From assembly GCA_964550425.1 (NCBI GenBank), contig CAZJZB010000005.1, positions 1 to 55,772 on the forward strand: a DNA stretch of 55,772 nucleotides, written 5' to 3'. Numbering within the stretch: the stretch's first letter is position 1; each line of letters opens with the position of its first letter. The notes below the pieces were generated by a model. That model was not told where the DNA came from. It saw only the letters and a list, made by a program, of their open reading frames with translations, and did no database searches. The position numbers and the translations under genes were made by a program. Shown here one piece after another: positions 1 to 55,772 of the stretch. This stretch comes from an uncultured Candidatus Saccharibacteria bacterium. Lineage in GTDB: Bacteria > Patescibacteriota > Minisyncoccia > Phycocordibacterales > Phycocordibacteraceae.

Positions 1-3000
1 AGCGTTTGAATACAGGAGGCGGTTGGCGTTGATGGAGGAGAGGCCGGTGCCGCCGGAGGAGACCGGGAGCGCAGTGGTGAAGCTGGCGGATGCGGCAGAG
101 AGTGCGCCGCTAATGGAGGCAGTACCGGTAGCGGTGAGGTTCGCAAGAGATAGATTGCCGGAGAAGTATCCGTTGCCGTGCACCGAGAGGAGTGATGATG
201 GGCTCGTCGTCCCGATACCGACGTTGCCGCCGAGCGTGGCGAAGTACGCGGAGCCGGTAGAACCGATTTGTGTCGTGGAAGCATTGCCAAGCGTGGTGAG
301 ACCGGTGACGTTGAGGGTGGAGGTGGCGGTGAGTGCTCCGCCGAAGAAAGAGGAGCCGCTGGTGTAGAGGTTGCCTTGGACGGAGAGGAGTTGTGAAGGA
401 GAGGTGGTGCCGATGCCGACATTACCGCTTATTATCATATTCCCTGCGCCAGCATCTGTACCAACATAACTATTACCAAGCGATAAACCTCCCGTTGCAC
501 TTAAACGCATTCTCTCGTTTGTTGCTCCTACTCCATTTGTGGCGAAACGAATCGGATTAGAACCCAACGTAATCATGTTGAGACCGCCGACATCGGAAAT
601 CATGTATCCCTGATTAACTATAAGGCCATTGGTGTTTGTTGTTCCGCCTACACCAAATTCAACCCATCCAGTTCCAGCCAGACCACTGTCATTAAATGCG
701 CGATACCCTGCGGCCCCACTTGCGGAAGAATTTACTATTGCTGTGTATGAAGTTTCAGAGGCTTTAGACCCAGTGATTACCATTGGGATACTCACATTGC
801 TTGTGCTAATTGTTACCGTATTCTCAGTTTGGGAATTTTTTAATTCAAGAACCGAGTCCAGATTTCCGTTGCCTCTCCCGACTGCGAAAGCCAACTTTCC
901 ATTTACATTGTTAGAAGAAATGGAATCGACCACATATCGTATATCCGCAATATTTAAGAATTTAGAACCTTCATAAGCATTCGCACCGAACTCGCCCACA
1001 ATATCATTGGCCACCGATATTGTGGGGCTGGCCAGTGTCCCGCGAGAACCGAAAAGGGCCACATATGGGTAGACGGATGTCCCAGCCGTCTGCGCGTTCC
1101 AACCAGCAAAATTTGATTCTCTACGTATTATCGCGTCCATCGGGGCAGTCACATTGAACGTAGTAATTGGTGCCAAATTTGTACCGTTGCCCACAAGGAT
1201 AGCCGGAAGCGTGAGAGAGTCTCCAGCGTCCACCTGCAGTTTTGCCGCAGGACTCGTGGTGCCGATGCCGACGTTGCCGGTCGGATTGATGTAGAGCGAG
1301 CCAGCCGGAGCGCCCTGATTCACTGTGAAGGCGGTGTTGTGCGCGACGATACCGCCGAAGGCGTACTCGCCTTCGGCGGGAACTTGGAACTTGGAACTTA
1401 GTTCTTGGACGAGCCCCGATGCAAACTCGCGGAGAGAGCGCGTACCTGCCGCATCAAGGCGAGCGAGCGAGAGCGCAAGCTGTTGTACGAGTCCGTCTTC
1501 AACATCCCGAGATCTCTCGCGAGAGTCAGTGTCGTCAGCGTCTCGTTCAACGATCCGAGCGATATTGTCAAAAATCGCGCGAAGTCCGTCTTGCTCTGCC
1601 TGCCCTGCCCCTCCGCGATGTTGAGTGGTACCGAGAGAACCGCGCGACGCAATTGGCTTATTATTCCGAATTGCTCCGACTTCGGAAACGCCAAAGAAAC
1701 TTTGTATACATCTCGCGAGAGTGTCATCGCTTCCTGCCAAACGCGCAGCTTTTCGTAGTTTGGTTGCAAGTTCGCATCTTCGTTCATTGCTATCAGTGTA
1801 TTCCGCTAAGCTCCAAGCTCCAAGCTCCAAGCTCTGTCGCAGGACAACAAGCTCTTCCTGCTCGGACGTGAGCGCAGTATTCGTCCGAGCGTCTATATAA
1901 TGTCCTGCGATGAAATTATGCGTGCCCTCTATTTCAACGTCATAGACATCTTCTTCAGCGACCGATTCGACGGAAACGATGCGGTCCCAAATGCCGCCGC
2001 CGTCCGCGGCGGCGGCGATTTCCATACCCTCTTTCAGCTCCGATACTTTGAGCCAGGAACCCTCGCCTGCGCGGACGTTATCCACACCAGTTTTGGAGAT
2101 GCTTGACAGCCCAAGCAGGTCGGCTATACTCGTATTACCTTTCTTCAAGACCCGCCCGCGAGGCGGGTTTTGCGTTACCGCATCACCTCCTATCAGAAGG
2201 CCGGATATGAATTTATTAAACAGACCGAGCGTCACGAATTTGCCAGCGGCGAGCAAAAGTTCACCTGATAGATACTTGCGGTCAGAAACAACAGTGACGT
2301 TCTTGCCGAGTTCGCGCAGGTGTTTTACCAACGGCACAAAGTCGCCATCACCGGAGAAAAGTACGAAGTTGTCATACTCATCTGAAAACTTAAGCGCGTC
2401 AGTTGCAATTTCGACATCAAAATTCGCTTTTGGTTGAAGAAGCCGCACTCCTATCATATCGAGTCGCTTGGCCTCGCGCAAAAGATTTGTACGAAGATTA
2501 ACGGGCAACGCTTCAATCCAGCGACGATTGAAAGGCTTCTGAAGTAAACCGAGAAAACTGATATTAAAATACTGGACGGGTTTTGTAACAACCGTGTAGC
2601 CGAAGGAGGTAATCTTTGCGAAGAATGAAGATGATTTTTCGTTACGTATATCAGTACCGTAATAGAAACGAATCGCCGTAATACCAGCGGCAAAGAGCGT
2701 ATCATAGAGCACTTCCAGATCAATAGTTCGATAACCGCGATCGCGATACCCAGCTTTTATATTCGCAAAGTCGATAAATGCTACAGAACGCGAAAGGCCA
2801 CGAGCGATGCTCGTAGCCTCTCCGTAGGCAGGACGAGATGCGAATCCAGCAGCAACCAACTTTTTAAGCCGGCTCGCATCTCTTTCCCCGTACTGTCCTC
2901 CAGTTCCTGGTAGACCAGAGTGAGCGGATCCAGGGTTGCCTTCACCGCCGGGAACATCTACTGCAACACGCCGCGCCAGATACGGATGATTCGCCGTGGT

Positions 3001-5838
3001 GCGGATTGACTTCCCCGAGGCCGTGGTGAGTTTGTACGTCTGCTTTGTGCCCATGTATGCGAGACGCTTCACTTTTGACCACACAAGCTCACCTGTTTTT
3101 TCATCAAGCGATTGAATCTCGTCACTTTCTTTAATATTGATGATTTCAACTTCGTCATACACATACACATCATCAGCGAAATATGCACGACCGGCATGAT
3201 ACACTCTACGCAAGCCGGCAGCTCGGTGCGGGATCAGGTTTGTCACTCTGTGTCCCGAGGGTTCGATTCCCTCTGCCGGCTTGATTAGGTTATCCACAGG
3301 ACCATTTTGCGTACTTGACGTGGAAAACCAGTTTGCTATACTCCCTTTGACAAACCTGGTCCATCCGCCCGAGTGGGACATACGAGGGGAATCGCCATCC
3401 GCAAGGGTGGCGGTTTCCTTTTCCGCTCCGTCTTTCGGTTCTTCATAGAATTCCCAACCGGCGTCTTCAAGGTCCTTCTTGCTGCGACGCCGCCGCAACT
3501 TCGTATCCCCCGTCACGCACTGCCCCGCGACGAAGCCGCCGGCGAAGGTGCTGGTTGCCGTCGTGGATGTTGCAAAGAAATTCTGGGCGACAACTTGGCC
3601 CGCGACCGAGAGCAGTGAGTACGGACTCGTCGTCCCGATGCCGACGTTGCCTCCGGTGGTGGCGAGGTACGTATTCCCTGTTACAGTAAGTTGCGTTGTT
3701 GAAGCATTGCTATTGAATTGTTGAAGCGCGGTCCATGTGTTTGCATTGCCGAGATTGAGCGAGAGGGTTGTCGCTGAACCGCCCACGAGTGCGCCAAGAG
3801 AACCAGAAGAAGAGAGCGAGGAACCGACCGCGACGGATGAGGTGGCGACTGTAGAGAAGTTTCCATAATGAAGCTGGTCGCTTGTGAAAGACGTTTGGCC
3901 GGTGCCGCCGTTCCCAACCGCGAGCGTGCCGGTGATGTCTGTCCCGAGATTAACGAGAGCGGTTGCGACGCTTCCTGCGGTCGCTTTGAGGAAGCCGGAG
4001 AGGTTAGCAATGGATAGATTGGAGGTGAAGAGATTTGAGGATGAGGCGGTTGTTGCGAAAAAGTTGGTTGTGGTTGCGTTTGTGGTCGTGCTGTTGATCG
4101 CGAGGAGGTTCGGAAACGTATTGTTTGCCGTGGTGGTCGCGGTGAAGTATGCTGCCACCGTTTCGCCAACAACCGACAATTTTGCGTATGGCGAGGTAGT
4201 GCCGATGCCGACGTTGCTTTCGGAGGAAATGCTGAGTGTGGAGGTTGCGGTCAGAGTCGTGCCGACGTATGAAAGTGTCTGGCCTGCCGTACCGGAAGGA
4301 AGAGAGCCGGAGGAAAGACAAGTGCCGTTGACGGCGTAGCATTGGTTGGCGGGAATGTTGATGCCGTTGCCATAGAAGGTGGTGGTGCCGGTGGTGAAGT
4401 TGGCGATGCCTTCGATGGAGAGGAGTGAGCCGGGGGTGGTGGTGCCGATGCCGACAGAGCCGTTCTCAAGTACGGTGAAGAGTGTTGTTGAAGCGGAGTT
4501 TACGAAATTGACGAGTTTAGTTGAGCCAGTGCCAGCACCCCAGACGGTTAGTTTTGCATACGGGGTGGTAGTGCCAATGCCAAGATTGGTCCCATCAAAA
4601 ATCAAATTCGAGCTGTTGGCAAACCCTGAACCGTCAAAGTACTCGACACCGTTTGTCACCCCGCCGGTAGTAGTGCCCGTACCGCCATTTGCAATAGGGA
4701 GTGCTAAGCCGCTGTATGAGACAGTGAACGTACCCGCTGATGTGATAGGAGAGCCCGAGACAGAAAGGAATGAGGGGACCGATATTCCAGCGGAAGTAAT
4801 ACCTGTGCTGATACCGCCGCTAACAATGACGGCTCTGCCGCCGGTAGCAGAAATAATCGGGTGCTCCGGTGTGCCCGTAATAGAAATATTCGTACCGGCA
4901 GTGATTGAGTTAATGACGTTTGATGCGAACACGCGACCAGAGCCAGCGTTGATATCGGAATTGCCAGTGTCGATGCCTCCGAGTGTCTGTAGGCGGCCGC
5001 TGAACACCGAGAAACCGAGGGTCCGTAACGCGCCGCCAATCGCTACCGACCCCGCGTTGATATTGGAATTGCTCGTGTCGATGCCTCCGAGTGTCTGCAG
5101 GCGGCCGCTGAACACTGAAGATCCCGAAACTTGGAATGAGCCGTTAATCGCGACCGGGGTATTGATACTGAGGAGAGTGGTGCTTGACGCGTTTTGCGCA
5201 CTGTTGATTTTGTTCACCAAAGGTAACCCTGAGTTTTTTGTACTGGTTGCGGCGACTAATTTTGAATCTGCCGCGGGTGGCGGGGAAGATGTATTCTCGT
5301 TTCCTAATGATCGTACCAGAGCAAGAAGAGATGCGAATGCGGTCTTTACACCGTCGATAGCGGAGACGGAAGAATGTATCAAAAGGGTTGATGCCTCGGA
5401 TAGAATACTCGCAGCACTTTGTGTCGATGCACTTACTGAGATCCGTTCAGGAATTAAAAGTGATTGAACCGTACTATTGACCGTACTGAAGTTTGTTGAA
5501 ACGCTTGCGACAACAGCGACAACAGTGAGAGTCATCGCGATTCTACCAAGGGTTAAGAAAGGGTGTCGAGCACCCATATTCTGACTTGATCGATCACCTT
5601 GGTATTCTATTTTACGTTTTTTCGATAGATCCTCATTCAGATTCTTATTCTGATCCTCTTGCAAATCAATAAATTTCTTAAATGAGAGCTCATCAACATA
5701 CCAGGAATTTCCAATTTTTTCTCCATCTACTTTCCCAAAACGACACATCCTTGATATGTAGTCGTTTGTATATCCTACTCGCCGAGCAAGTTCTTTGGAT
5801 GAAACTAACTGACGATTTAAAAGATTTTTGTTTTTCAT
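1..5838 (-). CDS. Giant surface/fibre-like protein (3'-partial, at least 1946 aa): N-terminal HTH, TM segment, S/T/G-rich GNVGIGTT repeats, contains an intein
   Basis: ATG at 5838. Manual triplet check found no stop down to base 1. Starts MKNKNLLNRQLVSSKELARRVGYTNDYISRMCRFGKVDGEKIGNSWYV; hydrophobic LTLGRIAMTLTVVAVVASV; seven xxVGIGTTxP-type repeats. Missing from the ORF track because no stop lies in the window. Confidence 0.95.
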   Translation of the reverse strand, partial: MKNKNLLNRQLVSSKELARRVGYTNDYISRMCRFGKVDGEKIGNSWYVDELSFKKFIDLQEDQNKNLNEDLSKKRKIEYQGDRSSQNMGARHPFLTLGRIAMTLTVVAVVASVSTNFSTVNSTVQSLLIPERISVSASTQSAASILSEASTLLIHSSVSAIDGVKTAFASLLALVRSLGNENTSSPPPAADSKLVAATSTKNSGLPLVNKINSAQNASSTTLLSINTPVAINGSFQVSGSSVFSGRLQTLGGIDTSNSNINAGSVAIGGALRTLGFSVFSGRLQTLGGIDTGNSDINAGSGRVFASNVINSITAGTNISITGTPEHPIISATGGRAVIVSGGISTGITSAGISVPSFLSVSGSPITSAGTFTVSYSGLALPIANGGTGTTTGGVTNGVEYFDGSGFANSSNLIFDGTNLGIGTTTPYAKLTVWGAGTGSTKLVNFVNSASTTLFTVLENGSVGIGTTTPGSLLSIEGIANFTTGTTTFYGNGINIPANQCYAVNGTCLSSGSLPSGTAGQTLSYVGTTLTATSTLSISSESNVGIGTTSPYAKLSVVGETVAAYFTATTTANNTFPNLLAINSTTTNATTTNFFATTASSSNLFTSNLSIANLSGFLKATAGSVATALVNLGTDITGTLAVGNGGTGQTSFTSDQLHYGNFSTVATSSVAVGSSLSSSGSLGALVGGSATTLSLNLGNANTWTALQQFNSNASTTQLTVTGNTYLATTGGNVGIGTTSPYSLLSVAGQVVAQNFFATSTTATSTFAGGFVAGQCVTGDTKLRRRRSKKDLEDAGWEFYEEPKDGAEKETATLADGDSPRMSHSGGWTRFVKGSIANWFSTSSTQNGPVDNLIKPAEGIEPSGHRVTNLIPHRAAGLRRVYHAGRAYFADDVYVYDEVEIINIKESDEIQSLDEKTGELVWSKVKRLAYMGTKQTYKLTTASGKSIRTTANHPYLARRVAVDVPGGEGNPGSAHSGLPGTGGQYGERDASRLKKLVAAGFASRPAYGEATSIARGLSRSVAFIDFANIKAGYRDRGYRTIDLEVLYDTLFAAGITAIRFYYGTDIRNEKSSSFFAKITSFGYTVVTKPVQYFNISFLGLLQKPFNRRWIEALPVNLRTNLLREAKRLDMIGVRLLQPKANFDVEIATDALKFSDEYDNFVLFSGDGDFVPLVKHLRELGKNVTVVSDRKYLSGELLLAAGKFVTLGLFNKFISGLLIGGDAVTQNPPRGRVLKKGNTSIADLLGLSSISKTGVDNVRAGEGSWLKVSELKEGMEIAAAADGGGIWDRIVSVESVAEEDVYDVEIEGTHNFIAGHYIDARTNTALTSEQEELVVLRQSLELGAWSLAEYTDSNERRCELATKLRKAARLAGSDDTLARCIQSFFGVSEVGAIRNNKPIASRGSLGTTQHRGGAGQAEQDGLRAIFDNIARIVERDADDTDSRERSRDVEDGLVQQLALSLARLDAAGTRSLREFASGLVQELSSKFQVPAEGEYAFGGIVAHNTAFTVNQGAPAGSLYINPTGNVGIGTTSPAAKLQVDAGDSLTLPAILVGNGTNLAPITTFNVTAPMDAIIRRESNFAGWNAQTAGTSVYPYVALFGSRGTLASPTISVANDIVGEFGANAYEGSKFLNIADIRYVVDSISSNNVNGKLAFAVGRGNGNLDSVLELKNSQTENTVTISTSNVSIPMVITGSKASETSYTAIVNSSASGAAGYRAFNDSGLAGTGWVEFGVGGTTNTNGLIVNQGYMISDVGGLNMITLGSNPIRFATNGVGATNERMRLSATGGLSLGNSYVGTDAGAGNMIISGNVGIGTTSPSQLLSVQGNLYTSGSSFFGGALTATSTLNVTGLTTLGNASTTQIGSTGSAYFATLGGNVGIGTTSPSSLLSVHGNGYFSGNLSLANLTATGTASISGALSAASASFTTALPVSSGGTGLSSINANRLLYSNA
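1352..1379. repeat. 28-bp palindrome (REP-like), family member 1
   Basis: ccgccgaaggcg-tact-cgccttcggcgg, perfect 12-bp stem; similar element at 54069-54096. Confidence 0.8.
1379..1401. repeat. Heptamer tandem array (GGAACTT)x3+AG, downstream arm of the stem enclosing the four-helix gene
   Basis: ggaacttggaacttggaacttag; inverted relative to 1806-1828. Confidence 0.9.
1398..1787 (-). CDS. Four helix bundle protein (23S rRNA IVS protein / Avd-like family), nested out of frame inside the intein
   Basis: YEKLRVWQEAM..FPKSEQFGIISQLRRAVLSVPLNIAEGQGR..FLTISLGSLNET is the family signature; own ATG and TAA. Confidence 0.92.
   Translation of the reverse strand: MNEDANLQPNYEKLRVWQEAMTLSRDVYKVSLAFPKSEQFGIISQLRRAVLSVPLNIAEGQGRQSKTDFARFLTISLGSLNETLTTLTLARDLGMLKTDSYNSLRSRSLALMRQVRALSASLHRGSSKN
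1806..1834. repeat. Heptamer tandem array (AAGCTCC)x~4, upstream arm of the stem
   Basis: ctaagctccaagctccaagctccaagctc; reverse complement of 1806-1828 matches 1379-1401 at 20/23. Confidence 0.9.
2078..2130 (+). promoter_or_regulatory. DnaA-box-like 9-mer plus sigma70-type promoter, antisense inside the intein (module A)
   Basis: TTATCCACA(2078-2086)-N16-TTGACA(2103-2108)-N16-TATACT(2125-2130). Confidence 0.7.
2146..2172 (+). terminator. Terminator-like hairpin of module A
   Basis: caagacccgcc-cgcga-ggcgggttttg; the G-U pair and GCGA loop favour the + strand. Confidence 0.6.
2224..2784 (-). other. NYN (LabA/DUF88, PIN-like RNase) domain in frame within the intein
   Basis: VAFIDFANI...RFYYG...KANFDVEIATDAL...FVLFSGDGDFVPLVKHLRELGKNVTVVS; the acidic catalytic motifs are present. 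Confidence 0.9.
3211..3283 (+). ncRNA. tRNA-like structure (acceptor stem plus T-arm, reduced D-arm, GTC-containing loop)
   Basis: caagccggca/tgccggcttg 10-bp stem stacked on GAGGG-TTCGATT-CCCTC; CAGG-TTTGTCAC-TCTG arm; TGaTACACT extended -10-like motif at 3197-3205. Confidence 0.55.
3290..3342 (+). promoter_or_regulatory. DnaA-box-like 9-mer plus sigma70-type promoter, antisense inside the intein (module B)
   Basis: TTATCCACA(3290-3298)-N16-TTGACG(3315-3320)-N16-TATACT(3337-3342), with extended TG; same spacing as module A. Confidence 0.72.
3348..3422 (+). ncRNA. Putative ~75-nt small RNA
   Basis: Lies between promoter B and an intrinsic terminator; 5' end is estimated. Confidence 0.5.
3387..3422 (+). 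terminator. Intrinsic terminator of module B
   Basis: gggaatcgccatcc-GCAA-gggtggcggtttcc-tttt; 14-bp stem with three G-U pairs valid only on the + strand; GNRA loop. Confidence 0.75.
4946..5115. repeat. Intragenic direct repeat, ~62 bp x2, period 108 nt
   Basis: 4946-5007 vs 5054-5115; encodes VFSGRLQTLGGIDTxNSxINAG twice. Confidence 0.85.
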
Positions 5839-5869
5839 CAGTGTCCAAAGAAACGAATTAACTATATAC

Positions 5870-6308
5870 TATCAGTATTTTATAGTTCGTCTGTGTAAAA
5901 TGTAAGATAGTTGTGGATAATAATAAATAAACACTTAATTTCCTTTTGAGTAGCTATAAACTTGTTGGTATTTGTTTGATAGCTAACTGGAGTAGTAAGC
6001 ACGGTATGAAAGTTTGTAATCATGGATTTAAGTAATACTAATCGGATTAAGAAAATATAATGACCATACCTAAATATGCAATAATTAATATAGTAAGCCA
6101 TATCTCATCTTGCACATATCGTCTACACGAGATGAGATATCCATATAAACATTGATTAAAATTGTTTTTACTACTGATACGGATTTGATTCTTACTATTT
6201 TATAGATATTGTTATGAATTTTTGTCTCGCGGATTAAAACTGAACCTGCGCAACATTATAGAAAGACGAACTGTCTATATAATATCAGTATTTTATAGTT
6301 CGTCTGTG
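5870..6308. repeat. 26-bp perfect direct repeat at both ends of an AT-rich intergenic region
   Basis: tatcagtattttatagttcgtctgtg at 5870-5895 and 6283-6308; DnaA-box-like TGTGGATAA at 5912-5920; 11-bp inverted repeat 6100-6110/6130-6140. Confidence 0.85.
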
Positions 6309-6337
6309 CAAAATAAGAATCCAGCTGAATTCCCTGA

Positions 6338-6601
6338 TTAGATATCACTATATATCTCTACTTTATTGTTTTTAACACTAAGAACGGCGGTCTTGTATCT
6401 AAATGTCTGATCTTCTTTCATTCTTGCTCGTATGACAATTGGCTCATTTTTTATCATGGTTACGAAATTGGCATGCCCCGGTAGAACATCAAACTGACCA
6501 GCACTATTTGCTGATGAGACGCTGTACGCCACCCCTTCCCAAATACGCTCCTCTGCATTACTAATTGACACCGCAAATTCTTCGACTTGCTGTTGCTTCA
6601 T
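6338..6601 (-). CDS. atpC: F1 ATPase epsilon-like subunit (N-terminal beta-sandwich only)
   Basis: GQFDVLPGHANFVT motif; follows atpD; 87 aa. Confidence 0.85.
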   Translation of the reverse strand: MKQQQVEEFAVSISNAEERIWEGVAYSVSSANSAGQFDVLPGHANFVTMIKNEPIVIRARMKEDQTFRYKTAVLSVKNNKVEIYSDI

Positions 6602-8007
6602 GATAGTACGTCGGGATTATCCACTTCAAGGTCTTTGGTCGTTCCAATATACATGAATTTTTCTGGCTGGACTGAATCAAACTTCCCTTCCAGTATTGCC
6701 TCGACATCAGATACGACATCTTCGCGACTTACGTATACACCAGGAAGTCCCGAATGCTCTTCAGCGGTAACGGTTAATTGCGTCATGTAGTTTCGTAATC
6801 GCATCGCTCGTTCATACATACTGCGATCTTGCGCCGATAACTCACCCTCTCCGATGATGGTAACGATGCGAGCCAGCCGTTCGTACTGATTAAGCACCCG
6901 TATGGCTTCAGTAACCGATTTCAAATGTCGCTCGGTAATATAGGCGCGATCAAGCGCCAATGATTTTGATTTAAGAATATTAACCGCCGGGTAACGCCCC
7001 TCTTGACTCATCTCCCGCGCGAGTACCACAATGGCTTCAAAATAAGGGGTGGCGGCCGCAACTGACGGGTCGGACAGATCGTCAGCAGGAACATATATGG
7101 TTTGTATTGAGGTAATCGAATTTTTATCAGTGCTTACCAGACGGTTTTCGAACTGAGCGATTTGTGTTTGAAGCGTTGACTGATAGCCAAACTCAGACGG
7201 GATTTCTTCAAGAAGCGTCGAGAGCTCGTTTCCCGCCTGAACGAATCTGAATATATTGTCCACAAAAAACAATACATTGGTTTTTTCTTCATCGCGAAAG
7301 TACTCAGCCAGCGTCACAGCAGCCGCTCCAATCTTGAAACGAATTGCCGCATTTTCGTTAATATGCGCAACGATGAGCGCCGATCTCGCAAGCTCGCCGG
7401 TTTCTTGTAATAATTCCCAGAGCTCAAACCCTTCACGAATGCGTTCGCCAATACCGGTAAAAATCGTGACATTTTTATGTTCCTTATTGAGGTTTCGAAT
7501 CATCTCTGTCAGGAGCGCCGTTTTGCCGACACCTGCGCCTCCTACAAGTCCGAGTCGTCCACCCTCAATGATCGGCATAAAGAAGTCGATAACCTTAATC
7601 CCGGTCTCAAGCAATTTCCGCTCCTTCCCTAATTTCAACCCTGTGGTGCGCGTGATTGGGTTAATCGGTCGAGAATCGCTATAGGCAAGCATCTCGCCTC
7701 CGTCAACAGGCCGGCCATACAAATTGATGGCGCGCCCAAGCACACATGTTCCTACGGGAATGGAGAGCGTAGCGCCATCAGTCACAATACGCATGTTTCG
7801 AGACACATTCTCTTTTGGAGAAAGGAGTAGGCAGTAGAGCATGTCCCTGCTGGAATAGGAGTGGACCTCGAGCTGTACATCCACCGCATCTTCTGCGGAA
7901 AGAAGCTCGAGAAGCGACGGACGGTACTCACTCTCGCAATGCACAAGGACTATTTGCCCTTGCACCCCGTATACGCGCCCCACAAATTGTTTTGTTATTT
8001 TTTCCAT
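6598..8007 (-). CDS. atpD: F1 ATPase beta subunit (divergent)
   Basis: LETGIKVIDF, GGAGVGKT, GIGERIREG, FFVDNIFRFVQAG, SITSIQTIYVPADD. Confidence 0.97.
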   Translation of the reverse strand: MEKITKQFVGRVYGVQGQIVLVHCESEYRPSLLELLSAEDAVDVQLEVHSYSSRDMLYCLLLSPKENVSRNMRIVTDGATLSIPVGTCVLGRAINLYGRPVDGGEMLAYSDSRPINPITRTTGLKLGKERKLLETGIKVIDFFMPIIEGGRLGLVGGAGVGKTALLTEMIRNLNKEHKNVTIFTGIGERIREGFELWELLQETGELARSALIVAHINENAAIRFKIGAAAVTLAEYFRDEEKTNVLFFVDNIFRFVQAGNELSTLLEEIPSEFGYQSTLQTQIAQFENRLVSTDKNSITSIQTIYVPADDLSDPSVAAATPYFEAIVVLAREMSQEGRYPAVNILKSKSLALDRAYITERHLKSVTEAIRVLNQYERLARIVTIIGEGELSAQDRSMYERAMRLRNYMTQLTVTAEEHSGLPGVYVSREDVVSDVEAILEGKFDSVQPEKFMYIGTTKDLEVDNPDVLS

Positions 8008-8843
8008 TTTGAAATCGCGGAGAAAGATTCGAGCAGACGCAGATCGTTGAAATTTGCGGCCTTTCTACGCATCATTCGGCGCGAGCGAATGATTTCCTCT
8101 TTTGAACGATCCTGGGCTGTGTTCATAGGAATCAATCGTGCTGCGGTGCGCGAGAGCTCTGATTCAAGCATGACTCGCTTGAAGAGCAGGTAACGAACTT
8201 TCGTCTCAAAAAAATTAAGGATTTTCGGAAGTTCCGGTTCAAAAATATAATCAAATGCCAGTGTTACCTCATTCCCTGTCTCGACATGCGGTGCATACGT
8301 AATATCTTGCATAACTACTTTTTGATTGAACACATTGCGAAATGAGGGGTAGAATATCTGCACCTGGCTGTACGCAGCAACGCTCTTTAGAAATTGTCGC
8401 CTCTCTTCTTCTGTCGGTTCATCTTCTGTAAATGCATAGTAGGAAGAACGTTTCTGTAAATCGGGAGTATTCCCCATAAGCATCTTCCCCGTCCTACCTA
8501 TGACGATGTAGTCGGAGGTGACGCCACTGTTCATATGCCGAGTAAAAGCTTCTATCACCTCTGCATTGACCGCTCCATAGAAACGTATGTTCGACGTGAA
8601 CGCTACGGTCACGGTTTGAGTTACGGTTGCTGATTTCTGCGGCAACTCGCCACGATCAAATGCCGTCTGTTTAATAGATTGATAGAGAATCGCGATGTCC
8701 TCATAAAAGGCCTTGTTTTTTTCGAAGGCGGCGCGCAATCGGTTTATTTTTTCGGCGCTCACATCAAACAGCGCCGAGGCGACGAAACCGATCGTCTCGA
8801 GGTCTTCCAATTCATCCTGTCGTGTTCCTAGGGCGTTTGACAT
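7995..8843 (-). CDS. atpG: F1 ATPase gamma subunit (divergent)
   Basis: Between alpha and beta; TSNIRFYGAVN, YIFEP, SELSRTAARLIPM. Confidence 0.9.
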   Translation of the reverse strand: MSNALGTRQDELEDLETIGFVASALFDVSAEKINRLRAAFEKNKAFYEDIAILYQSIKQTAFDRGELPQKSATVTQTVTVAFTSNIRFYGAVNAEVIEAFTRHMNSGVTSDYIVIGRTGKMLMGNTPDLQKRSSYYAFTEDEPTEEERRQFLKSVAAYSQVQIFYPSFRNVFNQKVVMQDITYAPHVETGNEVTLAFDYIFEPELPKILNFFETKVRYLLFKRVMLESELSRTAARLIPMNTAQDRSKEEIIRSRRMMRRKAANFNDLRLLESFSAISKWKK

Positions 8844-10297
8844 AGTGTGTGCAGATGCGTCACCGTGCTTTCAAGCTTCTTTTGGAACTGTTCAAACGAT
8901 ATGTTGCCTCGACGCGCACTTGCTACCACCGATTCAAGCGCGGTATCACGCGCATTTGAAATGGCGGCAATAATTCTATCTCGATTGTATGAGACGAATG
9001 CAACGTCTTTTCCATCGAACAATGTCGTGAAGACGAGCGTCAACAGCACGATCTGTACTTCAACAGACAATGCAATCATCGGCTCTTGGTTAAGAAGAAT
9101 TCGCACCGATTGTCCCCGAGCAATGATGCGCTGGGTCTGTTCTGAAAGCTGTGTTCCGAACTGACCGTAACCTCGTTGACGTTCATATTGTGCAATGAGC
9201 GCATTCACACGAATGGAAAGCTGTTTGGCCAGCATGCTTTGTGTGCTGTGACCGACACGGGTTACCGACTGCTCAGGCACCACGGCGGGGAAATGCCCTT
9301 CCGCATGAAAAAGTGGCGAGAAGAAAAGATGTCCGTCAGTCGCCGATACCAGATTGGTAGAAACGAGATTGGTAATATCCTCAATACTCGTCTCGAGCAC
9401 GGGTAAAATAGTGATACTTCCGCCACCGATACTCTTATTGAAACATCCGCCTCGCTCAAGCAGACGGGCTTGCTGATAAAACATATCGCCCGGATATGAT
9501 TCGCGGCCCGGCACTTTCCCAGACAAGAGAGCGATCTCGCGAAAATATTTTGCATGGCTCCCGAGATCGTCGAGCACGACCAGCACGTCCTTCCCTTTCA
9601 TAGAAAAATATTCTGCGAGCTCGAGTGCAACTACGGGTGTCAAGTACACCATGGGAGCCGGATCATCGGAAAGCGAGACAAGAATGATGGCGTCGCTATT
9701 TCCTTGTTCGTTCAGAAGATTCGCGATTACCTCTTCGACGTACGCAACCGGCCGTCCGATAAGCGCATAGATGCACACAACTCCCGATTCTTTCTGGTGG
9801 ACGAAGACGTTTTCAATAAATTTTCTCTTCCCACTGCTCAGAGGGCCCACGATGAGCTGCCGCTGGCCTTTGGCGATAGGAATTAAAATGTCGATCGCCG
9901 ACATGCCGGTGAGAAGGGGAGAGGTCATCGGTGCACGAGCGCTCATACGAGGAGCATCCGCCTCCATTCTCAGTGGCGTGTTGTCTGGCGGAAAACTACC
10001 CAAGCCATCAAGCGGTTCGCCAAGGACGTTTATCGTACGCCCGAAGAGGTGCTCCCCAAACGAAAACTGAATTCCCTTTGGATCTATAATGAACTGATCT
10101 CCCGCTCTCGGATTGCCCCGACCAAACAGATACGCCTCGACACTATCCTCTCGGAATGCTGTGACGAGTGCTCGTTGCCCTTTTGCATTGATAATAACAG
10201 TATTCACACGAGCCGACGGTAATCCCTCGAGTGTAAGAAGGTACCCCTTCGCCTTGATGACGAAGCCAATTTCTCCTTCAATAATGCGCTGCTCCAT
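8828..10297 (-). CDS. atpA: F1 ATPase alpha subunit (divergent)
   Basis: IPIAKGQRQLIVG, PGRESYPGDMFYQQARLLER, TDGHLF, SVTRVG. Confidence 0.95.
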   Translation of the reverse strand: MEQRIIEGEIGFVIKAKGYLLTLEGLPSARVNTVIINAKGQRALVTAFREDSVEAYLFGRGNPRAGDQFIIDPKGIQFSFGEHLFGRTINVLGEPLDGLGSFPPDNTPLRMEADAPRMSARAPMTSPLLTGMSAIDILIPIAKGQRQLIVGPLSSGKRKFIENVFVHQKESGVVCIYALIGRPVAYVEEVIANLLNEQGNSDAIILVSLSDDPAPMVYLTPVVALELAEYFSMKGKDVLVVLDDLGSHAKYFREIALLSGKVPGRESYPGDMFYQQARLLERGGCFNKSIGGGSITILPVLETSIEDITNLVSTNLVSATDGHLFFSPLFHAEGHFPAVVPEQSVTRVGHSTQSMLAKQLSIRVNALIAQYERQRGYGQFGTQLSEQTQRIIARGQSVRILLNQEPMIALSVEVQIVLLTLVFTTLFDGKDVAFVSYNRDRIIAAISNARDTALESVVASARRGNISFEQFQKKLESTVTHLHTLCQTP

Positions 10298-10299
10298 AG

Positions 10300-10824
10300 T
10301 TAGGGTTTCGCCATGCTTTGAGTCAACCTCTCATGTAATGCGGTCTGATTTTTAATGAGATACCGATTGAAGCTGAAATCGCGAAGCATATTGTTCCACA
10401 CCAGTCGACAACCAACTGCGATTGATGGATCGATGTCAAAATCAATAAGGAGATCGGGGCTCACTTCCCGATGTGCCCACATGCCGATGACCTCCACGTC
10501 TGCACGAGAGAGCGCGACCGGCACCGTCAGTGAAAGAGTTTTCAACTTTTTCGCATCCTCAGTGAGATGATCGAGCATGTCGTACAAAGATTCTTTCGTG
10601 AAGGATTCGAGGAACGAAAGCGGCAGCGAGCGCAAAAACGCATTGTCGACGGGCGATTTCCCGCTGTACGCGGCAAATTGTTCGATTCCTTCTTTGCTTG
10701 CAGATGCATCGCGTTTCGTAAAGAATATGTATTCAAAAAATTCTCTCGTGAGACTTATGTCGTGCGCGAAGTCCGCCCGAGTATAGGTGTGTTCCGTAAA
10801 TATCTTTAGGGACGGGTTCGTCAT
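10300..10824 (-). CDS. atpH: F1 ATPase delta-like subunit
   Basis: Upstream of alpha; C-terminal IDPSIAVGCRLVWNNMLRDFS resembles the delta/OSCP C-terminus. Confidence 0.7.
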   Translation of the reverse strand: MTNPSLKIFTEHTYTRADFAHDISLTREFFEYIFFTKRDASASKEGIEQFAAYSGKSPVDNAFLRSLPLSFLESFTKESLYDMLDHLTEDAKKLKTLSLTVPVALSRADVEVIGMWAHREVSPDLLIDFDIDPSIAVGCRLVWNNMLRDFSFNRYLIKNQTALHERLTQSMAKP

Positions 10825-11522
10825 GATGGTGTCTCGAACACGCCCTCTCGCTTCGCCTCAGCGAGCGCAGCGAGAATAATGCCGCGATGGTCGTCAAGCG
10901 AAAGCGATTTATGTAACGCGATACGCGCAGTATCCTCGACGAGTCCGACAATTTTCTTATCCAGGATCGCAAAACGTTCTTGTGTATAGACCGTAACGGT
11001 CTGTCGGGCAAAATCGATTTCTTTCGACAGCTCGTCTGACATGCGTTTTTTAATTTCTTCCATTAACCCCTGATACTCTTTTTGCGCCTGCATGCTGACA
11101 CCGGAAAATATTTTCTTTATGTTCTCCGATTCGTCTTGTAACGCTTGTTCGGCAAACTGAACCTGTTGTATCAAAAGATCTTTTGTATGTGTGGCGATTT
11201 CTTCCAGATGCGCGGCTTGTAGAGCGTGAAATTTTTTGTCTTCCTCTATACGGTCCGTAAATATCTTTTCTGCTTCCATCTGCGCACGCATCCTTAGAGC
11301 GCTCCCCTGTTCCCGGGCATCGATGAGGATGTGCTCCGCCCTCTCTTGCGCCTTTTTCACTGTCCGGTCGAACAGAGGGGTTACGAGGTAGTATAGCCGG
11401 TTCCCGAACTGAATGACGACTACGATGAGCGCTAAAAGCGCAAGGATCCCAAGCATCAAGAGCAGCGTGGGAAGCAGCGGATCGGAAAGAATGTTTGACC
11501 ATAACGATAGGATGATATTCAT
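10821..11522 (-). CDS. Subunit b-like protein (N-terminal TM plus long coiled coil)
   Basis: Single N-terminal hydrophobic helix, A/E/K/Q-rich helix, position before delta. Confidence 0.65.
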   Translation of the reverse strand: MNIILSLWSNILSDPLLPTLLLMLGILALLALIVVVIQFGNRLYYLVTPLFDRTVKKAQERAEHILIDAREQGSALRMRAQMEAEKIFTDRIEEDKKFHALQAAHLEEIATHTKDLLIQQVQFAEQALQDESENIKKIFSGVSMQAQKEYQGLMEEIKKRMSDELSKEIDFARQTVTVYTQERFAILDKKIVGLVEDTARIALHKSLSLDDHRGIILAALAEAKREGVFETPS

Positions 11523-11542
11523 GTTATTTATTTTACATATCG

Positions 11543-12406
11543 TTACAGTTGCACGAAGAGAATTATGAGTCCGATGAATAGTCCCGTTGCGGTAACAAGA
11601 ATAATCAGTACGGTATTGAGCATTACCATGGACTGAATGGAGGTTTTCGCAAGCGGATTGCGTCCTACTGAAATAATACTGTCTTTCATATTCGAACCAA
11701 AACTTCGAAATGCGATGCGGATAGAGCCGATGACGACAATAGCGGCAAGTATATATTTGATTAACGTAGCGAGTGGTACTGACACACCAAGCACGTTTAC
11801 GCCGGATGCCGAATCACCTCCCCCAGAACCGGCGATTGGTGACCCTCTCGCATCTAACGCTTTCGAGCCAACGGTGAGCAGCACACGAATAGATCCCTCA
11901 TCCATCGTTGATGTACTCACTGCAGTTGATGTAACAATCGGTACTGTGGGAAAAGAATCAAGCGCAATACCAAGGACAAAGGATGCTGCGGGATCAGCTT
12001 TCTGACCCTTACCGGGAATAGATGATGAGGTGATGTAATCTCCAGCACTAATTGGGCCATTCGCTGTTGTTACTTGTACATACACCTCCCCTGAACTAAT
12101 GATCGGAACGCTTTCCGTGCTGGTGCGGAACACGATTGTCGGATTAGTCACCACAACTCCAAACAGGTTCGAGTCGTTGACCTCTTGTGCAAGACGAAAA
12201 GTCTGCGTAGAGCGGTCAAACGATACAAGATCACCGGGCTCCGCTACACCTCCAGAAATAAGTTGGGTTCGCGCAATCATGGTCTCGCTGGATTGCGCGT
12301 ATGCTGCAGAAGGAAGAATGAATACAAGGATACTCGCCAGAAACATCATGAATTCTGTCGTAGCAGTAATGAATGTTCGGCGGTGATAATGCGAAATAAC
12401 ACCCAT
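11543..12406 (-). CDS. Exported protein with a C-terminal subunit-c-like helical hairpin lacking the ion-binding carboxylate
   Basis: Likely ATG 12406, just after the upstream stop; signal peptide ..FILPSAAYA/Q; beta domain GVVVTNP..GEVYVQV..NGPISAGDYITSS; C-terminal TM-SVGRNPLA-TM. Confidence 0.75.
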   Translation of the reverse strand: MGVISHYHRRTFITATTEFMMFLASILVFILPSAAYAQSSETMIARTQLISGGVAEPGDLVSFDRSTQTFRLAQEVNDSNLFGVVVTNPTIVFRTSTESVPIISSGEVYVQVTTANGPISAGDYITSSSIPGKGQKADPAASFVLGIALDSFPTVPIVTSTAVSTSTMDEGSIRVLLTVGSKALDARGSPIAGSGGGDSASGVNVLGVSVPLATLIKYILAAIVVIGSIRIAFRSFGSNMKDSIISVGRNPLAKTSIQSMVMLNTVLIILVTATGLFIGLIILFVQL

Positions 12407-12408
12407 AT

Positions 12409-13122
12409 TTATTGAGTCCCATGTGCGAATACACTTGCCATCTGCATGGGAATACGAGCGACAGCTATGGACAAATAATCGCCAATACTTGTGAGAGTCC
12501 CCACGGTCACATGCGCAATTGTTGGTGTGGCAATCGCAATACCGTACGCGAGAGACACCTCTGCCGCAATGGCGGCATGTGTCGCTGTTATGACGAATTC
12601 TCCAAGCGCGAGAGATGTCCGACCAATAATCGCCGGAAGCGTTTGAAGTGTCCCTACCGACTGCAAGAACACCGGGTTGGATTGGACCGCAATGGTAATA
12701 AATTCTGCTGCAATTACAACGGAAACGATGAACATGACCGCACATACTATCTCAATCCATATTGAAGGGGGGGTCTTCAGATCATCAGAAACAATTTGGT
12801 GCGTTGTTATGGTATGGGGCTCCGCTGAAGAAAATGATAGGGATATGCTCGGAGGCGCATGGTACGTTCGCTGTTCCTGTGCGCGCGAGCGCGTAGTATT
12901 GGCATTTGTAGATGTGCGTGTTTTATTGGAGTTCTGTTTGTCATATTGTGCAACAAAATGCTGGAGGGAATTCTGTTCAATAAGCCAGCTTCGACCCAAT
13001 CGCTGTGCATTTATTTTCTTGGTGCGAACAAGATGCGCAATGTAACTCGGCGTATATCTGAAAAGTTTAGACGCCTCCTTAGTGGTGATAAAACCCTCAT
13101 GAAGCATTATGGTCTCATTCAT
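12409..13122 (-). CDS. HTH (excisionase/MerR-like) domain membrane protein
   Basis: FITTKEASKLFRYTPSYIAHLVRTKKINAQRLGRSWLI; TM IWIEIVCAVMFIVSVVIAA. Confidence 0.8.
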   Translation of the reverse strand: MNETIMLHEGFITTKEASKLFRYTPSYIAHLVRTKKINAQRLGRSWLIEQNSLQHFVAQYDKQNSNKTRTSTNANTTRSRAQEQRTYHAPPSISLSFSSAEPHTITTHQIVSDDLKTPPSIWIEIVCAVMFIVSVVIAAEFITIAVQSNPVFLQSVGTLQTLPAIIGRTSLALGEFVITATHAAIAAEVSLAYGIAIATPTIAHVTVGTLTSIGDYLSIAVARIPMQMASVFAHGTQ

Positions 13123-13362
13123 ACAGGATATTCAAATCACCTATCATTTTACAGTATTTTTCTAAACAAACACTCTATCATTGTGTGGACAATGGTCCCA
13201 TTAAAATCTATGCGCGACAAAAGAATTAAGCGTATTAAATTTTCTGGATGTATCTCACTCAAGCGTCTTCCTAAAGAGTCCGTAAAGAAAATCCGCGGAT
13301 ACACGCTTCTGGTACTGAATATGCTGGATTGTAAAGACGAGACGAGAAACTCTGCAAATAAA

Positions 13363-14139
13363 CTATTTATTATAGATTGTTACTCCGCTTATAATTCTTA
13401 CTTGGGCAAGCGAGGTTATATATGTATCAAAATATCCGCTCCCGATAACTGCGGTAGCTACCGCAATTGTCGCAAATAATATACCGACGACTTGCAACGC
13501 GCTCATAATTATCAACTTTCCTTTTCGCACATCTTGCTGTGTTGACTGCTCTTTAGATTCATTTGACGATTGAATCTTCGGGTGAATATGTGGTAGAAGG
13601 TCTTTTGGAGGTGGTTTGTAAATGGCGTGAATGGGTACATTTATATCTCTGCTGTCGTGCTTTATTTCTGGCTTTTCTTCGTCTTTTTCCTGTTGTGAAG
13701 GTTGGGCGATGGGGGCGACCGGTCCGGTATCCATTATACTTTTATATGTGCCCATATCTTCTACACGATCGAACCATGCCTGCCACGATTCCTGCAGGTG
13801 CTGTGAGACCTCTGCTTCTGTATTTCTTAGACGGTCGATAAAAGGAATTTCTTTTTCTACGGACGTTTCGTAGCGCGGAAATTCTGAAGATAATGAGAGT
13901 TTATCCCTCTCCGTGAGCCCGACCCCTTTCAGGAGCACTGGTGCGGGAGATTCGATTGTATCGCCAAAACGATGGTCCTGAATTGCCGCCTCAAGAACAT
14001 ACCAGCTGCGTCCAACGAGTCGAGCCGGTACCCGCCCCTCTCTACAAAGTTGGCCTATATAGTCCTTCGCGTAGCCAGTCAGTTTCGCAGCTCGTTTTGA
14101 CGATATATATTTTTTCTCCTCTATAAGTATCTCATCCAT
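13363..14139 (-). CDS. HTH (excisionase/MerR-like) domain protein with C-terminal TM
   Basis: Likely start MDEILIEEKK; YISSKRAAKLTGYAKDYIGQLCREGRVPARLVGRSWYV; C-terminal hydrophobic helix. Confidence 0.82.
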   Translation of the reverse strand: MDEILIEEKKYISSKRAAKLTGYAKDYIGQLCREGRVPARLVGRSWYVLEAAIQDHRFGDTIESPAPVLLKGVGLTERDKLSLSSEFPRYETSVEKEIPFIDRLRNTEAEVSQHLQESWQAWFDRVEDMGTYKSIMDTGPVAPIAQPSQQEKDEEKPEIKHDSRDINVPIHAIYKPPPKDLLPHIHPKIQSSNESKEQSTQQDVRKGKLIIMSALQVVGILFATIAVATAVIGSGYFDTYITSLAQVRIISGVTIYNK

Positions 14140-14190
14140 ACCTGCAGTATAGCCGTATCTCGGCAAGCAAGGAAGGGTTGTGCACAACGC

Positions 14191-15636
14191 CTATCCTATC
14201 TTCTTAATGATAAGTTCTTTCAAGATTGTCGGATTCCCGGCCCCACCACTTCCCTTCATAGCCATCCCAATAAGGTACTGCAGTGCTGCTTGCTTACCGG
14301 TCTTATATTCATTAACCGCCTTTTCATTCTCGATAATGATCGCCTCTACAATCTTCACGAGTTCTTCCTCATTGCTTTTTTGAAGATATTTTTTAGAAAT
14401 CTCAGCTAAATCTCCCCCGTTCAAAAATACGTCCGTAATGGCGTCTTTGACCCCCCTCGAAGAAATATGTCCGTGCATGAAGTCGTCTAGGACAGTTCCC
14501 AACCCTTCGGGAGTAATATTCTTTAGACCTGTATCTCCAAATTTTGAAACCAGACCCGCGATGTCAGATCCTATGTAGTTTGCGATCAAATTATATGCGC
14601 CCGGATGTATGTTGGAAGTTTGGTCAAATAATTTCCCTAATCGCTCATCGGAGAGGAACATCTCGATATACTCCGGTGATATTTTAAATTCTTGAGTTGC
14701 GCCTTTTTCTTGATAGCGCGCTCGACGCTCCCATGGAAGCTCCGGTAATGACGCGCGTATCGCCTCTGAAGAAAATTCTGAAATCTCTGAGAGAAAGAGT
14801 TTGGGGAGATCCGGCTCCGGAAAATAACGGTAATCAGCACTCCCCTCCTTGAATCGTTGGTGGAAGGTCTCTTGTTTCGCTTCATTCCACCCGCGGGTCT
14901 CTTGCACCACTTTTCCACCCTTCTCAAGAAGAGCTGTCTGACGCCCTATCTCAAAGGCGATCGCGCGTTCAACGGAACGGAATGAGTTCAGATTCTTGAC
15001 CTCCACCTTTGTGCCAAAAATTCCCTCTTTGGTCGAGACGGAAATATTCGCTTCAACGCGCATTTCGCCCTTTTCAAGATTCGCTTCGCTCGCGCCAAGC
15101 GTACGCAACAGAAGCTGCAGTTCCCGCGCGAAATGCCCTGCCGTCTGCGCATCAGGAATAACCGGCTCGGTGACAAGCTCCATGAGCGGAATGCCGGCGC
15201 GATTGAAATCGACCGAGCTCTTTCCCTCGGCTTTGCCTTTGGGACCTTCGGCTCGTCCGATGTGAATTGAACGCGCAGTATCCTCTTCAAGATGTACCCG
15301 GGTGATGCGGACACCCACAAGCTCTCCGCCCGTAACAAGCGGATGTTCGTACTGGCTAATTTGATAGCCCTTGGGAATATCGGGGTAGAAATAACTCTTA
15401 CGATCAAACTCGCTGAAATCGGCAAGAGTGCCGCCGATAGCGGCGCCGATACGCAGAATATGTCGTACCGCCTCCTGATTGATGACCGGCAACGTGCCCG
15501 GGTGCGCCACACAGACCGGACATATATTCACATTTGGCCGCATCTCATCAGGGTTGTTCGCGGAGTCGCAAAACATCTTGGTTCGTGTCTTGAGTTCCGC
15601 ATGAATTTCCAAACCTATCGTCGGAATATATTTCAT
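14191..15636 (-). CDS. gatB: Asp/Glu-tRNA amidotransferase subunit B
   Basis: IGLEIHAELKTRTKMFC, YFYPDIPKGYQISQ, DYRYFPEPDLP. Confidence 0.98.
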   Translation of the reverse strand: MKYIPTIGLEIHAELKTRTKMFCDSANNPDEMRPNVNICPVCVAHPGTLPVINQEAVRHILRIGAAIGGTLADFSEFDRKSYFYPDIPKGYQISQYEHPLVTGGELVGVRITRVHLEEDTARSIHIGRAEGPKGKAEGKSSVDFNRAGIPLMELVTEPVIPDAQTAGHFARELQLLLRTLGASEANLEKGEMRVEANISVSTKEGIFGTKVEVKNLNSFRSVERAIAFEIGRQTALLEKGGKVVQETRGWNEAKQETFHQRFKEGSADYRYFPEPDLPKLFLSEISEFSSEAIRASLPELPWERRARYQEKGATQEFKISPEYIEMFLSDERLGKLFDQTSNIHPGAYNLIANYIGSDIAGLVSKFGDTGLKNITPEGLGTVLDDFMHGHISSRGVKDAITDVFLNGGDLAEISKKYLQKSNEEELVKIVEAIIIENEKAVNEYKTGKQAALQYLIGMAMKGSGGAGNPTILKELIIKKIG

Positions 15637-15758
15637 AGAGTTTGCCGACTTGCCCCGTTAGAAATGGGCTTTATTTCTAATGGGGTGGTCGGACGATACA
15701 TGATGCCCACAGTATGCAGTATGTGGTGGGCAGTAGGCAAATGCGCTGGTTCGGCTGC

Positions 15759-16733
15759 TTATTTCTTGCTTAGTATTTTGGTGAGCGTGTCAGCAAACTT
15801 CTTAAGCATCTTTGGATCATTCACCGATACTGCGAGCACTTCCCTGCCCGTCTCCTTAACAAGGAGCTGCATCGTAGTTGCGCATTCTTTTGGCGAAACG
15901 AGGTCTGTTTTTGACAGAATGATGATCTCGCGCTTCAGGGCGAGGTCATGCCCGAATGATTCTATTTCTTTACGCACTTCCCTATAGGCCGCGAGAGGGT
16001 CATCTTGATTCGCCGAGACGAGATGCAAGAGAATTCCTGTTCTTTCAACATGCTTTAAAAATTTTATGCCGAGCCCTCGTCCAGACGAGGCGCCTTCGAT
16101 GAGCCCGGGAATATCCGCGAGAACATGGCCATGGAAATCACCGAGGTTCGGCTCTAGCGTCGTGAAGGGATAGGAACCTGTTTTTGCCTTTGCTCTTGTG
16201 AGAGCATTCAATAGCGATGATTTCCCGGCATTCGGAAGCCCAATGAGTCCCGCATCTGCAATAATCTTGAGGGTAAGTTCAATGGTTCCGGCTTTTCCTT
16301 CCCGCCCGAACGTCTGCTGAAACGGATTCTGGTTCGTAGCACTCCTGAAACGAGCATTCCCTTTCCCACCGGAACCGCCTCGAAAAAGAATAATGCGTTC
16401 ATCCTCTTTTGTAATTTCATACTCATCTCCGGTCTCAACAACGCGCGCAAGCGTACCGACCGGCACTTTAAGCACAGCATCCGCGCCGTTTGCACCACGC
16501 TTCAATTCATTCTTTCCCGCCCCGCCGTTTTCTGCGCTGAATTTTTTCTCATACCGATACTGGGAAAGCGCTGCGTAATCGCGTACGCCAAGAAGAACAA
16601 CGTCGCCGCCTCTGCCACCGTCGCCGCCTGAAGGCCCGCCACGCGCGGACTCTTTGGTGCGCAGCCAGCGGATGACGCCATCGCCACCTTTACCGGCTGT
16701 TGCATATATTTTTACCTCATCAACAAATGCCAT
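15759..16733 (-). CDS. obg: GTPase Obg/CgtA
   Basis: Gly-rich Obg fold, GLPNAGKSS, YPFTTLEPNLG, DIPGLIEGAS. Confidence 0.97.
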   Translation of the reverse strand: MAFVDEVKIYATAGKGGDGVIRWLRTKESARGGPSGGDGGRGGDVVLLGVRDYAALSQYRYEKKFSAENGGAGKNELKRGANGADAVLKVPVGTLARVVETGDEYEITKEDERIILFRGGSGGKGNARFRSATNQNPFQQTFGREGKAGTIELTLKIIADAGLIGLPNAGKSSLLNALTRAKAKTGSYPFTTLEPNLGDFHGHVLADIPGLIEGASSGRGLGIKFLKHVERTGILLHLVSANQDDPLAAYREVRKEIESFGHDLALKREIIILSKTDLVSPKECATTMQLLVKETGREVLAVSVNDPKMLKKFADTLTKILSKK

Positions 16734-16756
16734 AAATAGTAACGAGCTGCTTCAGA

Positions 16757-17422
16757 TTACCAGAGTATTTTCTCTTCTTTGAACCAGAATTGACCGGTTT
16801 CAAGACATGAGACAGCGAAGCGGTATATATTGTCCGCGGCTTCCGCAGGCGTCAGATCGGCATCCGCTCCGCCCATATCGGTCTTCACCCACCCCGGATG
16901 AACTGACGAGACAATAGCCCTGCCTTTCAACTCAATGGAAAGTGTGCGCGTATACATATTGAGCGCTGTTTTTGAGATTTTGTAGGCCGGATAATTCCTG
17001 GGGAAATGGATAATGGGACTATCGGCAAGCGCGAGCGAGCCGACGATTGAGGATATGTTGATGATGTGGCCGCCTGGCGAAATAATGTCTTTAAGACCTT
17101 CTGTGAACGAAACGGTGCCGAGCACATTCACTTCGAGAGTATTTCGTAATAGAGTGGGGTGGAGCATTGTTTCGTCCTCATCCAGCAGTACGCCGGCATT
17201 GTTGATTAGAATATCGATTGAGTGTGTCGCTATGCGGACAGCGCTTGTTGCGCGGGCAATACTATCAGCATCGCGCAAATCGAGTTGCTGTATCTGTGCT
17301 CCGACGATATCCGCTTTCCCGGAACGAGACGTGCCGATCACACTGAATCCCGCGCTCGCAAACCTCTCCGCAAGTGCTTTTCCGATTCCCTTTCCTATGC
17401 CCGTAATGACAACCGTACGCAT
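16757..17422 (-). CDS. Short-chain dehydrogenase/reductase
   Basis: TGIGKGIG, NNAG, YKISK, HPGWVKTDMGG. Confidence 0.93.
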   Translation of the reverse strand: MRTVVITGIGKGIGKALAERFASAGFSVIGTSRSGKADIVGAQIQQLDLRDADSIARATSAVRIATHSIDILINNAGVLLDEDETMLHPTLLRNTLEVNVLGTVSFTEGLKDIISPGGHIINISSIVGSLALADSPIIHFPRNYPAYKISKTALNMYTRTLSIELKGRAIVSSVHPGWVKTDMGGADADLTPAEAADNIYRFAVSCLETGQFWFKEEKILW

Positions 17423-17559
17423 AATCTTAGTACGCGCATAGTATCATATTACATTTTAGTATGCAGTATCCTATCCCTCTCTCCTCCCTACCCCTTTCCC
17501 TTCCTTATCCACTCCTTATCTTCGCAAATACCATTTGCGTCCTATAGGATGTAAATGGT

Positions 17560-18129
17560 ATGGGAAAGATACCGATACAAAACAAAAGAAAGATGGCGGT
17601 TCAGGCGGCGCTGTTGCGAACGCTCTATATCGGCGGAATGCTTACCATCGCAGTTCTTGCGCCAAAGATGATATCTCTTCTCGGAAAATTAGATCGCGCA
17701 AAAACGAATCGCCAAGAATTGTATGGGCGTATTCAAGCGGCAAAAAATCGACTTGCGCAACGCGGCCTTATTCAAGAAAACACAGATGGCCGCATTGAAT
17801 TGACTCGACAGGGACGGACGCGTATTGAACGCATACTCATGCTGGAATACGATATTCCCGCGCCAGTGCGCTGGAATGGAAGGTGGCATATTCTTCTTTT
17901 TGACATTCGTGAGCGGCGGAGAAAGACGCGAACGCAGTTGCGTCATTTACTACAAGGAGCCGGTTTCGTCCGCTTGCAGGACAGCGCGTGGGTGCATCCG
18001 TACCCCTGCGATGAATTCGTAACGCTCATTCGAGCGCATCTCTCAAGCGGTGTCGGCGAATTGCGACATATCACCACCGATGCTCTTGAAGCGGACCGGG
18101 CGCTCCGCGAGCATTTCCACCTCCTCTAA
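17560..18129 (+). CDS. PaaX-like transcriptional regulator (wHTH plus Cas2-like ferredoxin domain)
   Basis: IELTRQG..WNGRWHILLFDI..R..LR..L...GFVRLQDSAWVHPYPC. Confidence 0.8.
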   Translation: MGKIPIQNKRKMAVQAALLRTLYIGGMLTIAVLAPKMISLLGKLDRAKTNRQELYGRIQAAKNRLAQRGLIQENTDGRIELTRQGRTRIERILMLEYDIPAPVRWNGRWHILLFDIRERRRKTRTQLRHLLQGAGFVRLQDSAWVHPYPCDEFVTLIRAHLSSGVGELRHITTDALEADRALREHFHLL

Positions 18130-18230
18130 AATACCAAATGTGTCCTATGGGATGAAATTGGTATTGCTGAATGAAATCTATAGATAGATAGATGAGTAGG
18201 TGGATAGATGGGGGTGGTATGCTCCGATGA

Positions 18231-20774
18231 TTAAGATGTGATCTCCCACCCTTCGGCGAGGAACGGTTCGGCTTTTTTAAATTTGAGCGTTTGCGTTTCG
18301 CCGCCTTTCGAAATAGTAACGAAGTCGTTGCGGCCATATTCGACCGCTTTCTTAATTGGTGCCGGCGCATTACTCTCTTCTTGACCGGCAGCGACAAGCG
18401 CGGCACGCGTCTTCGCTTCTTCTTCACGAATGCGCGTATCGTCCGTCCGTGCAAGGCGCGGCAGTGCTTCGGCAACCGCCATCCTGATATTCTCTTCAAG
18501 CTGCCGAAAACGCGCGAGCCCTTCGCGCCGATACTCTATCAAAGGATCTCTCTGGCCGTAGGCCCGAAGCGACACTGAACGGCGCAGATAATCCATGGTT
18601 TCAAGGTGCTCAAGCCAAAAGGTATCAATCACCTGCAAAAGAAGGCGGCGCGCATGCACAACAAACGCGTCGCCAAGTTCAATTTTCTTCGCATCAAACA
18701 CAGTGAGTATCGCTTCATTCAGCTCCCCTTCGGGAGCCCCGCTGCGGGACCCAAGAAGCGCAAGAATGAGTTGTTCCACTTCTACAGTATCGCCCTGGAG
18801 CGCGGCGCGGCGCCGCGCATATATCGCGAGCCGCTGCGTATTCATCACGTCGTCGTAGGCAAGAACCTGTTTGCGCGAATCGAAGTTGAATCCCTCGATG
18901 CGCCCTTGTGCGGTCTCCAGGGACCGTGTGATCATCGCACTCTCAATCGGTTCGTCCTCGGGGATACCGAAGCGACCCATGACTTTCTTCAATGTCTCGG
19001 AGGCAAACACGCGCATAAGCTTGTCCTCCAAAGAAACATAAAAGCGCGTCTCGCCCGGATCGCCTTGGCGCCCCGAGCGGCCGCGCAGCTGATTGTCGAT
19101 GCGGCGCGCATCGTGCCGCTCAGTGCCGATAACCGCAAGACCTCCATTCATAATGACCGCGGCGCGTTCATCGCTTGAAGCAAGCGCACCGCCGAGCTTG
19201 ATGTCAACACCGCGGCCCGCAAGATTGGTTGCGACTGTCACGCGACCTTCCTTACCCGCATTTGCGATAATCTCGCCCTCGCGTTCATGATTCTTTGCAT
19301 TCAGCACCTCGTGCGGCACGCCCGCGTTCGTGAGATGGGCGCTTACCGTTTCATTGTCCTCAATGGATACCGTTCCAACGAGGACCGGCTGCCCTTTTTC
19401 ATGCCGCTCCTTCACCGCACGCGCAACGGCACGATACTTCCCCTCGCTCGTCTGGAAGATGAGATCGTCATAGTCCTTGCGCTTGACAGGTTGGTTGGTC
19501 GGCACCGCAACAACCTCAAGCCCGTATACGGTATAAAATTCCTCTTCGGAGGAGAGTGCGGTGCCTGTCATGCCGGCGAGCCGCTTATACATGCGGAAAA
19601 GATTTTGGAATGTAACGGTCGCATAGGTGCGCGTTTCTTCGTGTATGCGCACACCCTCTTTCGCCTCAATCGCCTGATGGAGGCCCTCCGACCAACGTCG
19701 ACCGGGCTGCATCCTTCCCGTGAATTCGTCCACGATGATAATTTCGTTATCACGCACTACATACTCCTTATCCTTATGAAAAAGCGCTTGTGCGCGCACC
19801 GCCGTCTCGAGATGATGCGCATATTTTATCCCGCCTTCGGTGTACAAGTTCTCGAGACCGAGCGCGGCTTCGGCTGCGTGCATCCCCGCTTCCGTCATCT
19901 GAATCGCTTTCTGTTTTTCATCAACGGTATACTCCTCGCCCTCGCTCATGTTGCGGACAATTCCCGCAAAACGCTCGTAGAGATTCTCCGAATCGCCCGC
20001 GGGTCCGCTGATGATAAGCGGCGTGCGCGCCTCGTCTATGAGGATGGAGTCGACCTCGTCGATAATCGCGTAGTGATGCCCCCGCTGCACTATTTGCGAT
20101 GCGTCATACGCGGTGTTGTCGCGCAGATAATCGAAACCGAGTTCGTTGTTCGTTACATAGGTGATGTCGCATGCGTACGCCTCTTTCTTTGTCGCAGGCC
20201 GCAGGTAGTCATAGAATACTTTAAAAAAACCCTCGGCGTCGCGTTCAGCATCTTCTTTGCGGGCAACATGCGACGAGTCATAACGATACGCGCCCGCACT
20301 CGTGACAACGCCGACCGTGAGACCGTAAAAGTCATAAACCTGTCCCATCCACACGCAGTCGCGGCGCGCGAGATGGTCGTTCACCGTAACGACCTGTACG
20401 CCGTTTCCCGCAAGCGCATGAAAGGTCGCCGGCAATGTGGCGACGAGCGTTTTACCCTCGCCGGTACGCATCTCGGCAATCTTGCCTTCCAGAAGCGCGA
20501 GACCGCCGATGAGCTGCACGTCAAAATGCGGTTGATGGAGCGTGCGCCGCGATGCTTCGCGCACGAGCGCGAACACAAGCGGAATATCAGCCGCGGGTGT
20601 CGCACCCGCCTCCTGTGCGCGGACGCGCACGTCGAGTAGCCGCGCGCGGACGACCTCGTCAGAAAGTCCGATGAGTTCATCGGAAAACTTGTTTGTCGCC
20701 GAGACGACCGAGGCCGCGGCCTTTAAGAAGGCCGCGGATTGATTCTTTGAGAAAAAACGGGAGATCCCAAACAT
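18231..20774 (-). CDS. secA: Preprotein translocase ATPase SecA
   Basis: MRTGEGKT, DEVDSILIDEARTPLIISG, RSGRQGDPG; start taken at MFGISRF; Cys-free C-terminal tail. Confidence 0.98.
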   Translation of the reverse strand: MFGISRFFSKNQSAAFLKAAASVVSATNKFSDELIGLSDEVVRARLLDVRVRAQEAGATPAADIPLVFALVREASRRTLHQPHFDVQLIGGLALLEGKIAEMRTGEGKTLVATLPATFHALAGNGVQVVTVNDHLARRDCVWMGQVYDFYGLTVGVVTSAGAYRYDSSHVARKEDAERDAEGFFKVFYDYLRPATKKEAYACDITYVTNNELGFDYLRDNTAYDASQIVQRGHHYAIIDEVDSILIDEARTPLIISGPAGDSENLYERFAGIVRNMSEGEEYTVDEKQKAIQMTEAGMHAAEAALGLENLYTEGGIKYAHHLETAVRAQALFHKDKEYVVRDNEIIIVDEFTGRMQPGRRWSEGLHQAIEAKEGVRIHEETRTYATVTFQNLFRMYKRLAGMTGTALSSEEEFYTVYGLEVVAVPTNQPVKRKDYDDLIFQTSEGKYRAVARAVKERHEKGQPVLVGTVSIEDNETVSAHLTNAGVPHEVLNAKNHEREGEIIANAGKEGRVTVATNLAGRGVDIKLGGALASSDERAAVIMNGGLAVIGTERHDARRIDNQLRGRSGRQGDPGETRFYVSLEDKLMRVFASETLKKVMGRFGIPEDEPIESAMITRSLETAQGRIEGFNFDSRKQVLAYDDVMNTQRLAIYARRRAALQGDTVEVEQLILALLGSRSGAPEGELNEAILTVFDAKKIELGDAFVVHARRLLLQVIDTFWLEHLETMDYLRRSVSLRAYGQRDPLIEYRREGLARFRQLEENIRMAVAEALPRLARTDDTRIREEEAKTRAALVAAGQEESNAPAPIKKAVEYGRNDFVTISKGGETQTLKFKKAEPFLAEGWEITS

Positions 20775-20802
20775 TACGGCGCAGTATAGCATTGTGGCCT
20801 CT

Positions 20803-20841
20803 AAAGAAAAATCCCCGCCGACTGGCGGGGATTTTTTCTTT
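20803..20841. terminator. Bidirectional intrinsic terminator
   Basis: aaagaaaaatccccgcc-gact-ggcggggattttttcttt. Confidence 0.85.
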
Positions 20842-20868
20842 CCTGCCTAACGGCAGCCAGATACGAAA

Positions 20869-20940
20869 CTAACGCTTCTTTGTCTTGCGCTTCGCGGTCT
20901 TCTTTACCGTTTTCTTCGCGGCCTTACGCTTTTTTGCCAT
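20869..20940 (-). CDS. 23-aa Lys/Arg-rich small protein (histone-H1-like composition)
   Basis: MAKKRKAAKKTVKKTAKRKTKKR*, followed by a terminator. Confidence 0.7.
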   Translation of the reverse strand: MAKKRKAAKKTVKKTAKRKTKKR

Positions 20941-21074
20941 GGTGGTTGCAAATTAGAAATTGTGGTTGATATGTCGACCCGTCTGTGCGCGAGGAAAATT
21001 TCTCATGCGCAAACGTTTCTACATATCATTATCGCGCGTAAAAAAACTTTGTGTGACAAAAAAATATAAAGTGT

Positions 21075-21124
21075 GGATAACTTTCATAAAAAATTCATCG
21101 ATGAATTTTTTATGAAAGTTATCC
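21075..21124. repeat. Perfect 50-bp palindrome with no spacer
   Basis: ggataactttcataaaaaattcatc/gatgaattttttatgaaagttatcc; overlaps the murB stop and a DnaA-box-like 9-mer (21072-21080). Confidence 0.9.
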
Positions 21125-22213
21125 TGCGCGTTCAACCGTACCGACGTACTCAACTTCGCGTTCAAGGCGAATGCCAAAAATATTTTCAACCGCATTCTGC
21201 ATGTCGCGCGCAAGTTGCGCTATCTCTTCTGCGCGCGCCTCTGCAACATTGATAATGGAGAGCGTGTGTTTGGGTGATACGCCGACCGCGCCGCGCATAT
21301 ATCCTTTTTGAAACTCGGTGTACTCAAGTAAGAAACCGGGCGCTATTTTATACGAACCATTTGGCTGTTTCCAGGCCCACGGGCGTAACTGTTCTTCTTT
21401 TGAGGCATCGAGGGCGCGGGCGCGTTCCCCGATCCGTTCATAGCGCTCGTGCGACACAAACGGCATATGGAAAAACGATCCCGCGCTTTTGTAGGAGAGG
21501 CGACCCTTCATAATGAGCGCGCCCTTTTCTTCACGCATCTTGAGCACCGATTCGCGCACTTCTTTTTGAGTTGGCGTACGGCCAATCTCTCTCGCAAGCG
21601 CCGTCATGTCAAAACGATTATCTCGATACGAGAGCTGCGCCGCCGGATCAGTCGAGAGTGCAAAAGTGGCGCGCACGATGACGTAACGTCCCGCCGCATG
21701 ACCGAACATACTGTCATGATAAGAAAAATCGCACTGTTCTTTTTCTAAGATCTTGAGTTCCCCGCCCTTTTCCTGCATATCCAATACTTCTGCGTGCACG
21801 AATGTATCGCTGCACTGCGCCCCATACGCGCCAAGATTCGCGACCACCGCTCCTCCAACAGTGCCCGGCACGCCAGAAAGACATTCAAGACCAGCGAATC
21901 CTTGTTCGATAGTCCAGCATACAAACTCGTCCCATACGACACCGGAACCGACGGTCACCCGCATCCGATTATCCTGCTCTTTTACGGTAATACCCTGTAT
22001 GCGCATAGCAAGCACCAATCCGTCAAATCCTTCGTCGGCAATGACGATATTTGAGCCGCCGCCAAGCACGAACAGCGCGAGGCCGCGCGCGCGCGCGAAC
22101 GCAAGCGCGGTGTCTATATCCTCTTCCGTATGCGCCTCGATGAAGAAGCGTGCCAGCCCGCCGATATGAAACGTTGTGAGTGGTGCGAGCGAGACGTGTT
22201 CTTTCACTTTCAT
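21119..22213 (-). CDS. murB: UDP-N-acetylmuramate dehydrogenase
   Basis: TTFHIGGLA, GGGSN, GVPGTVGG..NLGAYG, SAGSFF, LEREV. Confidence 0.96.
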   Translation of the reverse strand: MKVKEHVSLAPLTTFHIGGLARFFIEAHTEEDIDTALAFARARGLALFVLGGGSNIVIADEGFDGLVLAMRIQGITVKEQDNRMRVTVGSGVVWDEFVCWTIEQGFAGLECLSGVPGTVGGAVVANLGAYGAQCSDTFVHAEVLDMQEKGGELKILEKEQCDFSYHDSMFGHAAGRYVIVRATFALSTDPAAQLSYRDNRFDMTALAREIGRTPTQKEVRESVLKMREEKGALIMKGRLSYKSAGSFFHMPFVSHERYERIGERARALDASKEEQLRPWAWKQPNGSYKIAPGFLLEYTEFQKGYMRGAVGVSPKHTLSIINVAEARAEEIAQLARDMQNAVENIFGIRLEREVEYVGTVERAG

Positions 22214-24378
22214 TTTCCTTCTATCTGTTGCAGAGCGGCGGCGCCGGCGGCAGCGGAATCCGGATACCGCGCGATGACGGTGTTGATTGTCGTAATGGCA
22301 TTCGCCTTGTCACCCGCCGTGTAGTAAGCCGCTGCGAGAGAAAACCATGCGTCAGAGCTTGCATCGAGTTTATCAGCGCGCGCTTTCAACATAGCGATGA
22401 GACGCGGCCAATTCCGGGTACGATAATATGCGGCGGCGAGAACATCGCTATCCACGCTCTCGGAACCATAGGCGGCGAGTAGAATCTGATCCGCCTTCTT
22501 GATGTCACCGACAATCATGTTGCCCGCGGCTGCATATACGGCGAGATCCGGAAACTGCGGACCGAGCGCGTACGCGGTATTGAAATTCTTTCGCACCGCC
22601 TCAACATTACCCGCATCCCATTCAACCGCGCCCGCCTGAATCCAAATTTCCTCCTTCCCCGGCGAGAGTTGTGCGGCAGCCATAATTTCATTAAGCGCGG
22701 CGGCATTGTCTCCGGCTACGCGATAGGCCTGGGCGAGCTGAAGACGTTCGCGCGTATCAAACGGATATGCGGCGACTTGTTTTTGCATTTCGCTTATCGC
22801 AAGCGAGACCGCTCGCTGCTTATCTTCATTTGTTGTTTGCTGGCTCTGCACCACCCTGCCCGCAAAGGCAATCATCTGCTCGCGTATCTCCTGCATGCCG
22901 AGAAAGGTCGGGTGTGCCGCGAAATCCTCAAAGACGGTAAAATTGGTTTGGAGACCGGCAGCAGAGGGCGACAGCGCGGTGATAAGCCCCTTCGCCGTAC
23001 GCATCCCGGAAATATTTACGGTCCAGATGAGTACGATTGCGACGATAATCGCGATAGGGAGTGCGTAGGTTATACCGTCCGCGGCATCAATTTCCGGCAC
23101 CCGCTCAAGCCGCTCAAAAGGGCGCGAGACCTGCGAGTCAATAAGCGCCAAGAGCGCAAAGAAATATATGTAGGAGTAGAGATTGTCAAAAACAAAGAGA
23201 TTGTGGACGGCGTATCCGACAAGCGCGGCAGTGAGCGCGATGCGCTCCGGACGCGAGAGCTCTGAACTCCGCCAGAGCAGCACCACGGCAGAACCGAAGA
23301 GCGAGAGGTAGAGCAGAAATGCCGGTACGCCGCCCGCAGTGAGCCAGTCAATGAATGCATTGTGTGCGCGATCAAACCACGGCTCTTGTTTATAGAGGGA
23401 CGGATCGTAGTACTTGTTGAAAACGTAATTGAAACCCTCCTGTCCCCAGCCAGTAAGGGGGCGCTCCAGAGTCCCCTTCCATGCCATGTTCCAGATAGTG
23501 AAGCGGGTCTGACCGTCCTTGAGAGAAATGGAGGCGATACGTTGGAGCACGTGGCTGTTTTGTACGAAGTTAGAATTGCGCGCGAGATAGAAGCTGCCAA
23601 CGAGAACTAGAATAAGAATAAATACGCCCGCCGCTATGCGGCGGGCGTATTTTCCTGCTGTGATCGCTGTCAGGAGCGCCGCAAGCGCGAGCGCGAGTAC
23701 AAGTCCAATGATCGTGCCGCGCGTCTCGGTGAAAAATATGAGTGTTGCCTCAAGCGCCGCAAGAGCGATTAATGACCATTTCATCCACGCGTGATTCGAG
23801 GTTAAGGCGAGCCAGAGCGCGATGAATGTATTGAAAAGAAGATAGATTGCGAGATATGCGGAATTACCTAAGGAAGCGTCTATGCGCACCGATCCTTGAT
23901 GTATTGCAAGGGAGCCGTTGATCTGCAAAAGCGCATAGGCGCAAATAACTACCGAGACGCCGAGTGACGTGAGGAACCATGCGCGCCACTTCTTCTCCAC
24001 CCGCAGCACCGCACTCGCCGCAAAGAAGAATCCGAGTAGATGAATAAGGAGTACCCAACCTTCCATGCGTTCAAAATTGCTCCAGAAGGCCTTCAGGGCA
24101 TTCGGCGCGAATACATCCGCCACGAACATCCAAACGACGAAACCGACAATTACCGCCCCAATAAGTGAGAAACGCGGGCGATATTCTTTATCAAGAAATG
24201 CGAGCATTGCCCATGCGACGACCACTATCTCGATGAGGATGCGCAAGAAGAACGCTTTGCCGGTGATGAAGGGGAAGAAGTAGCTGTTCGCGACCAGAAG
24301 CGGCGCGAGTGGAATAAGAAAAAGCGCGCCGAGCGCGACCCATCTCGCAATCTGTTTCGCTGTATCGCCGCTACCCAT
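22210..24378 (-). CDS. O-antigen ligase / O-oligosaccharyltransferase family protein with C-terminal TPRs
   Basis: Multi-TM; TETRG, R..IW..A, GWGQEGF, DRAHN; TPR-like tail; start taken at MGSGDT after a TGgTATAAT motif. Confidence 0.88.
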   Translation of the reverse strand: MGSGDTAKQIARWVALGALFLIPLAPLLVANSYFFPFITGKAFFLRILIEIVVVAWAMLAFLDKEYRPRFSLIGAVIVGFVVWMFVADVFAPNALKAFWSNFERMEGWVLLIHLLGFFFAASAVLRVEKKWRAWFLTSLGVSVVICAYALLQINGSLAIHQGSVRIDASLGNSAYLAIYLLFNTFIALWLALTSNHAWMKWSLIALAALEATLIFFTETRGTIIGLVLALALAALLTAITAGKYARRIAAGVFILILVLVGSFYLARNSNFVQNSHVLQRIASISLKDGQTRFTIWNMAWKGTLERPLTGWGQEGFNYVFNKYYDPSLYKQEPWFDRAHNAFIDWLTAGGVPAFLLYLSLFGSAVVLLWRSSELSRPERIALTAALVGYAVHNLFVFDNLYSYIYFFALLALIDSQVSRPFERLERVPEIDAADGITYALPIAIIVAIVLIWTVNISGMRTAKGLITALSPSAAGLQTNFTVFEDFAAHPTFLGMQEIREQMIAFAGRVVQSQQTTNEDKQRAVSLAISEMQKQVAAYPFDTRERLQLAQAYRVAGDNAAALNEIMAAAQLSPGKEEIWIQAGAVEWDAGNVEAVRKNFNTAYALGPQFPDLAVYAAAGNMIVGDIKKADQILLAAYGSESVDSDVLAAAYYRTRNWPRLIAMLKARADKLDASSDAWFSLAAAYYTAGDKANAITTINTVIARYPDSAAAGAAALQQIEGK

Positions 24379-24532
24379 GATGCGGTGATTATACCACACC
24401 CGATCATTAACACTCATTTCAAACGTATTCGGAGAACCGGCTGAGCAAAAGGGTATTGGACGAGATTATGATTGTTGTGAATAAAGCATATCAAGGAATC
24501 GCCCACGACTTTCAAGAAAGGAGGCCGGAAAA

Positions 24533-24991
24533 TTATACCGTATTCCCATCTTCGTTCGTCTCTTTTTTGAACAACACGAATTTAAAAATCAGGAATGTAA
24601 TGATTGAAAATACAAAAATGACCGAAGCAATGATGATAATATACCAATTGACTCCTATCCAGTCGGTCAGGTGTTTTACCATATACGCCTGTACATAGGC
24701 GAGTGTGAGTGAATAGATAAAAAACATACTGAGCCGGTACAGATGTTTACCGCTCGTCTTAAATGTGACCAGTGTATGAAGCACGAAATTGTATAACAGA
24801 TTGACGAACAATCCGATAAGATACGCATTGAAGTAGTGCGTGCGCCCAAACACGAGCTCGGCAAAAAATGCCGTGAAAGCTAAATTGAGAGCAGCCCCTG
24901 TCGCACCAACGACAAAAAAATGGAGATAGCGCGTCTCTCGCAAAAACGTAAACCACAAGCGCGGATTGAGATAATTCTTCAACATATTCAT
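24533..24991 (-). CDS. GtrA family membrane protein
   Basis: FFVVGATGAALN..NFVLHTLVTF; four TMs. Confidence 0.88.
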   Translation of the reverse strand: MNMLKNYLNPRLWFTFLRETRYLHFFVVGATGAALNLAFTAFFAELVFGRTHYFNAYLIGLFVNLLYNFVLHTLVTFKTSGKHLYRLSMFFIYSLTLAYVQAYMVKHLTDWIGVNWYIIIIASVIFVFSIITFLIFKFVLFKKETNEDGNTV

Positions 24992-27459
24992 ATTCGGACT
25001 ATACCAAACATCCGCAGCAGCGGAAGCTCATTCAATACACCCGTATATAGAAAACGCACTGTATGCGTGCCCTGCGGAATCAATACGGACATATACAAAC
25101 CATTTGCTCTCCGTATAGCAATCTCATCTCCATCCAGAAAAGCATGCCATCCTGGTACATTGGTTTGAGAGAGAACGATATGTTGCGGAGTAGCGACAGT
25201 AACGGTGAAATCATATTCACCGTTACTGTCGTCAGTAAGTTTCAGAATTCCTTTACCGGAGGTTTGCGCGCAGGAGACGCAATCGAGATACGTCACATCT
25301 CCCCATTTCAGATCCGCGTGCGATGCGAGGTCTGTAAAATCTGTATGAGGCACCGCGACTATTTTTTGCGCAATATAAAAAATCGGCAGTGCATTCGAAT
25401 TTATATAGGTATAGAGCGTCATGCCATAGGTAGTCACTGAAGAAGTAGCCAGTAGACTGAGATTTTTATTCTCTAGTGGCACACCCGAGACGATGTATTT
25501 GCCGCCCATCATTCCTAGCACAGGAAGATTCGACAACAACACCAGACGACGTTCTTCTGCGCTCTGTCCACCGTACCCCGCACCGAGCTCACCCCCAACA
25601 CGTCCCAGAGCATTTAGTGTCGCGAGTGGTTCAAACTGATCGTATCCATCTACTGATTGCAATCCACTCCACAAATTAAGATTGGGTGAAGCACTCGCAA
25701 TAAAAAGTTTTCCTAGTTCATGCTGCTCACCATAAGACAGTTTATACTGCGGCGGAATTGCCTGCAGAGACGCTTTTTCGGGCATGAAGGAATAAGCTCG
25801 ATATAGTTTTTGTTCGTCAGCTGAAATAAGAGCCGTAAGAATCGACGTTCTTTGAAGTAAGTCGGTAGAATCATATGATCGCCATCCAATGAAAGTGATA
25901 CTGAAAATAGTGACTGCTCCTAATACCGCCGCGCCACACCTGAAACGTTCAATAGTTATATTCTCCCGAATCAGCATGATGGTCAGCACCAAAGCAAGAA
26001 GCAACAAGACAAACGGAACGACGATAGCCAGATCTCTGAGGGAAAGCAGCTCGCGATATGCACTGAGACCCCGAAGTATTGCCTCTTGATAGTGCATCAA
26101 ATCTTTATGTAACCCAATGTGACCTTGCAACAGAGTGACCCATCGAAATAACCATGTTGAGAGGCGTTCAATTCCCATAGAACCAAGCATCTGCAGAACG
26201 ACAAGTGCACTTATACCAATCGTCGAAATACTTGCGACGATATAAACTCCGTACCGAAACAATCGTTGCTGAGATAGCCTATCAGCAAAATCAAGCCCGA
26301 AAGCTCCAAGGAGAGAGAGTAGAAATGCCCCCAGAAACATGAAACGAAATGGGAATCGAAATAACTCAAATATGGGCAATGTATTAAGCGCGAGATACAG
26401 TGGAGACCATTTGAAAGCTGCTATGAACGCAAATAAAAATACGATAGCGACTATGGTCACTCGTTTTTGCTGCAGTGAAAGCGTAGACCAGTGTGAGATA
26501 CGTCTAAGCGCACCAAAAGAAATACCGAGCGCGCCGAGCGCAAGCAAGAACCAAATCGCACCGACAAAAAGTGGCTTACGTCCTGCAGTCACATACGGTA
26601 CATAAAAATAAGGCGGCACGACCGCGAGCACAAGATCTGCAGGTTCGATGACCTTGAGTGTCGTACTGTCGTATGCCGCTGATGTTCCGCGTGAGGTAAG
26701 CGGCAAAAAGGTACTCGCAGGAAGAATTTGCGGCAGACCGATACTTCCGCCCATGATTACCAGAAGCGCAAAAGCGCCGGCGGTCCGTAGCACATACTGA
26801 TAGGTCCTCTGTCCTTCTATAAAAAGAACATGGCCGAATGCAAATAGTCCTGCAAGGACTACTGCGTAAAATACCAATTGTGTGTAGCCACTAAGCACCG
26901 AGAGACCAAGCCCTGCCCCGCCGAGCGCTATGTAGCGCCAATTGATTCGCCCATCGACGTATGCTCGGACGATGCAGAAAATAAGAAGTGGCAGCAAGAA
27001 AAGCGAATTAGCGATGAGTGGGTTTGAAAGATATCGCCAGTCAAATGCCAGTAGGTAGCTCGGTCCTACGAGAGCGGCGGCGATACGTGAAAGACCGAGT
27101 GCGCGAGTTGCCGCATAGGAAGCGATGAAAACGAACCCTATATCGAGAGCGAGACGCAAATGCATACCAGGCACGACTGAAAAGAGCCTGAAAATAAAAA
27201 GATTGAAGGGATCAAAAAAACCTCCTACCTGACTGAGATATACTGGAAAGCCGGAAAAAATACCTGGGAGCCATAAAAACGATTGCCCGGTATGAAGCGC
27301 TTGACTGTAAAAATCAAACACTGGATAGTAGTAAAGAAAAAGATCATAATCGCTTTGTACCATAGTAAAACCGAAGAATGTCGGTAGAAAAACTACCAGT
27401 AGGACAGCCGCAAAAAAAATGCCGATATACATTGTGGGGCGGAAAAATTGTTTCTTCAT
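24988..27459 (-). CDS. YfhO-like GT-C membrane glycosyltransferase
   Basis: D..YYYP, LWLP...SGFP, FRFPFRF, PGWHAFLDG..ANG. Confidence 0.85.
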   Translation of the reverse strand: MKKQFFRPTMYIGIFFAAVLLVVFLPTFFGFTMVQSDYDLFLYYYPVFDFYSQALHTGQSFLWLPGIFSGFPVYLSQVGGFFDPFNLFIFRLFSVVPGMHLRLALDIGFVFIASYAATRALGLSRIAAALVGPSYLLAFDWRYLSNPLIANSLFLLPLLIFCIVRAYVDGRINWRYIALGGAGLGLSVLSGYTQLVFYAVVLAGLFAFGHVLFIEGQRTYQYVLRTAGAFALLVIMGGSIGLPQILPASTFLPLTSRGTSAAYDSTTLKVIEPADLVLAVVPPYFYVPYVTAGRKPLFVGAIWFLLALGALGISFGALRRISHWSTLSLQQKRVTIVAIVFLFAFIAAFKWSPLYLALNTLPIFELFRFPFRFMFLGAFLLSLLGAFGLDFADRLSQQRLFRYGVYIVASISTIGISALVVLQMLGSMGIERLSTWLFRWVTLLQGHIGLHKDLMHYQEAILRGLSAYRELLSLRDLAIVVPFVLLLLALVLTIMLIRENITIERFRCGAAVLGAVTIFSITFIGWRSYDSTDLLQRTSILTALISADEQKLYRAYSFMPEKASLQAIPPQYKLSYGEQHELGKLFIASASPNLNLWSGLQSVDGYDQFEPLATLNALGRVGGELGAGYGGQSAEERRLVLLSNLPVLGMMGGKYIVSGVPLENKNLSLLATSSVTTYGMTLYTYINSNALPIFYIAQKIVAVPHTDFTDLASHADLKWGDVTYLDCVSCAQTSGKGILKLTDDSNGEYDFTVTVATPQHIVLSQTNVPGWHAFLDGDEIAIRRANGLYMSVLIPQGTHTVRFLYTGVLNELPLLRMFGIVRI

Positions 27460-28805
27460 GAATTTTTATATCGCTCCGCGAGCTTGAGGCACGCAAACAC
27501 GGCCGCAACCAAAAGTATCCCCTCGACCGGCAAACGATACCGGGCGTTTGATACGGGACCGGTAAGCAGCGCAAAATAGAGCATTGGTGCAACGAGAAGA
27601 AGCGCGAGCTTGTACAGACGCTTCCGAAGGACGATGACGACAGTGTAACCATACAAAAAAGTTACGACTATCCAAAAACCGCTCCCGAAGATAAGCAACG
27701 TGGTAGCTAACCCTCCCGTGCGCAGGTACTGAACCACTAATCCTATATCGCCATGCAAGAGCGCTGTTGAAATATTCGGCATAGTACCGACATCGACGTT
27801 AAACAGCCGCACAGTATCGCGCAACCCGTCAGTCACAAAAAAAGGAAGAGTTTTTGCAACATGAAAGATACCGTAAGTAATCTCATGTCCACGAATGACA
27901 TCGAAGAACGTGTTAGTAAAAACACTACTGCGCACAAGGGAGAGTGCATCACTGCGCGGCAACGCACTTTGCTCTTGTTGAAATCGCTCCATAACCTCCT
28001 GCCCACGCACATCAGGGCGATACTGCAAAAATGCGGGAGCATTGTAGATCATGAGATTAGCACTTCCAACGGAAGAAATATTCCACGACCCGAAATTAGC
28101 ATGATTGCGCAGCATCCATGGAAATATAACGATAAAACATGCGGTACACAGCGCCATAGAGCTGATCATGCTCTGTCTTGAAAAACGACCCAAAAAAAGC
28201 AAATAACCTGCATAAAGTATCGGCAAAAATATTGCAATCGGCCGCACCAGTATGCTCACACCAAGCGCGAGTCCGGAGAGTACAAAATAGTTCCTGCGTT
28301 CCTGCTGTATTCCCTGCTCAAGCAATACGAGCGAAAGTAAAAATAAACACACATACAACGCATCGGACAGAAGAGACACGGAAAGAAAAAGACGAATGGG
28401 TTCAATGGCAAATAGCATAGATCCCCAAAATGCGACACGCTCATGATACGGCCTGAAAAGAATGTACAAAAGTACCGGGGCGGCACTTACTATCGCCGCC
28501 TGTACGAACAAAACGCTGAGCCAGCTGCCGAAAACCGCATATAGTAAAGCGAGAAAGAACGGATACCCAGGAGCGCGGAAACTCTCAAGAGCAAACGGTG
28601 CCTGTGTTGAAAAAGAAAAAGTGTGAGTAGTTAGAAGATTCTGCGCCAGCTGCAAATATCCTTTTGCATCGCCCGTAAGTGTTACCGGATCAAGCCCCTG
28701 GTGCCAAGCGGCGAATACTACTATCACGTATGCAAGTATACTTGCGACAGACGAAACAAGCGCTACCGTAAGCAATCGTCGCTGAGCAAGTAGCCAATCA
28801 CTCAT
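27456..28805 (-). CDS. GT39/ArnT-like membrane glycosyltransferase
   Basis: DAKGY..LA, RAPGYPFFLA, RP, PWMLRN, RYRLP. Confidence 0.85.
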   Translation of the reverse strand: MSDWLLAQRRLLTVALVSSVASILAYVIVVFAAWHQGLDPVTLTGDAKGYLQLAQNLLTTHTFSFSTQAPFALESFRAPGYPFFLALLYAVFGSWLSVLFVQAAIVSAAPVLLYILFRPYHERVAFWGSMLFAIEPIRLFLSVSLLSDALYVCLFLLSLVLLEQGIQQERRNYFVLSGLALGVSILVRPIAIFLPILYAGYLLFLGRFSRQSMISSMALCTACFIVIFPWMLRNHANFGSWNISSVGSANLMIYNAPAFLQYRPDVRGQEVMERFQQEQSALPRSDALSLVRSSVFTNTFFDVIRGHEITYGIFHVAKTLPFFVTDGLRDTVRLFNVDVGTMPNISTALLHGDIGLVVQYLRTGGLATTLLIFGSGFWIVVTFLYGYTVVIVLRKRLYKLALLLVAPMLYFALLTGPVSNARYRLPVEGILLVAAVFACLKLAERYKNS

Positions 28806-29536
28806 GATCGTTTTGCAACGGCAATAATCGAAACGCCGAACGGTAGTGACGTATGTCGCAACAAAAAACGCTCGAATCCAAGCATCCAAGCAAAGAAAGA
28901 GTTGAGAAATGCAGGAGTCCGAGAAAAGTCACTTTCCTCGCTTTTTCTGCGGAATGCCAGAGAAAGCAGACGTACGATTGCAATAGGAAGAAATAGAAAA
29001 AAATTAAAATAACTTACGAATTGCGGTTCGAGGCCTGCTTGTTTTATTTTATTTCTAAGTTCGGAACGACGATAGCGGCGCTTGTGGTGCGCGAGCTCGT
29101 CATGCGGCGTCCAAAGAAATTGAAAAGCGGGAACAGTTATCAGCAAGGTCCCACCAGGAACCAGTGCGGCGCGAGCGGCTCGTAATGCCGCTACATCGTC
29201 ATCTATATGCTCAAGTACGTCGAGCAGGGTAATCACTTCATACTTGTTCTGAGGCACTGACGGCGATGGGAAAGAATCTTGTACAATCGGCAAATCCGGC
29301 AACGTGGTGCGAGTAAACGCAATCGCTTCCGATGAGAACTCAAGACCTTCGACTGCAAAGCCTGAAGCAAGAAATGCGCGGGCGTTGCGACCAGTGCCGA
29401 GCCCAACATCAAGCAATGTCCCGCGTGAGGATCCGCGAAAACGACGGAGTGTGTCGAGGATAATTGCGCGACGGCCGCGAAACCACCAGTGCTCGTCTTC
29501 AAGCTCATACATCTCTCTGTAGAGAGCGGCATCCAT
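28802..29536 (-). CDS. Class I SAM-dependent methyltransferase
   Basis: HWWFRGRR, LDVGLGTG, DVLEHIDDD, HHKRRY. Confidence 0.9.
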   Translation of the reverse strand: MDAALYREMYELEDEHWWFRGRRAIILDTLRRFRGSSRGTLLDVGLGTGRNARAFLASGFAVEGLEFSSEAIAFTRTTLPDLPIVQDSFPSPSVPQNKYEVITLLDVLEHIDDDVAALRAARAALVPGGTLLITVPAFQFLWTPHDELAHHKRRYRRSELRNKIKQAGLEPQFVSYFNFFLFLPIAIVRLLSLAFRRKSEESDFSRTPAFLNSFFAWMLGFERFLLRHTSLPFGVSIIAVAKRS

Positions 29537-29537
29537 A

Positions 29538-30275
29538 TCAGCGAGTGTATTTGCCCAGAAAAGATCGCGTGAGTATGCGCACGAGCCCAATTAGCGATCG
29601 TCCTATTTCTCGAAATGGCTTAATACGCGAGTCCGCATCATCCGTCCATGTGACGGGAATTTCGATAAAACGGTGCCCGCGTTTTGCTGCGACATATATG
29701 ATCTCCGCCTCTGCGACGATAAACAGTTCGTATTGGTGCGCAAATATATCGTGTGCGGCGGCGCGACGGAACATTTTGAACCCAAGTGCGAAATCGGTAA
29801 TACGCCACATACAAAAAAGCGTACGCGTAAGATACAGAAAGCCGTATCCAAAAAAAACACGGAGCAGCGGCTGCCACACGATAATGCGCGAACCGTGCAT
29901 CTCTCTACTGCCGAATACCGCACCAAGCTTCGGATCGGCCGCAAAAGCCGCAACGCAGCGGCCGATCGCTTCATCTGCGACAGAACCATCCGAATCGGCC
30001 TCGAGAATAAGCTCGCCCTTTGCTTGCATGATGCCGTATTTAACGGCCGGCGCTCTGCCACGATTGACGCCATCAGCGATAATCCTCAATTCGGGATGCA
30101 CTTTCGCTAAGTCACGCACCCGAGCGACCGTCCCGTCGGTGCTCCCGTCATCAACAACAACAATCTCGTACGACAGGTTGAGCGTCGGTAGATAGGCAAA
30201 TAGACGTTGCAGCGTTGGCGGCAACCGACGCTCTTCATTGTACGCTGGTATGACTATAGAAAGATGTGGGTGCAT
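29538..30275 (-). CDS. GT2 polyprenyl-phosphate glycosyltransferase
   Basis: SIVIPAYNE, VDDGSTDGT, DSD. Confidence 0.92.
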   Translation of the reverse strand: MHPHLSIVIPAYNEERRLPPTLQRLFAYLPTLNLSYEIVVVDDGSTDGTVARVRDLAKVHPELRIIADGVNRGRAPAVKYGIMQAKGELILEADSDGSVADEAIGRCVAAFAADPKLGAVFGSREMHGSRIIVWQPLLRVFFGYGFLYLTRTLFCMWRITDFALGFKMFRRAAAHDIFAHQYELFIVAEAEIIYVAAKRGHRFIEIPVTWTDDADSRIKPFREIGRSLIGLVRILTRSFLGKYTR

Positions 30276-30278
30276 ACG

Positions 30279-31703
30279 TTAACCTTTCGTTTCCTCATGA
30301 TACACACGCTCGACGTTAACGTCCCAGAGATTATGCCCGGCATCGGAAACGATATTTTCAACAGCGAGCATCGCAGTAAGCATGGCATGGTCCTGATTAT
30401 TGTAGCGATGCATGCCGTTGCGGCCTACTGGATAGACATTCGGAAGCAGCGCAAATGCATCCCTAATAAGCGGCATGGCGGTTTCGTATGCAGAATCATA
30501 TACCGGATACGTTTTACTGACTCGTACGACCGCCCCGTCGATAACATCGCTTTTCTTCGCAAGACCGATTTTCTCAAGTTCATTTGCACCGCGCGCTATG
30601 AGCTCCTTGTCGGAGGTACGCCATAGCGGATCAGTGTCAAAACAAAAATATTCCAACCCTAGACACGTCGTTCCATTATCAGGCACCATATATGGCGACC
30701 AGTTATTGAAGTTCTGAATACGGCCCACTAATACTTCCGGCTCATGAATATATATCCAATTGTCGGGGAATAGATCCTTTTTCTTCAACACGAGAGCGAC
30801 GGTAATAAAATCACGGAACGATAGTGCGCGAGACGCTTCCAGAGCCTGAGTCGGCAGCGCCGGCGAAAAAAGCTCAAAAAGGGTTTTAATCGGGATACTT
30901 GAGACGACCGAGTCCACAGCAATCATCTGCTCGCCTTCTGGTGTTTTTATAACCGCTTCATGCACAATTCCTTCTTTCTGCCGCAAAACAGTTACTTCCG
31001 AATTGAAATGAATCTCGCACAAACCGGACGCGAGCACCAGATCGAGAGTTTTTTCCCACATCTGACCAGGACCCAGTTTCGGATAATAAAAATTCTCGAT
31101 CAAACTTTTGACTTTATTGTCGCGATTACCGAACAGCGCCGTCGTTATGAGACTCGTCACCGAAAGACCCTTGATACGCTGAGCTGCCCACGAGGCCTTG
31201 ATTTCCGTACAAGGCATTCCCCATACTTTCTCTGTGTATGACCTGAAGAACGTATTGTAGAGACGATAGCCGAAATTATTGACGATATAATTTTCAAACG
31301 ATCCATCATCAGGACGCTTGAATACTTTTGCCTTTGCATAGCTGAGTCCTGCAAGAAAACTTTCCCAGATTCCCAACTTGAACAATACGTCCAACGGCTT
31401 TATCGGGTAGAGGAAAAATTTATGCTGATAATAAATATGTGACAGGCGCGTACGCTTAATAAAATCGTCCCCCAGCACCTCGTGCCACATCCGATTGACT
31501 CGCTCCACTTTAGTAAAGAAGCGGTGTCCACCGATATCAAAGCGATAATCCTTGTAGACCACCGTGCGCGAAATACCCCCGACAACATCGCTCTTTTCCA
31601 CAATAATAGATCGCCGACCTATTTTCGATAATTCATAGGCAGCCGTAAGCCCAGCGGGACCGGCACCTATGATTAATACTGGTTTTTGAGTAGAAGATTT
31701 CAT
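30279..31703 (-). CDS. FAD-dependent oxidoreductase (glycan-cluster type, UDP-galactopyranose mutase/PPO-like)
   Basis: Own start MKSSTQKPVLIIGAGPAG; FDIGGHRFF; GRNGMHRYNNQDH. Confidence 0.88.
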   Translation of the reverse strand: MKSSTQKPVLIIGAGPAGLTAAYELSKIGRRSIIVEKSDVVGGISRTVVYKDYRFDIGGHRFFTKVERVNRMWHEVLGDDFIKRTRLSHIYYQHKFFLYPIKPLDVLFKLGIWESFLAGLSYAKAKVFKRPDDGSFENYIVNNFGYRLYNTFFRSYTEKVWGMPCTEIKASWAAQRIKGLSVTSLITTALFGNRDNKVKSLIENFYYPKLGPGQMWEKTLDLVLASGLCEIHFNSEVTVLRQKEGIVHEAVIKTPEGEQMIAVDSVVSSIPIKTLFELFSPALPTQALEASRALSFRDFITVALVLKKKDLFPDNWIYIHEPEVLVGRIQNFNNWSPYMVPDNGTTCLGLEYFCFDTDPLWRTSDKELIARGANELEKIGLAKKSDVIDGAVVRVSKTYPVYDSAYETAMPLIRDAFALLPNVYPVGRNGMHRYNNQDHAMLTAMLAVENIVSDAGHNLWDVNVERVYHEETKG

Positions 31704-31864
31704 TGTGGTTTTCGAGCAATAATATATAAATGAGCACTTACTGCCTCGGCGCCTGGAAGCGAGGCGAAAAGAAGATCGAATATCTTCAGCGGGCCGAGGA
31801 TCAGCATAAAGACATGCGCCAAGAAAGGAGCGGCCTTCCGCGATCCGAAAGAGAAGATAACCCC
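31700..31864 (-). pseudogene. Orphan 3' end of a probable methyltransferase gene
   Basis: Alternate frame GVIFSFGSRKAAPFLAHVFMLILGPLKIFDLLFASLPGAEAVSAHLYIIARKPQ*; its TGA overlaps the next ATG (ATGA). Confidence 0.55.
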
Positions 31865-31865
31865 C

Positions 31866-33557
31866 AACTTCTTTTGAGTTCACTTTATCGAAGAGTCCGT
31901 CGCCAATACCATACCCGAGAATTCGATAGGTGCTTGGATCCGCTTCTCTGTTTTGCAGAAGAGCCACGAGCTCAGGTTTCGTGTCGTACAGAGATTGCGG
32001 CACGAGCATATCCCATTGCAGCGCATAGGTACCGACCACGGATATGAGCGCCAAGACGCCGATAGTATACGACGCAAAGCGGCGTTCGCTCTCCCATTTT
32101 GAGTAACAAATGAAAAACACGAATGTAAGAATCCACAGGGAAACCCCAAACAAAAATCGACCGGAAGTAAGTGAGAATAGATTAGATACTTGTTGAAGCG
32201 ACTGCGCAAATATCGTCGTGTAATGCTCAGGAACATGCAGTAATGTGCGACCATCGGTATACCATTTGATTAATCGTTCAATCGATTCGGGAGAGGAAGC
32301 TATAGTTCGAACTGCCGCGCCGAACAGGAGACTGCTGAATAGAAGCGTACCGGTAATGAGGCCAGTACCCCACAGTATCAGGCGCCAAGCTCGAGAAGAT
32401 AAGCGCTCGGGTGCCGCCAAAAAACCCTCGACACCGACCGCGGCAAGATACGCAAGCGGGAATGATGCTCCAACCATCCAGCGAAAATTACCGCCCATAT
32501 GTGAAAATGGCGGTATATGCTCGTTGAGCCAACTGAATAAAGGAAGATGAAACGAGATGCCGAGCATGAATGCATACAATCCTGCGAAAAATATTGACGT
32601 GCGCGTTCGATAGTAGACAAGACCCAAAAGCACAAAAACAAGCCCGAGTGCACCGACATAAAATCCCGCAGAACCTCCCCCACCGAAAAACGGTATGTCT
32701 AGATAGGGAGGTAGAAACAAGGCAATGAGCTGGGTCACGAATGGGTGGTAGGCGTTTTGGATGGCGTACGTATCGGTGCGAATAGTGAGATCAATCAGAT
32801 ACGCTGAGGGGAAAAACTGCCAAATACCGATGCAAAAGCCAACTACGGTCATCCCCGCATACCCAAGACTTGCGGAATAGGTGCGGTACCACGCGAGACC
32901 TTTTTGATTTTGATACCGGCTCCAATCAAGAAAAAGCGCATAGGCGCCCGCGATGCAAAAATCATAAAAAACTATCTGCATGAAGCCCGCCAAAAAACCA
33001 ACGCCGAGCGCCAAACCGCCAAAAACCACTGCGAGTACATACGTCCGATAATTCCGCGCATATGCCGCGTACCACAGCGCCGTCAAGAGTGCCGGCAAAA
33101 TCATAAATGAATGAGCCGCTATGGTTCCGATCTGCAACCATGCAAACGTAGTTGCGGAAAGATAGCTGAGCGCTAATACCAAAGACGATGTTTTCCCCCA
33201 CCCCTGCACCCTTCCGAACCAATACGAAAACAAGAGCCCGAGCGTCGTAGCGACTACGATACTCAAGTGATGCGCGGTAAAAAATCCAAATACTGAAAAA
33301 AGGAAAAGATTCAGAGGGTACCACACACCGACAAACTGATCGAGACTGGCTGAAACGCCGCCATAGTACCCGCCCTGCCACAACAGCGGCACTCCATTGC
33401 GAAGAGACTCGTGCACCCAGTATGAAATCGCGTAATAGAATCCCATCTGCTCTTCCCCGCTAAACGCTTTTCCGAAAAACAGCAGCGGCGCAAACACAAA
33501 AAGCACGACCAAGAAAAGGAGAGCGGGTGGTGCAAAACGACGAAGTCCCATACGCAC
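31866..33557 (-). pseudogene. YfhO-like membrane protein, C-terminally truncated, reading through into the next gene
   Basis: Paralogous to 24988-27459 up to YRILGY, then loses similarity; lacks the PGW..DG C-terminal part. Confidence 0.65.
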
Positions 33558-33709
33558 TATCGACTATACCACGTTGGCAAAACCGCCCTTCGGTACCAAA
33601 CATTACCGTTTTGTATGAGAAACCATACAGTATACTTACTGGTTGTAGGATTGGTAAGAGGAAGGTATGATATCCATATTCGTTTTCAGAAATCTCATAA
33701 GATAACGCT

Positions 33710-34168
33710 ATGCCGAAGAAAAAACCCGCTGCCAAAATAAAAGTCGTCTACACGTACGGCGCTTTTGACCTGTTCCATAGCGGACATGTTGAGTTATTGC
33801 GAGATGCCAAAAAACTCGGGGACTATCTCGTCGTCGGTCTATTCACTGACAAAGTGGCGGCCGGATTCAAACGCGAGCCAATTATATCCTTTTCCAATCG
33901 GAAGAACGTCTTAGAGCATTGCCTGTTCGTGGACAAAGTCGTAACACAAGATGAACTTCAACCTGACAAAAATATCTTGAAGCTGAAGCCGCATATTCTG
34001 GCTAAAGGGCCTGGGGCCGGCTGGGACCCGAAAATTAAAGAAGTCCCTGGCGAGGACGCCATCCATACTGTCGGAGGGAAAGTTGTACGTCTTTCGTACC
34101 ATAAAGGTATCTCGACCAGCGAAATCATTAAAAAAATAACAACGAATCATGCTCGTCATAGTCTCTAA
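33710..34168 (+). CDS. Cytidylyltransferase (TagD/RfaE-like)
   Basis: YTYGAFDLFHSGH, GISTSEII. Confidence 0.9.
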   Translation: MPKKKPAAKIKVVYTYGAFDLFHSGHVELLRDAKKLGDYLVVGLFTDKVAAGFKREPIISFSNRKNVLEHCLFVDKVVTQDELQPDKNILKLKPHILAKGPGAGWDPKIKEVPGEDAIHTVGGKVVRLSYHKGISTSEIIKKITTNHARHSL

Positions 34169-34688
34169 CCACTTGCTCGGCGTGATGAAGGTCGAATTTC
34201 CTGAAGAGTATATTGTACTCCGAATCAACGTCGCGTGGATGCGCAGCAAAAAAGACTTGATCGACCTACTCAAGGAAACGACTCATGATGTATTTCTCGA
34301 TTTCCCCCAAGGACGTAGTAAACCGCCGCGCCCTACACTCAATCTGGATGAGATAATCGAGATCATCCCGAAATTCAAGAACATAAAATATTTTGCCATT
34401 TCAAACGTCGAAGACCCTATAGCGGTAGCGACACTGAAAGCCCGACTACCTCATACGATAGAGCTGATTCCGAAGATTGAGACGAAAATAGGTATCGAAG
34501 GACTTGAAGCGATCATCAAAAGCATCGACGCTAAGCATATTATGCTTGATAAAGAGGATATCTATACGAACGTGCACCATGATCACAAACTGTTTGAGGA
34601 GCTTGTCGAACAAGCGCGCACGACAAGTAAAGAAAACCATGTCCAGGTTTTAGAGCTGCAAGGCGTCGTCTTTGCGCCTCACGAGTAG
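34149..34688 (+). CDS. Small pyruvate-kinase/HpcH-aldolase-like barrel protein
   Basis: RINVAW, FLDFPQGRSK, AISNVE, PKIET..G...LEAII, IMLDKED. Confidence 0.6.
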   Translation: MLVIVSNHLLGVMKVEFPEEYIVLRINVAWMRSKKDLIDLLKETTHDVFLDFPQGRSKPPRPTLNLDEIIEIIPKFKNIKYFAISNVEDPIAVATLKARLPHTIELIPKIETKIGIEGLEAIIKSIDAKHIMLDKEDIYTNVHHDHKLFEELVEQARTTSKENHVQVLELQGVVFAPHE

Positions 34689-34697
34689 CGAGTCCGG

Positions 34698-35927
34698 CTA
34701 GCGCTCGAGTATGTCTGAGATTGCACGGAATACCTGCTCGGACGACTTCTCCGGATGAGGGCGTAGGACCATCTCTCGCATCTTCGCCCTTGTCTCCGCA
34801 TACGTGTCGCGATTCGCCCCGATATCTTCCAAGCATCGATAGAGTTCTTCTACGGTTTTTGCCTTGGGGCCTGGAGTTATCTTTTCGTAGTCAAAATACA
34901 GCTCTCGGAGCTTGCCGACATACGCATCCAAGTCGAAAGCAAAAAAGATGATAGGATGATCGGTCAATAAGAATTCAAAAAATACCGAGGAGTAGTCGGT
35001 AATGAGGATGTCCGTATTGCGCAACATGAGCATGGCACTGAAATCGGCCGGAAGGAATTCTATGTGTGCATAACGATCGGCTCCATCAGGCACTCCTTCA
35101 TGATGCATCTTTATATACATGTGCATCGAATTTTTCCCTAGAAAATCGTTCAAATCGTCAAACGCGAGGTGACTGCCTGCGAGCGGATCATTGCTGCCAT
35201 CCCTGAATGTCGGCAGATATGTGATCACTTTCTTTGTCTTGCGCAGCTCAGCGATTTTTTCAAGAACCGCATCCTCACTCTTAAACGTAAAGACTGTTGG
35301 AGCAGTAAATGCTTCATTGCGAGGCTGATTCTCTACGATGACGTGCGACGGGTCCACGCGGAATGCGGAGCTGAAAAAAGCATGCCACGCTGGCGATTGT
35401 GAGAGCACATAGTCGCCCAACGCCACCTTTTCTGGCTGAAAGAACATATGATAAAGCCTTCGCACACCGGTGGCGGTATACACCCAATTATTCTTCTTGG
35501 TCTCTACGGAATCATAGACGATTTTCTTTATCGGCAGACCGTGCCAGAGGTTTATTTTCAGTATGCCGCCGGTCAACCAAAAAAAGGCAGAGACCGTCGA
35601 TTCGAAGACGATGACTTTCGCTCGGAGCGTATACCACAACCCTCCTACCGAGTAGGCGTGATAGGCTCGCAAGCCCCGACTTCTCAACTCAGTAACGATC
35701 GCAGGATCATGCGTAATCCATATCCCTACCATCGAAGGCTGATGCTCGTGCACATAGAGATACAGGTACCGCGCATTATCAGCGCAACGTTTCCCTTCCC
35801 ATTCGTCGAACAGCCAGATATTTCTGCTCCGCGGAAAAAGAAAAGAGAGTGCGTACACAATATAAAACAGTGCGTACAATAGAGCTTGCGGAATATCCCG
35901 TACAATTTTTTTAGTTTTAGAATACAT
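34698..35927 (-). CDS. CDP-glycerol glycerophosphotransferase (TagB/TagF) family
   Basis: LWHGLPIKK, PRN, YLPTFRD, LITDYSSVFFEF. Confidence 0.92.
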   Translation of the reverse strand: MYSKTKKIVRDIPQALLYALFYIVYALSFLFPRSRNIWLFDEWEGKRCADNARYLYLYVHEHQPSMVGIWITHDPAIVTELRSRGLRAYHAYSVGGLWYTLRAKVIVFESTVSAFFWLTGGILKINLWHGLPIKKIVYDSVETKKNNWVYTATGVRRLYHMFFQPEKVALGDYVLSQSPAWHAFFSSAFRVDPSHVIVENQPRNEAFTAPTVFTFKSEDAVLEKIAELRKTKKVITYLPTFRDGSNDPLAGSHLAFDDLNDFLGKNSMHMYIKMHHEGVPDGADRYAHIEFLPADFSAMLMLRNTDILITDYSSVFFEFLLTDHPIIFFAFDLDAYVGKLRELYFDYEKITPGPKAKTVEELYRCLEDIGANRDTYAETRAKMREMVLRPHPEKSSEQVFRAISDILER

Positions 35928-35944
35928 ACGGATGCGAGATTGCT

Positions 35945-36640
35945 TTATTCTTTCTTAAGCACGTAGAGCACGACTCTCCCGAAATGCTTATTCGCAGGAT
36001 AATTGAATTTTCGCAAAAAGCGCCAGGGCATTTCCGGCAGAAGATAGGCGACTTGCTCTATAGTGAATAACTCCAGAATCCCTTTTTTCAATAGAGGGTC
36101 GGTCAAAAAAGTAATATGATCGTTCCCCGCCAAAAACCGATAGAATGTCTCGCGGAACACGAAAAGAATCTTATTAAAAATATGGCTCGGGTTCGGAGTT
36201 GAGAATATGAATATCCCGTCTTTTTTCAAAACGCGATGGATTTCTCGAACGAAATAAAAAGGATTTTCCAGATGTTCGATAGTTTCAATCGAAGTAACCG
36301 CATCAAACTGCCCGTCCGCATAAGGATAGGCGTCCCTATTGAAATCAAACAGCGCGAAATGTTTCGGGCGACCCTTCGATAGATAGTCTCCGATATCTGC
36401 GCCATACGTCTGCGTGATACGCATGTCCTCCAGCACCTTAAAAATAAGCCCGTTTGCCGATCCAAGATCGAGGACCGCATCAGTCGGTTTCAGATACTGC
36501 CGCATCAATGAGAGGAAAATGGGCGAAGAAAGGACTTTGGTATCGGTATCCTGATATTTCTCCCTCAACTCAGGTTCGAGTTTCTTAAGCTCAGAGGCGG
36601 AGAGATATGGGATTGCTTTTTGTTTTTCAAGGACATTCAT
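35945..36640 (-). CDS. Class I SAM-dependent methyltransferase
   Basis: LDLGSANG, ETIEHLENP, STPN. Confidence 0.88.
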   Translation of the reverse strand: MNVLEKQKAIPYLSASELKKLEPELREKYQDTDTKVLSSPIFLSLMRQYLKPTDAVLDLGSANGLIFKVLEDMRITQTYGADIGDYLSKGRPKHFALFDFNRDAYPYADGQFDAVTSIETIEHLENPFYFVREIHRVLKKDGIFIFSTPNPSHIFNKILFVFRETFYRFLAGNDHITFLTDPLLKKGILELFTIEQVAYLLPEMPWRFLRKFNYPANKHFGRVVLYVLKKE

Positions 36641-36655
36641 ATATGCAGGGCGTCA

Positions 36656-37936
36656 TTATACGCCGCTTTCCCAAAAATATTTCTGCACGTTTATCTTTTC
36701 AAGGTCATGGGTCGCCAACACTTCTGCGATACATTTTGCAGCCGTCCCATCACCAAAACGTACGTCCTGCGTGTATGGCCCGTGTTTCAGTTGGGTCCGG
36801 ATCGCATCGGCAATATTCTTTCGTTCTGTCGCAACTTCTTGTACATTATCTCCGCGCTCGCGATAAAGCTGTCGCATACCGACCAAGACAGCAGGAGTCC
36901 CTAAATAGGCCGCCTCGCGCAAAAAACTTGAAGAATTCCCGACGGCGACTGCGGCATGGGCGAGCAATCTTATATACTCTTCGAGCGCGACATGCTTATG
37001 GAATACGCTCCTCTCTATCCCATCGGTGGCGCGATACTCCCGCATGGCGATGGCGATACCATCAGAACCGGCATCGATATTAGACGCGATAAAGAATTGC
37101 GGCAAACCGACGTTATCTAAGGCGGCGAGCAGCTCCTTCATTTGCCGATAGTTGTCTTCATATTCGGTCGTGACGGGATGATGGGAGACGAGAATATACG
37201 GCTTCGTGAGATCAATGCGTCCGACTTCAAGCGGATAACGATCATAAAATGAATTATCAAGATGCATATCAATCTCTTTAAGAGAGTCGATTATGGGCGA
37301 GCCGAACGTGAATACCGTTTTAGGGTCTTCCCCCATGCGGGCGAGGCGCTCTGCACTTTGTACGGTGGCAGGAAAATGAAGATGCGCCAACTTCGAAATA
37401 GCATGACGGGTACTATTGTCGATAGTCCCAGAGACATCGCCCCCTTCTATATGCGCCAGCGGGATATTCATGTATGCGGCGGCAATGGCCACCGAGATAA
37501 TTTCAAATCGATCACCATTGATGAGAACGATGTCTGGTTTCAATTTCTTAAAGATTGCAGGGAGTCCCAATAATCCGAAACCTGCCGAGCTTACCATTTC
37601 AGCTGGAGAACCTCCTTCAACGAGCAGTGATAACCGCGCATCGACCGCGTACCCATCGGCTGCCATGGTTTGTGCCATCCTTTCGTGCCACAAAGCGGCA
37701 GTATCGCCACCGAGCAAGTGCGTAAGCCGCGCGCGTATATACCAGGGCAATGAACGAATAAGGGACGTGGGATTCGCATGTCGCAGGTATGAAAAAAAAT
37801 TATCAAAATAGGCAAACGATCCAATGAGTATCCGAAGCTTGATATCATCTCGGGCGCGCAGAGCATCCATAACCGGCTTGAGACGGCCGTAGTCGGAGCG
37901 ATTCGTAGCGACAATGCAGATAGTCCTCATATGCAT
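36656..37936 (-). CDS. neuC: UDP-GlcNAc 2-epimerase (hydrolysing)
   Basis: NRSDYG, GDRFE, HIEGGDVSGTID, HPVTTE, GNSSS. Confidence 0.93.
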   Translation of the reverse strand: MHMRTICIVATNRSDYGRLKPVMDALRARDDIKLRILIGSFAYFDNFFSYLRHANPTSLIRSLPWYIRARLTHLLGGDTAALWHERMAQTMAADGYAVDARLSLLVEGGSPAEMVSSAGFGLLGLPAIFKKLKPDIVLINGDRFEIISVAIAAAYMNIPLAHIEGGDVSGTIDNSTRHAISKLAHLHFPATVQSAERLARMGEDPKTVFTFGSPIIDSLKEIDMHLDNSFYDRYPLEVGRIDLTKPYILVSHHPVTTEYEDNYRQMKELLAALDNVGLPQFFIASNIDAGSDGIAIAMREYRATDGIERSVFHKHVALEEYIRLLAHAAVAVGNSSSFLREAAYLGTPAVLVGMRQLYRERGDNVQEVATERKNIADAIRTQLKHGPYTQDVRFGDGTAAKCIAEVLATHDLEKINVQKYFWESGV

Positions 37937-38982
37937 TACGCAATATCTTTGCGACGGATGTGCACGTCTGCGGAAATATCCGTACTCGCTTTTTTACCAA
38001 GCATCGCAGCGTATTCAGTTGCTTTTATTTCGCCCGTTCCCGGCCGCTTGACCCAGATATTCTTTTCCGTAAAATGCTCACCCTTTTTAATAGGCGCGAT
38101 GCTGACGACGCAGGCGTAGGCAAAATCTATCGTCGGTTTCTCTGCTTTGAGAATTTTCTTGCTGCCACCGAGAGCTTGATGGATCGCGCGCGTACCGATG
38201 ATTAGCTCCTTCAGTTCGGCGGGGTCTATCGAGATCGACACATCAGGGCCCGGCCAGCGTTTATTGGAAGTGAAATGTTTTTCCAGAATCGATGCGCCGA
38301 ACGATACCGCCGCAAAGCAGGTGTAATTACCCATCGAATGGTCGCTCAGGCCCAATACCGCATCGGGAAATGCCTTATGCAGTTCGGCTAGAGCACCCAA
38401 GCGCACCTGCGTATAGGGCGTCGGATAGAGCGACGTGCAGTGCAGGAGCGCGTACGGCGTTCTGTGTTTACGAAATATCTGCACCGCTTTTTTCACTGCC
38501 GGAATATCGTTCATTCCCGTTGAAAGAATGGTCGGCTTTTTAAAGCGGGCAATGTGCTCGATAAGCGGATAATTGTTACATTCTCCTGAGCCGATTTTAT
38601 AGGCAACGACATTCATGCGCTCCAACCTATCCGCCGCGGCCCGCGAAAACGGAGTCGAGATATAGATAAGACCCTTCTGCTCGGTGTATTTCTTTAATTC
38701 ACGATCCTGTGCCTCGGAAAAAGCGCATCGCGCCATAATGTCCCAGATGGATTCCTTGGCATTCCCGGGTATTACCTTCTTTGCCTCGGGAATCATCTCG
38801 TCCTCGATAACATGCGCCTGAAATTTTACACATTCGGCACCGGCCTTGACAGCATCATCGATCATCTGCTTCGCCTTCTGCATGCTACCTTCGTGATTGA
38901 TGCCAATCTCGGCAATGACAAAAGGCGGGTACGTCCCGCCGATTTTCCGGCCTCCGACTGAGATGCTAGGTATTTTTGTCAT
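37936..38982 (-). CDS. neuB: N-acetylneuraminate synthase
   Basis: IAEIGINHEGS, KIGSGECNNYP, GLSDHS, EKHFT, C-terminal SAF/AFP domain KRPGTG. Confidence 0.96.
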   Translation of the reverse strand: MTKIPSISVGGRKIGGTYPPFVIAEIGINHEGSMQKAKQMIDDAVKAGAECVKFQAHVIEDEMIPEAKKVIPGNAKESIWDIMARCAFSEAQDRELKKYTEQKGLIYISTPFSRAAADRLERMNVVAYKIGSGECNNYPLIEHIARFKKPTILSTGMNDIPAVKKAVQIFRKHRTPYALLHCTSLYPTPYTQVRLGALAELHKAFPDAVLGLSDHSMGNYTCFAAVSFGASILEKHFTSNKRWPGPDVSISIDPAELKELIIGTRAIHQALGGSKKILKAEKPTIDFAYACVVSIAPIKKGEHFTEKNIWVKRPGTGEIKATEYAAMLGKKASTDISADVHIRRKDIA

Positions 38983-39106
38983 ATGAATCTATAACCTAGG
39001 CGTATGAAAAAAAGATACCGCTTTTCATGCCTATATACATTATTTGTATCCAAATTTTTTTCTCATCGGTAGAAAAACGGGGTGCTGATTCTTTCATACA
39101 GAGATG

Positions 39107-39391
39107 CTAGCTCCTTGCCCCGCGGTCACTCCCGATACGAAATACGTGGATGTAGACGCCCATGCAGATGAGCAGAAACAAGATTCCGAGAATGTATTTT
39201 ATGATGAGGGGTGGCTGATTGATGAGTGTCGCATACCAAAGCGCCACTATATTGGCGACAAATTGGAGAAATAAAAGAGCGAAGCTTAAGCCCTCCACGC
39301 TTTTTGTCTTAAACGTCTTGATAATCTGCGGAATGTAACAAACGGTAAACAAAAAAGTTGCGAGCCACCCTAAAAACATTGCGAAGGTCAT
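39107..39391 (-). CDS. PQ-loop / SemiSWEET family transporter
   Basis: YIPQIIKTFKTKSVEGLS; three TMs; 94 aa. Confidence 0.85.
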   Translation of the reverse strand: MTFAMFLGWLATFLFTVCYIPQIIKTFKTKSVEGLSFALLFLQFVANIVALWYATLINQPPLIIKYILGILFLLICMGVYIHVFRIGSDRGARS

Positions 39392-40107
39392 ACTGTAGAC
39401 AGTTTAGAAAGCTTTTTTTCAGCATTGATCCAATCTTCCGGAGAATCGATGTCGATGGAATACTCGGGTGCAAGAATGTAGCCACGAACATCATTTCCAT
39501 ACAGGCTCGGCTCCGGTGCAAACAGCAGATCGGTCTTGAAGAGGTAGAATGCGCCATTCCGAAAATAGGTTTTGGGAAGGTCTTGGCGACGACGAATCAC
39601 ACTTGACCAGGGACTGCCGTCAGCCAGCAGCGCCTTCCCTTTCTCGTCTATCTTTATTTGCCAATGACAGTTGTGATGCCCTTCGACCTCGCCGAGAGCG
39701 ATCACTGAGTCTGCTGCCGTCTGCGTGGCAAGCGCGACCGCTTCTTGTATATGAAACGCTTGCCGTCCTGGCGATGTTGGCTCAAGCAGAAGTACGTAGT
39801 CCGGATAATACCCTTCATGTTCTCTGAGCCACTGCACCGCGTGTTGCAAGACCGGCAAGGTAGGGGTTACATCTTCAGCGAGTTCAGCAGGACGAATGAA
39901 AGGCACTTCTGCGCCAAGAGTGCGTGCAATATCCGCAATTTCCTTATCCTCGGTCGAAATAATCAGGCGATCGAGCACGCCGGAGTCCCGACCTGCCTCG
40001 ATAGACCATGCGATAAGCGGCTTACCGCAGAACGGTCTTATATTTTTGCGAGGAATCGATTTTGAGCCGCCGCGCGCGATGACTATTCCGAGAATCTTTC
40101 TGTCCAT
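39388..40107 (-). CDS. neuA: Acylneuraminate cytidylyltransferase
   Basis: ARGGSKSIPRKN, PTSP, SIDIDSPED. Confidence 0.95.
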   Translation of the reverse strand: MDRKILGIVIARGGSKSIPRKNIRPFCGKPLIAWSIEAGRDSGVLDRLIISTEDKEIADIARTLGAEVPFIRPAELAEDVTPTLPVLQHAVQWLREHEGYYPDYVLLLEPTSPGRQAFHIQEAVALATQTAADSVIALGEVEGHHNCHWQIKIDEKGKALLADGSPWSSVIRRRQDLPKTYFRNGAFYLFKTDLLFAPEPSLYGNDVRGYILAPEYSIDIDSPEDWINAEKKLSKLSTV

Positions 40108-40139
40108 GTATATGTATCGTACAACCGTGCAATGGTACC

Positions 40140-41507
40140 TTAAAGTTTCAAGATTCCCAATAAAGCGACCGCCATCCGCTTCCCCGCATCGGGTGGCCCT
40201 GCAAAACGTTCAACAATCTTTTTCCGAGCCTCAGAATCGAGGCTGGGATTTGCACAATAATCCCGTATCTGACTCCCCAGCTCTTCTAGCGAATGCGCGA
40301 CACGCACGCCTTTTGTCTTAAGCAAGTCAACGATATGCGTCCCCATATCATGAAAGCGTGCGACTGAAAACCAGTACCGCTCCTTCGAATTTCCATCGAA
40401 AGCAACGGTTATGACTGGCCGATCAAGTACCGCCCCTTCTATCATCATGGTGGATCCTGCAGTAATGACGACCGCCGCATGACGAATTGTGTTGATGAGG
40501 CGTACTGTATGCTTGAGCTTCATATCCCACTGATGTAATACGTCAGTTTTATATTCTGCATTGCGTTCCGGTCTCACATGCACGAGTGATGCTATACGCT
40601 CCAGCGGGCTACTGAACGCCGGATGCGCGCGAAAGAGTGCGATGCAATTTTTTGGGACTGAACCCATTTCGATCAGTGACTCTAGTACCTCTGCGATTTC
40701 TCCCTCTTTCGGAAATAGGAAATCCCCTATCGCGGCATACAGCAATATACGGGAGGACGGATCGATACCAAGTTCGACACAGTATTCCTCGCGTGTTTGA
40801 TAGTATTCTTCGCGCCTATAGAGGTCCAAAAACGGCGTGCCTACCGTAGATACGCGTGCAGACAGCATATCGTGCAAATTGACGGCTTGTGCTGCGAGAA
40901 AAAAGTTTTGAGCAAAAAATTGATCCGGCAGAATTCGTAAAATTCCATATGTCGTAAGATTATCCCAACCGCGCACCATGCCAACCGTATAAACTTCTCG
41001 ACGACGTGCCTCACGAAGAAGAGGGGTGTCAATATCTACATTGAGACATACTGTAGAAAATAGTAAGTCAGGATTATGACGCTCAAACACATCTGCCACC
41101 TCTTTTGTTGGTGAAATATGAAGCTCTAGTGCACGCAAAAGAGTTCGCAATGGACGCACGTGTCCAAATAATTTCCCAATACACCACTTTACCCATGGCT
41201 TAATCTTACTTTCGCCATTTTCGTACGAACGGTGTTGCATGAGTGTATTGGTCTCGGTTACCATTCCGTTGCGGGCAAAAAATGCCAATACTTTCTCAAA
41301 AAATGACGAGTGTTGCGGAAGCAAAGATTCAACAAGTATGTTCGGGCCGCCAAACTCTTCGCGAAACGATTCAACCATGTCTGATGTGGTCAGCAGCACA
41401 ATGCGCAGATCTTTCTGCTCTTTCAACGCCAACCAGAAGTCGGTGCGCAGGATATTACGCGCGACGGATGTCTCAGAAAGAGTGATGATGAGTGTTTTTC
41501 GTTGCAT
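40140..41507 (-). CDS. GT-B fold transferase (TagF-like / candidate nonulosonate transferase)
   Basis: WDNLTT, RAHP, GSTMMIEGAVLDRP; adjacent to neuA and the flippase. Confidence 0.65.
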   Translation of the reverse strand: MQRKTLIITLSETSVARNILRTDFWLALKEQKDLRIVLLTTSDMVESFREEFGGPNILVESLLPQHSSFFEKVLAFFARNGMVTETNTLMQHRSYENGESKIKPWVKWCIGKLFGHVRPLRTLLRALELHISPTKEVADVFERHNPDLLFSTVCLNVDIDTPLLREARRREVYTVGMVRGWDNLTTYGILRILPDQFFAQNFFLAAQAVNLHDMLSARVSTVGTPFLDLYRREEYYQTREEYCVELGIDPSSRILLYAAIGDFLFPKEGEIAEVLESLIEMGSVPKNCIALFRAHPAFSSPLERIASLVHVRPERNAEYKTDVLHQWDMKLKHTVRLINTIRHAAVVITAGSTMMIEGAVLDRPVITVAFDGNSKERYWFSVARFHDMGTHIVDLLKTKGVRVAHSLEELGSQIRDYCANPSLDSEARKKIVERFAGPPDAGKRMAVALLGILKL

Positions 41508-41511
41508 AATC

Positions 41512-42894
41512 TTAGAATCTTTTCCGCTGCGGGAACACTTCTAATTTCTTCAGCACATATCTCCTGATCTGAGCTACGATCGTACGGTCGATATCGTCAA
41601 CCGTAAAGAAACTCCGCCACTCAAGTCTGAAGTCCGGCATAAGACGCTTCAGGGTAAGGTATCGCTCCCACACGTACAGATAATTTACGATGATGTTCGC
41701 GTAGGCAATGCCGAATAATCCGAAGAAGTGAAGTAGGGGCGGCATGAGAAGCAACGTGAGAAACAATTTGTATGCGGATGCCCAAAAGAGGTTTCGTTGC
41801 GCCTGCAGGGCGTAGAAGACCCCCGTAAATATCGTATCGAATGCGCTCGAAATGAGCATGATGAGCATGATTTGAAACAGCGGCACCGCCGGAACATACT
41901 GGGGGAAAAACCACGCGATGAGGAACGGCGAGAATGCCATCGCTGCGACGCTGACAAAAATGTATACGAGCAATTCGTACTTTACTGCCTTGGTTATGAA
42001 GCGATAAAAACGCTCTTTCATATGCACATACTGCGGGAACATCGGCTTTACGATCAAATCAAGCGGCACTAGAGACACCGTGTGCCCGATAAGACCCTGA
42101 ACGACCGCAAAGATAGCGACCGCTTCTGTACCTAAGAAAAACTTTACTATCCACGGACGGATGTTCTTGCCGACCGTCCCGAGATAGCTTGAGAAAATAC
42201 CCCACTTGCCATGATGCCAGAGGAAATAAAATGTCGAATAGTGCACCGCGCGCGTCTTCCACAACAGAGGATCGATACGGCTGAACGGTACGGCGATCGA
42301 GATGAGGGCAAACACTTGCGAGAGCACGATTGCCAGAACAAGGCCCGCGGCGCTCATATTGAACACGAAGAAAAAAACCACGAGCAGGAGCAGCTTCCAC
42401 ACTTCCTCCAATATGGTCTGGATCGATTGCTGTCTGAAGCGGAAGTATACACTCTGAAGCGTTTGCGCGGTCGTCCGGATCGGGGACACGAGGAAGGAGA
42501 AGGAAATAATTTCAAAAAGGAATGCCGCGTCCGGTTTGCCGTACCACACCGCAAGCACATGCACGCCAAAAAAAACTATCGCGAATATCAGTACGGAAAA
42601 CAATACTTGTAGCCGAAGAAATGAGAGCAGTAAGCCCTTCATGCGTGGCAAATCCCCCTTCCCCCGTTCGAGTCCCATATCGGCGATTACCGTCACATTG
42701 AGACCGGGAAGAAGAAAGAGGGAGAGCAGGGGCACTGCCGTGATGACTAACTCGGCAAAACCATACTCATACACTGTGAGGTGGTTAAGGGTGAGTAAAA
42801 CAGAAAAAACCCCGATTACCTTTATCAGGAGAGTGGTGCTCATAAGCCACGCGGTTCCACGACTGACGACGCCCGTAACGGAGGTCCCTTCCAT
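41512..42894 (-). CDS. Oligosaccharide flippase (Wzx/MOP family)
   Basis: About 12 TM segments; LTVYEYG; position in the glycan locus. Confidence 0.85.
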   Translation of the reverse strand: MEGTSVTGVVSRGTAWLMSTTLLIKVIGVFSVLLTLNHLTVYEYGFAELVITAVPLLSLFLLPGLNVTVIADMGLERGKGDLPRMKGLLLSFLRLQVLFSVLIFAIVFFGVHVLAVWYGKPDAAFLFEIISFSFLVSPIRTTAQTLQSVYFRFRQQSIQTILEEVWKLLLLVVFFFVFNMSAAGLVLAIVLSQVFALISIAVPFSRIDPLLWKTRAVHYSTFYFLWHHGKWGIFSSYLGTVGKNIRPWIVKFFLGTEAVAIFAVVQGLIGHTVSLVPLDLIVKPMFPQYVHMKERFYRFITKAVKYELLVYIFVSVAAMAFSPFLIAWFFPQYVPAVPLFQIMLIMLISSAFDTIFTGVFYALQAQRNLFWASAYKLFLTLLLMPPLLHFFGLFGIAYANIIVNYLYVWERYLTLKRLMPDFRLEWRSFFTVDDIDRTIVAQIRRYVLKKLEVFPQRKRF

Positions 42895-42989
42895 AGAAAA
42901 GTAAGTGGTTGTCCGCTTATAGTATCTTATACCCTCGTTCTTTGCTTAAGGTTGCGACACCGGAAGATTCGCGCAGATCGAGAAACTTG

Positions 42990-43146
42990 TTAAAAGACCG
43001 CTTCAATCCATATGAGCGACACACCGGACAAGCCCCCATTACTGACTATACGATTCCCGTATGCCGCGCCCGAGGAATAATTTAGCGACTGTCTTCAGGT
43101 ATTCAATACCAGTACGCATCATTGAAAGAGGTGCGTGGCTAGACAT
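42990..43146 (-). pseudogene. Internally deleted FkbM-like methyltransferase remnant
   Basis: MSSHAPLSMMRTGIEYLKTVAKLFLGRGIRESYSQ* joined to another-frame GLSGVSLIWIEAVF*. Confidence 0.5.
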
Positions 43147-44287
43147 AACTGTTTTCTGATACGCCCTCTTCTATAAATCGCACAATGCGCTCTGCACGAG
43201 CACGCCAGGAAAATGCTGCCGCCAGACGCTTCGCCGCTTCAATCTTCGGTGCAAGTTCTCTACCGTGTGTGATTGCATGCTGTACCACGAGTGCAAGATC
43301 TTGTGCATTATCCGGCTCATAGAAAAGTACCTCATGCTCCGACACTATCTCGCGGAGTGCGGGCGTGCCGCTCGCGATGATAGGGCGCCCTGTAGCAACA
43401 TATTCAAAGAGTTTCATCGGCGATGTATAGCGATAGGATTGTATGTCGCGTTTCGTCCCGAGCACGAGTAGCGCATCAGCCGCCGCGTACCAAAGCGGCA
43501 TCTCATTAAATGGGCGACTGCCCGCGAAGAAAAAATTAGCTGGCACCGCTTCTTTGACCAGTTTTTTAAATTCTTCTTCAGTACCGCCTACGATCTGCCA
43601 GCGGATAGTAGATGTCTCTGTTGCGGCTGTTGGTAAAATTTCTAGACCCTTCCATTCAAAAAATCGACCTGCGTAGAGAACGATATGGGTATCCTGCGGA
43701 AGTCCGAGTCGTGTGCGTGCATCTCTTTTCTCTATCTTAGGAAAAGCCATGAGATCAACACCGTTCGGTTCGACGAGATATTGTGCTGGTGAGCGAGGAA
43801 AATTCTTTTGTAATTCCTCGACGATAATTTTATTAATGGCGATGATACCCCATACGCTTCTGAAAAGAACATGTTTCGCGAGTGTCGAGTGTTTTACATC
43901 ATGCATCTCCGAGAAAATCGGTTTCTGCAGAAAGGTAAGTGCCAATGAAGAGAACGTATCTAGATCGACTGTATAGAGCACGAACCGCTCTCCTTTTCTT
44001 TTTTTCCGCGAGAGGAAAATCAGGTATGAACACATGAACGACAGAGAAGCTACGACGTACCCGAAACGCCCTCTGCCGTACCAATCGAGCGCCGGTAGGC
44101 ACACGAGCGGAACCTCGACGCGCAAGCCATAATACTCGCGTATCGAACGCTGATCAGTCGCGCGACGCGGCACAACTAGCGTTACATCGACCCCTGCTTC
44201 AATAAATGCCTCGCACATCTTCGCTATCTGGATGCCATGCGCCTTCTCAGTCGGCATTCGCGCATTAGCAATATAATACAGCTTCAT
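43139..44287 (-). CDS. GT4 glycosyltransferase
   Basis: MKLYYIANARMPTEKAHG, PNGVD, SPMKLFEY. Confidence 0.92.
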   Translation of the reverse strand: MKLYYIANARMPTEKAHGIQIAKMCEAFIEAGVDVTLVVPRRATDQRSIREYYGLRVEVPLVCLPALDWYGRGRFGYVVASLSFMCSYLIFLSRKKRKGERFVLYTVDLDTFSSLALTFLQKPIFSEMHDVKHSTLAKHVLFRSVWGIIAINKIIVEELQKNFPRSPAQYLVEPNGVDLMAFPKIEKRDARTRLGLPQDTHIVLYAGRFFEWKGLEILPTAATETSTIRWQIVGGTEEEFKKLVKEAVPANFFFAGSRPFNEMPLWYAAADALLVLGTKRDIQSYRYTSPMKLFEYVATGRPIIASGTPALREIVSEHEVLFYEPDNAQDLALVVQHAITHGRELAPKIEAAKRLAAAFSWRARAERIVRFIEEGVSENSYV

Positions 44288-44351
44288 AAGCAATATAATC
44301 CCACAAATTGCGGAAAAGTAGCAACAGAGTGAATACGAGTATATACTTGCG

Positions 44352-45449
44352 TCAACACCTATCTGAATGTATGCCGAAAGCCAATTTTGCACGCAGTTCT
44401 TCTACAATAGGTCGCATGAGCGCATCAATGCGGAAATAATTAATGTAGGCATCGCGCGCTCTTCTTTGCATCTGTTCAAAATAATCGGGCGAAATATTCT
44501 TATGAAATGCAGTTATCCTTTCTGGTAACTGTTTGATATCACGAAAATCGACAATAAGTGCGAATGATGAATAATCGATTCTGTCACTGAAGGGGAAGTT
44601 CCGTTCGGTATCTATGATGATGGGAATACGCCCGAGTGACAATATTTCAAACAGCCGTGTTGAATTGTTTGCATCCCCGCGCACATCAAGCGCGTAATCA
44701 TTTTCTAATATATTATTTACAAATTCTTTATGGAGTTTTTCCGTTGGATCAAGAGCGGTTTTACTATGTCCAGAATACGAGCTCCGCACTAAAAAGTTTG
44801 ACTCGAGAGCCGAAGAACATTTTAAAATAGATATTGCCTCTCGGCGAAAAAATAGACCCTTTTTACAAGCCTCGTAACGACGGTCAAACATACTCCTGAC
44901 ACGGATTGGTAACTCTTTAATAAGAGTGCGTATCTCCTGATTTGGCGTAAGTACTGCCCATCCAGAGAAACCAATTCTCGCCTTTTCGCTTTTCTGGCGT
45001 ATCTGCAATTTTCCGTCGTAATACACCTCAAGAAGATCGTCCGCATATGCCGGAATAATTATTTCATTTTGCGCGCGTGAAAAACGATATCCGCCATAGC
45101 GCAATACCAAAGTATTAGGAAGTATTATTGGATATTCGATATCTCCTACTCCGTCAACAAGAAGAAACTTCCCTTGTCTTTTTGCTTCTGCGACACACGA
45201 CTCAATAAGGTCTGGCGCATGTCGTTGAGCAAGATTATGACTGTAGGGCATAAGCACCATATCCGCCGCTTTCGCATCCTCGGTAATAGCGTACCGCATC
45301 GTGTCAAAACTATGTCTCTCAAAAAGAGCGTGGTGAAATGAAAGATATTCTTTGTCGAGACAATTTCCCCAAAAGGGATACATGAGCGGTATGTGCTGCA
45401 AATTTTGACGTCGCCACGCCGGATCAACAAAAAAAGTGATGTGGTCCAT
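44352..45449 (-). CDS. Exostosin (GT47) family protein
   Basis: ALDVRGDANNSTRLFEILSLGRIPIII..PF. Confidence 0.82.
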   Translation of the reverse strand: MDHITFFVDPAWRRQNLQHIPLMYPFWGNCLDKEYLSFHHALFERHSFDTMRYAITEDAKAADMVLMPYSHNLAQRHAPDLIESCVAEAKRQGKFLLVDGVGDIEYPIILPNTLVLRYGGYRFSRAQNEIIIPAYADDLLEVYYDGKLQIRQKSEKARIGFSGWAVLTPNQEIRTLIKELPIRVRSMFDRRYEACKKGLFFRREAISILKCSSALESNFLVRSSYSGHSKTALDPTEKLHKEFVNNILENDYALDVRGDANNSTRLFEILSLGRIPIIIDTERNFPFSDRIDYSSFALIVDFRDIKQLPERITAFHKNISPDYFEQMQRRARDAYINYFRIDALMRPIVEELRAKLAFGIHSDRC

Positions 45450-45452
45450 ATA

Positions 45453-46097
45453 CTACTCAACTGAAGCGACAAAAAGAAAGCCCAGAGGATTACGCAGAAC
45501 ACTCTGTGGGCGCATATGTACGAACAACCAATCGCTCGATGCATAACATATAAACAGGAGTGGTCTGAATATACGCGGCACCGAGAGTACAATGGTGTTG
45601 AAGTTCGCCAATATCGGACCACGGCCGATACGCTTGATGATTACTTTTTTAAACCCGACCTCCGTAAGCATTCGTTCGAGCGCTTCATTAGTATACCGAA
45701 AGAAATCATGAGGATCAGGATGATAGCCGACCCAAAATGGTACGAACCCGATAAGGTGTCCTTCTTTTTTTAGGACGCGATGGACCTGCAGTAGGAGAAA
45801 TTTATGCTCGTAAATATGTTCAAGCACGTTACACAATAGAATGGTGTCCGCATACGCGTCACTGAATGGGAGTGGGTCTGTCTCGAAATCAATGCCTGAA
45901 AGTGAAGCGTCGACAGTTTCTATCTGTACCCCGTCTGCGCGCTGTAGAAAGTCAAAATAATTGGGACTGCGCCCTCCCCCAATGTCAATAACCGTGCCAC
46001 GAAGCGTCTCGTGCGCGAGTGCTTCATTCATAAGTATGCGGGCAATGCTCTGTCCACGGAAAAGAGAGCTCATTCTGTGCAATATGCCGCGTTTCAT
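45453..46097 (-). CDS. Class I SAM-dependent methyltransferase
   Basis: IDIGGG, NVLEH, HPDPHDFFRYT. Confidence 0.88.
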   Translation of the reverse strand: MKRGILHRMSSLFRGQSIARILMNEALAHETLRGTVIDIGGGRSPNYFDFLQRADGVQIETVDASLSGIDFETDPLPFSDAYADTILLCNVLEHIYEHKFLLLQVHRVLKKEGHLIGFVPFWVGYHPDPHDFFRYTNEALERMLTEVGFKKVIIKRIGRGPILANFNTIVLSVPRIFRPLLFICYASSDWLFVHMRPQSVLRNPLGFLFVASVE

Positions 46098-46137
46098 TCT
46101 GGGTCGAATAGATCAAATAGTAACATGGGGTGAGAAG

Positions 46138-46764
46138 TTATTTTGGTTTTTCTAATACAAAGAAATGGTGGTAAGGGCTTCCAAATGGGATAAAGTCACG
46201 CACAATTTTTCCGTGGGCAGAAAGTGTGTTTCGGATGAGAGAGATCGAATAACCGCGTTTGCCCAACTCCCAGTAATGCTGGCCGTTAAAGATATGCTTC
46301 TTCGGAAAGGGAATTTTTAACGCGAGATGTATTTGTGGAAGGAACGGAATTTTGAGTGAAAAAAAAAGCATCGGCCCGAAATGCGGCACACTAATCACCA
46401 CGTGTGTACGAGCGACGCGACAAAGCTCAATAATAGCTGAGTCAAACTGCTCGAACGGCAAGTGCTCTAGAACTTCGAACGCACACACGACATCAAACGA
46501 CTTATCGGCAAACGGAAGTTTCAAAATATTTCCTACGACATCCGGGTGCAGATCCTCCGCGACATCAACTGATGTGTATGACACGGCAGTATTGTTTTTA
46601 ATAAAATCCCCAAACACTCGATCTCCCACCCCAACCTCAAGAACGGTCAAGGGTTGAAGTTCCAAGACCTCTTTTAGCTGCCAGTAATAACTCACGAACC
46701 GCCCCTCAAAGGCGTATTTGCCGAACTGGTAGTGTGACTTATCAACCTGCGGAATAGGGCTCAT
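46138..46764 (-). CDS. Class I SAM-dependent methyltransferase
   Basis: LEVGVG, LPFADKSFD, EVLEHLPF, HYWELG. Confidence 0.9.
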   Translation of the reverse strand: MSPIPQVDKSHYQFGKYAFEGRFVSYYWQLKEVLELQPLTVLEVGVGDRVFGDFIKNNTAVSYTSVDVAEDLHPDVVGNILKLPFADKSFDVVCAFEVLEHLPFEQFDSAIIELCRVARTHVVISVPHFGPMLFFSLKIPFLPQIHLALKIPFPKKHIFNGQHYWELGKRGYSISLIRNTLSAHGKIVRDFIPFGSPYHHFFVLEKPK

Positions 46765-47768
46765 AGGGCTTGTATAGCCCTTAGTATCGCAGGAATGAGG
46801 CGCTGGAGCGAGTGGTGCTCCCGCACATAGGTCGCAAGTGGGGATATATTGACTCGTGGCGCTCGTTGCAGAGCATCGGCGATAGCGCTCGCATCAAAAG
46901 CCACGAACAGACCGAGTGGCTCCAGTAAATGTTTGTACGCCTCATTACCGGTGACGACGGGAATGCCCGCACACAGCGCCTCAAGCACGGCTTTGTCCAT
47001 ACTTCCATTCTCGCCAAGGTTTACAAACACATTGGCTTCGCATAGAAGCGCGGCGATCTCGGATTGGGTTTTTGGCCCTACAAATTGCACGGTACTTCCA
47101 GCGCGGGCATATACTCGTTCGGCGTATTTTATATCCGCTGCGGTGACCGGCGCTCCCGCGATAACAAGCATAAACGGTACTCCTCGCGCCGTGAGAATAT
47201 CGGCTGCGTCAAGTAGCAAGGAGATATTTTTTGTTTTGGAGATACGGCCGGCGGTAAGTATTCTTAACGTTCCTGACATTTCTTGCATCGGGCAGATGAA
47301 AAGATTGGTGGGAATGCCGTGTCCTACTATATTGAGCTTTTTCGTATGTAAACGGAAACTTTCCTTTGAAGCGGTGAGGATGATGTTTGCAAAAAATACC
47401 GCAATTCGCAGTTTCAGATCGACGTTCTTGTGCAGGTACCAAAATGCGATGCGCTTCTTCCATATTCGCCAGAAAAGACCGCCGAGTACGACATACTCAG
47501 GATTCATGTGCACGAATACCGTGTCATAATCGCGACGCAGACGCCAGATATAGGTATAAAAATTCAGAATGTATTTTATTCGCGAAACACCTTTTTCTTT
47601 CCCGAGCGAGTGCACCCGCACGTTCGCAGGCAAACTATGCTTCCCTTCTTTGAGGCAGATGACTTCAATTCGCTCCGCATGTTTCGCGAACTCTTCTATC
47701 CATCGCACGAAGAATCCGAGGATTGGGTCTTCAGAATCGACGGCTTGGGTGATTATTAACAGCTTCAT
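46761..47768 (-). CDS. GT4 glycosyltransferase
   Basis: Start MKLLIITQAVD; GHGI, GRISKTK, GSMDKAVLEA. Confidence 0.9.
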   Translation of the reverse strand: MKLLIITQAVDSEDPILGFFVRWIEEFAKHAERIEVICLKEGKHSLPANVRVHSLGKEKGVSRIKYILNFYTYIWRLRRDYDTVFVHMNPEYVVLGGLFWRIWKKRIAFWYLHKNVDLKLRIAVFFANIILTASKESFRLHTKKLNIVGHGIPTNLFICPMQEMSGTLRILTAGRISKTKNISLLLDAADILTARGVPFMLVIAGAPVTAADIKYAERVYARAGSTVQFVGPKTQSEIAALLCEANVFVNLGENGSMDKAVLEALCAGIPVVTGNEAYKHLLEPLGLFVAFDASAIADALQRAPRVNISPLATYVREHHSLQRLIPAILRAIQAL

Positions 47769-47855
47769 ATTGACTTTTGGTGTGGTTGGTATATCATGGC
47801 AGGACAAATGCCTTCGGGCTGGCCCTCGCAAGAGGGAGAAAAATACGAGAGGCCG

Positions 47856-48242
47856 TCAAAGCATATCTTTGACGGCTTTTCGTATTGTTTCAAAAGTTTG
47901 CTTATTGAGTATCTGAATCTTCGGATCGAGCCGCTTGGTATCTACAAGACGGAGTTGGGAGATTATTGCAAACGCAATCTTTCCTTCGACTTCTCCAACT
48001 GGCACATGATACGGATTCTGTTTAGTCGATGTAGTGAGCGGTACGATCAAACACACAGAGCGACTGAAAGCTTTCAACACAAGGATGGGGCGCGCGCGTC
48101 CGGCACCAGTGCCGTCTTGCTCAAATCCAACGTTAACACCGAGACGGCACCAGCGAATCTCGCGCTCGTGATACAACGGCTTATACTCCAGAGCATCTAT
48201 CGCTTTTTTCTCCTCATTCCAGCCATCAAAATCTTTCTTCAT
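47856..48242 (-). CDS. PemK/MazF family toxin (no adjacent antitoxin gene)
   Basis: EIRWCRLGVNVGFEQDG..RPILVLK..VPLTT..SQLRLVDTKRL. Confidence 0.88.
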   Translation of the reverse strand: MKKDFDGWNEEKKAIDALEYKPLYHEREIRWCRLGVNVGFEQDGTGAGRARPILVLKAFSRSVCLIVPLTTSTKQNPYHVPVGEVEGKIAFAIISQLRLVDTKRLDPKIQILNKQTFETIRKAVKDML

Positions 48243-48251
48243 ATTCTCATT

Positions 48252-48320
48252 CTAACGCACAAAGAACCCGAGGATCGGGTCTTCGGAATCGATGGCTTGG
48301 GTGATGATGAGTACTCTCAT
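48252..48320 (-). pseudogene. Truncated duplicate of the 5' end of the GT4 gene at 47768
   Basis: MRVLIITQAIDSEDPILGFFVR* vs MKLLIITQAVDSEDPILGFFVRW. Confidence 0.85.
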
Positions 48321-48375
48321 GGCAATTCGGAAAGCGAACAGATGACGATAACGACTGTATGTGGAGCAGTATCAG

Positions 48376-49530
48376 TCATAAAGAAATGAGTCGTGCTAAG
48401 TCGCTCGTGATGCGCGTCGAGAGATCGCCTTGCGAGGCGAGATGCGCACACGCAGAGGCCTCGGCATGCATTGGGAGTTCCTGTCGCATCCTCGTATCCT
48501 CGATGAACCGAGTGATGTTGAGAGAGAGGGCTTTCGGATCGGCAACCGGCGCGACAAGGACGTCTCTACGATCTTTAAATACCTCTCCCACGATGCCGAC
48601 GTCGGTCGTGATGATAGGGATCCTGGCGAGCGCCGCTTCGATAAGCGTACGGCCATATCCTTCATACGCGCTCGCTTGGATAAATGCCTGCGCGCTCCCC
48701 ATAAGCGCCCGCGCATCGTGGCGTTCTCCAAGAAAGACGACATTCTTTTCAAGATCCAGAGCGCGCGTCAGCCGCTCAAGCCGACCGCGCTCGCTGCCCT
48801 CGCCGACGATAAAGAGCCCGAGCATCGGATACTGCTTGATGACAAGCGAGAGCGCCGTGAGAATATCTTCCACTCTTTTCTCCGGCTCTAGGCGACCGAC
48901 TGCGATGAGTGCAAAATTGAACGGGTGCGCAGGCAATGCTATCGGCGAGGGTACCTCCATCGAAACTGTAATCGGGATAACTGACGGTTCGGGAATGCTT
49001 GCCTCGTGAGATCGAGTACTTATCTCACTGGGGTGCGAACCGTAGCGCGCCATGAGCGACGATTTCACGCGCTCGGAGACCGCTCGGATACCTGCGGCTG
49101 CGGGCAAAACACGGTCGGCGATTCCGCGGCGATAACGATTAAGAAGTGTTGCGCGCCACGTGCCGCCCTTCACAAACCATGAGGAAAGGAAGTCGGTATG
49201 CACCTGAATATGCAGCTTCGCGTTCGTGCCTTGCACGGCTCGCAGCGCCGCAAGACCGTGTTCAAAAGGATCCTGTGCCGAAACGACGTCAATATCATGT
49301 TTTAGAATAAGAACGTGTGCCCGCTTGACAAACGAGCGCACACGAAATGGTCTCCATGAATGCACCGGGTAAAGAAAAAGATTGCCTTCCTTCTCTTCTT
49401 TTGCGTTTCGATCCGCGGAAGAAAGAATGTGCAACTCCCCCATCAATGCGGCGTATGCGCGCATTCGAGCGCGCGTGGCGCTTGTCGCCACAAATAGTGA
49501 AGGATCGGATCCGATATTTAAGACACGCAT
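48376..49530 (-). CDS. GT4 glycosyltransferase
   Basis: Start MRVLNIGSD; GRLEPEK, EGYGRTLIEA. Confidence 0.92.
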   Translation of the reverse strand: MRVLNIGSDPSLFVATSATRARMRAYAALMGELHILSSADRNAKEEKEGNLFLYPVHSWRPFRVRSFVKRAHVLILKHDIDVVSAQDPFEHGLAALRAVQGTNAKLHIQVHTDFLSSWFVKGGTWRATLLNRYRRGIADRVLPAAAGIRAVSERVKSSLMARYGSHPSEISTRSHEASIPEPSVIPITVSMEVPSPIALPAHPFNFALIAVGRLEPEKRVEDILTALSLVIKQYPMLGLFIVGEGSERGRLERLTRALDLEKNVVFLGERHDARALMGSAQAFIQASAYEGYGRTLIEAALARIPIITTDVGIVGEVFKDRRDVLVAPVADPKALSLNITRFIEDTRMRQELPMHAEASACAHLASQGDLSTRITSDLARLISL

Positions 49531-50528
49531 ATTTTTCTTAGGACTGCCAGAAATTCTTTTACGACCTCTTCCCATGGATGTGAGAATGAAAATGTTCGAA
49601 CACGCTCGCATGCGCGAGCGTACTCTGCCGCATCAAGCAACATCTCTATTTTCTGACGGAGTGCATTAGCGTCAAACGTATCGACGAAAATACCCACTTC
49701 CGCGAGACGCTCGCGTGCTCCATTATCATAGGGCATGATGAATGGTTTGTCGTAACGAATAGCATCTATGGCAGTATTCGGACTTATCTCACTCATTGAG
49801 GGTACAATGACCGCATATGCATATCGAATGCGCTCTTCGTGCATACTGGGAGGCAAGATCCGAGTATCCAGCTCAATGTCGGGAAATGTGCGTTTCAAAT
49901 CAGTAAAAATTGTTTCGAGCATTTCTGTGTTCTTAAGAAAAGATGCGCGCGCGGCGGCGACGAAGACACGCCCTTTTGCGGGCGAAGTTTCGCGCCCTGT
50001 CGGATATGCATTCTCAATAACCGATGCTTTTTTTTGATCGAGATCATATATCTTTTCCCAGAGATTCTTCTGCCACGCCGTATTAAATATAATTGCATCC
50101 GCGTACGTTGTGATTAAACGCGCGCCCATGCGTATAATCTGTTCTTTGAGAGAAAGGGGTCGTTTGGTCGCATAAAATTCAGAAAGTGTGATGAAATTGC
50201 GTGTCCTCTGTACGTACGTCTCCCACAGGAAATCGCCCCCGATACGGACAAGTATCTTCTTCTTTCGCGCTTTTGCAGCAATAAGAGCTGGTACGCCAGT
50301 GCTCCATGTGTCAAAAGCGAGCACTGCATCTGCCTCGCGCGCAGCTCGAAATACGCGCCAGAAATATGCAACGTGCCGCAACATCTTTGGATACAAACGC
50401 ACATCCGAGAATTTCACCAACACAACATCATTGCCAGACGCCGCGATCCTTTCATTGAGTTCTTTCGCATACGTCGCCGGACCGCCAATCTCGGGCGGGT
50501 ATAAAGGAGTAGCGATGACAATTCGCAT
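49518..50528 (-). CDS. GT4 glycosyltransferase
   Basis: Start MRIVIATPLYPPEIGGPA; EISPNTAIDA. Confidence 0.88.
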   Translation of the reverse strand: MRIVIATPLYPPEIGGPATYAKELNERIAASGNDVVLVKFSDVRLYPKMLRHVAYFWRVFRAAREADAVLAFDTWSTGVPALIAAKARKKKILVRIGGDFLWETYVQRTRNFITLSEFYATKRPLSLKEQIIRMGARLITTYADAIIFNTAWQKNLWEKIYDLDQKKASVIENAYPTGRETSPAKGRVFVAAARASFLKNTEMLETIFTDLKRTFPDIELDTRILPPSMHEERIRYAYAVIVPSMSEISPNTAIDAIRYDKPFIMPYDNGARERLAEVGIFVDTFDANALRQKIEMLLDAAEYARACERVRTFSFSHPWEEVVKEFLAVLRKICVS

Positions 50529-50536
50529 AGCTCTAT

Positions 50537-50959
50537 TTAGCGTTTCTTTCCCCTCCCGCGCGGCTTCGCCGCGCAGATTTTCTTCGTATGTTTCTTGAGC
50601 CACGCGACTAGTGTTGGCATTTCAATTTTTTCAGCTGCAACAGAAAGAACAAACCTCTCAACTTCTTTGTTTGTCGCCGAAAGATTGTGACCGTTCTTAT
50701 AGAGGAATCGCGCGCAAACCGTAATGCCAGTACGTTTGTTTCCGTCGATGAAAACATGATAATTCACGATTGATTCAAGATAGACTGCGGCCTTTATAAA
50801 AACGTCCGGGTAAAGATCCTCTCCGCCGAACGTCGCTTTTGGCTTGTCAACAATTGCAGCGAGCAGGCCGACATCACGGACGCCATGCGAGCCGCCAGTC
50901 GCATCAATAATTTCAGAATGCAGTACTAGTATTGCTTCGGCCGAAAGATATTGCATCAT
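50537..50959 (-). CDS. Doc/Fic family toxin
   Basis: HVFIDGNKRTG Fic/Doc motif. Confidence 0.92.
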   Translation of the reverse strand: MMQYLSAEAILVLHSEIIDATGGSHGVRDVGLLAAIVDKPKATFGGEDLYPDVFIKAAVYLESIVNYHVFIDGNKRTGITVCARFLYKNGHNLSATNKEVERFVLSVAAEKIEMPTLVAWLKKHTKKICAAKPRGRGKKR

Positions 50960-51195
50960 TATTTCGCAAGCGCCTCAAGTGCGCCGCGATAGCGTTTTAT
51001 AAAGCGGTCGGACCAATCAAGCAGTTCAGCGTCCGCAATCGGCGCGGGATGCGAAACGACAAAACGCCGCTTCTGTTCATCTATGTCGAGCGCGAGCGAT
51101 GTTCCCGCCTTGATACCGAGCGATTTCAAAGATTTCTTCGGAATGACGACTGCTATGGAAGATCCTATTCTAATCGCTTTTTGGAGTGTTGACAT
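50959..51195 (-). CDS. AbrB/MazE family antitoxin
   Basis: RIGSSIAVVIPK..LGIKAG; C-terminal YRGALEALAK; stop/start overlap with doc. Confidence 0.9.
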   Translation of the reverse strand: MSTLQKAIRIGSSIAVVIPKKSLKSLGIKAGTSLALDIDEQKRRFVVSHPAPIADAELLDWSDRFIKRYRGALEALAK

Positions 51196-51246
51196 ACTTT
51201 TAATTGTTATGATTATAATGCCATTATAATCTATCTGTTTTGAGCG

Positions 51247-52479
51247 TCAAGCGACTTTTGTCGTGCTTGAATCAGCAGATTCACCTACTGGGGTCGAGTG
51301 CACCCGATTGAAGATCGCCTTCATCTGCGCTGCAATGAGGGTCCAATCATATTTTTCGGCAACAAGTTTTTTTGCATTCGTCTTTACTCGCGCAACATGC
51401 TCGGGATGCGCGAGAATATCCTTTACCGCTTCCGCAATTTGCTCGGGTGAATCAACATCAACCGCCCACCCGGTCGTCTCTTTGTCGGGATTGCGCTTCG
51501 CATCAAACAGAAAGTCAGTAATGCCCCCCTCCTGTGTCCCAATGACCGGCAACCCGGTCGCCATAGCTTCAATAAATGAATTACCCATGCCTTCGGAACG
51601 GGAAGGGCGAATAAATATATCGCAAGATTTCAAGTAGTTCGGCAGGTCTTCATTCGGCACATATGGATGCATATGGACGCGCGTGGAAACGCCAACTTCC
51701 TGCGCAAGTTCCCTAAGAGTAGTTGCATCGGGGCCATCCCCGATCATGAAAAAATGTATGTGTCCCGGGAGAAGAGGTAGCGCGCGAATAACCGTATCGA
51801 GCGCATTTTTGCGTACCAGGCGGCCGGTATGAATGAGCCATGTGTCTCCTCCCTTTTTTCCGATCTTTTTGCGAATGATTTTCAGTTCCTCTTGAGGAAG
51901 TGTTCGCGAAAATTGTGCGAAAGAAACACCATTGCCTATCACTTCCGGAGTTCCGGGAAATCCAATTTGTTTCGCCCATCGGGCAAGAAAAGTAGAGATT
52001 GTCTGAACGGCGGTTGCCTGTCTGAATCCCGCCGCAAGTAATGGACGAAATGGCAGAATACGAAAACGGTTAAACATGTGTCCAAAAGGATCGCCTTCTT
52101 GAAGCGAGAGCAAATATGGCACACGGATTCCGAGGGAATGAAGTAAGACAATTGGAAACAGCATGTAAGACATCATCGCCCAGAAAGCGTCAAAATGAAG
52201 CGCTTGATGGAGAACGCGCGCCGCTCTTGCGGCGCGCGGCACAAACAATATTTTTGAAAAATACGAATCGCCGTTCCCTATCCGATGCACAAAAATATTT
52301 CCAATTTTCTCTTCCGACGCTTCGCCGCCGAAGTTCAGCGTGAGCATATGGAATTCAATATCGGGCAGTCGATCGGTAATTTCTTTGAGAGCGACTTCGG
52401 CTCCGCCGACATGCGGATAATAGGCGAGCGAGAAGATAAGCACACGATGCTTCATCGCGCTGTCGAGTGTATGCTTCAT
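51247..52479 (-). CDS. GT4 glycosyltransferase
   Basis: GGAE, GNGV, PSRSEGMGNSFIEAM. Confidence 0.93.
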   Translation of the reverse strand: MKHTLDSAMKHRVLIFSLAYYPHVGGAEVALKEITDRLPDIEFHMLTLNFGGEASEEKIGNIFVHRIGNGDSYFSKILFVPRAARAARVLHQALHFDAFWAMMSYMLFPIVLLHSLGIRVPYLLSLQEGDPFGHMFNRFRILPFRPLLAAGFRQATAVQTISTFLARWAKQIGFPGTPEVIGNGVSFAQFSRTLPQEELKIIRKKIGKKGGDTWLIHTGRLVRKNALDTVIRALPLLPGHIHFFMIGDGPDATTLRELAQEVGVSTRVHMHPYVPNEDLPNYLKSCDIFIRPSRSEGMGNSFIEAMATGLPVIGTQEGGITDFLFDAKRNPDKETTGWAVDVDSPEQIAEAVKDILAHPEHVARVKTNAKKLVAEKYDWTLIAAQMKAIFNRVHSTPVGESADSSTTKVA

Positions 52480-52485
52480 GAGTAA

Positions 52486-53787
52486 TTAAAGAAATATGAA
52501 CGCACTGGCGGCAAGCGCCACGATTCCAAGGAAACCGAGAGTCCATGGAGAGCGAAAGAGATTGGAAGCGCGAGTGTCGGCGGGCGGCATCGGATCGGAA
52601 ACGAGTTCCGGAGACAATGCCGCCCCCGCGGCGGCGAGCTTTGTCGTCGCCGCGGGGGCGGCTACTGTTTCTTCATGCGTTTGAATGTTCGTCTTCGTGC
52701 TAGTAATCTGTTCGACCTGTCTCGCCGGATCCTCGTCAAGGCGGACCGTCTGTATCTTTTCATAACTCGCCGCGCTGGAAGAAAGTTGCGTGTTAGATAC
52801 GGGAGGATACGCAATTGCCACTTCCCCGCTCGGATACTGAAGAAATGCCGAGTCCGCAATGGGCAACTCAATTACTTGCGATGGGAAAAGAATCGTGCGG
52901 CCGGCGAGGATCTGTGTGTCCTCGGGAATTTTAAACTCTTGCCCACCCATGGATAAGCGCCAGAGCGAGATGTCGAGCGTGCGGGAATCAGTATTCACGA
53001 GAGTGATGCCGCGAGAAGACACTGAGCTGATTTTTATACCGGCATTTTTTACCGTCATGATGATTTCATTCCGTGCATCGCCGCCGTCGGGCGTCGTGGC
53101 GCGCACAACGGCGACGTACTCGCCCAGATCGTAATATTTATGATACACGCTCGCACCGGTCCTCTGCATTCCATCGCCAAACGACCATTTTACGAAAGCA
53201 TCGTCGCGTTTGTTTCCTTTGCCGTCATACACGATAGCCGTAAAAACGGTATCCGCTCCAGCGGATACCGTGCGATCGCCTCCGGTAACAATGCGGAGTG
53301 TTGGTATAGGAAGATACTCCGCCGATCCGCCGCTTGAAGAAGCCGCAGCGGCCGAAGAAGAATCGGGAGGAGGCGTGGAACCGCCCGAGCCGCCCGATGA
53401 CGCAACAGCGACCGTTTGGGACGAGTCAGTCATTGTGAGATCGGTTGCTGTTGAGGTTGCCGAAATAAGAACGGTGTAGGTGCCATTATCGACTCGGGTG
53501 CCAGCAGTATTCATCCCGTCCCAAATCTTAGGGGTCGGATTGGTGACACTCGAACTTGAATACAGTGATTTAACCATGGCGCCATCCGCGGATATGATTT
53601 TAATGGATGCTTTTACCTGCTCGGAGAAAGCGATGTCAATGGCGGTAGTGGTCGCAAGACCGGACTCGACCGTTGCGTCCGGATATATGGTGCCGTGCGA
53701 AATCGTATAAACCGTGAGTGTGGGTGAAGCCGCGTGCGCAAACGCGGGGAAAAGAATGGCGAGGGTGAGCAAGCTGGCAACACGCAT
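52486..53787 (-). CDS. Surface protein: signal peptide, FlgD-like Ig, PKD and lamin-tail-like domains, C-terminal TM
   Basis: FAHA/A signal; WDG..G..VDNGTYTV; WSFGDG..HKY...GEY; LDISLWRL. Confidence 0.78.
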   Translation of the reverse strand: MRVASLLTLAILFPAFAHAASPTLTVYTISHGTIYPDATVESGLATTTAIDIAFSEQVKASIKIISADGAMVKSLYSSSSVTNPTPKIWDGMNTAGTRVDNGTYTVLISATSTATDLTMTDSSQTVAVASSGGSGGSTPPPDSSSAAAASSSGGSAEYLPIPTLRIVTGGDRTVSAGADTVFTAIVYDGKGNKRDDAFVKWSFGDGMQRTGASVYHKYYDLGEYVAVVRATTPDGGDARNEIIMTVKNAGIKISSVSSRGITLVNTDSRTLDISLWRLSMGGQEFKIPEDTQILAGRTILFPSQVIELPIADSAFLQYPSGEVAIAYPPVSNTQLSSSAASYEKIQTVRLDEDPARQVEQITSTKTNIQTHEETVAAPAATTKLAAAGAALSPELVSDPMPPADTRASNLFRSPWTLGFLGIVALAASAFIFL

Positions 53788-53794
53788 AAAATTA

Positions 53795-55420
53795 TTATAT
53801 CTCGTCTTTAAATACCTTCCGAAGCGCATCTTCGGGGACCTCAAAGGGTTTCTTCTCTGCTGCCGCTGGCTTTTTTGGTTGCTCGTCTCGTTGAGGATTT
53901 GGCGAAATGGGTTGGTTGTTGATTGTTGGTTGTTGTTGATTACGGATAATCACATCGGCAAGAACTTTCTTGAGCGACCGCTGATTTTGTGATTTTCTCT
54001 GCCCCATTTCCGCGCCGGTCTTCGCGGTCATGGTGCGTAGAATTGACTTGAGGTCTTCTGCTGATTTGCCGCCGGAGGCGGACCCGCCTCCGGCGGGAAA
54101 AGTATCGAATCTTTTTACCGGCAAGTTTGGACGTGTACTCGCAACATGCGGAGCAATGTTCTTTATCTGTTCGCGCGATACGGTATATTGCTCGCGCGAT
54201 GCAGCGATAACTTGTTCTTTATAGGAAATGGGCGGCGGCTCTATCGGGGGGATCGTTACCGCAGAGAATGGCGCCGACCTGACCCCGTCTATCATAAGCG
54301 TGAGATATATCTGCCGGCGATCGAGCACGACGACATCCTCCTTCGTGAATCTCGGCATGAAAATCGTCTCAAGCACTTCGGCGTCAGGGAGTCCGACACG
54401 GAAGACAACTATTGTGCCGACGTTGTCAAAAATAGCGTCGCGCACCCCTTTCTCCATCTGCTCTATGTACTGATGCGCAATAACAAGATTCAATTTGTAT
54501 GTGCGCGCCTCAGAAAGGATCTCTGCGAAGGTCTCGTTCGCGAAATTCTGGAACTCATCAATGTAGAAATAAAAATTCGGCAGTTTCGCAAGCCCTTCGA
54601 TAGGAAGATTCGCGCGGCTCATCGCGGCGAGGAATATGCGGGTCGTGAGCATGGAGCCGAGGAGACGCATACTGATCTCTCCTATGGGACCCTTGGAAAG
54701 ATTGATGATGAGGATTTTTTTCTCATCCATCATCGTGCGGATATCAAATGAAGATTTCGGTTGCCCGACAATGTTCCTGATGAGCGGGTTGCCGGTAAAT
54801 TGGCCGACCTTGTTCTGGATGGCAGATGTCGCCTCCTGCGTATAGCGGTCGGTATAGACCGCATATTCCTTCGTCCAGAAGTCCTTCACGACTGGATCTT
54901 TCACGTTCTCAACAACCTTTTTCCGGTACTCTTTGTCGGTATACATGCGGTTCACGCCCAAAAGGGTCGCGCCCGGATATTCAAGCAAAGCGAGGAGCGT
55001 GTTCGTGAGGATGTACTCCATGCGTGAGCTCCATGCGTCCACCCATATCTTCTTGAAAGTCGCCATCAGACCGCTCACGACAATGTGGCGTTTGTCGTAG
55101 CCGATATCCTCCATCACGTTGAACGCGATCGGATGCTCCAGATCAAACGGAGCGAAGTACACCACGTCCTGTATGCGGTCTTCAGGAATATAATCGAGAA
55201 GCCGATCAACGGTTCCCCCGTGCGGATCAATGAAGGCGAATCCTTCGCCGTTCCTGAGATCCTGAATCGCCATGTTTTCGAGCAGGGTCGACTTGCCCAT
55301 ACCGGTCTTGCCGATGATATACATGTGACGATCCCGATCCTTCGCCTTGATGCCGAAAGGCACATACTTCCCTCGCGAATCAGTTGCCGCGAAGTAGGTA
55401 ACGCGTTCCGGATTCTCCAT
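53795..55420 (-). CDS. VirD4/TraG/TrwB-like ATPase
   Basis: RHMYIIGKTGMGKS, IDPHG, YIDEFQNF, AHQY. Confidence 0.9.
   Translation of the reverse strand: MENPERVTYFAATDSRGKYVPFGIKAKDRDRHMYIIGKTGMGKSTLLENMAIQDLRNGEGFAFIDPHGGTVDRLLDYIPEDRIQDVVYFAPFDLEHPIAFNVMEDIGYDKRHIVVSGLMATFKKIWVDAWSSRMEYILTNTLLALLEYPGATLLGVNRMYTDKEYRKKVVENVKDPVVKDFWTKEYAVYTDRYTQEATSAIQNKVGQFTGNPLIRNIVGQPKSSFDIRTMMDEKKILIINLSKGPIGEISMRLLGSMLTTRIFLAAMSRANLPIEGLAKLPNFYFYIDEFQNFANETFAEILSEARTYKLNLVIAHQYIEQMEKGVRDAIFDNVGTIVVFRVGLPDAEVLETIFMPRFTKEDVVVLDRRQIYLTLMIDGVRSAPFSAVTIPPIEPPPISYKEQVIAASREQYTVSREQIKNIAPHVASTRPNLPVKRFDTFPAGGGSASGGKSAEDLKSILRTMTAKTGAEMGQRKSQNQRSLKKVLADVIIRNQQQPTINNQPISPNPQRDEQPKKPAAAEKKPFEVPEDALRKVFKDEI
54069..54096. 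repeat. 28-bp palindrome (REP-like), family member 2, inside a coding linker
   Basis: ccgccggaggcg-gacc-cgcctccggcgg; encodes PAGGGSASGG. Confidence 0.8.
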
Positions 55421-55442
55421 TACGCTTTAGTATAACAAACTC

Positions 55443-55703
55443 TTATTCGTATATCGAATGATCACCAACAGCGTGTAACCTTGCTTCTTTATTGGAAATC
55501 CACTCGAACATGATGCGATTCTTGCGGTCAATGGAGAAACCGAAAAATCCAGCATATTTGCCATGCAATTTATGTACTTCGAGTTGCCGGTGGTTATCTC
55601 TATCTCTGAACAATTCAATCTTCTTGAAGGCGACCTCCTGTAACCGCAAATCGAGTCTTTTTAACCTTCGGAAGAATTCCGGTGTGAACCCGACGGTTAC
55701 CAT
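55443..55703 (-). CDS. RelE/ParE-superfamily toxin
   Basis: FTPEFFRRLKRL..LEVHKLHG..FSI....RIMF..VGDHSIY. Confidence 0.85.
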   Translation of the reverse strand: MVTVGFTPEFFRRLKRLDLRLQEVAFKKIELFRDRDNHRQLEVHKLHGKYAGFFGFSIDRKNRIMFEWISNKEARLHAVGDHSIYE

Positions 55704-55772
55704 ACTGTTAGAATTTCTCGGTTAAAGAAACTTTTGGGTTGCTGATTTTGTGATACGGTGGCGTACATACAA

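Follow-up and report, generated by a model that had tools for sequence, protein, structure and literature searches.

A second F-type ATPase of Patescibacteria, with neither subunit a nor an ion-binding c subunit, as a probable outward-acting rotary motor

The window, the whole stretch of 55,772 nucleotides that was analysed, contains an operon for a second, self-contained F-type ATPase that has lost ion coupling and is, on balance, most likely an ATP-driven rotary motor with an outward-directed output. Because the set includes no ion channel and its presumed ring subunit has an extracellular domain, the enzyme probably performs mechanical work at the cell surface rather than ATP synthesis. The seven-gene set is conserved across Patescibacteria, and the source bacterium, with its tiny genome, would have an ATP-consuming rotary enzyme in addition to an ordinary ATP synthase. 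No published description of such an ATPase was found in a literature search.

The seven packed open reading frames lie on the minus strand in the order c-like, b-like, delta-like, alpha, gamma, beta, and epsilon (Table 1), with successive junctions of +20, -4, +2, -16, -13, and -4 nt, and a gap of 499 nt separates epsilon from a giant surface-protein gene on the same strand. No gene for subunit a was found in or beside the operon in the window, and the delta-, b-, and c-like genes were not recognised by Pfam. The related loci fall into a near clade, which includes the window, and a far clade. The same order is kept in 13 relatives' loci whose upstream side is visible, in 17 database loci (from c to epsilon) among the matches listed, and in 8 further loci of the phylum, for one of which (L145) the rows listed did not include the c-like gene.

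Table 1. Features of the ATPase operon and its neighbours in the window.
Feature	Position	Strand	Size	Basis or remark
giant surface protein	1-5838	-	at least 1946 aa	truncated at contig end; family HMM 67 bits
epsilon-like subunit, beta-sandwich domain only	6338-6601	-	87 aa	Pfam PF02823
beta-like catalytic subunit	6598-8007	-	469 aa	Pfam PF00006
gamma-like central shaft	7995-8843	-	282 aa	Pfam PF00231
alpha-like subunit	8828-10297	-	489 aa	Pfam PF00006, PF00306
delta/OSCP-like subunit	10300-10824	-	174 aa	orthologue profile
b-like peripheral-stalk subunit	10821-11522	-	233 aa	AF2 model and gene position
c-like rotor subunit	11543-12349	-	268 aa from MMFLAS	c-hairpin profile and AF2 model
alternative ATG of c-like gene	12406	-	+19 aa	
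small helix-turn-helix/membrane-anchored protein	12409-13122	-	237 aa	Pfam HTH_17 7e-7; family HMM 53 bits
second small helix-turn-helix/membrane-anchored protein	13363-14187	-	274 aa	upstream of the first; family HMM 82 bits

The beta-like subunit (Pfam E 9.2e-63) carries the motifs GGAGVGKT, GIGERIRE, and FVDNIFRF, and Walker A and GER are kept in 45/45 beta-like sequences. Against PDB chains it scores ~345 bits with F1 betas, 307 with the M. mobile G1-ATPase beta (9io5_A), and 132 with type III secretion ATPases. The alpha-like subunit (PF00006, 3.4e-58; PF00306, 1.7e-12), which reaches at most 272 bits with PDB alpha chains, possesses the Arg finger SVTRVG, kept in 43 of 44 alpha-like sequences, and a degenerate P-loop (GPLSSGKR). 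The gamma-like subunit (1.2e-22) is conserved in all loci, and the epsilon-like subunit matches its family at 3.1e-12. The original prediction had read from the letters of the window a tightly coupled run of these seven genes with neither atpB nor a canonical atpE, lying upstream of and co-oriented with the giant gene, together with the P-loop and GER of beta and the Arg finger of alpha, and all of this was recovered. It had also called epsilon short, which holds for the length of 87 aa but is not distinctive, since the canonical epsilon of the same genome has 81 aa. Degeneration of the P-loop is common to the near-clade alphas, two of which have lost the Lys, and this, with three of seven proteins escaping Pfam, might recall a decaying, functionless duplicate. 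Such a duplicate has a negligible probability and is effectively refuted by conservation: the frames are all open and tightly coupled, no beta has lost its catalytic motifs, matches to the c-like profile at E<=1e-30 number at least 1026 among representatives at 50% identity, and there are complete single-contig genomes that have no other F-type set.

Stalk components could also be assigned. A profile of 22 delta-like orthologues matched bovine OSCP (E 3.9e-6), Paracoccus delta (7.2e-6, positions 8-164 of 174), and E. coli delta (4.8e-5). The b-like protein, whose gene sits in every locus between those for c-like and delta-like, is predicted to start with a membrane helix and to continue as one very long helix (AF2 model: single helix 17-203 and helix 209-225; mean pLDDT 87.8), and its profile matches b, b', and V-type E chains only in the range E 1e-3 to 2e-2, amid compositional noise. 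According to section 2.1 of PMC12994834, the N-terminal helix of alpha binds delta in ordinary enzymes. The alpha-like subunit is ~18 residues shorter there than an ordinary alpha, its residue 3 aligning to residue 21 of PDB chains, and the loss of these delta-binding residues counts against a rotary motor. As regards the stator, there is, without subunit a, no known holder of the b anchor against the ring, which is likewise a point against rotation.

The c-like protein starts with a signal peptide ending in AYA (followed by Q). A beta ectodomain of ~140 aa comes next, and a disordered linker of ~25 aa connects it to a C-terminal two-helix hairpin; the AF2 model has a helix at 2-18, strands at 25-162 (pLDDT ~85-92), residues 167-190 below pLDDT 50, and helices at 193-230 and 232-265. 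By analogy with c-subunit topology, the ~140-aa beta domain is placed outside the membrane. All 18 PDB matches of a profile of 40 hairpins at E<=10 were ATP synthase c chains (best 1.1e-5), and the modelled hairpin resembles c subunits (2wie_A; TMt 0.76, rmsd 1.8, 24% identity). In the profile alignment, the position of the canonical Glu/Asp is occupied by hydrophobic L/I/V; the GRNP loop is present in 41/41 c-like proteins, and helix 2 is free of acidic residues in 40 of the 41. Helix 1 is without the GxGxGxG packing motif, which the c subunit of the same genome possesses, and this was counted against a ring. In a Sungbacteria locus (L062), ~300 cytoplasmic residues and an extra membrane helix are fused to the c-like protein, which would be awkward for a freely turning ring.

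The ectodomain fold is similar to phage (capsid-)decoration proteins and to the phi29 gp12 C-terminus (Z 13.4 and 13.1; for the best, rmsd 2.0 over 106 aa; Foldseek E 1.8e-5). Three-copy prediction of the ectodomain scored 0.43 against 0.00 for the best control, a value that may reflect likeness to a fold family solved as oligomers; this mark was reached by 20/30 solved homo-pairs and 1/23 single chains. Contacts agreed by at least 71% among the three-copy runs, with pLDDT of at least 74. The domain was absent from the visible part of the window's giant protein and from the rest of the source genome, a point against the motor reading.

An ordinary, complete atpB-E-F-H-A-G-D-C operon is located on another contig (C7) of the source genome. 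Its c subunit carries the Glu, and because it has its own alpha, gamma, beta, and epsilon, the F1 genes of the window form an additional set. In the order-level sample, 12/301 genomes encode the alpha-like subunit (at least 495 bits; next best score 358), and in the phylum sample ~38 of 401 carry the set (at least 513 bits). That the enzyme is still an ion-translocating ATP synthase or pump, served by a subunit a that has escaped recognition and by an atypical ion site such as the conserved Asn in helix 2, is very unlikely. A polar residue is indeed kept 13 positions after the loop Pro (Asn in 11/13 and Asp in 1/13 near-clade sequences), and 20 of the 38 carriers have no other, ordinary alpha at E<=1e-120, so that those cells would otherwise be without a rotary pump. 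However, the Asn lies five residues cytoplasmic of the canonical site, aligns to a Ser of Spirulina c, and is replaced by Ala, Gly, or Ser in several far-clade proteins; no polytopic membrane gene is conserved at any locus compared; and an exported 140-aa domain on each c subunit has no role in ion transport. Subunit a (PF00119) exceeded the cut-off in 0/10 genomes without an ordinary F-type set. Five of these include one (G106) with an extra pair that looks V-type; in the other five, which belong to the 20 carriers without another alpha and include the single-contig G673 and G524, PF00137 was likewise at 0/5. In some genomes, two of them single-contig, the second ATPase is the only F-type set, with no a and no ordinary c.

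In the alpha tree, the near clade (24 alphas) has a support of 100 and the far clade (20) of 99, while ordinary and N-type alphas form a further clade (95) that includes neither. In the beta tree, the two beta-like clades join each other (SH-aLRT 100, stem 0.62) apart from the ordinary betas (99). An old duplication inside the phylum was not rejected by the AU test (p 0.43). Compared with ordinary F1Fo (atpBEFHAGDC), the order from c onward is identical, all seven proteins are homologues or look-alikes, and the catalytic residues are kept. In contrast, the window set has neither subunit a nor the c carboxylate, its c has gained a signal peptide and a beta domain outside the cell, its alpha has a shortened N-terminal helix and the degenerate near-clade P-loop, its b is longer, and its alpha and beta chains belong to separate clades; this second ATPase coexists with the ordinary operon or, in some genomes, stands in its place. 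The N-ATPase (atpDCQRBEFAG; Dibrova et al. 2010, cited in PMC10656485) is likewise encoded by an additional F-type operon that has spread laterally and occurs together with the ordinary one, and the alpha motif P[IL]AKGQRQ, common to N-ATPases and the window group, retrieved both. N-ATPases, however, retain both a and an ion-binding c, and their genes are ordered differently (beta, epsilon ... a, c, b, alpha, gamma). Neither tree places them within the F1-like clades: the 10 alphas make up a clade (99) grouping with ordinary alphas, and the 8 betas group only weakly (66).

In the giant protein of the window, the N-terminal helix-turn-helix is cytoplasmic and a membrane helix follows near residue 93. 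The repeat motif G[IV]GTT[ST]P occurs seven times by regular-expression count, and there is an intein-like insert with an NYN domain (Pfam NYN 2.8e-21; Intein_splicing 1.3e-12). Five genes of this helix-turn-helix/anchor family occur in the source genome, three of them flanking the operon. The nearer small gene, which ends 59 nt before the MMF start of c-like and 2 nt before the alternative ATG, is an associated gene outside the universal seven-gene set; a family gene lies directly upstream of c-like in 7/23 near-clade loci (window, L018, L033, L035, L036, L043, and L048). The HTH_17 match of the second small protein (2.4e-4) is below the cut-off. In the near clade, the co-oriented next gene downstream of epsilon belongs to the family in 16/21 assessable loci. 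A family giant stands beside the operon in at least 12/32 far-clade loci, in divergent orientation, and is found downstream only in L139; in 13 of the 25 far-clade loci with a visible downstream gene, that gene is on the opposite strand. Far-clade giants carry a MerR-type helix-turn-helix, for which 9 of 10 tested pass the Pfam cut-off.

This linkage could be regulatory. A lesser but appreciable possibility is that the giants are ToxR-like, membrane-tethered MerR/HTH_17 factors that sense outside contact and control the operon, the real target of the ATPase being another envelope item (wall, S-layer, or host surface). Their predicted topology, with an N-terminal cytoplasmic DNA-binding fold, one membrane helix, and a large outside part, would suit such a role, as would the divergent far-clade arrangement, which is the usual layout of MerR regulators and their targets. 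Moreover, the family is present in 164/301 order genomes, that is, in 11/12 with the ATPase and 153/289 without it, so that these proteins occur widely in its absence. On the other hand, proteins of 1000-4900 aa with fibre-like repeats would be unusual regulators, the near-clade giant is downstream and co-oriented rather than divergent, and the source genome encodes a second small-plus-giant pair (on contig C2) with no other obvious target operon.

For the preferred reading, a rotary motor with outward output, the following mechanism may be proposed. The c-like hairpins could form a ring bound to gamma and epsilon, and ATP hydrolysis in beta would turn this ring against a b2-delta stator. The crown of extracellular domains on the ring, perhaps self-associating head to tail, could then pass torque or movement to surface structures, most likely the membrane-anchored helix-turn-helix giants encoded beside the operon. 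By analogy with mycoplasma F1-like ATPases acting on surface proteins, adhesive fibres might be moved, tensioned, or reset. The original prediction had proposed an ATP-hydrolysing rotary device rather than a synthase, had named a genome search, separate alpha and beta clades, and conserved giant linkage as checks, and had offered export, assembly, or movement as its task. The additional F1 set, the separate clades, and the linkage all support it (the atpB and Glu-bearing atpE that were found belong with an F1 set of their own), while ring, rotation, and action on surface cargo are what we infer from them; among the three tasks, export is the least likely.

It is also unlikely that the ATPase, working like the FliI-FliH-FliJ complex of type III secretion, exports or assembles the giants, with the c-like ring as part of a channel. 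Type III export ATPases are F1 homologues whose partners are b/delta-like (FliH) and gamma-like (FliJ), and the complex resembles the window set in that an F1-related ATPase and its stalk-like partners are used for assembly outside the cell; the operon also adjoins very large exported proteins, and in the near clade SecA, Obg, and GatB are encoded within a few genes on the upstream side. FliI, however, is a homohexamer, its complex is without homologues of alpha, epsilon, or c, and it depends on an export gate, genes for which were absent from the ATPase loci compared. The window encodes distinct alpha and beta subunits together with epsilon, delta, and b, and its beta is far closer in score to F1 betas than to type III ATPases. 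In addition, the N-terminal membrane-helix anchor of the giants suits the Sec route, and the pores of c-rings in known enzymes are plugged by lipid.

Functional parallels are found in mycoplasmas. According to two reports (PMC3369863, PMC12994834), the Type 3 "F1-like X0" ATPase (MIB-MIP) is likewise an extra F1-like set beside a genuine F1Fo, with alpha-, beta-, gamma-, and epsilon-like subunits, an alpha without the N-terminal helix, a protein in which a signal peptide and a large non-membrane part precede two C-terminal membrane helices, and a genetic tie to surface proteins, and the surface system requires its ATP hydrolysis. The X0 two-helix protein is likened to the c-like protein by layout. 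Unlike the window set, X0 includes no b and no delta, and it comprises two proteins not found here, one with 12 membrane helices and the other small and cytoplasmic. It is reported as mycoplasma-specific, and both reports state that no equivalent is known in other bacteria. The M. mobile Type 2 G1-ATPase is also an F1-like ATPase that moves giant surface proteins rather than synthesising ATP; abstracts on it (PMC8406192, 10.1101/2024.06.11.597861) present dimeric cytoplasmic chains with phosphoglycerate kinase and mention no c-like ring, b, or delta. By the bit scores given above, the window beta is no closer to the G1 beta than to ordinary betas.

The seven genes of the F1-like set lie tightly packed on one strand of contig C5, which is identical with the window and belongs to a 738-kb genome (G000; 28 contigs, estimated 100% complete), and the junctions between successive genes measure +20, -4, +2, -16, -13, and -4 nt. 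Beta, alpha, gamma, and epsilon exceeded the Pfam cut-offs with E values of 9.2e-63 to 3.1e-12. The c-, b-, and delta-like proteins gave no Pfam match over the cut-off, and their identity was therefore addressed by profile searches against the PDB. Promoter and terminator scans at the operon ends returned signals no more than in shuffled sequence, and the terminator scan found no terminator in the interval between epsilon and the giant gene. The region upstream of the operon and its two small flanking genes (14191-20792, minus strand) carries GatB-like (14191-15636), Obg-like (15759-16733), and short-chain dehydrogenase-like (16757-17422) genes, the names of which were read from sequence, followed by SecA (18231-20792; Pfam SecA_DEAD, 3.8e-107). 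Several families of the order share the synteny of GatB and SecA, and Obg was seen there only in genome G004 and locus L043.

Coordinates of the F1-like operon and its flanking genes in the window
Feature	Position	Strand	Evidence or remark
Helix-turn-helix/membrane-helix small protein, first of two	13363-14187	minus	
Helix-turn-helix/membrane-helix small protein, second	12409-13122	minus	
c-like gene	11543-12349 (alternative start 12406)	minus	
b-like gene	10821-11522	minus	
delta-like gene	10300-10824	minus	174 positions
alpha	8828-10297	minus	Pfam
gamma	7995-8843	minus	PF00231 1.2e-22
beta	6598-8007	minus	PF00006 9.2e-63
epsilon	6338-6601	minus	PF02823 3.1e-12
giant gene	1-5838	minus	at least 1946 aa, truncated at the contig end; 499 nt after epsilon

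The F1-like operon is an additional set in G000. Four PF00006 matches over the cut-off were found, two on C5 and two on a second contig, C7. A single subunit a (135 bits) and a single Pfam-recognizable c (65 bits) are present in the genome, and both belong to the complete a-c-b-delta-alpha-gamma-beta-epsilon operon on C7, the c subunit of which possesses the Glu. The original prediction that the operon lacks subunit a was borne out by the lack of any PF00119 match or polytopic membrane gene in any locus examined, and the search for atpB and atpE in the rest of the genome, proposed alongside it, led to the C7 operon with its own full F1 set. The short epsilon, which had been remarked on in the original prediction, is not special because the canonical epsilon on C7 is 81 aa long. 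Among the five order genomes that show only an F1-like alpha (G106, G196, G223, G266, and G271), none had PF00119 over the cut-off, and G106 also has an extra pair that is V-type in appearance. Five further phylum genomes with the F1-like set alone, two of them single-contig, gave no match to PF00119 or PF00137 at E<=1; in total, PF00119 was over the cut-off in 0/10 genomes with the F1-like set and without an ordinary F-type set. An ordinary a is present elsewhere in five far-clade genomes, the far clade being the one of two clades of F1-like alpha and beta chains that does not include those of the window. From these counts of a and c, the F1-like set occurs both with and without a normal ATP synthase. 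A further genome of the order, G103, carries three F-type sets, namely the F1-like set (L033), an ordinary set, and a third divergent set (L136 and L135 being the other loci). In the third set, a, c, alpha, gamma, and beta accompany a long b (284 aa; ATP-synt_B 5.6e-5), and in the alpha and beta trees alike its chains form a long branch that belongs to none of the main groups.

The catalytic parts are, by motifs and Pfam matches, those of F1, with a catalytic beta (Walker A, GER, and Walker B), the Arg finger of alpha, the gamma shaft, and epsilon. The window beta possesses GGAGVGKT, GIGERIRE, and FVDNIFRF, and Walker A and GER are found in 45/45 beta-like chains; the window alpha possesses SVTRVG, and the Arg finger is found in all but one of 44 alpha-like chains. 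The P-loop of alpha is ordinary and GDRKTGKT-like in the far clade and degenerate in the near clade (the one that includes the window's chains), where the residue after GPxxSGK is R, D, S, N, G, K, or T, with the Lys lost in two sequences. The alpha-like chains start approximately 18 residues later than ordinary alphas, and the mycoplasma F1-like alpha is likewise described as shortened at the N-terminus in section 2.1 of PMC12994834.

The c-like protein, modelled from 13 orthologues with a mean pLDDT of 72, is composed of a signal helix with the cleavage motif AYA|Q, a beta domain at residues 25-162 (pLDDT ~85-92), a disordered stretch at residues 167-190, and a helical hairpin formed by residues 193-230 and 232-265. 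A profile of 40 c-like hairpins matched ATP synthase c chains only among PDB entries (18/18 at E<=10, best 1.1e-5), which identifies the hairpin as that of a c subunit; the GRNP loop is found in 41/41 c-like sequences and also in the c subunit of G000 itself. In structural comparisons with c subunits, the hairpin gave an rmsd of 1.7-1.8 at 23-24% identity in Foldseek and Z scores of 8.5-9.4 in VIA-align, versus Z 10 against designed helical hairpins, and the fold match is by itself no evidence for kinship with c. Pfam ATP-synt_C was matched by 1/13 c-like sequences, at E 0.34, and the hairpin has no glycine zipper. The predicted absence of an ion-binding c held up in the profile alignments, in which the ion-binding Glu of c lies opposite L, I, or V of the c-like hairpin, and 40/41 c-like sequences are without an acidic residue in helix 2, where c subunits carry their membrane Glu/Asp.

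Both termini of c subunits face the cell exterior, and the signal peptide and N-terminal domain of the c-like protein therefore fit an extracellular position. The beta ectodomain has a fold like that of phage capsid-decoration proteins and of a C-terminal phi29 gp12 fragment, with VIA-align matches at Z 13.4 (rmsd 2.0 over 106 residues) and Z 13.1; a Foldseek match at E 1.8e-5 and weak Pfam XM1_gp53 matches in 5/13 sequences agree with this. Modelling of three ectodomain copies predicted a head-to-tail association with a score of 0.43, against 0.00 for the best control; this score was reached by 20/30 solved homo-pairs and by 1/23 single chains, and the trimer runs share at least 71% of contacts with a pLDDT of at least 74. 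The association in the models may reflect fold likeness, since members of this fold family have been solved as oligomers. Searches by tblastn and HMM found the ectodomain in G000 in no gene other than the c-like one, and it was not found in the visible part of the window's giant. Across 40 relatives, full-length c-like genes are found in 3, and ectodomain-only partial matches occur in 9 others in frames of 457-4564 aa. In a Sungbacteria record (L062:6957-8699), and likewise in protein P0217 (525 aa), the c-like protein carries an N-terminal cytoplasmic fusion of approximately 300 aa with a helix-turn-helix-like start, and an extra membrane helix replaces the signal peptide. In three loci of one family of the order (L039:4784-6466, L040, and L041:4841-6484), an extra exported protein of 540-560 aa is encoded directly upstream of the c-like gene and contains the ectodomain (87-110 bits with the c-like profile), a CarboxypepD_reg-like domain, and several membrane helices; epsilon lies on the opposite strand in L039 and L040, and none was detected in L041.

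The set also retains the peripheral stalk of F1Fo, composed of delta/OSCP and a putative b, with a weak sequence match for the b-like member. A delta-like profile built from 22 orthologues matched bovine OSCP (E 3.9e-6), Paracoccus delta (7.2e-6, positions 8-164 of 174), and E. coli delta (4.8e-5) in the PDB. The b-like model (mean pLDDT 87.8) shows a membrane helix running into a single 187-residue helix and then a short C-terminal helix, a predicted shape that is that of subunit b but longer. Apolipoproteins and designed helices dominate the matches of the b-like profile, and chains of the b, b', and V-type E kinds emerge from this compositional noise with E values between 1e-3 and 2e-2.

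Three known classes of F1 homologue were compared with the set. According to section 2.1 of PMC12994834 and to PMC3369863, the mycoplasma Type 3 F1-like X0 cluster counts seven genes, among them those for a 12-helix membrane protein and for a small cytoplasmic one, and has neither b nor delta; the present loci contain b-like and delta-like genes and no 12-helix protein. The architecture of the c-like protein matches that described for a Type 3 protein with a signal peptide, a large non-membrane part, and two C-terminal membrane helices, a putative counterpart. Type 3 co-occurs with MIB-MIP, and the neighbours of the window set are helix-turn-helix/anchored giants. N-ATPase operons, in the order beta-epsilon-(Q,R)-a-c-b-alpha-gamma, possess a and an ion-binding c, unlike the present set, which has another gene order and no a, and N-ATPase chains fall outside the F1-like clades in the alpha and beta trees. 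A search with the pattern [LIV]P[IL]AKGQRQ, which derives from alpha-like chains, brought in ~37 N-ATPase operons of many phyla as well (loci L054-L121), and the motif is thus common to N-ATPase and F1-like alphas and not to ordinary ones; the ordinary alpha of G000 has IPIGRGQRE. The set also differs from the homohexameric type III secretion ATPases of the FliI/InvC type, to which the window beta scored 132 bits versus ~345 to F1 betas.

Alphas were placed by quick search under LG+G4 in a tree of 80 rows with a beta outgroup, in which the near clade of 24 rows and the far clade of 20 received support of 100 and 99, respectively, and join each other with support of 61; a third group, with support of 95, comprises ordinary Patescibacteria, Firmicutes, Omnitrophota, and N-ATPase alphas. 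For beta, a quick search over 78 rows under the C20 mixture model united the two F1-like clades with an SH-aLRT of 100 on a stem of 0.62, apart from ordinary betas (99). Both trees draw on the loci retrieved, with N-ATPases reduced to 10 alphas and 8 betas and with partial frames below 440 aa left out. By these placements, the F1-like set did not arise by recent copying of the operon resident in the host. An ancient duplication inside the phylum, to which transfer is the alternative, is compatible with an AU test in which F1-like and ordinary Patescibacteria alphas were held together and the constraint was not rejected (p 0.43).

The gene order c-b-delta-like-alpha-gamma-beta-epsilon is found in the 13 fetched loci with a visible upstream side, a fourteenth beginning at alpha, and the delta frame is uncalled in two fetched loci. 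The same order occurs in all 17 loci inspected among the 34 F1-like loci from public genome records, with the delta-like gene undetected by profiles in 2 of the 17 and the c-like gene in 1, and in 8 further phylum loci (the c-like gene of L145 is not among the matches listed). The public search used a 4-sequence alpha alignment that also retrieved N-ATPase and ordinary alphas, and the titles of the F1-like loci obtained name Candidatus Kaiserbacteria, Parcubacteria, Paceibacterota, Curtissbacteria, Levybacteria, and Sungbacteria. A number of automatic assemblies with F1-like loci are labelled Gammaproteobacteria or Saccharibacteria, and these labels are doubted because the alphas are nearly identical to those of Curtissbacteria or Levybacteria. 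The titles "uncultured Gammaproteobacteria" or "Pseudomonadales" are borne by third-party automatic assemblies with the Patescibacteria-type operon in L053, L057, L058, L066, L069, L074, L077, L078, L081, L090, L092, L100, and L103; the Gammaproteobacteria/Pseudomonadales labels are probably wrong, and two of those genomes are only 1.0 and 1.4 Mb in size.

With the 4-sequence alpha-like profile, some F-type alpha was found in 132/301 order genomes, 12 of which, G000 included, have an alpha of at least 495 bits, the next score being 358. With a mixed alpha profile, approximately 38 of 401 sampled phylum genomes (a sample that includes the unpublished G481, outside the 38) have an alpha of at least 513 bits, a cut of our own without clean separation, since ordinary alphas reach ~494 and three scores lie at 501-504. 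Twenty of the 38 carriers are without another alpha at E<=1e-120. The c-like family comprises at least 705 clusters (90% level) at E<=1e-5 among 8000 candidates scored, almost all unnamed or hypothetical, with one JGI record named subunit c. Among 1.84 billion representatives at 50% identity, at least 1026 reach E<=1e-30 with the c-like profile, and the top 150 are nearly all full-length at 250-300 aa.

G000 possesses five genes of one helix-turn-helix/membrane-anchor family, three of which flank the F1-like operon, and the other two form an adjacent small and giant pair on contig C2 (plus strand; 68192-69010, 273 aa, and 69661-78303, at least 2881 aa and reaching the contig end) with no ATPase between them. 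From this placement, the window operon lies between the small members and the giant member and looks as if it had been inserted into a small and giant pair. The linkage to such giants, which had been expected to be conserved, was recovered in 16 of the 21 near-clade loci (of 23) in which the next co-oriented downstream gene could be assessed; in 4 this gene encodes another large protein (587-1597 aa) and in 1 an unrelated one. Far-clade operons usually have an unrelated gene downstream, but in at least 12/32 loci a giant of 540-2501 aa, which has a membrane helix and a cytoplasmic N-terminal part, adjoins the operon, mostly upstream and divergent. The N-termini of 9/10 far-clade giants tested are over the Pfam cut-off for MerR or HTH_17. 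The near-clade family is found in 164/301 order genomes, including 11/12 with the ATPase and 153/289 without it, and these 153 genomes, together with the failure to find the ectodomain in the visible part of the window's giant, speak against the partnership being obligate. The small upstream helix-turn-helix protein was considered as a substitute for subunit a and dropped; it has an HTH_17 domain and a single clear membrane helix, and no gene of its family was seen beside far-clade operons. The contig ends inside the downstream giant in the window and in L033, L036, L037, L039-L041, L043-L047, and L050, and the full length and C-terminal domains of the giants were mostly not seen because assemblies break within the giant gene. 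An intein-like insert starting with CVTGDTKL occupies residues ~774-1500 of the window giant (~1336-3519, minus strand), with an HNF block close to residue 1307; VAHN|T at about residue 1500 may mark its end, the exact position of which is uncertain, and it contains a NYN domain (Pfam NYN 2.8e-21; Intein_splicing 1.3e-12).

The observations behind the original prediction were thus confirmed, and its reading as an ATP-hydrolysing rotary device acting on extracellular cargo is supported as far as sequence analysis reaches. Because the set has no a and no carboxylate, and hence no ion path, ATP synthesis or ion pumping is very unlikely. Since the catalytic and shaft parts are intact and b and delta are kept, rotation against a membrane-anchored stator seems still to matter. 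In the simplest reading, ATP hydrolysis would turn gamma-epsilon together with a ring built from c-like hairpins, and the extracellular domains would form a crown that turns along with this ring. The lack of subunit a to take up counter-torque, the missing glycine zipper of the hairpin, and the cytoplasmic domain added in the Sungbacteria fusion are difficulties for such a ring. By genomic linkage and the mycoplasma analogy, the flanking giants are the best candidate targets of the crown; mycoplasma F1-like ATPases serve the MIB-MIP surface system and gliding legs (PMC12994834; PMC8406192). A mechanical role of the F1-like set is a well-motivated inference. It is possible, if rather doubtful, that the set represents the first rotary ATPase with its rotor outside the cell, in which F1 spins a c-derived ring free of ion sites and a phage-decoration-like crown grips giant adhesive fibres and turns, winds, or resets them. 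If true, ultra-small episymbiotic bacteria would possess an ATP-powered surface motor for host attachment, detachment, or movement, and many calls of "F-type ATPase present" in Patescibacteria reconstructions would concern no proton pump at all.

F1-like ATPases have no known equivalent outside mycoplasmas according to PMC3369863 and PMC12994834. The present set is a new, widespread form of the F1-like ATPase idea, in which b, delta, and an outward-facing c-derived subunit are kept. Ion-uncoupled F1-like ATPases, until now regarded as mycoplasma-only, are found here, differently built, in a large Patescibacteria family. It also offers a testable case in which cytoplasmic torque could reach the cell surface across the membrane. 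No description of the F1-like set was found in the literature on Patescibacteria/CPR F-type and rotary ATPases, supplements aside; F1-like operons may figure as incomplete F-type sets in Supplementary Data 4 of PMC10656485 and in the ProAD tables. Parts of PMC10656485 mention CPR "minimal complexes", and in parts of PMC11738941 incomplete Patescibacteria sets are put down mainly to incomplete genomes. For energy metabolism, the F1-like set is the sole F-type set in approximately half of the sampled carriers, and the tested carriers of this kind are without a or c. Surveys that count alpha/beta genes or blame genome incompleteness, as in parts of PMC11738941 and PMC10656485, may over-call ATP synthases.

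In two far-clade loci (L053:3478-4821 and L103:7137-8831), a cofactor-independent phosphoglycerate mutase gene lies between the c-like and b-like genes, with Pfam iPGM_N matches of 4.5e-67 and 3e-76, respectively. The F1-like motor of M. mobile associates with another glycolytic enzyme, phosphoglycerate kinase, as described in part of 10.1101/2024.06.11.597861.
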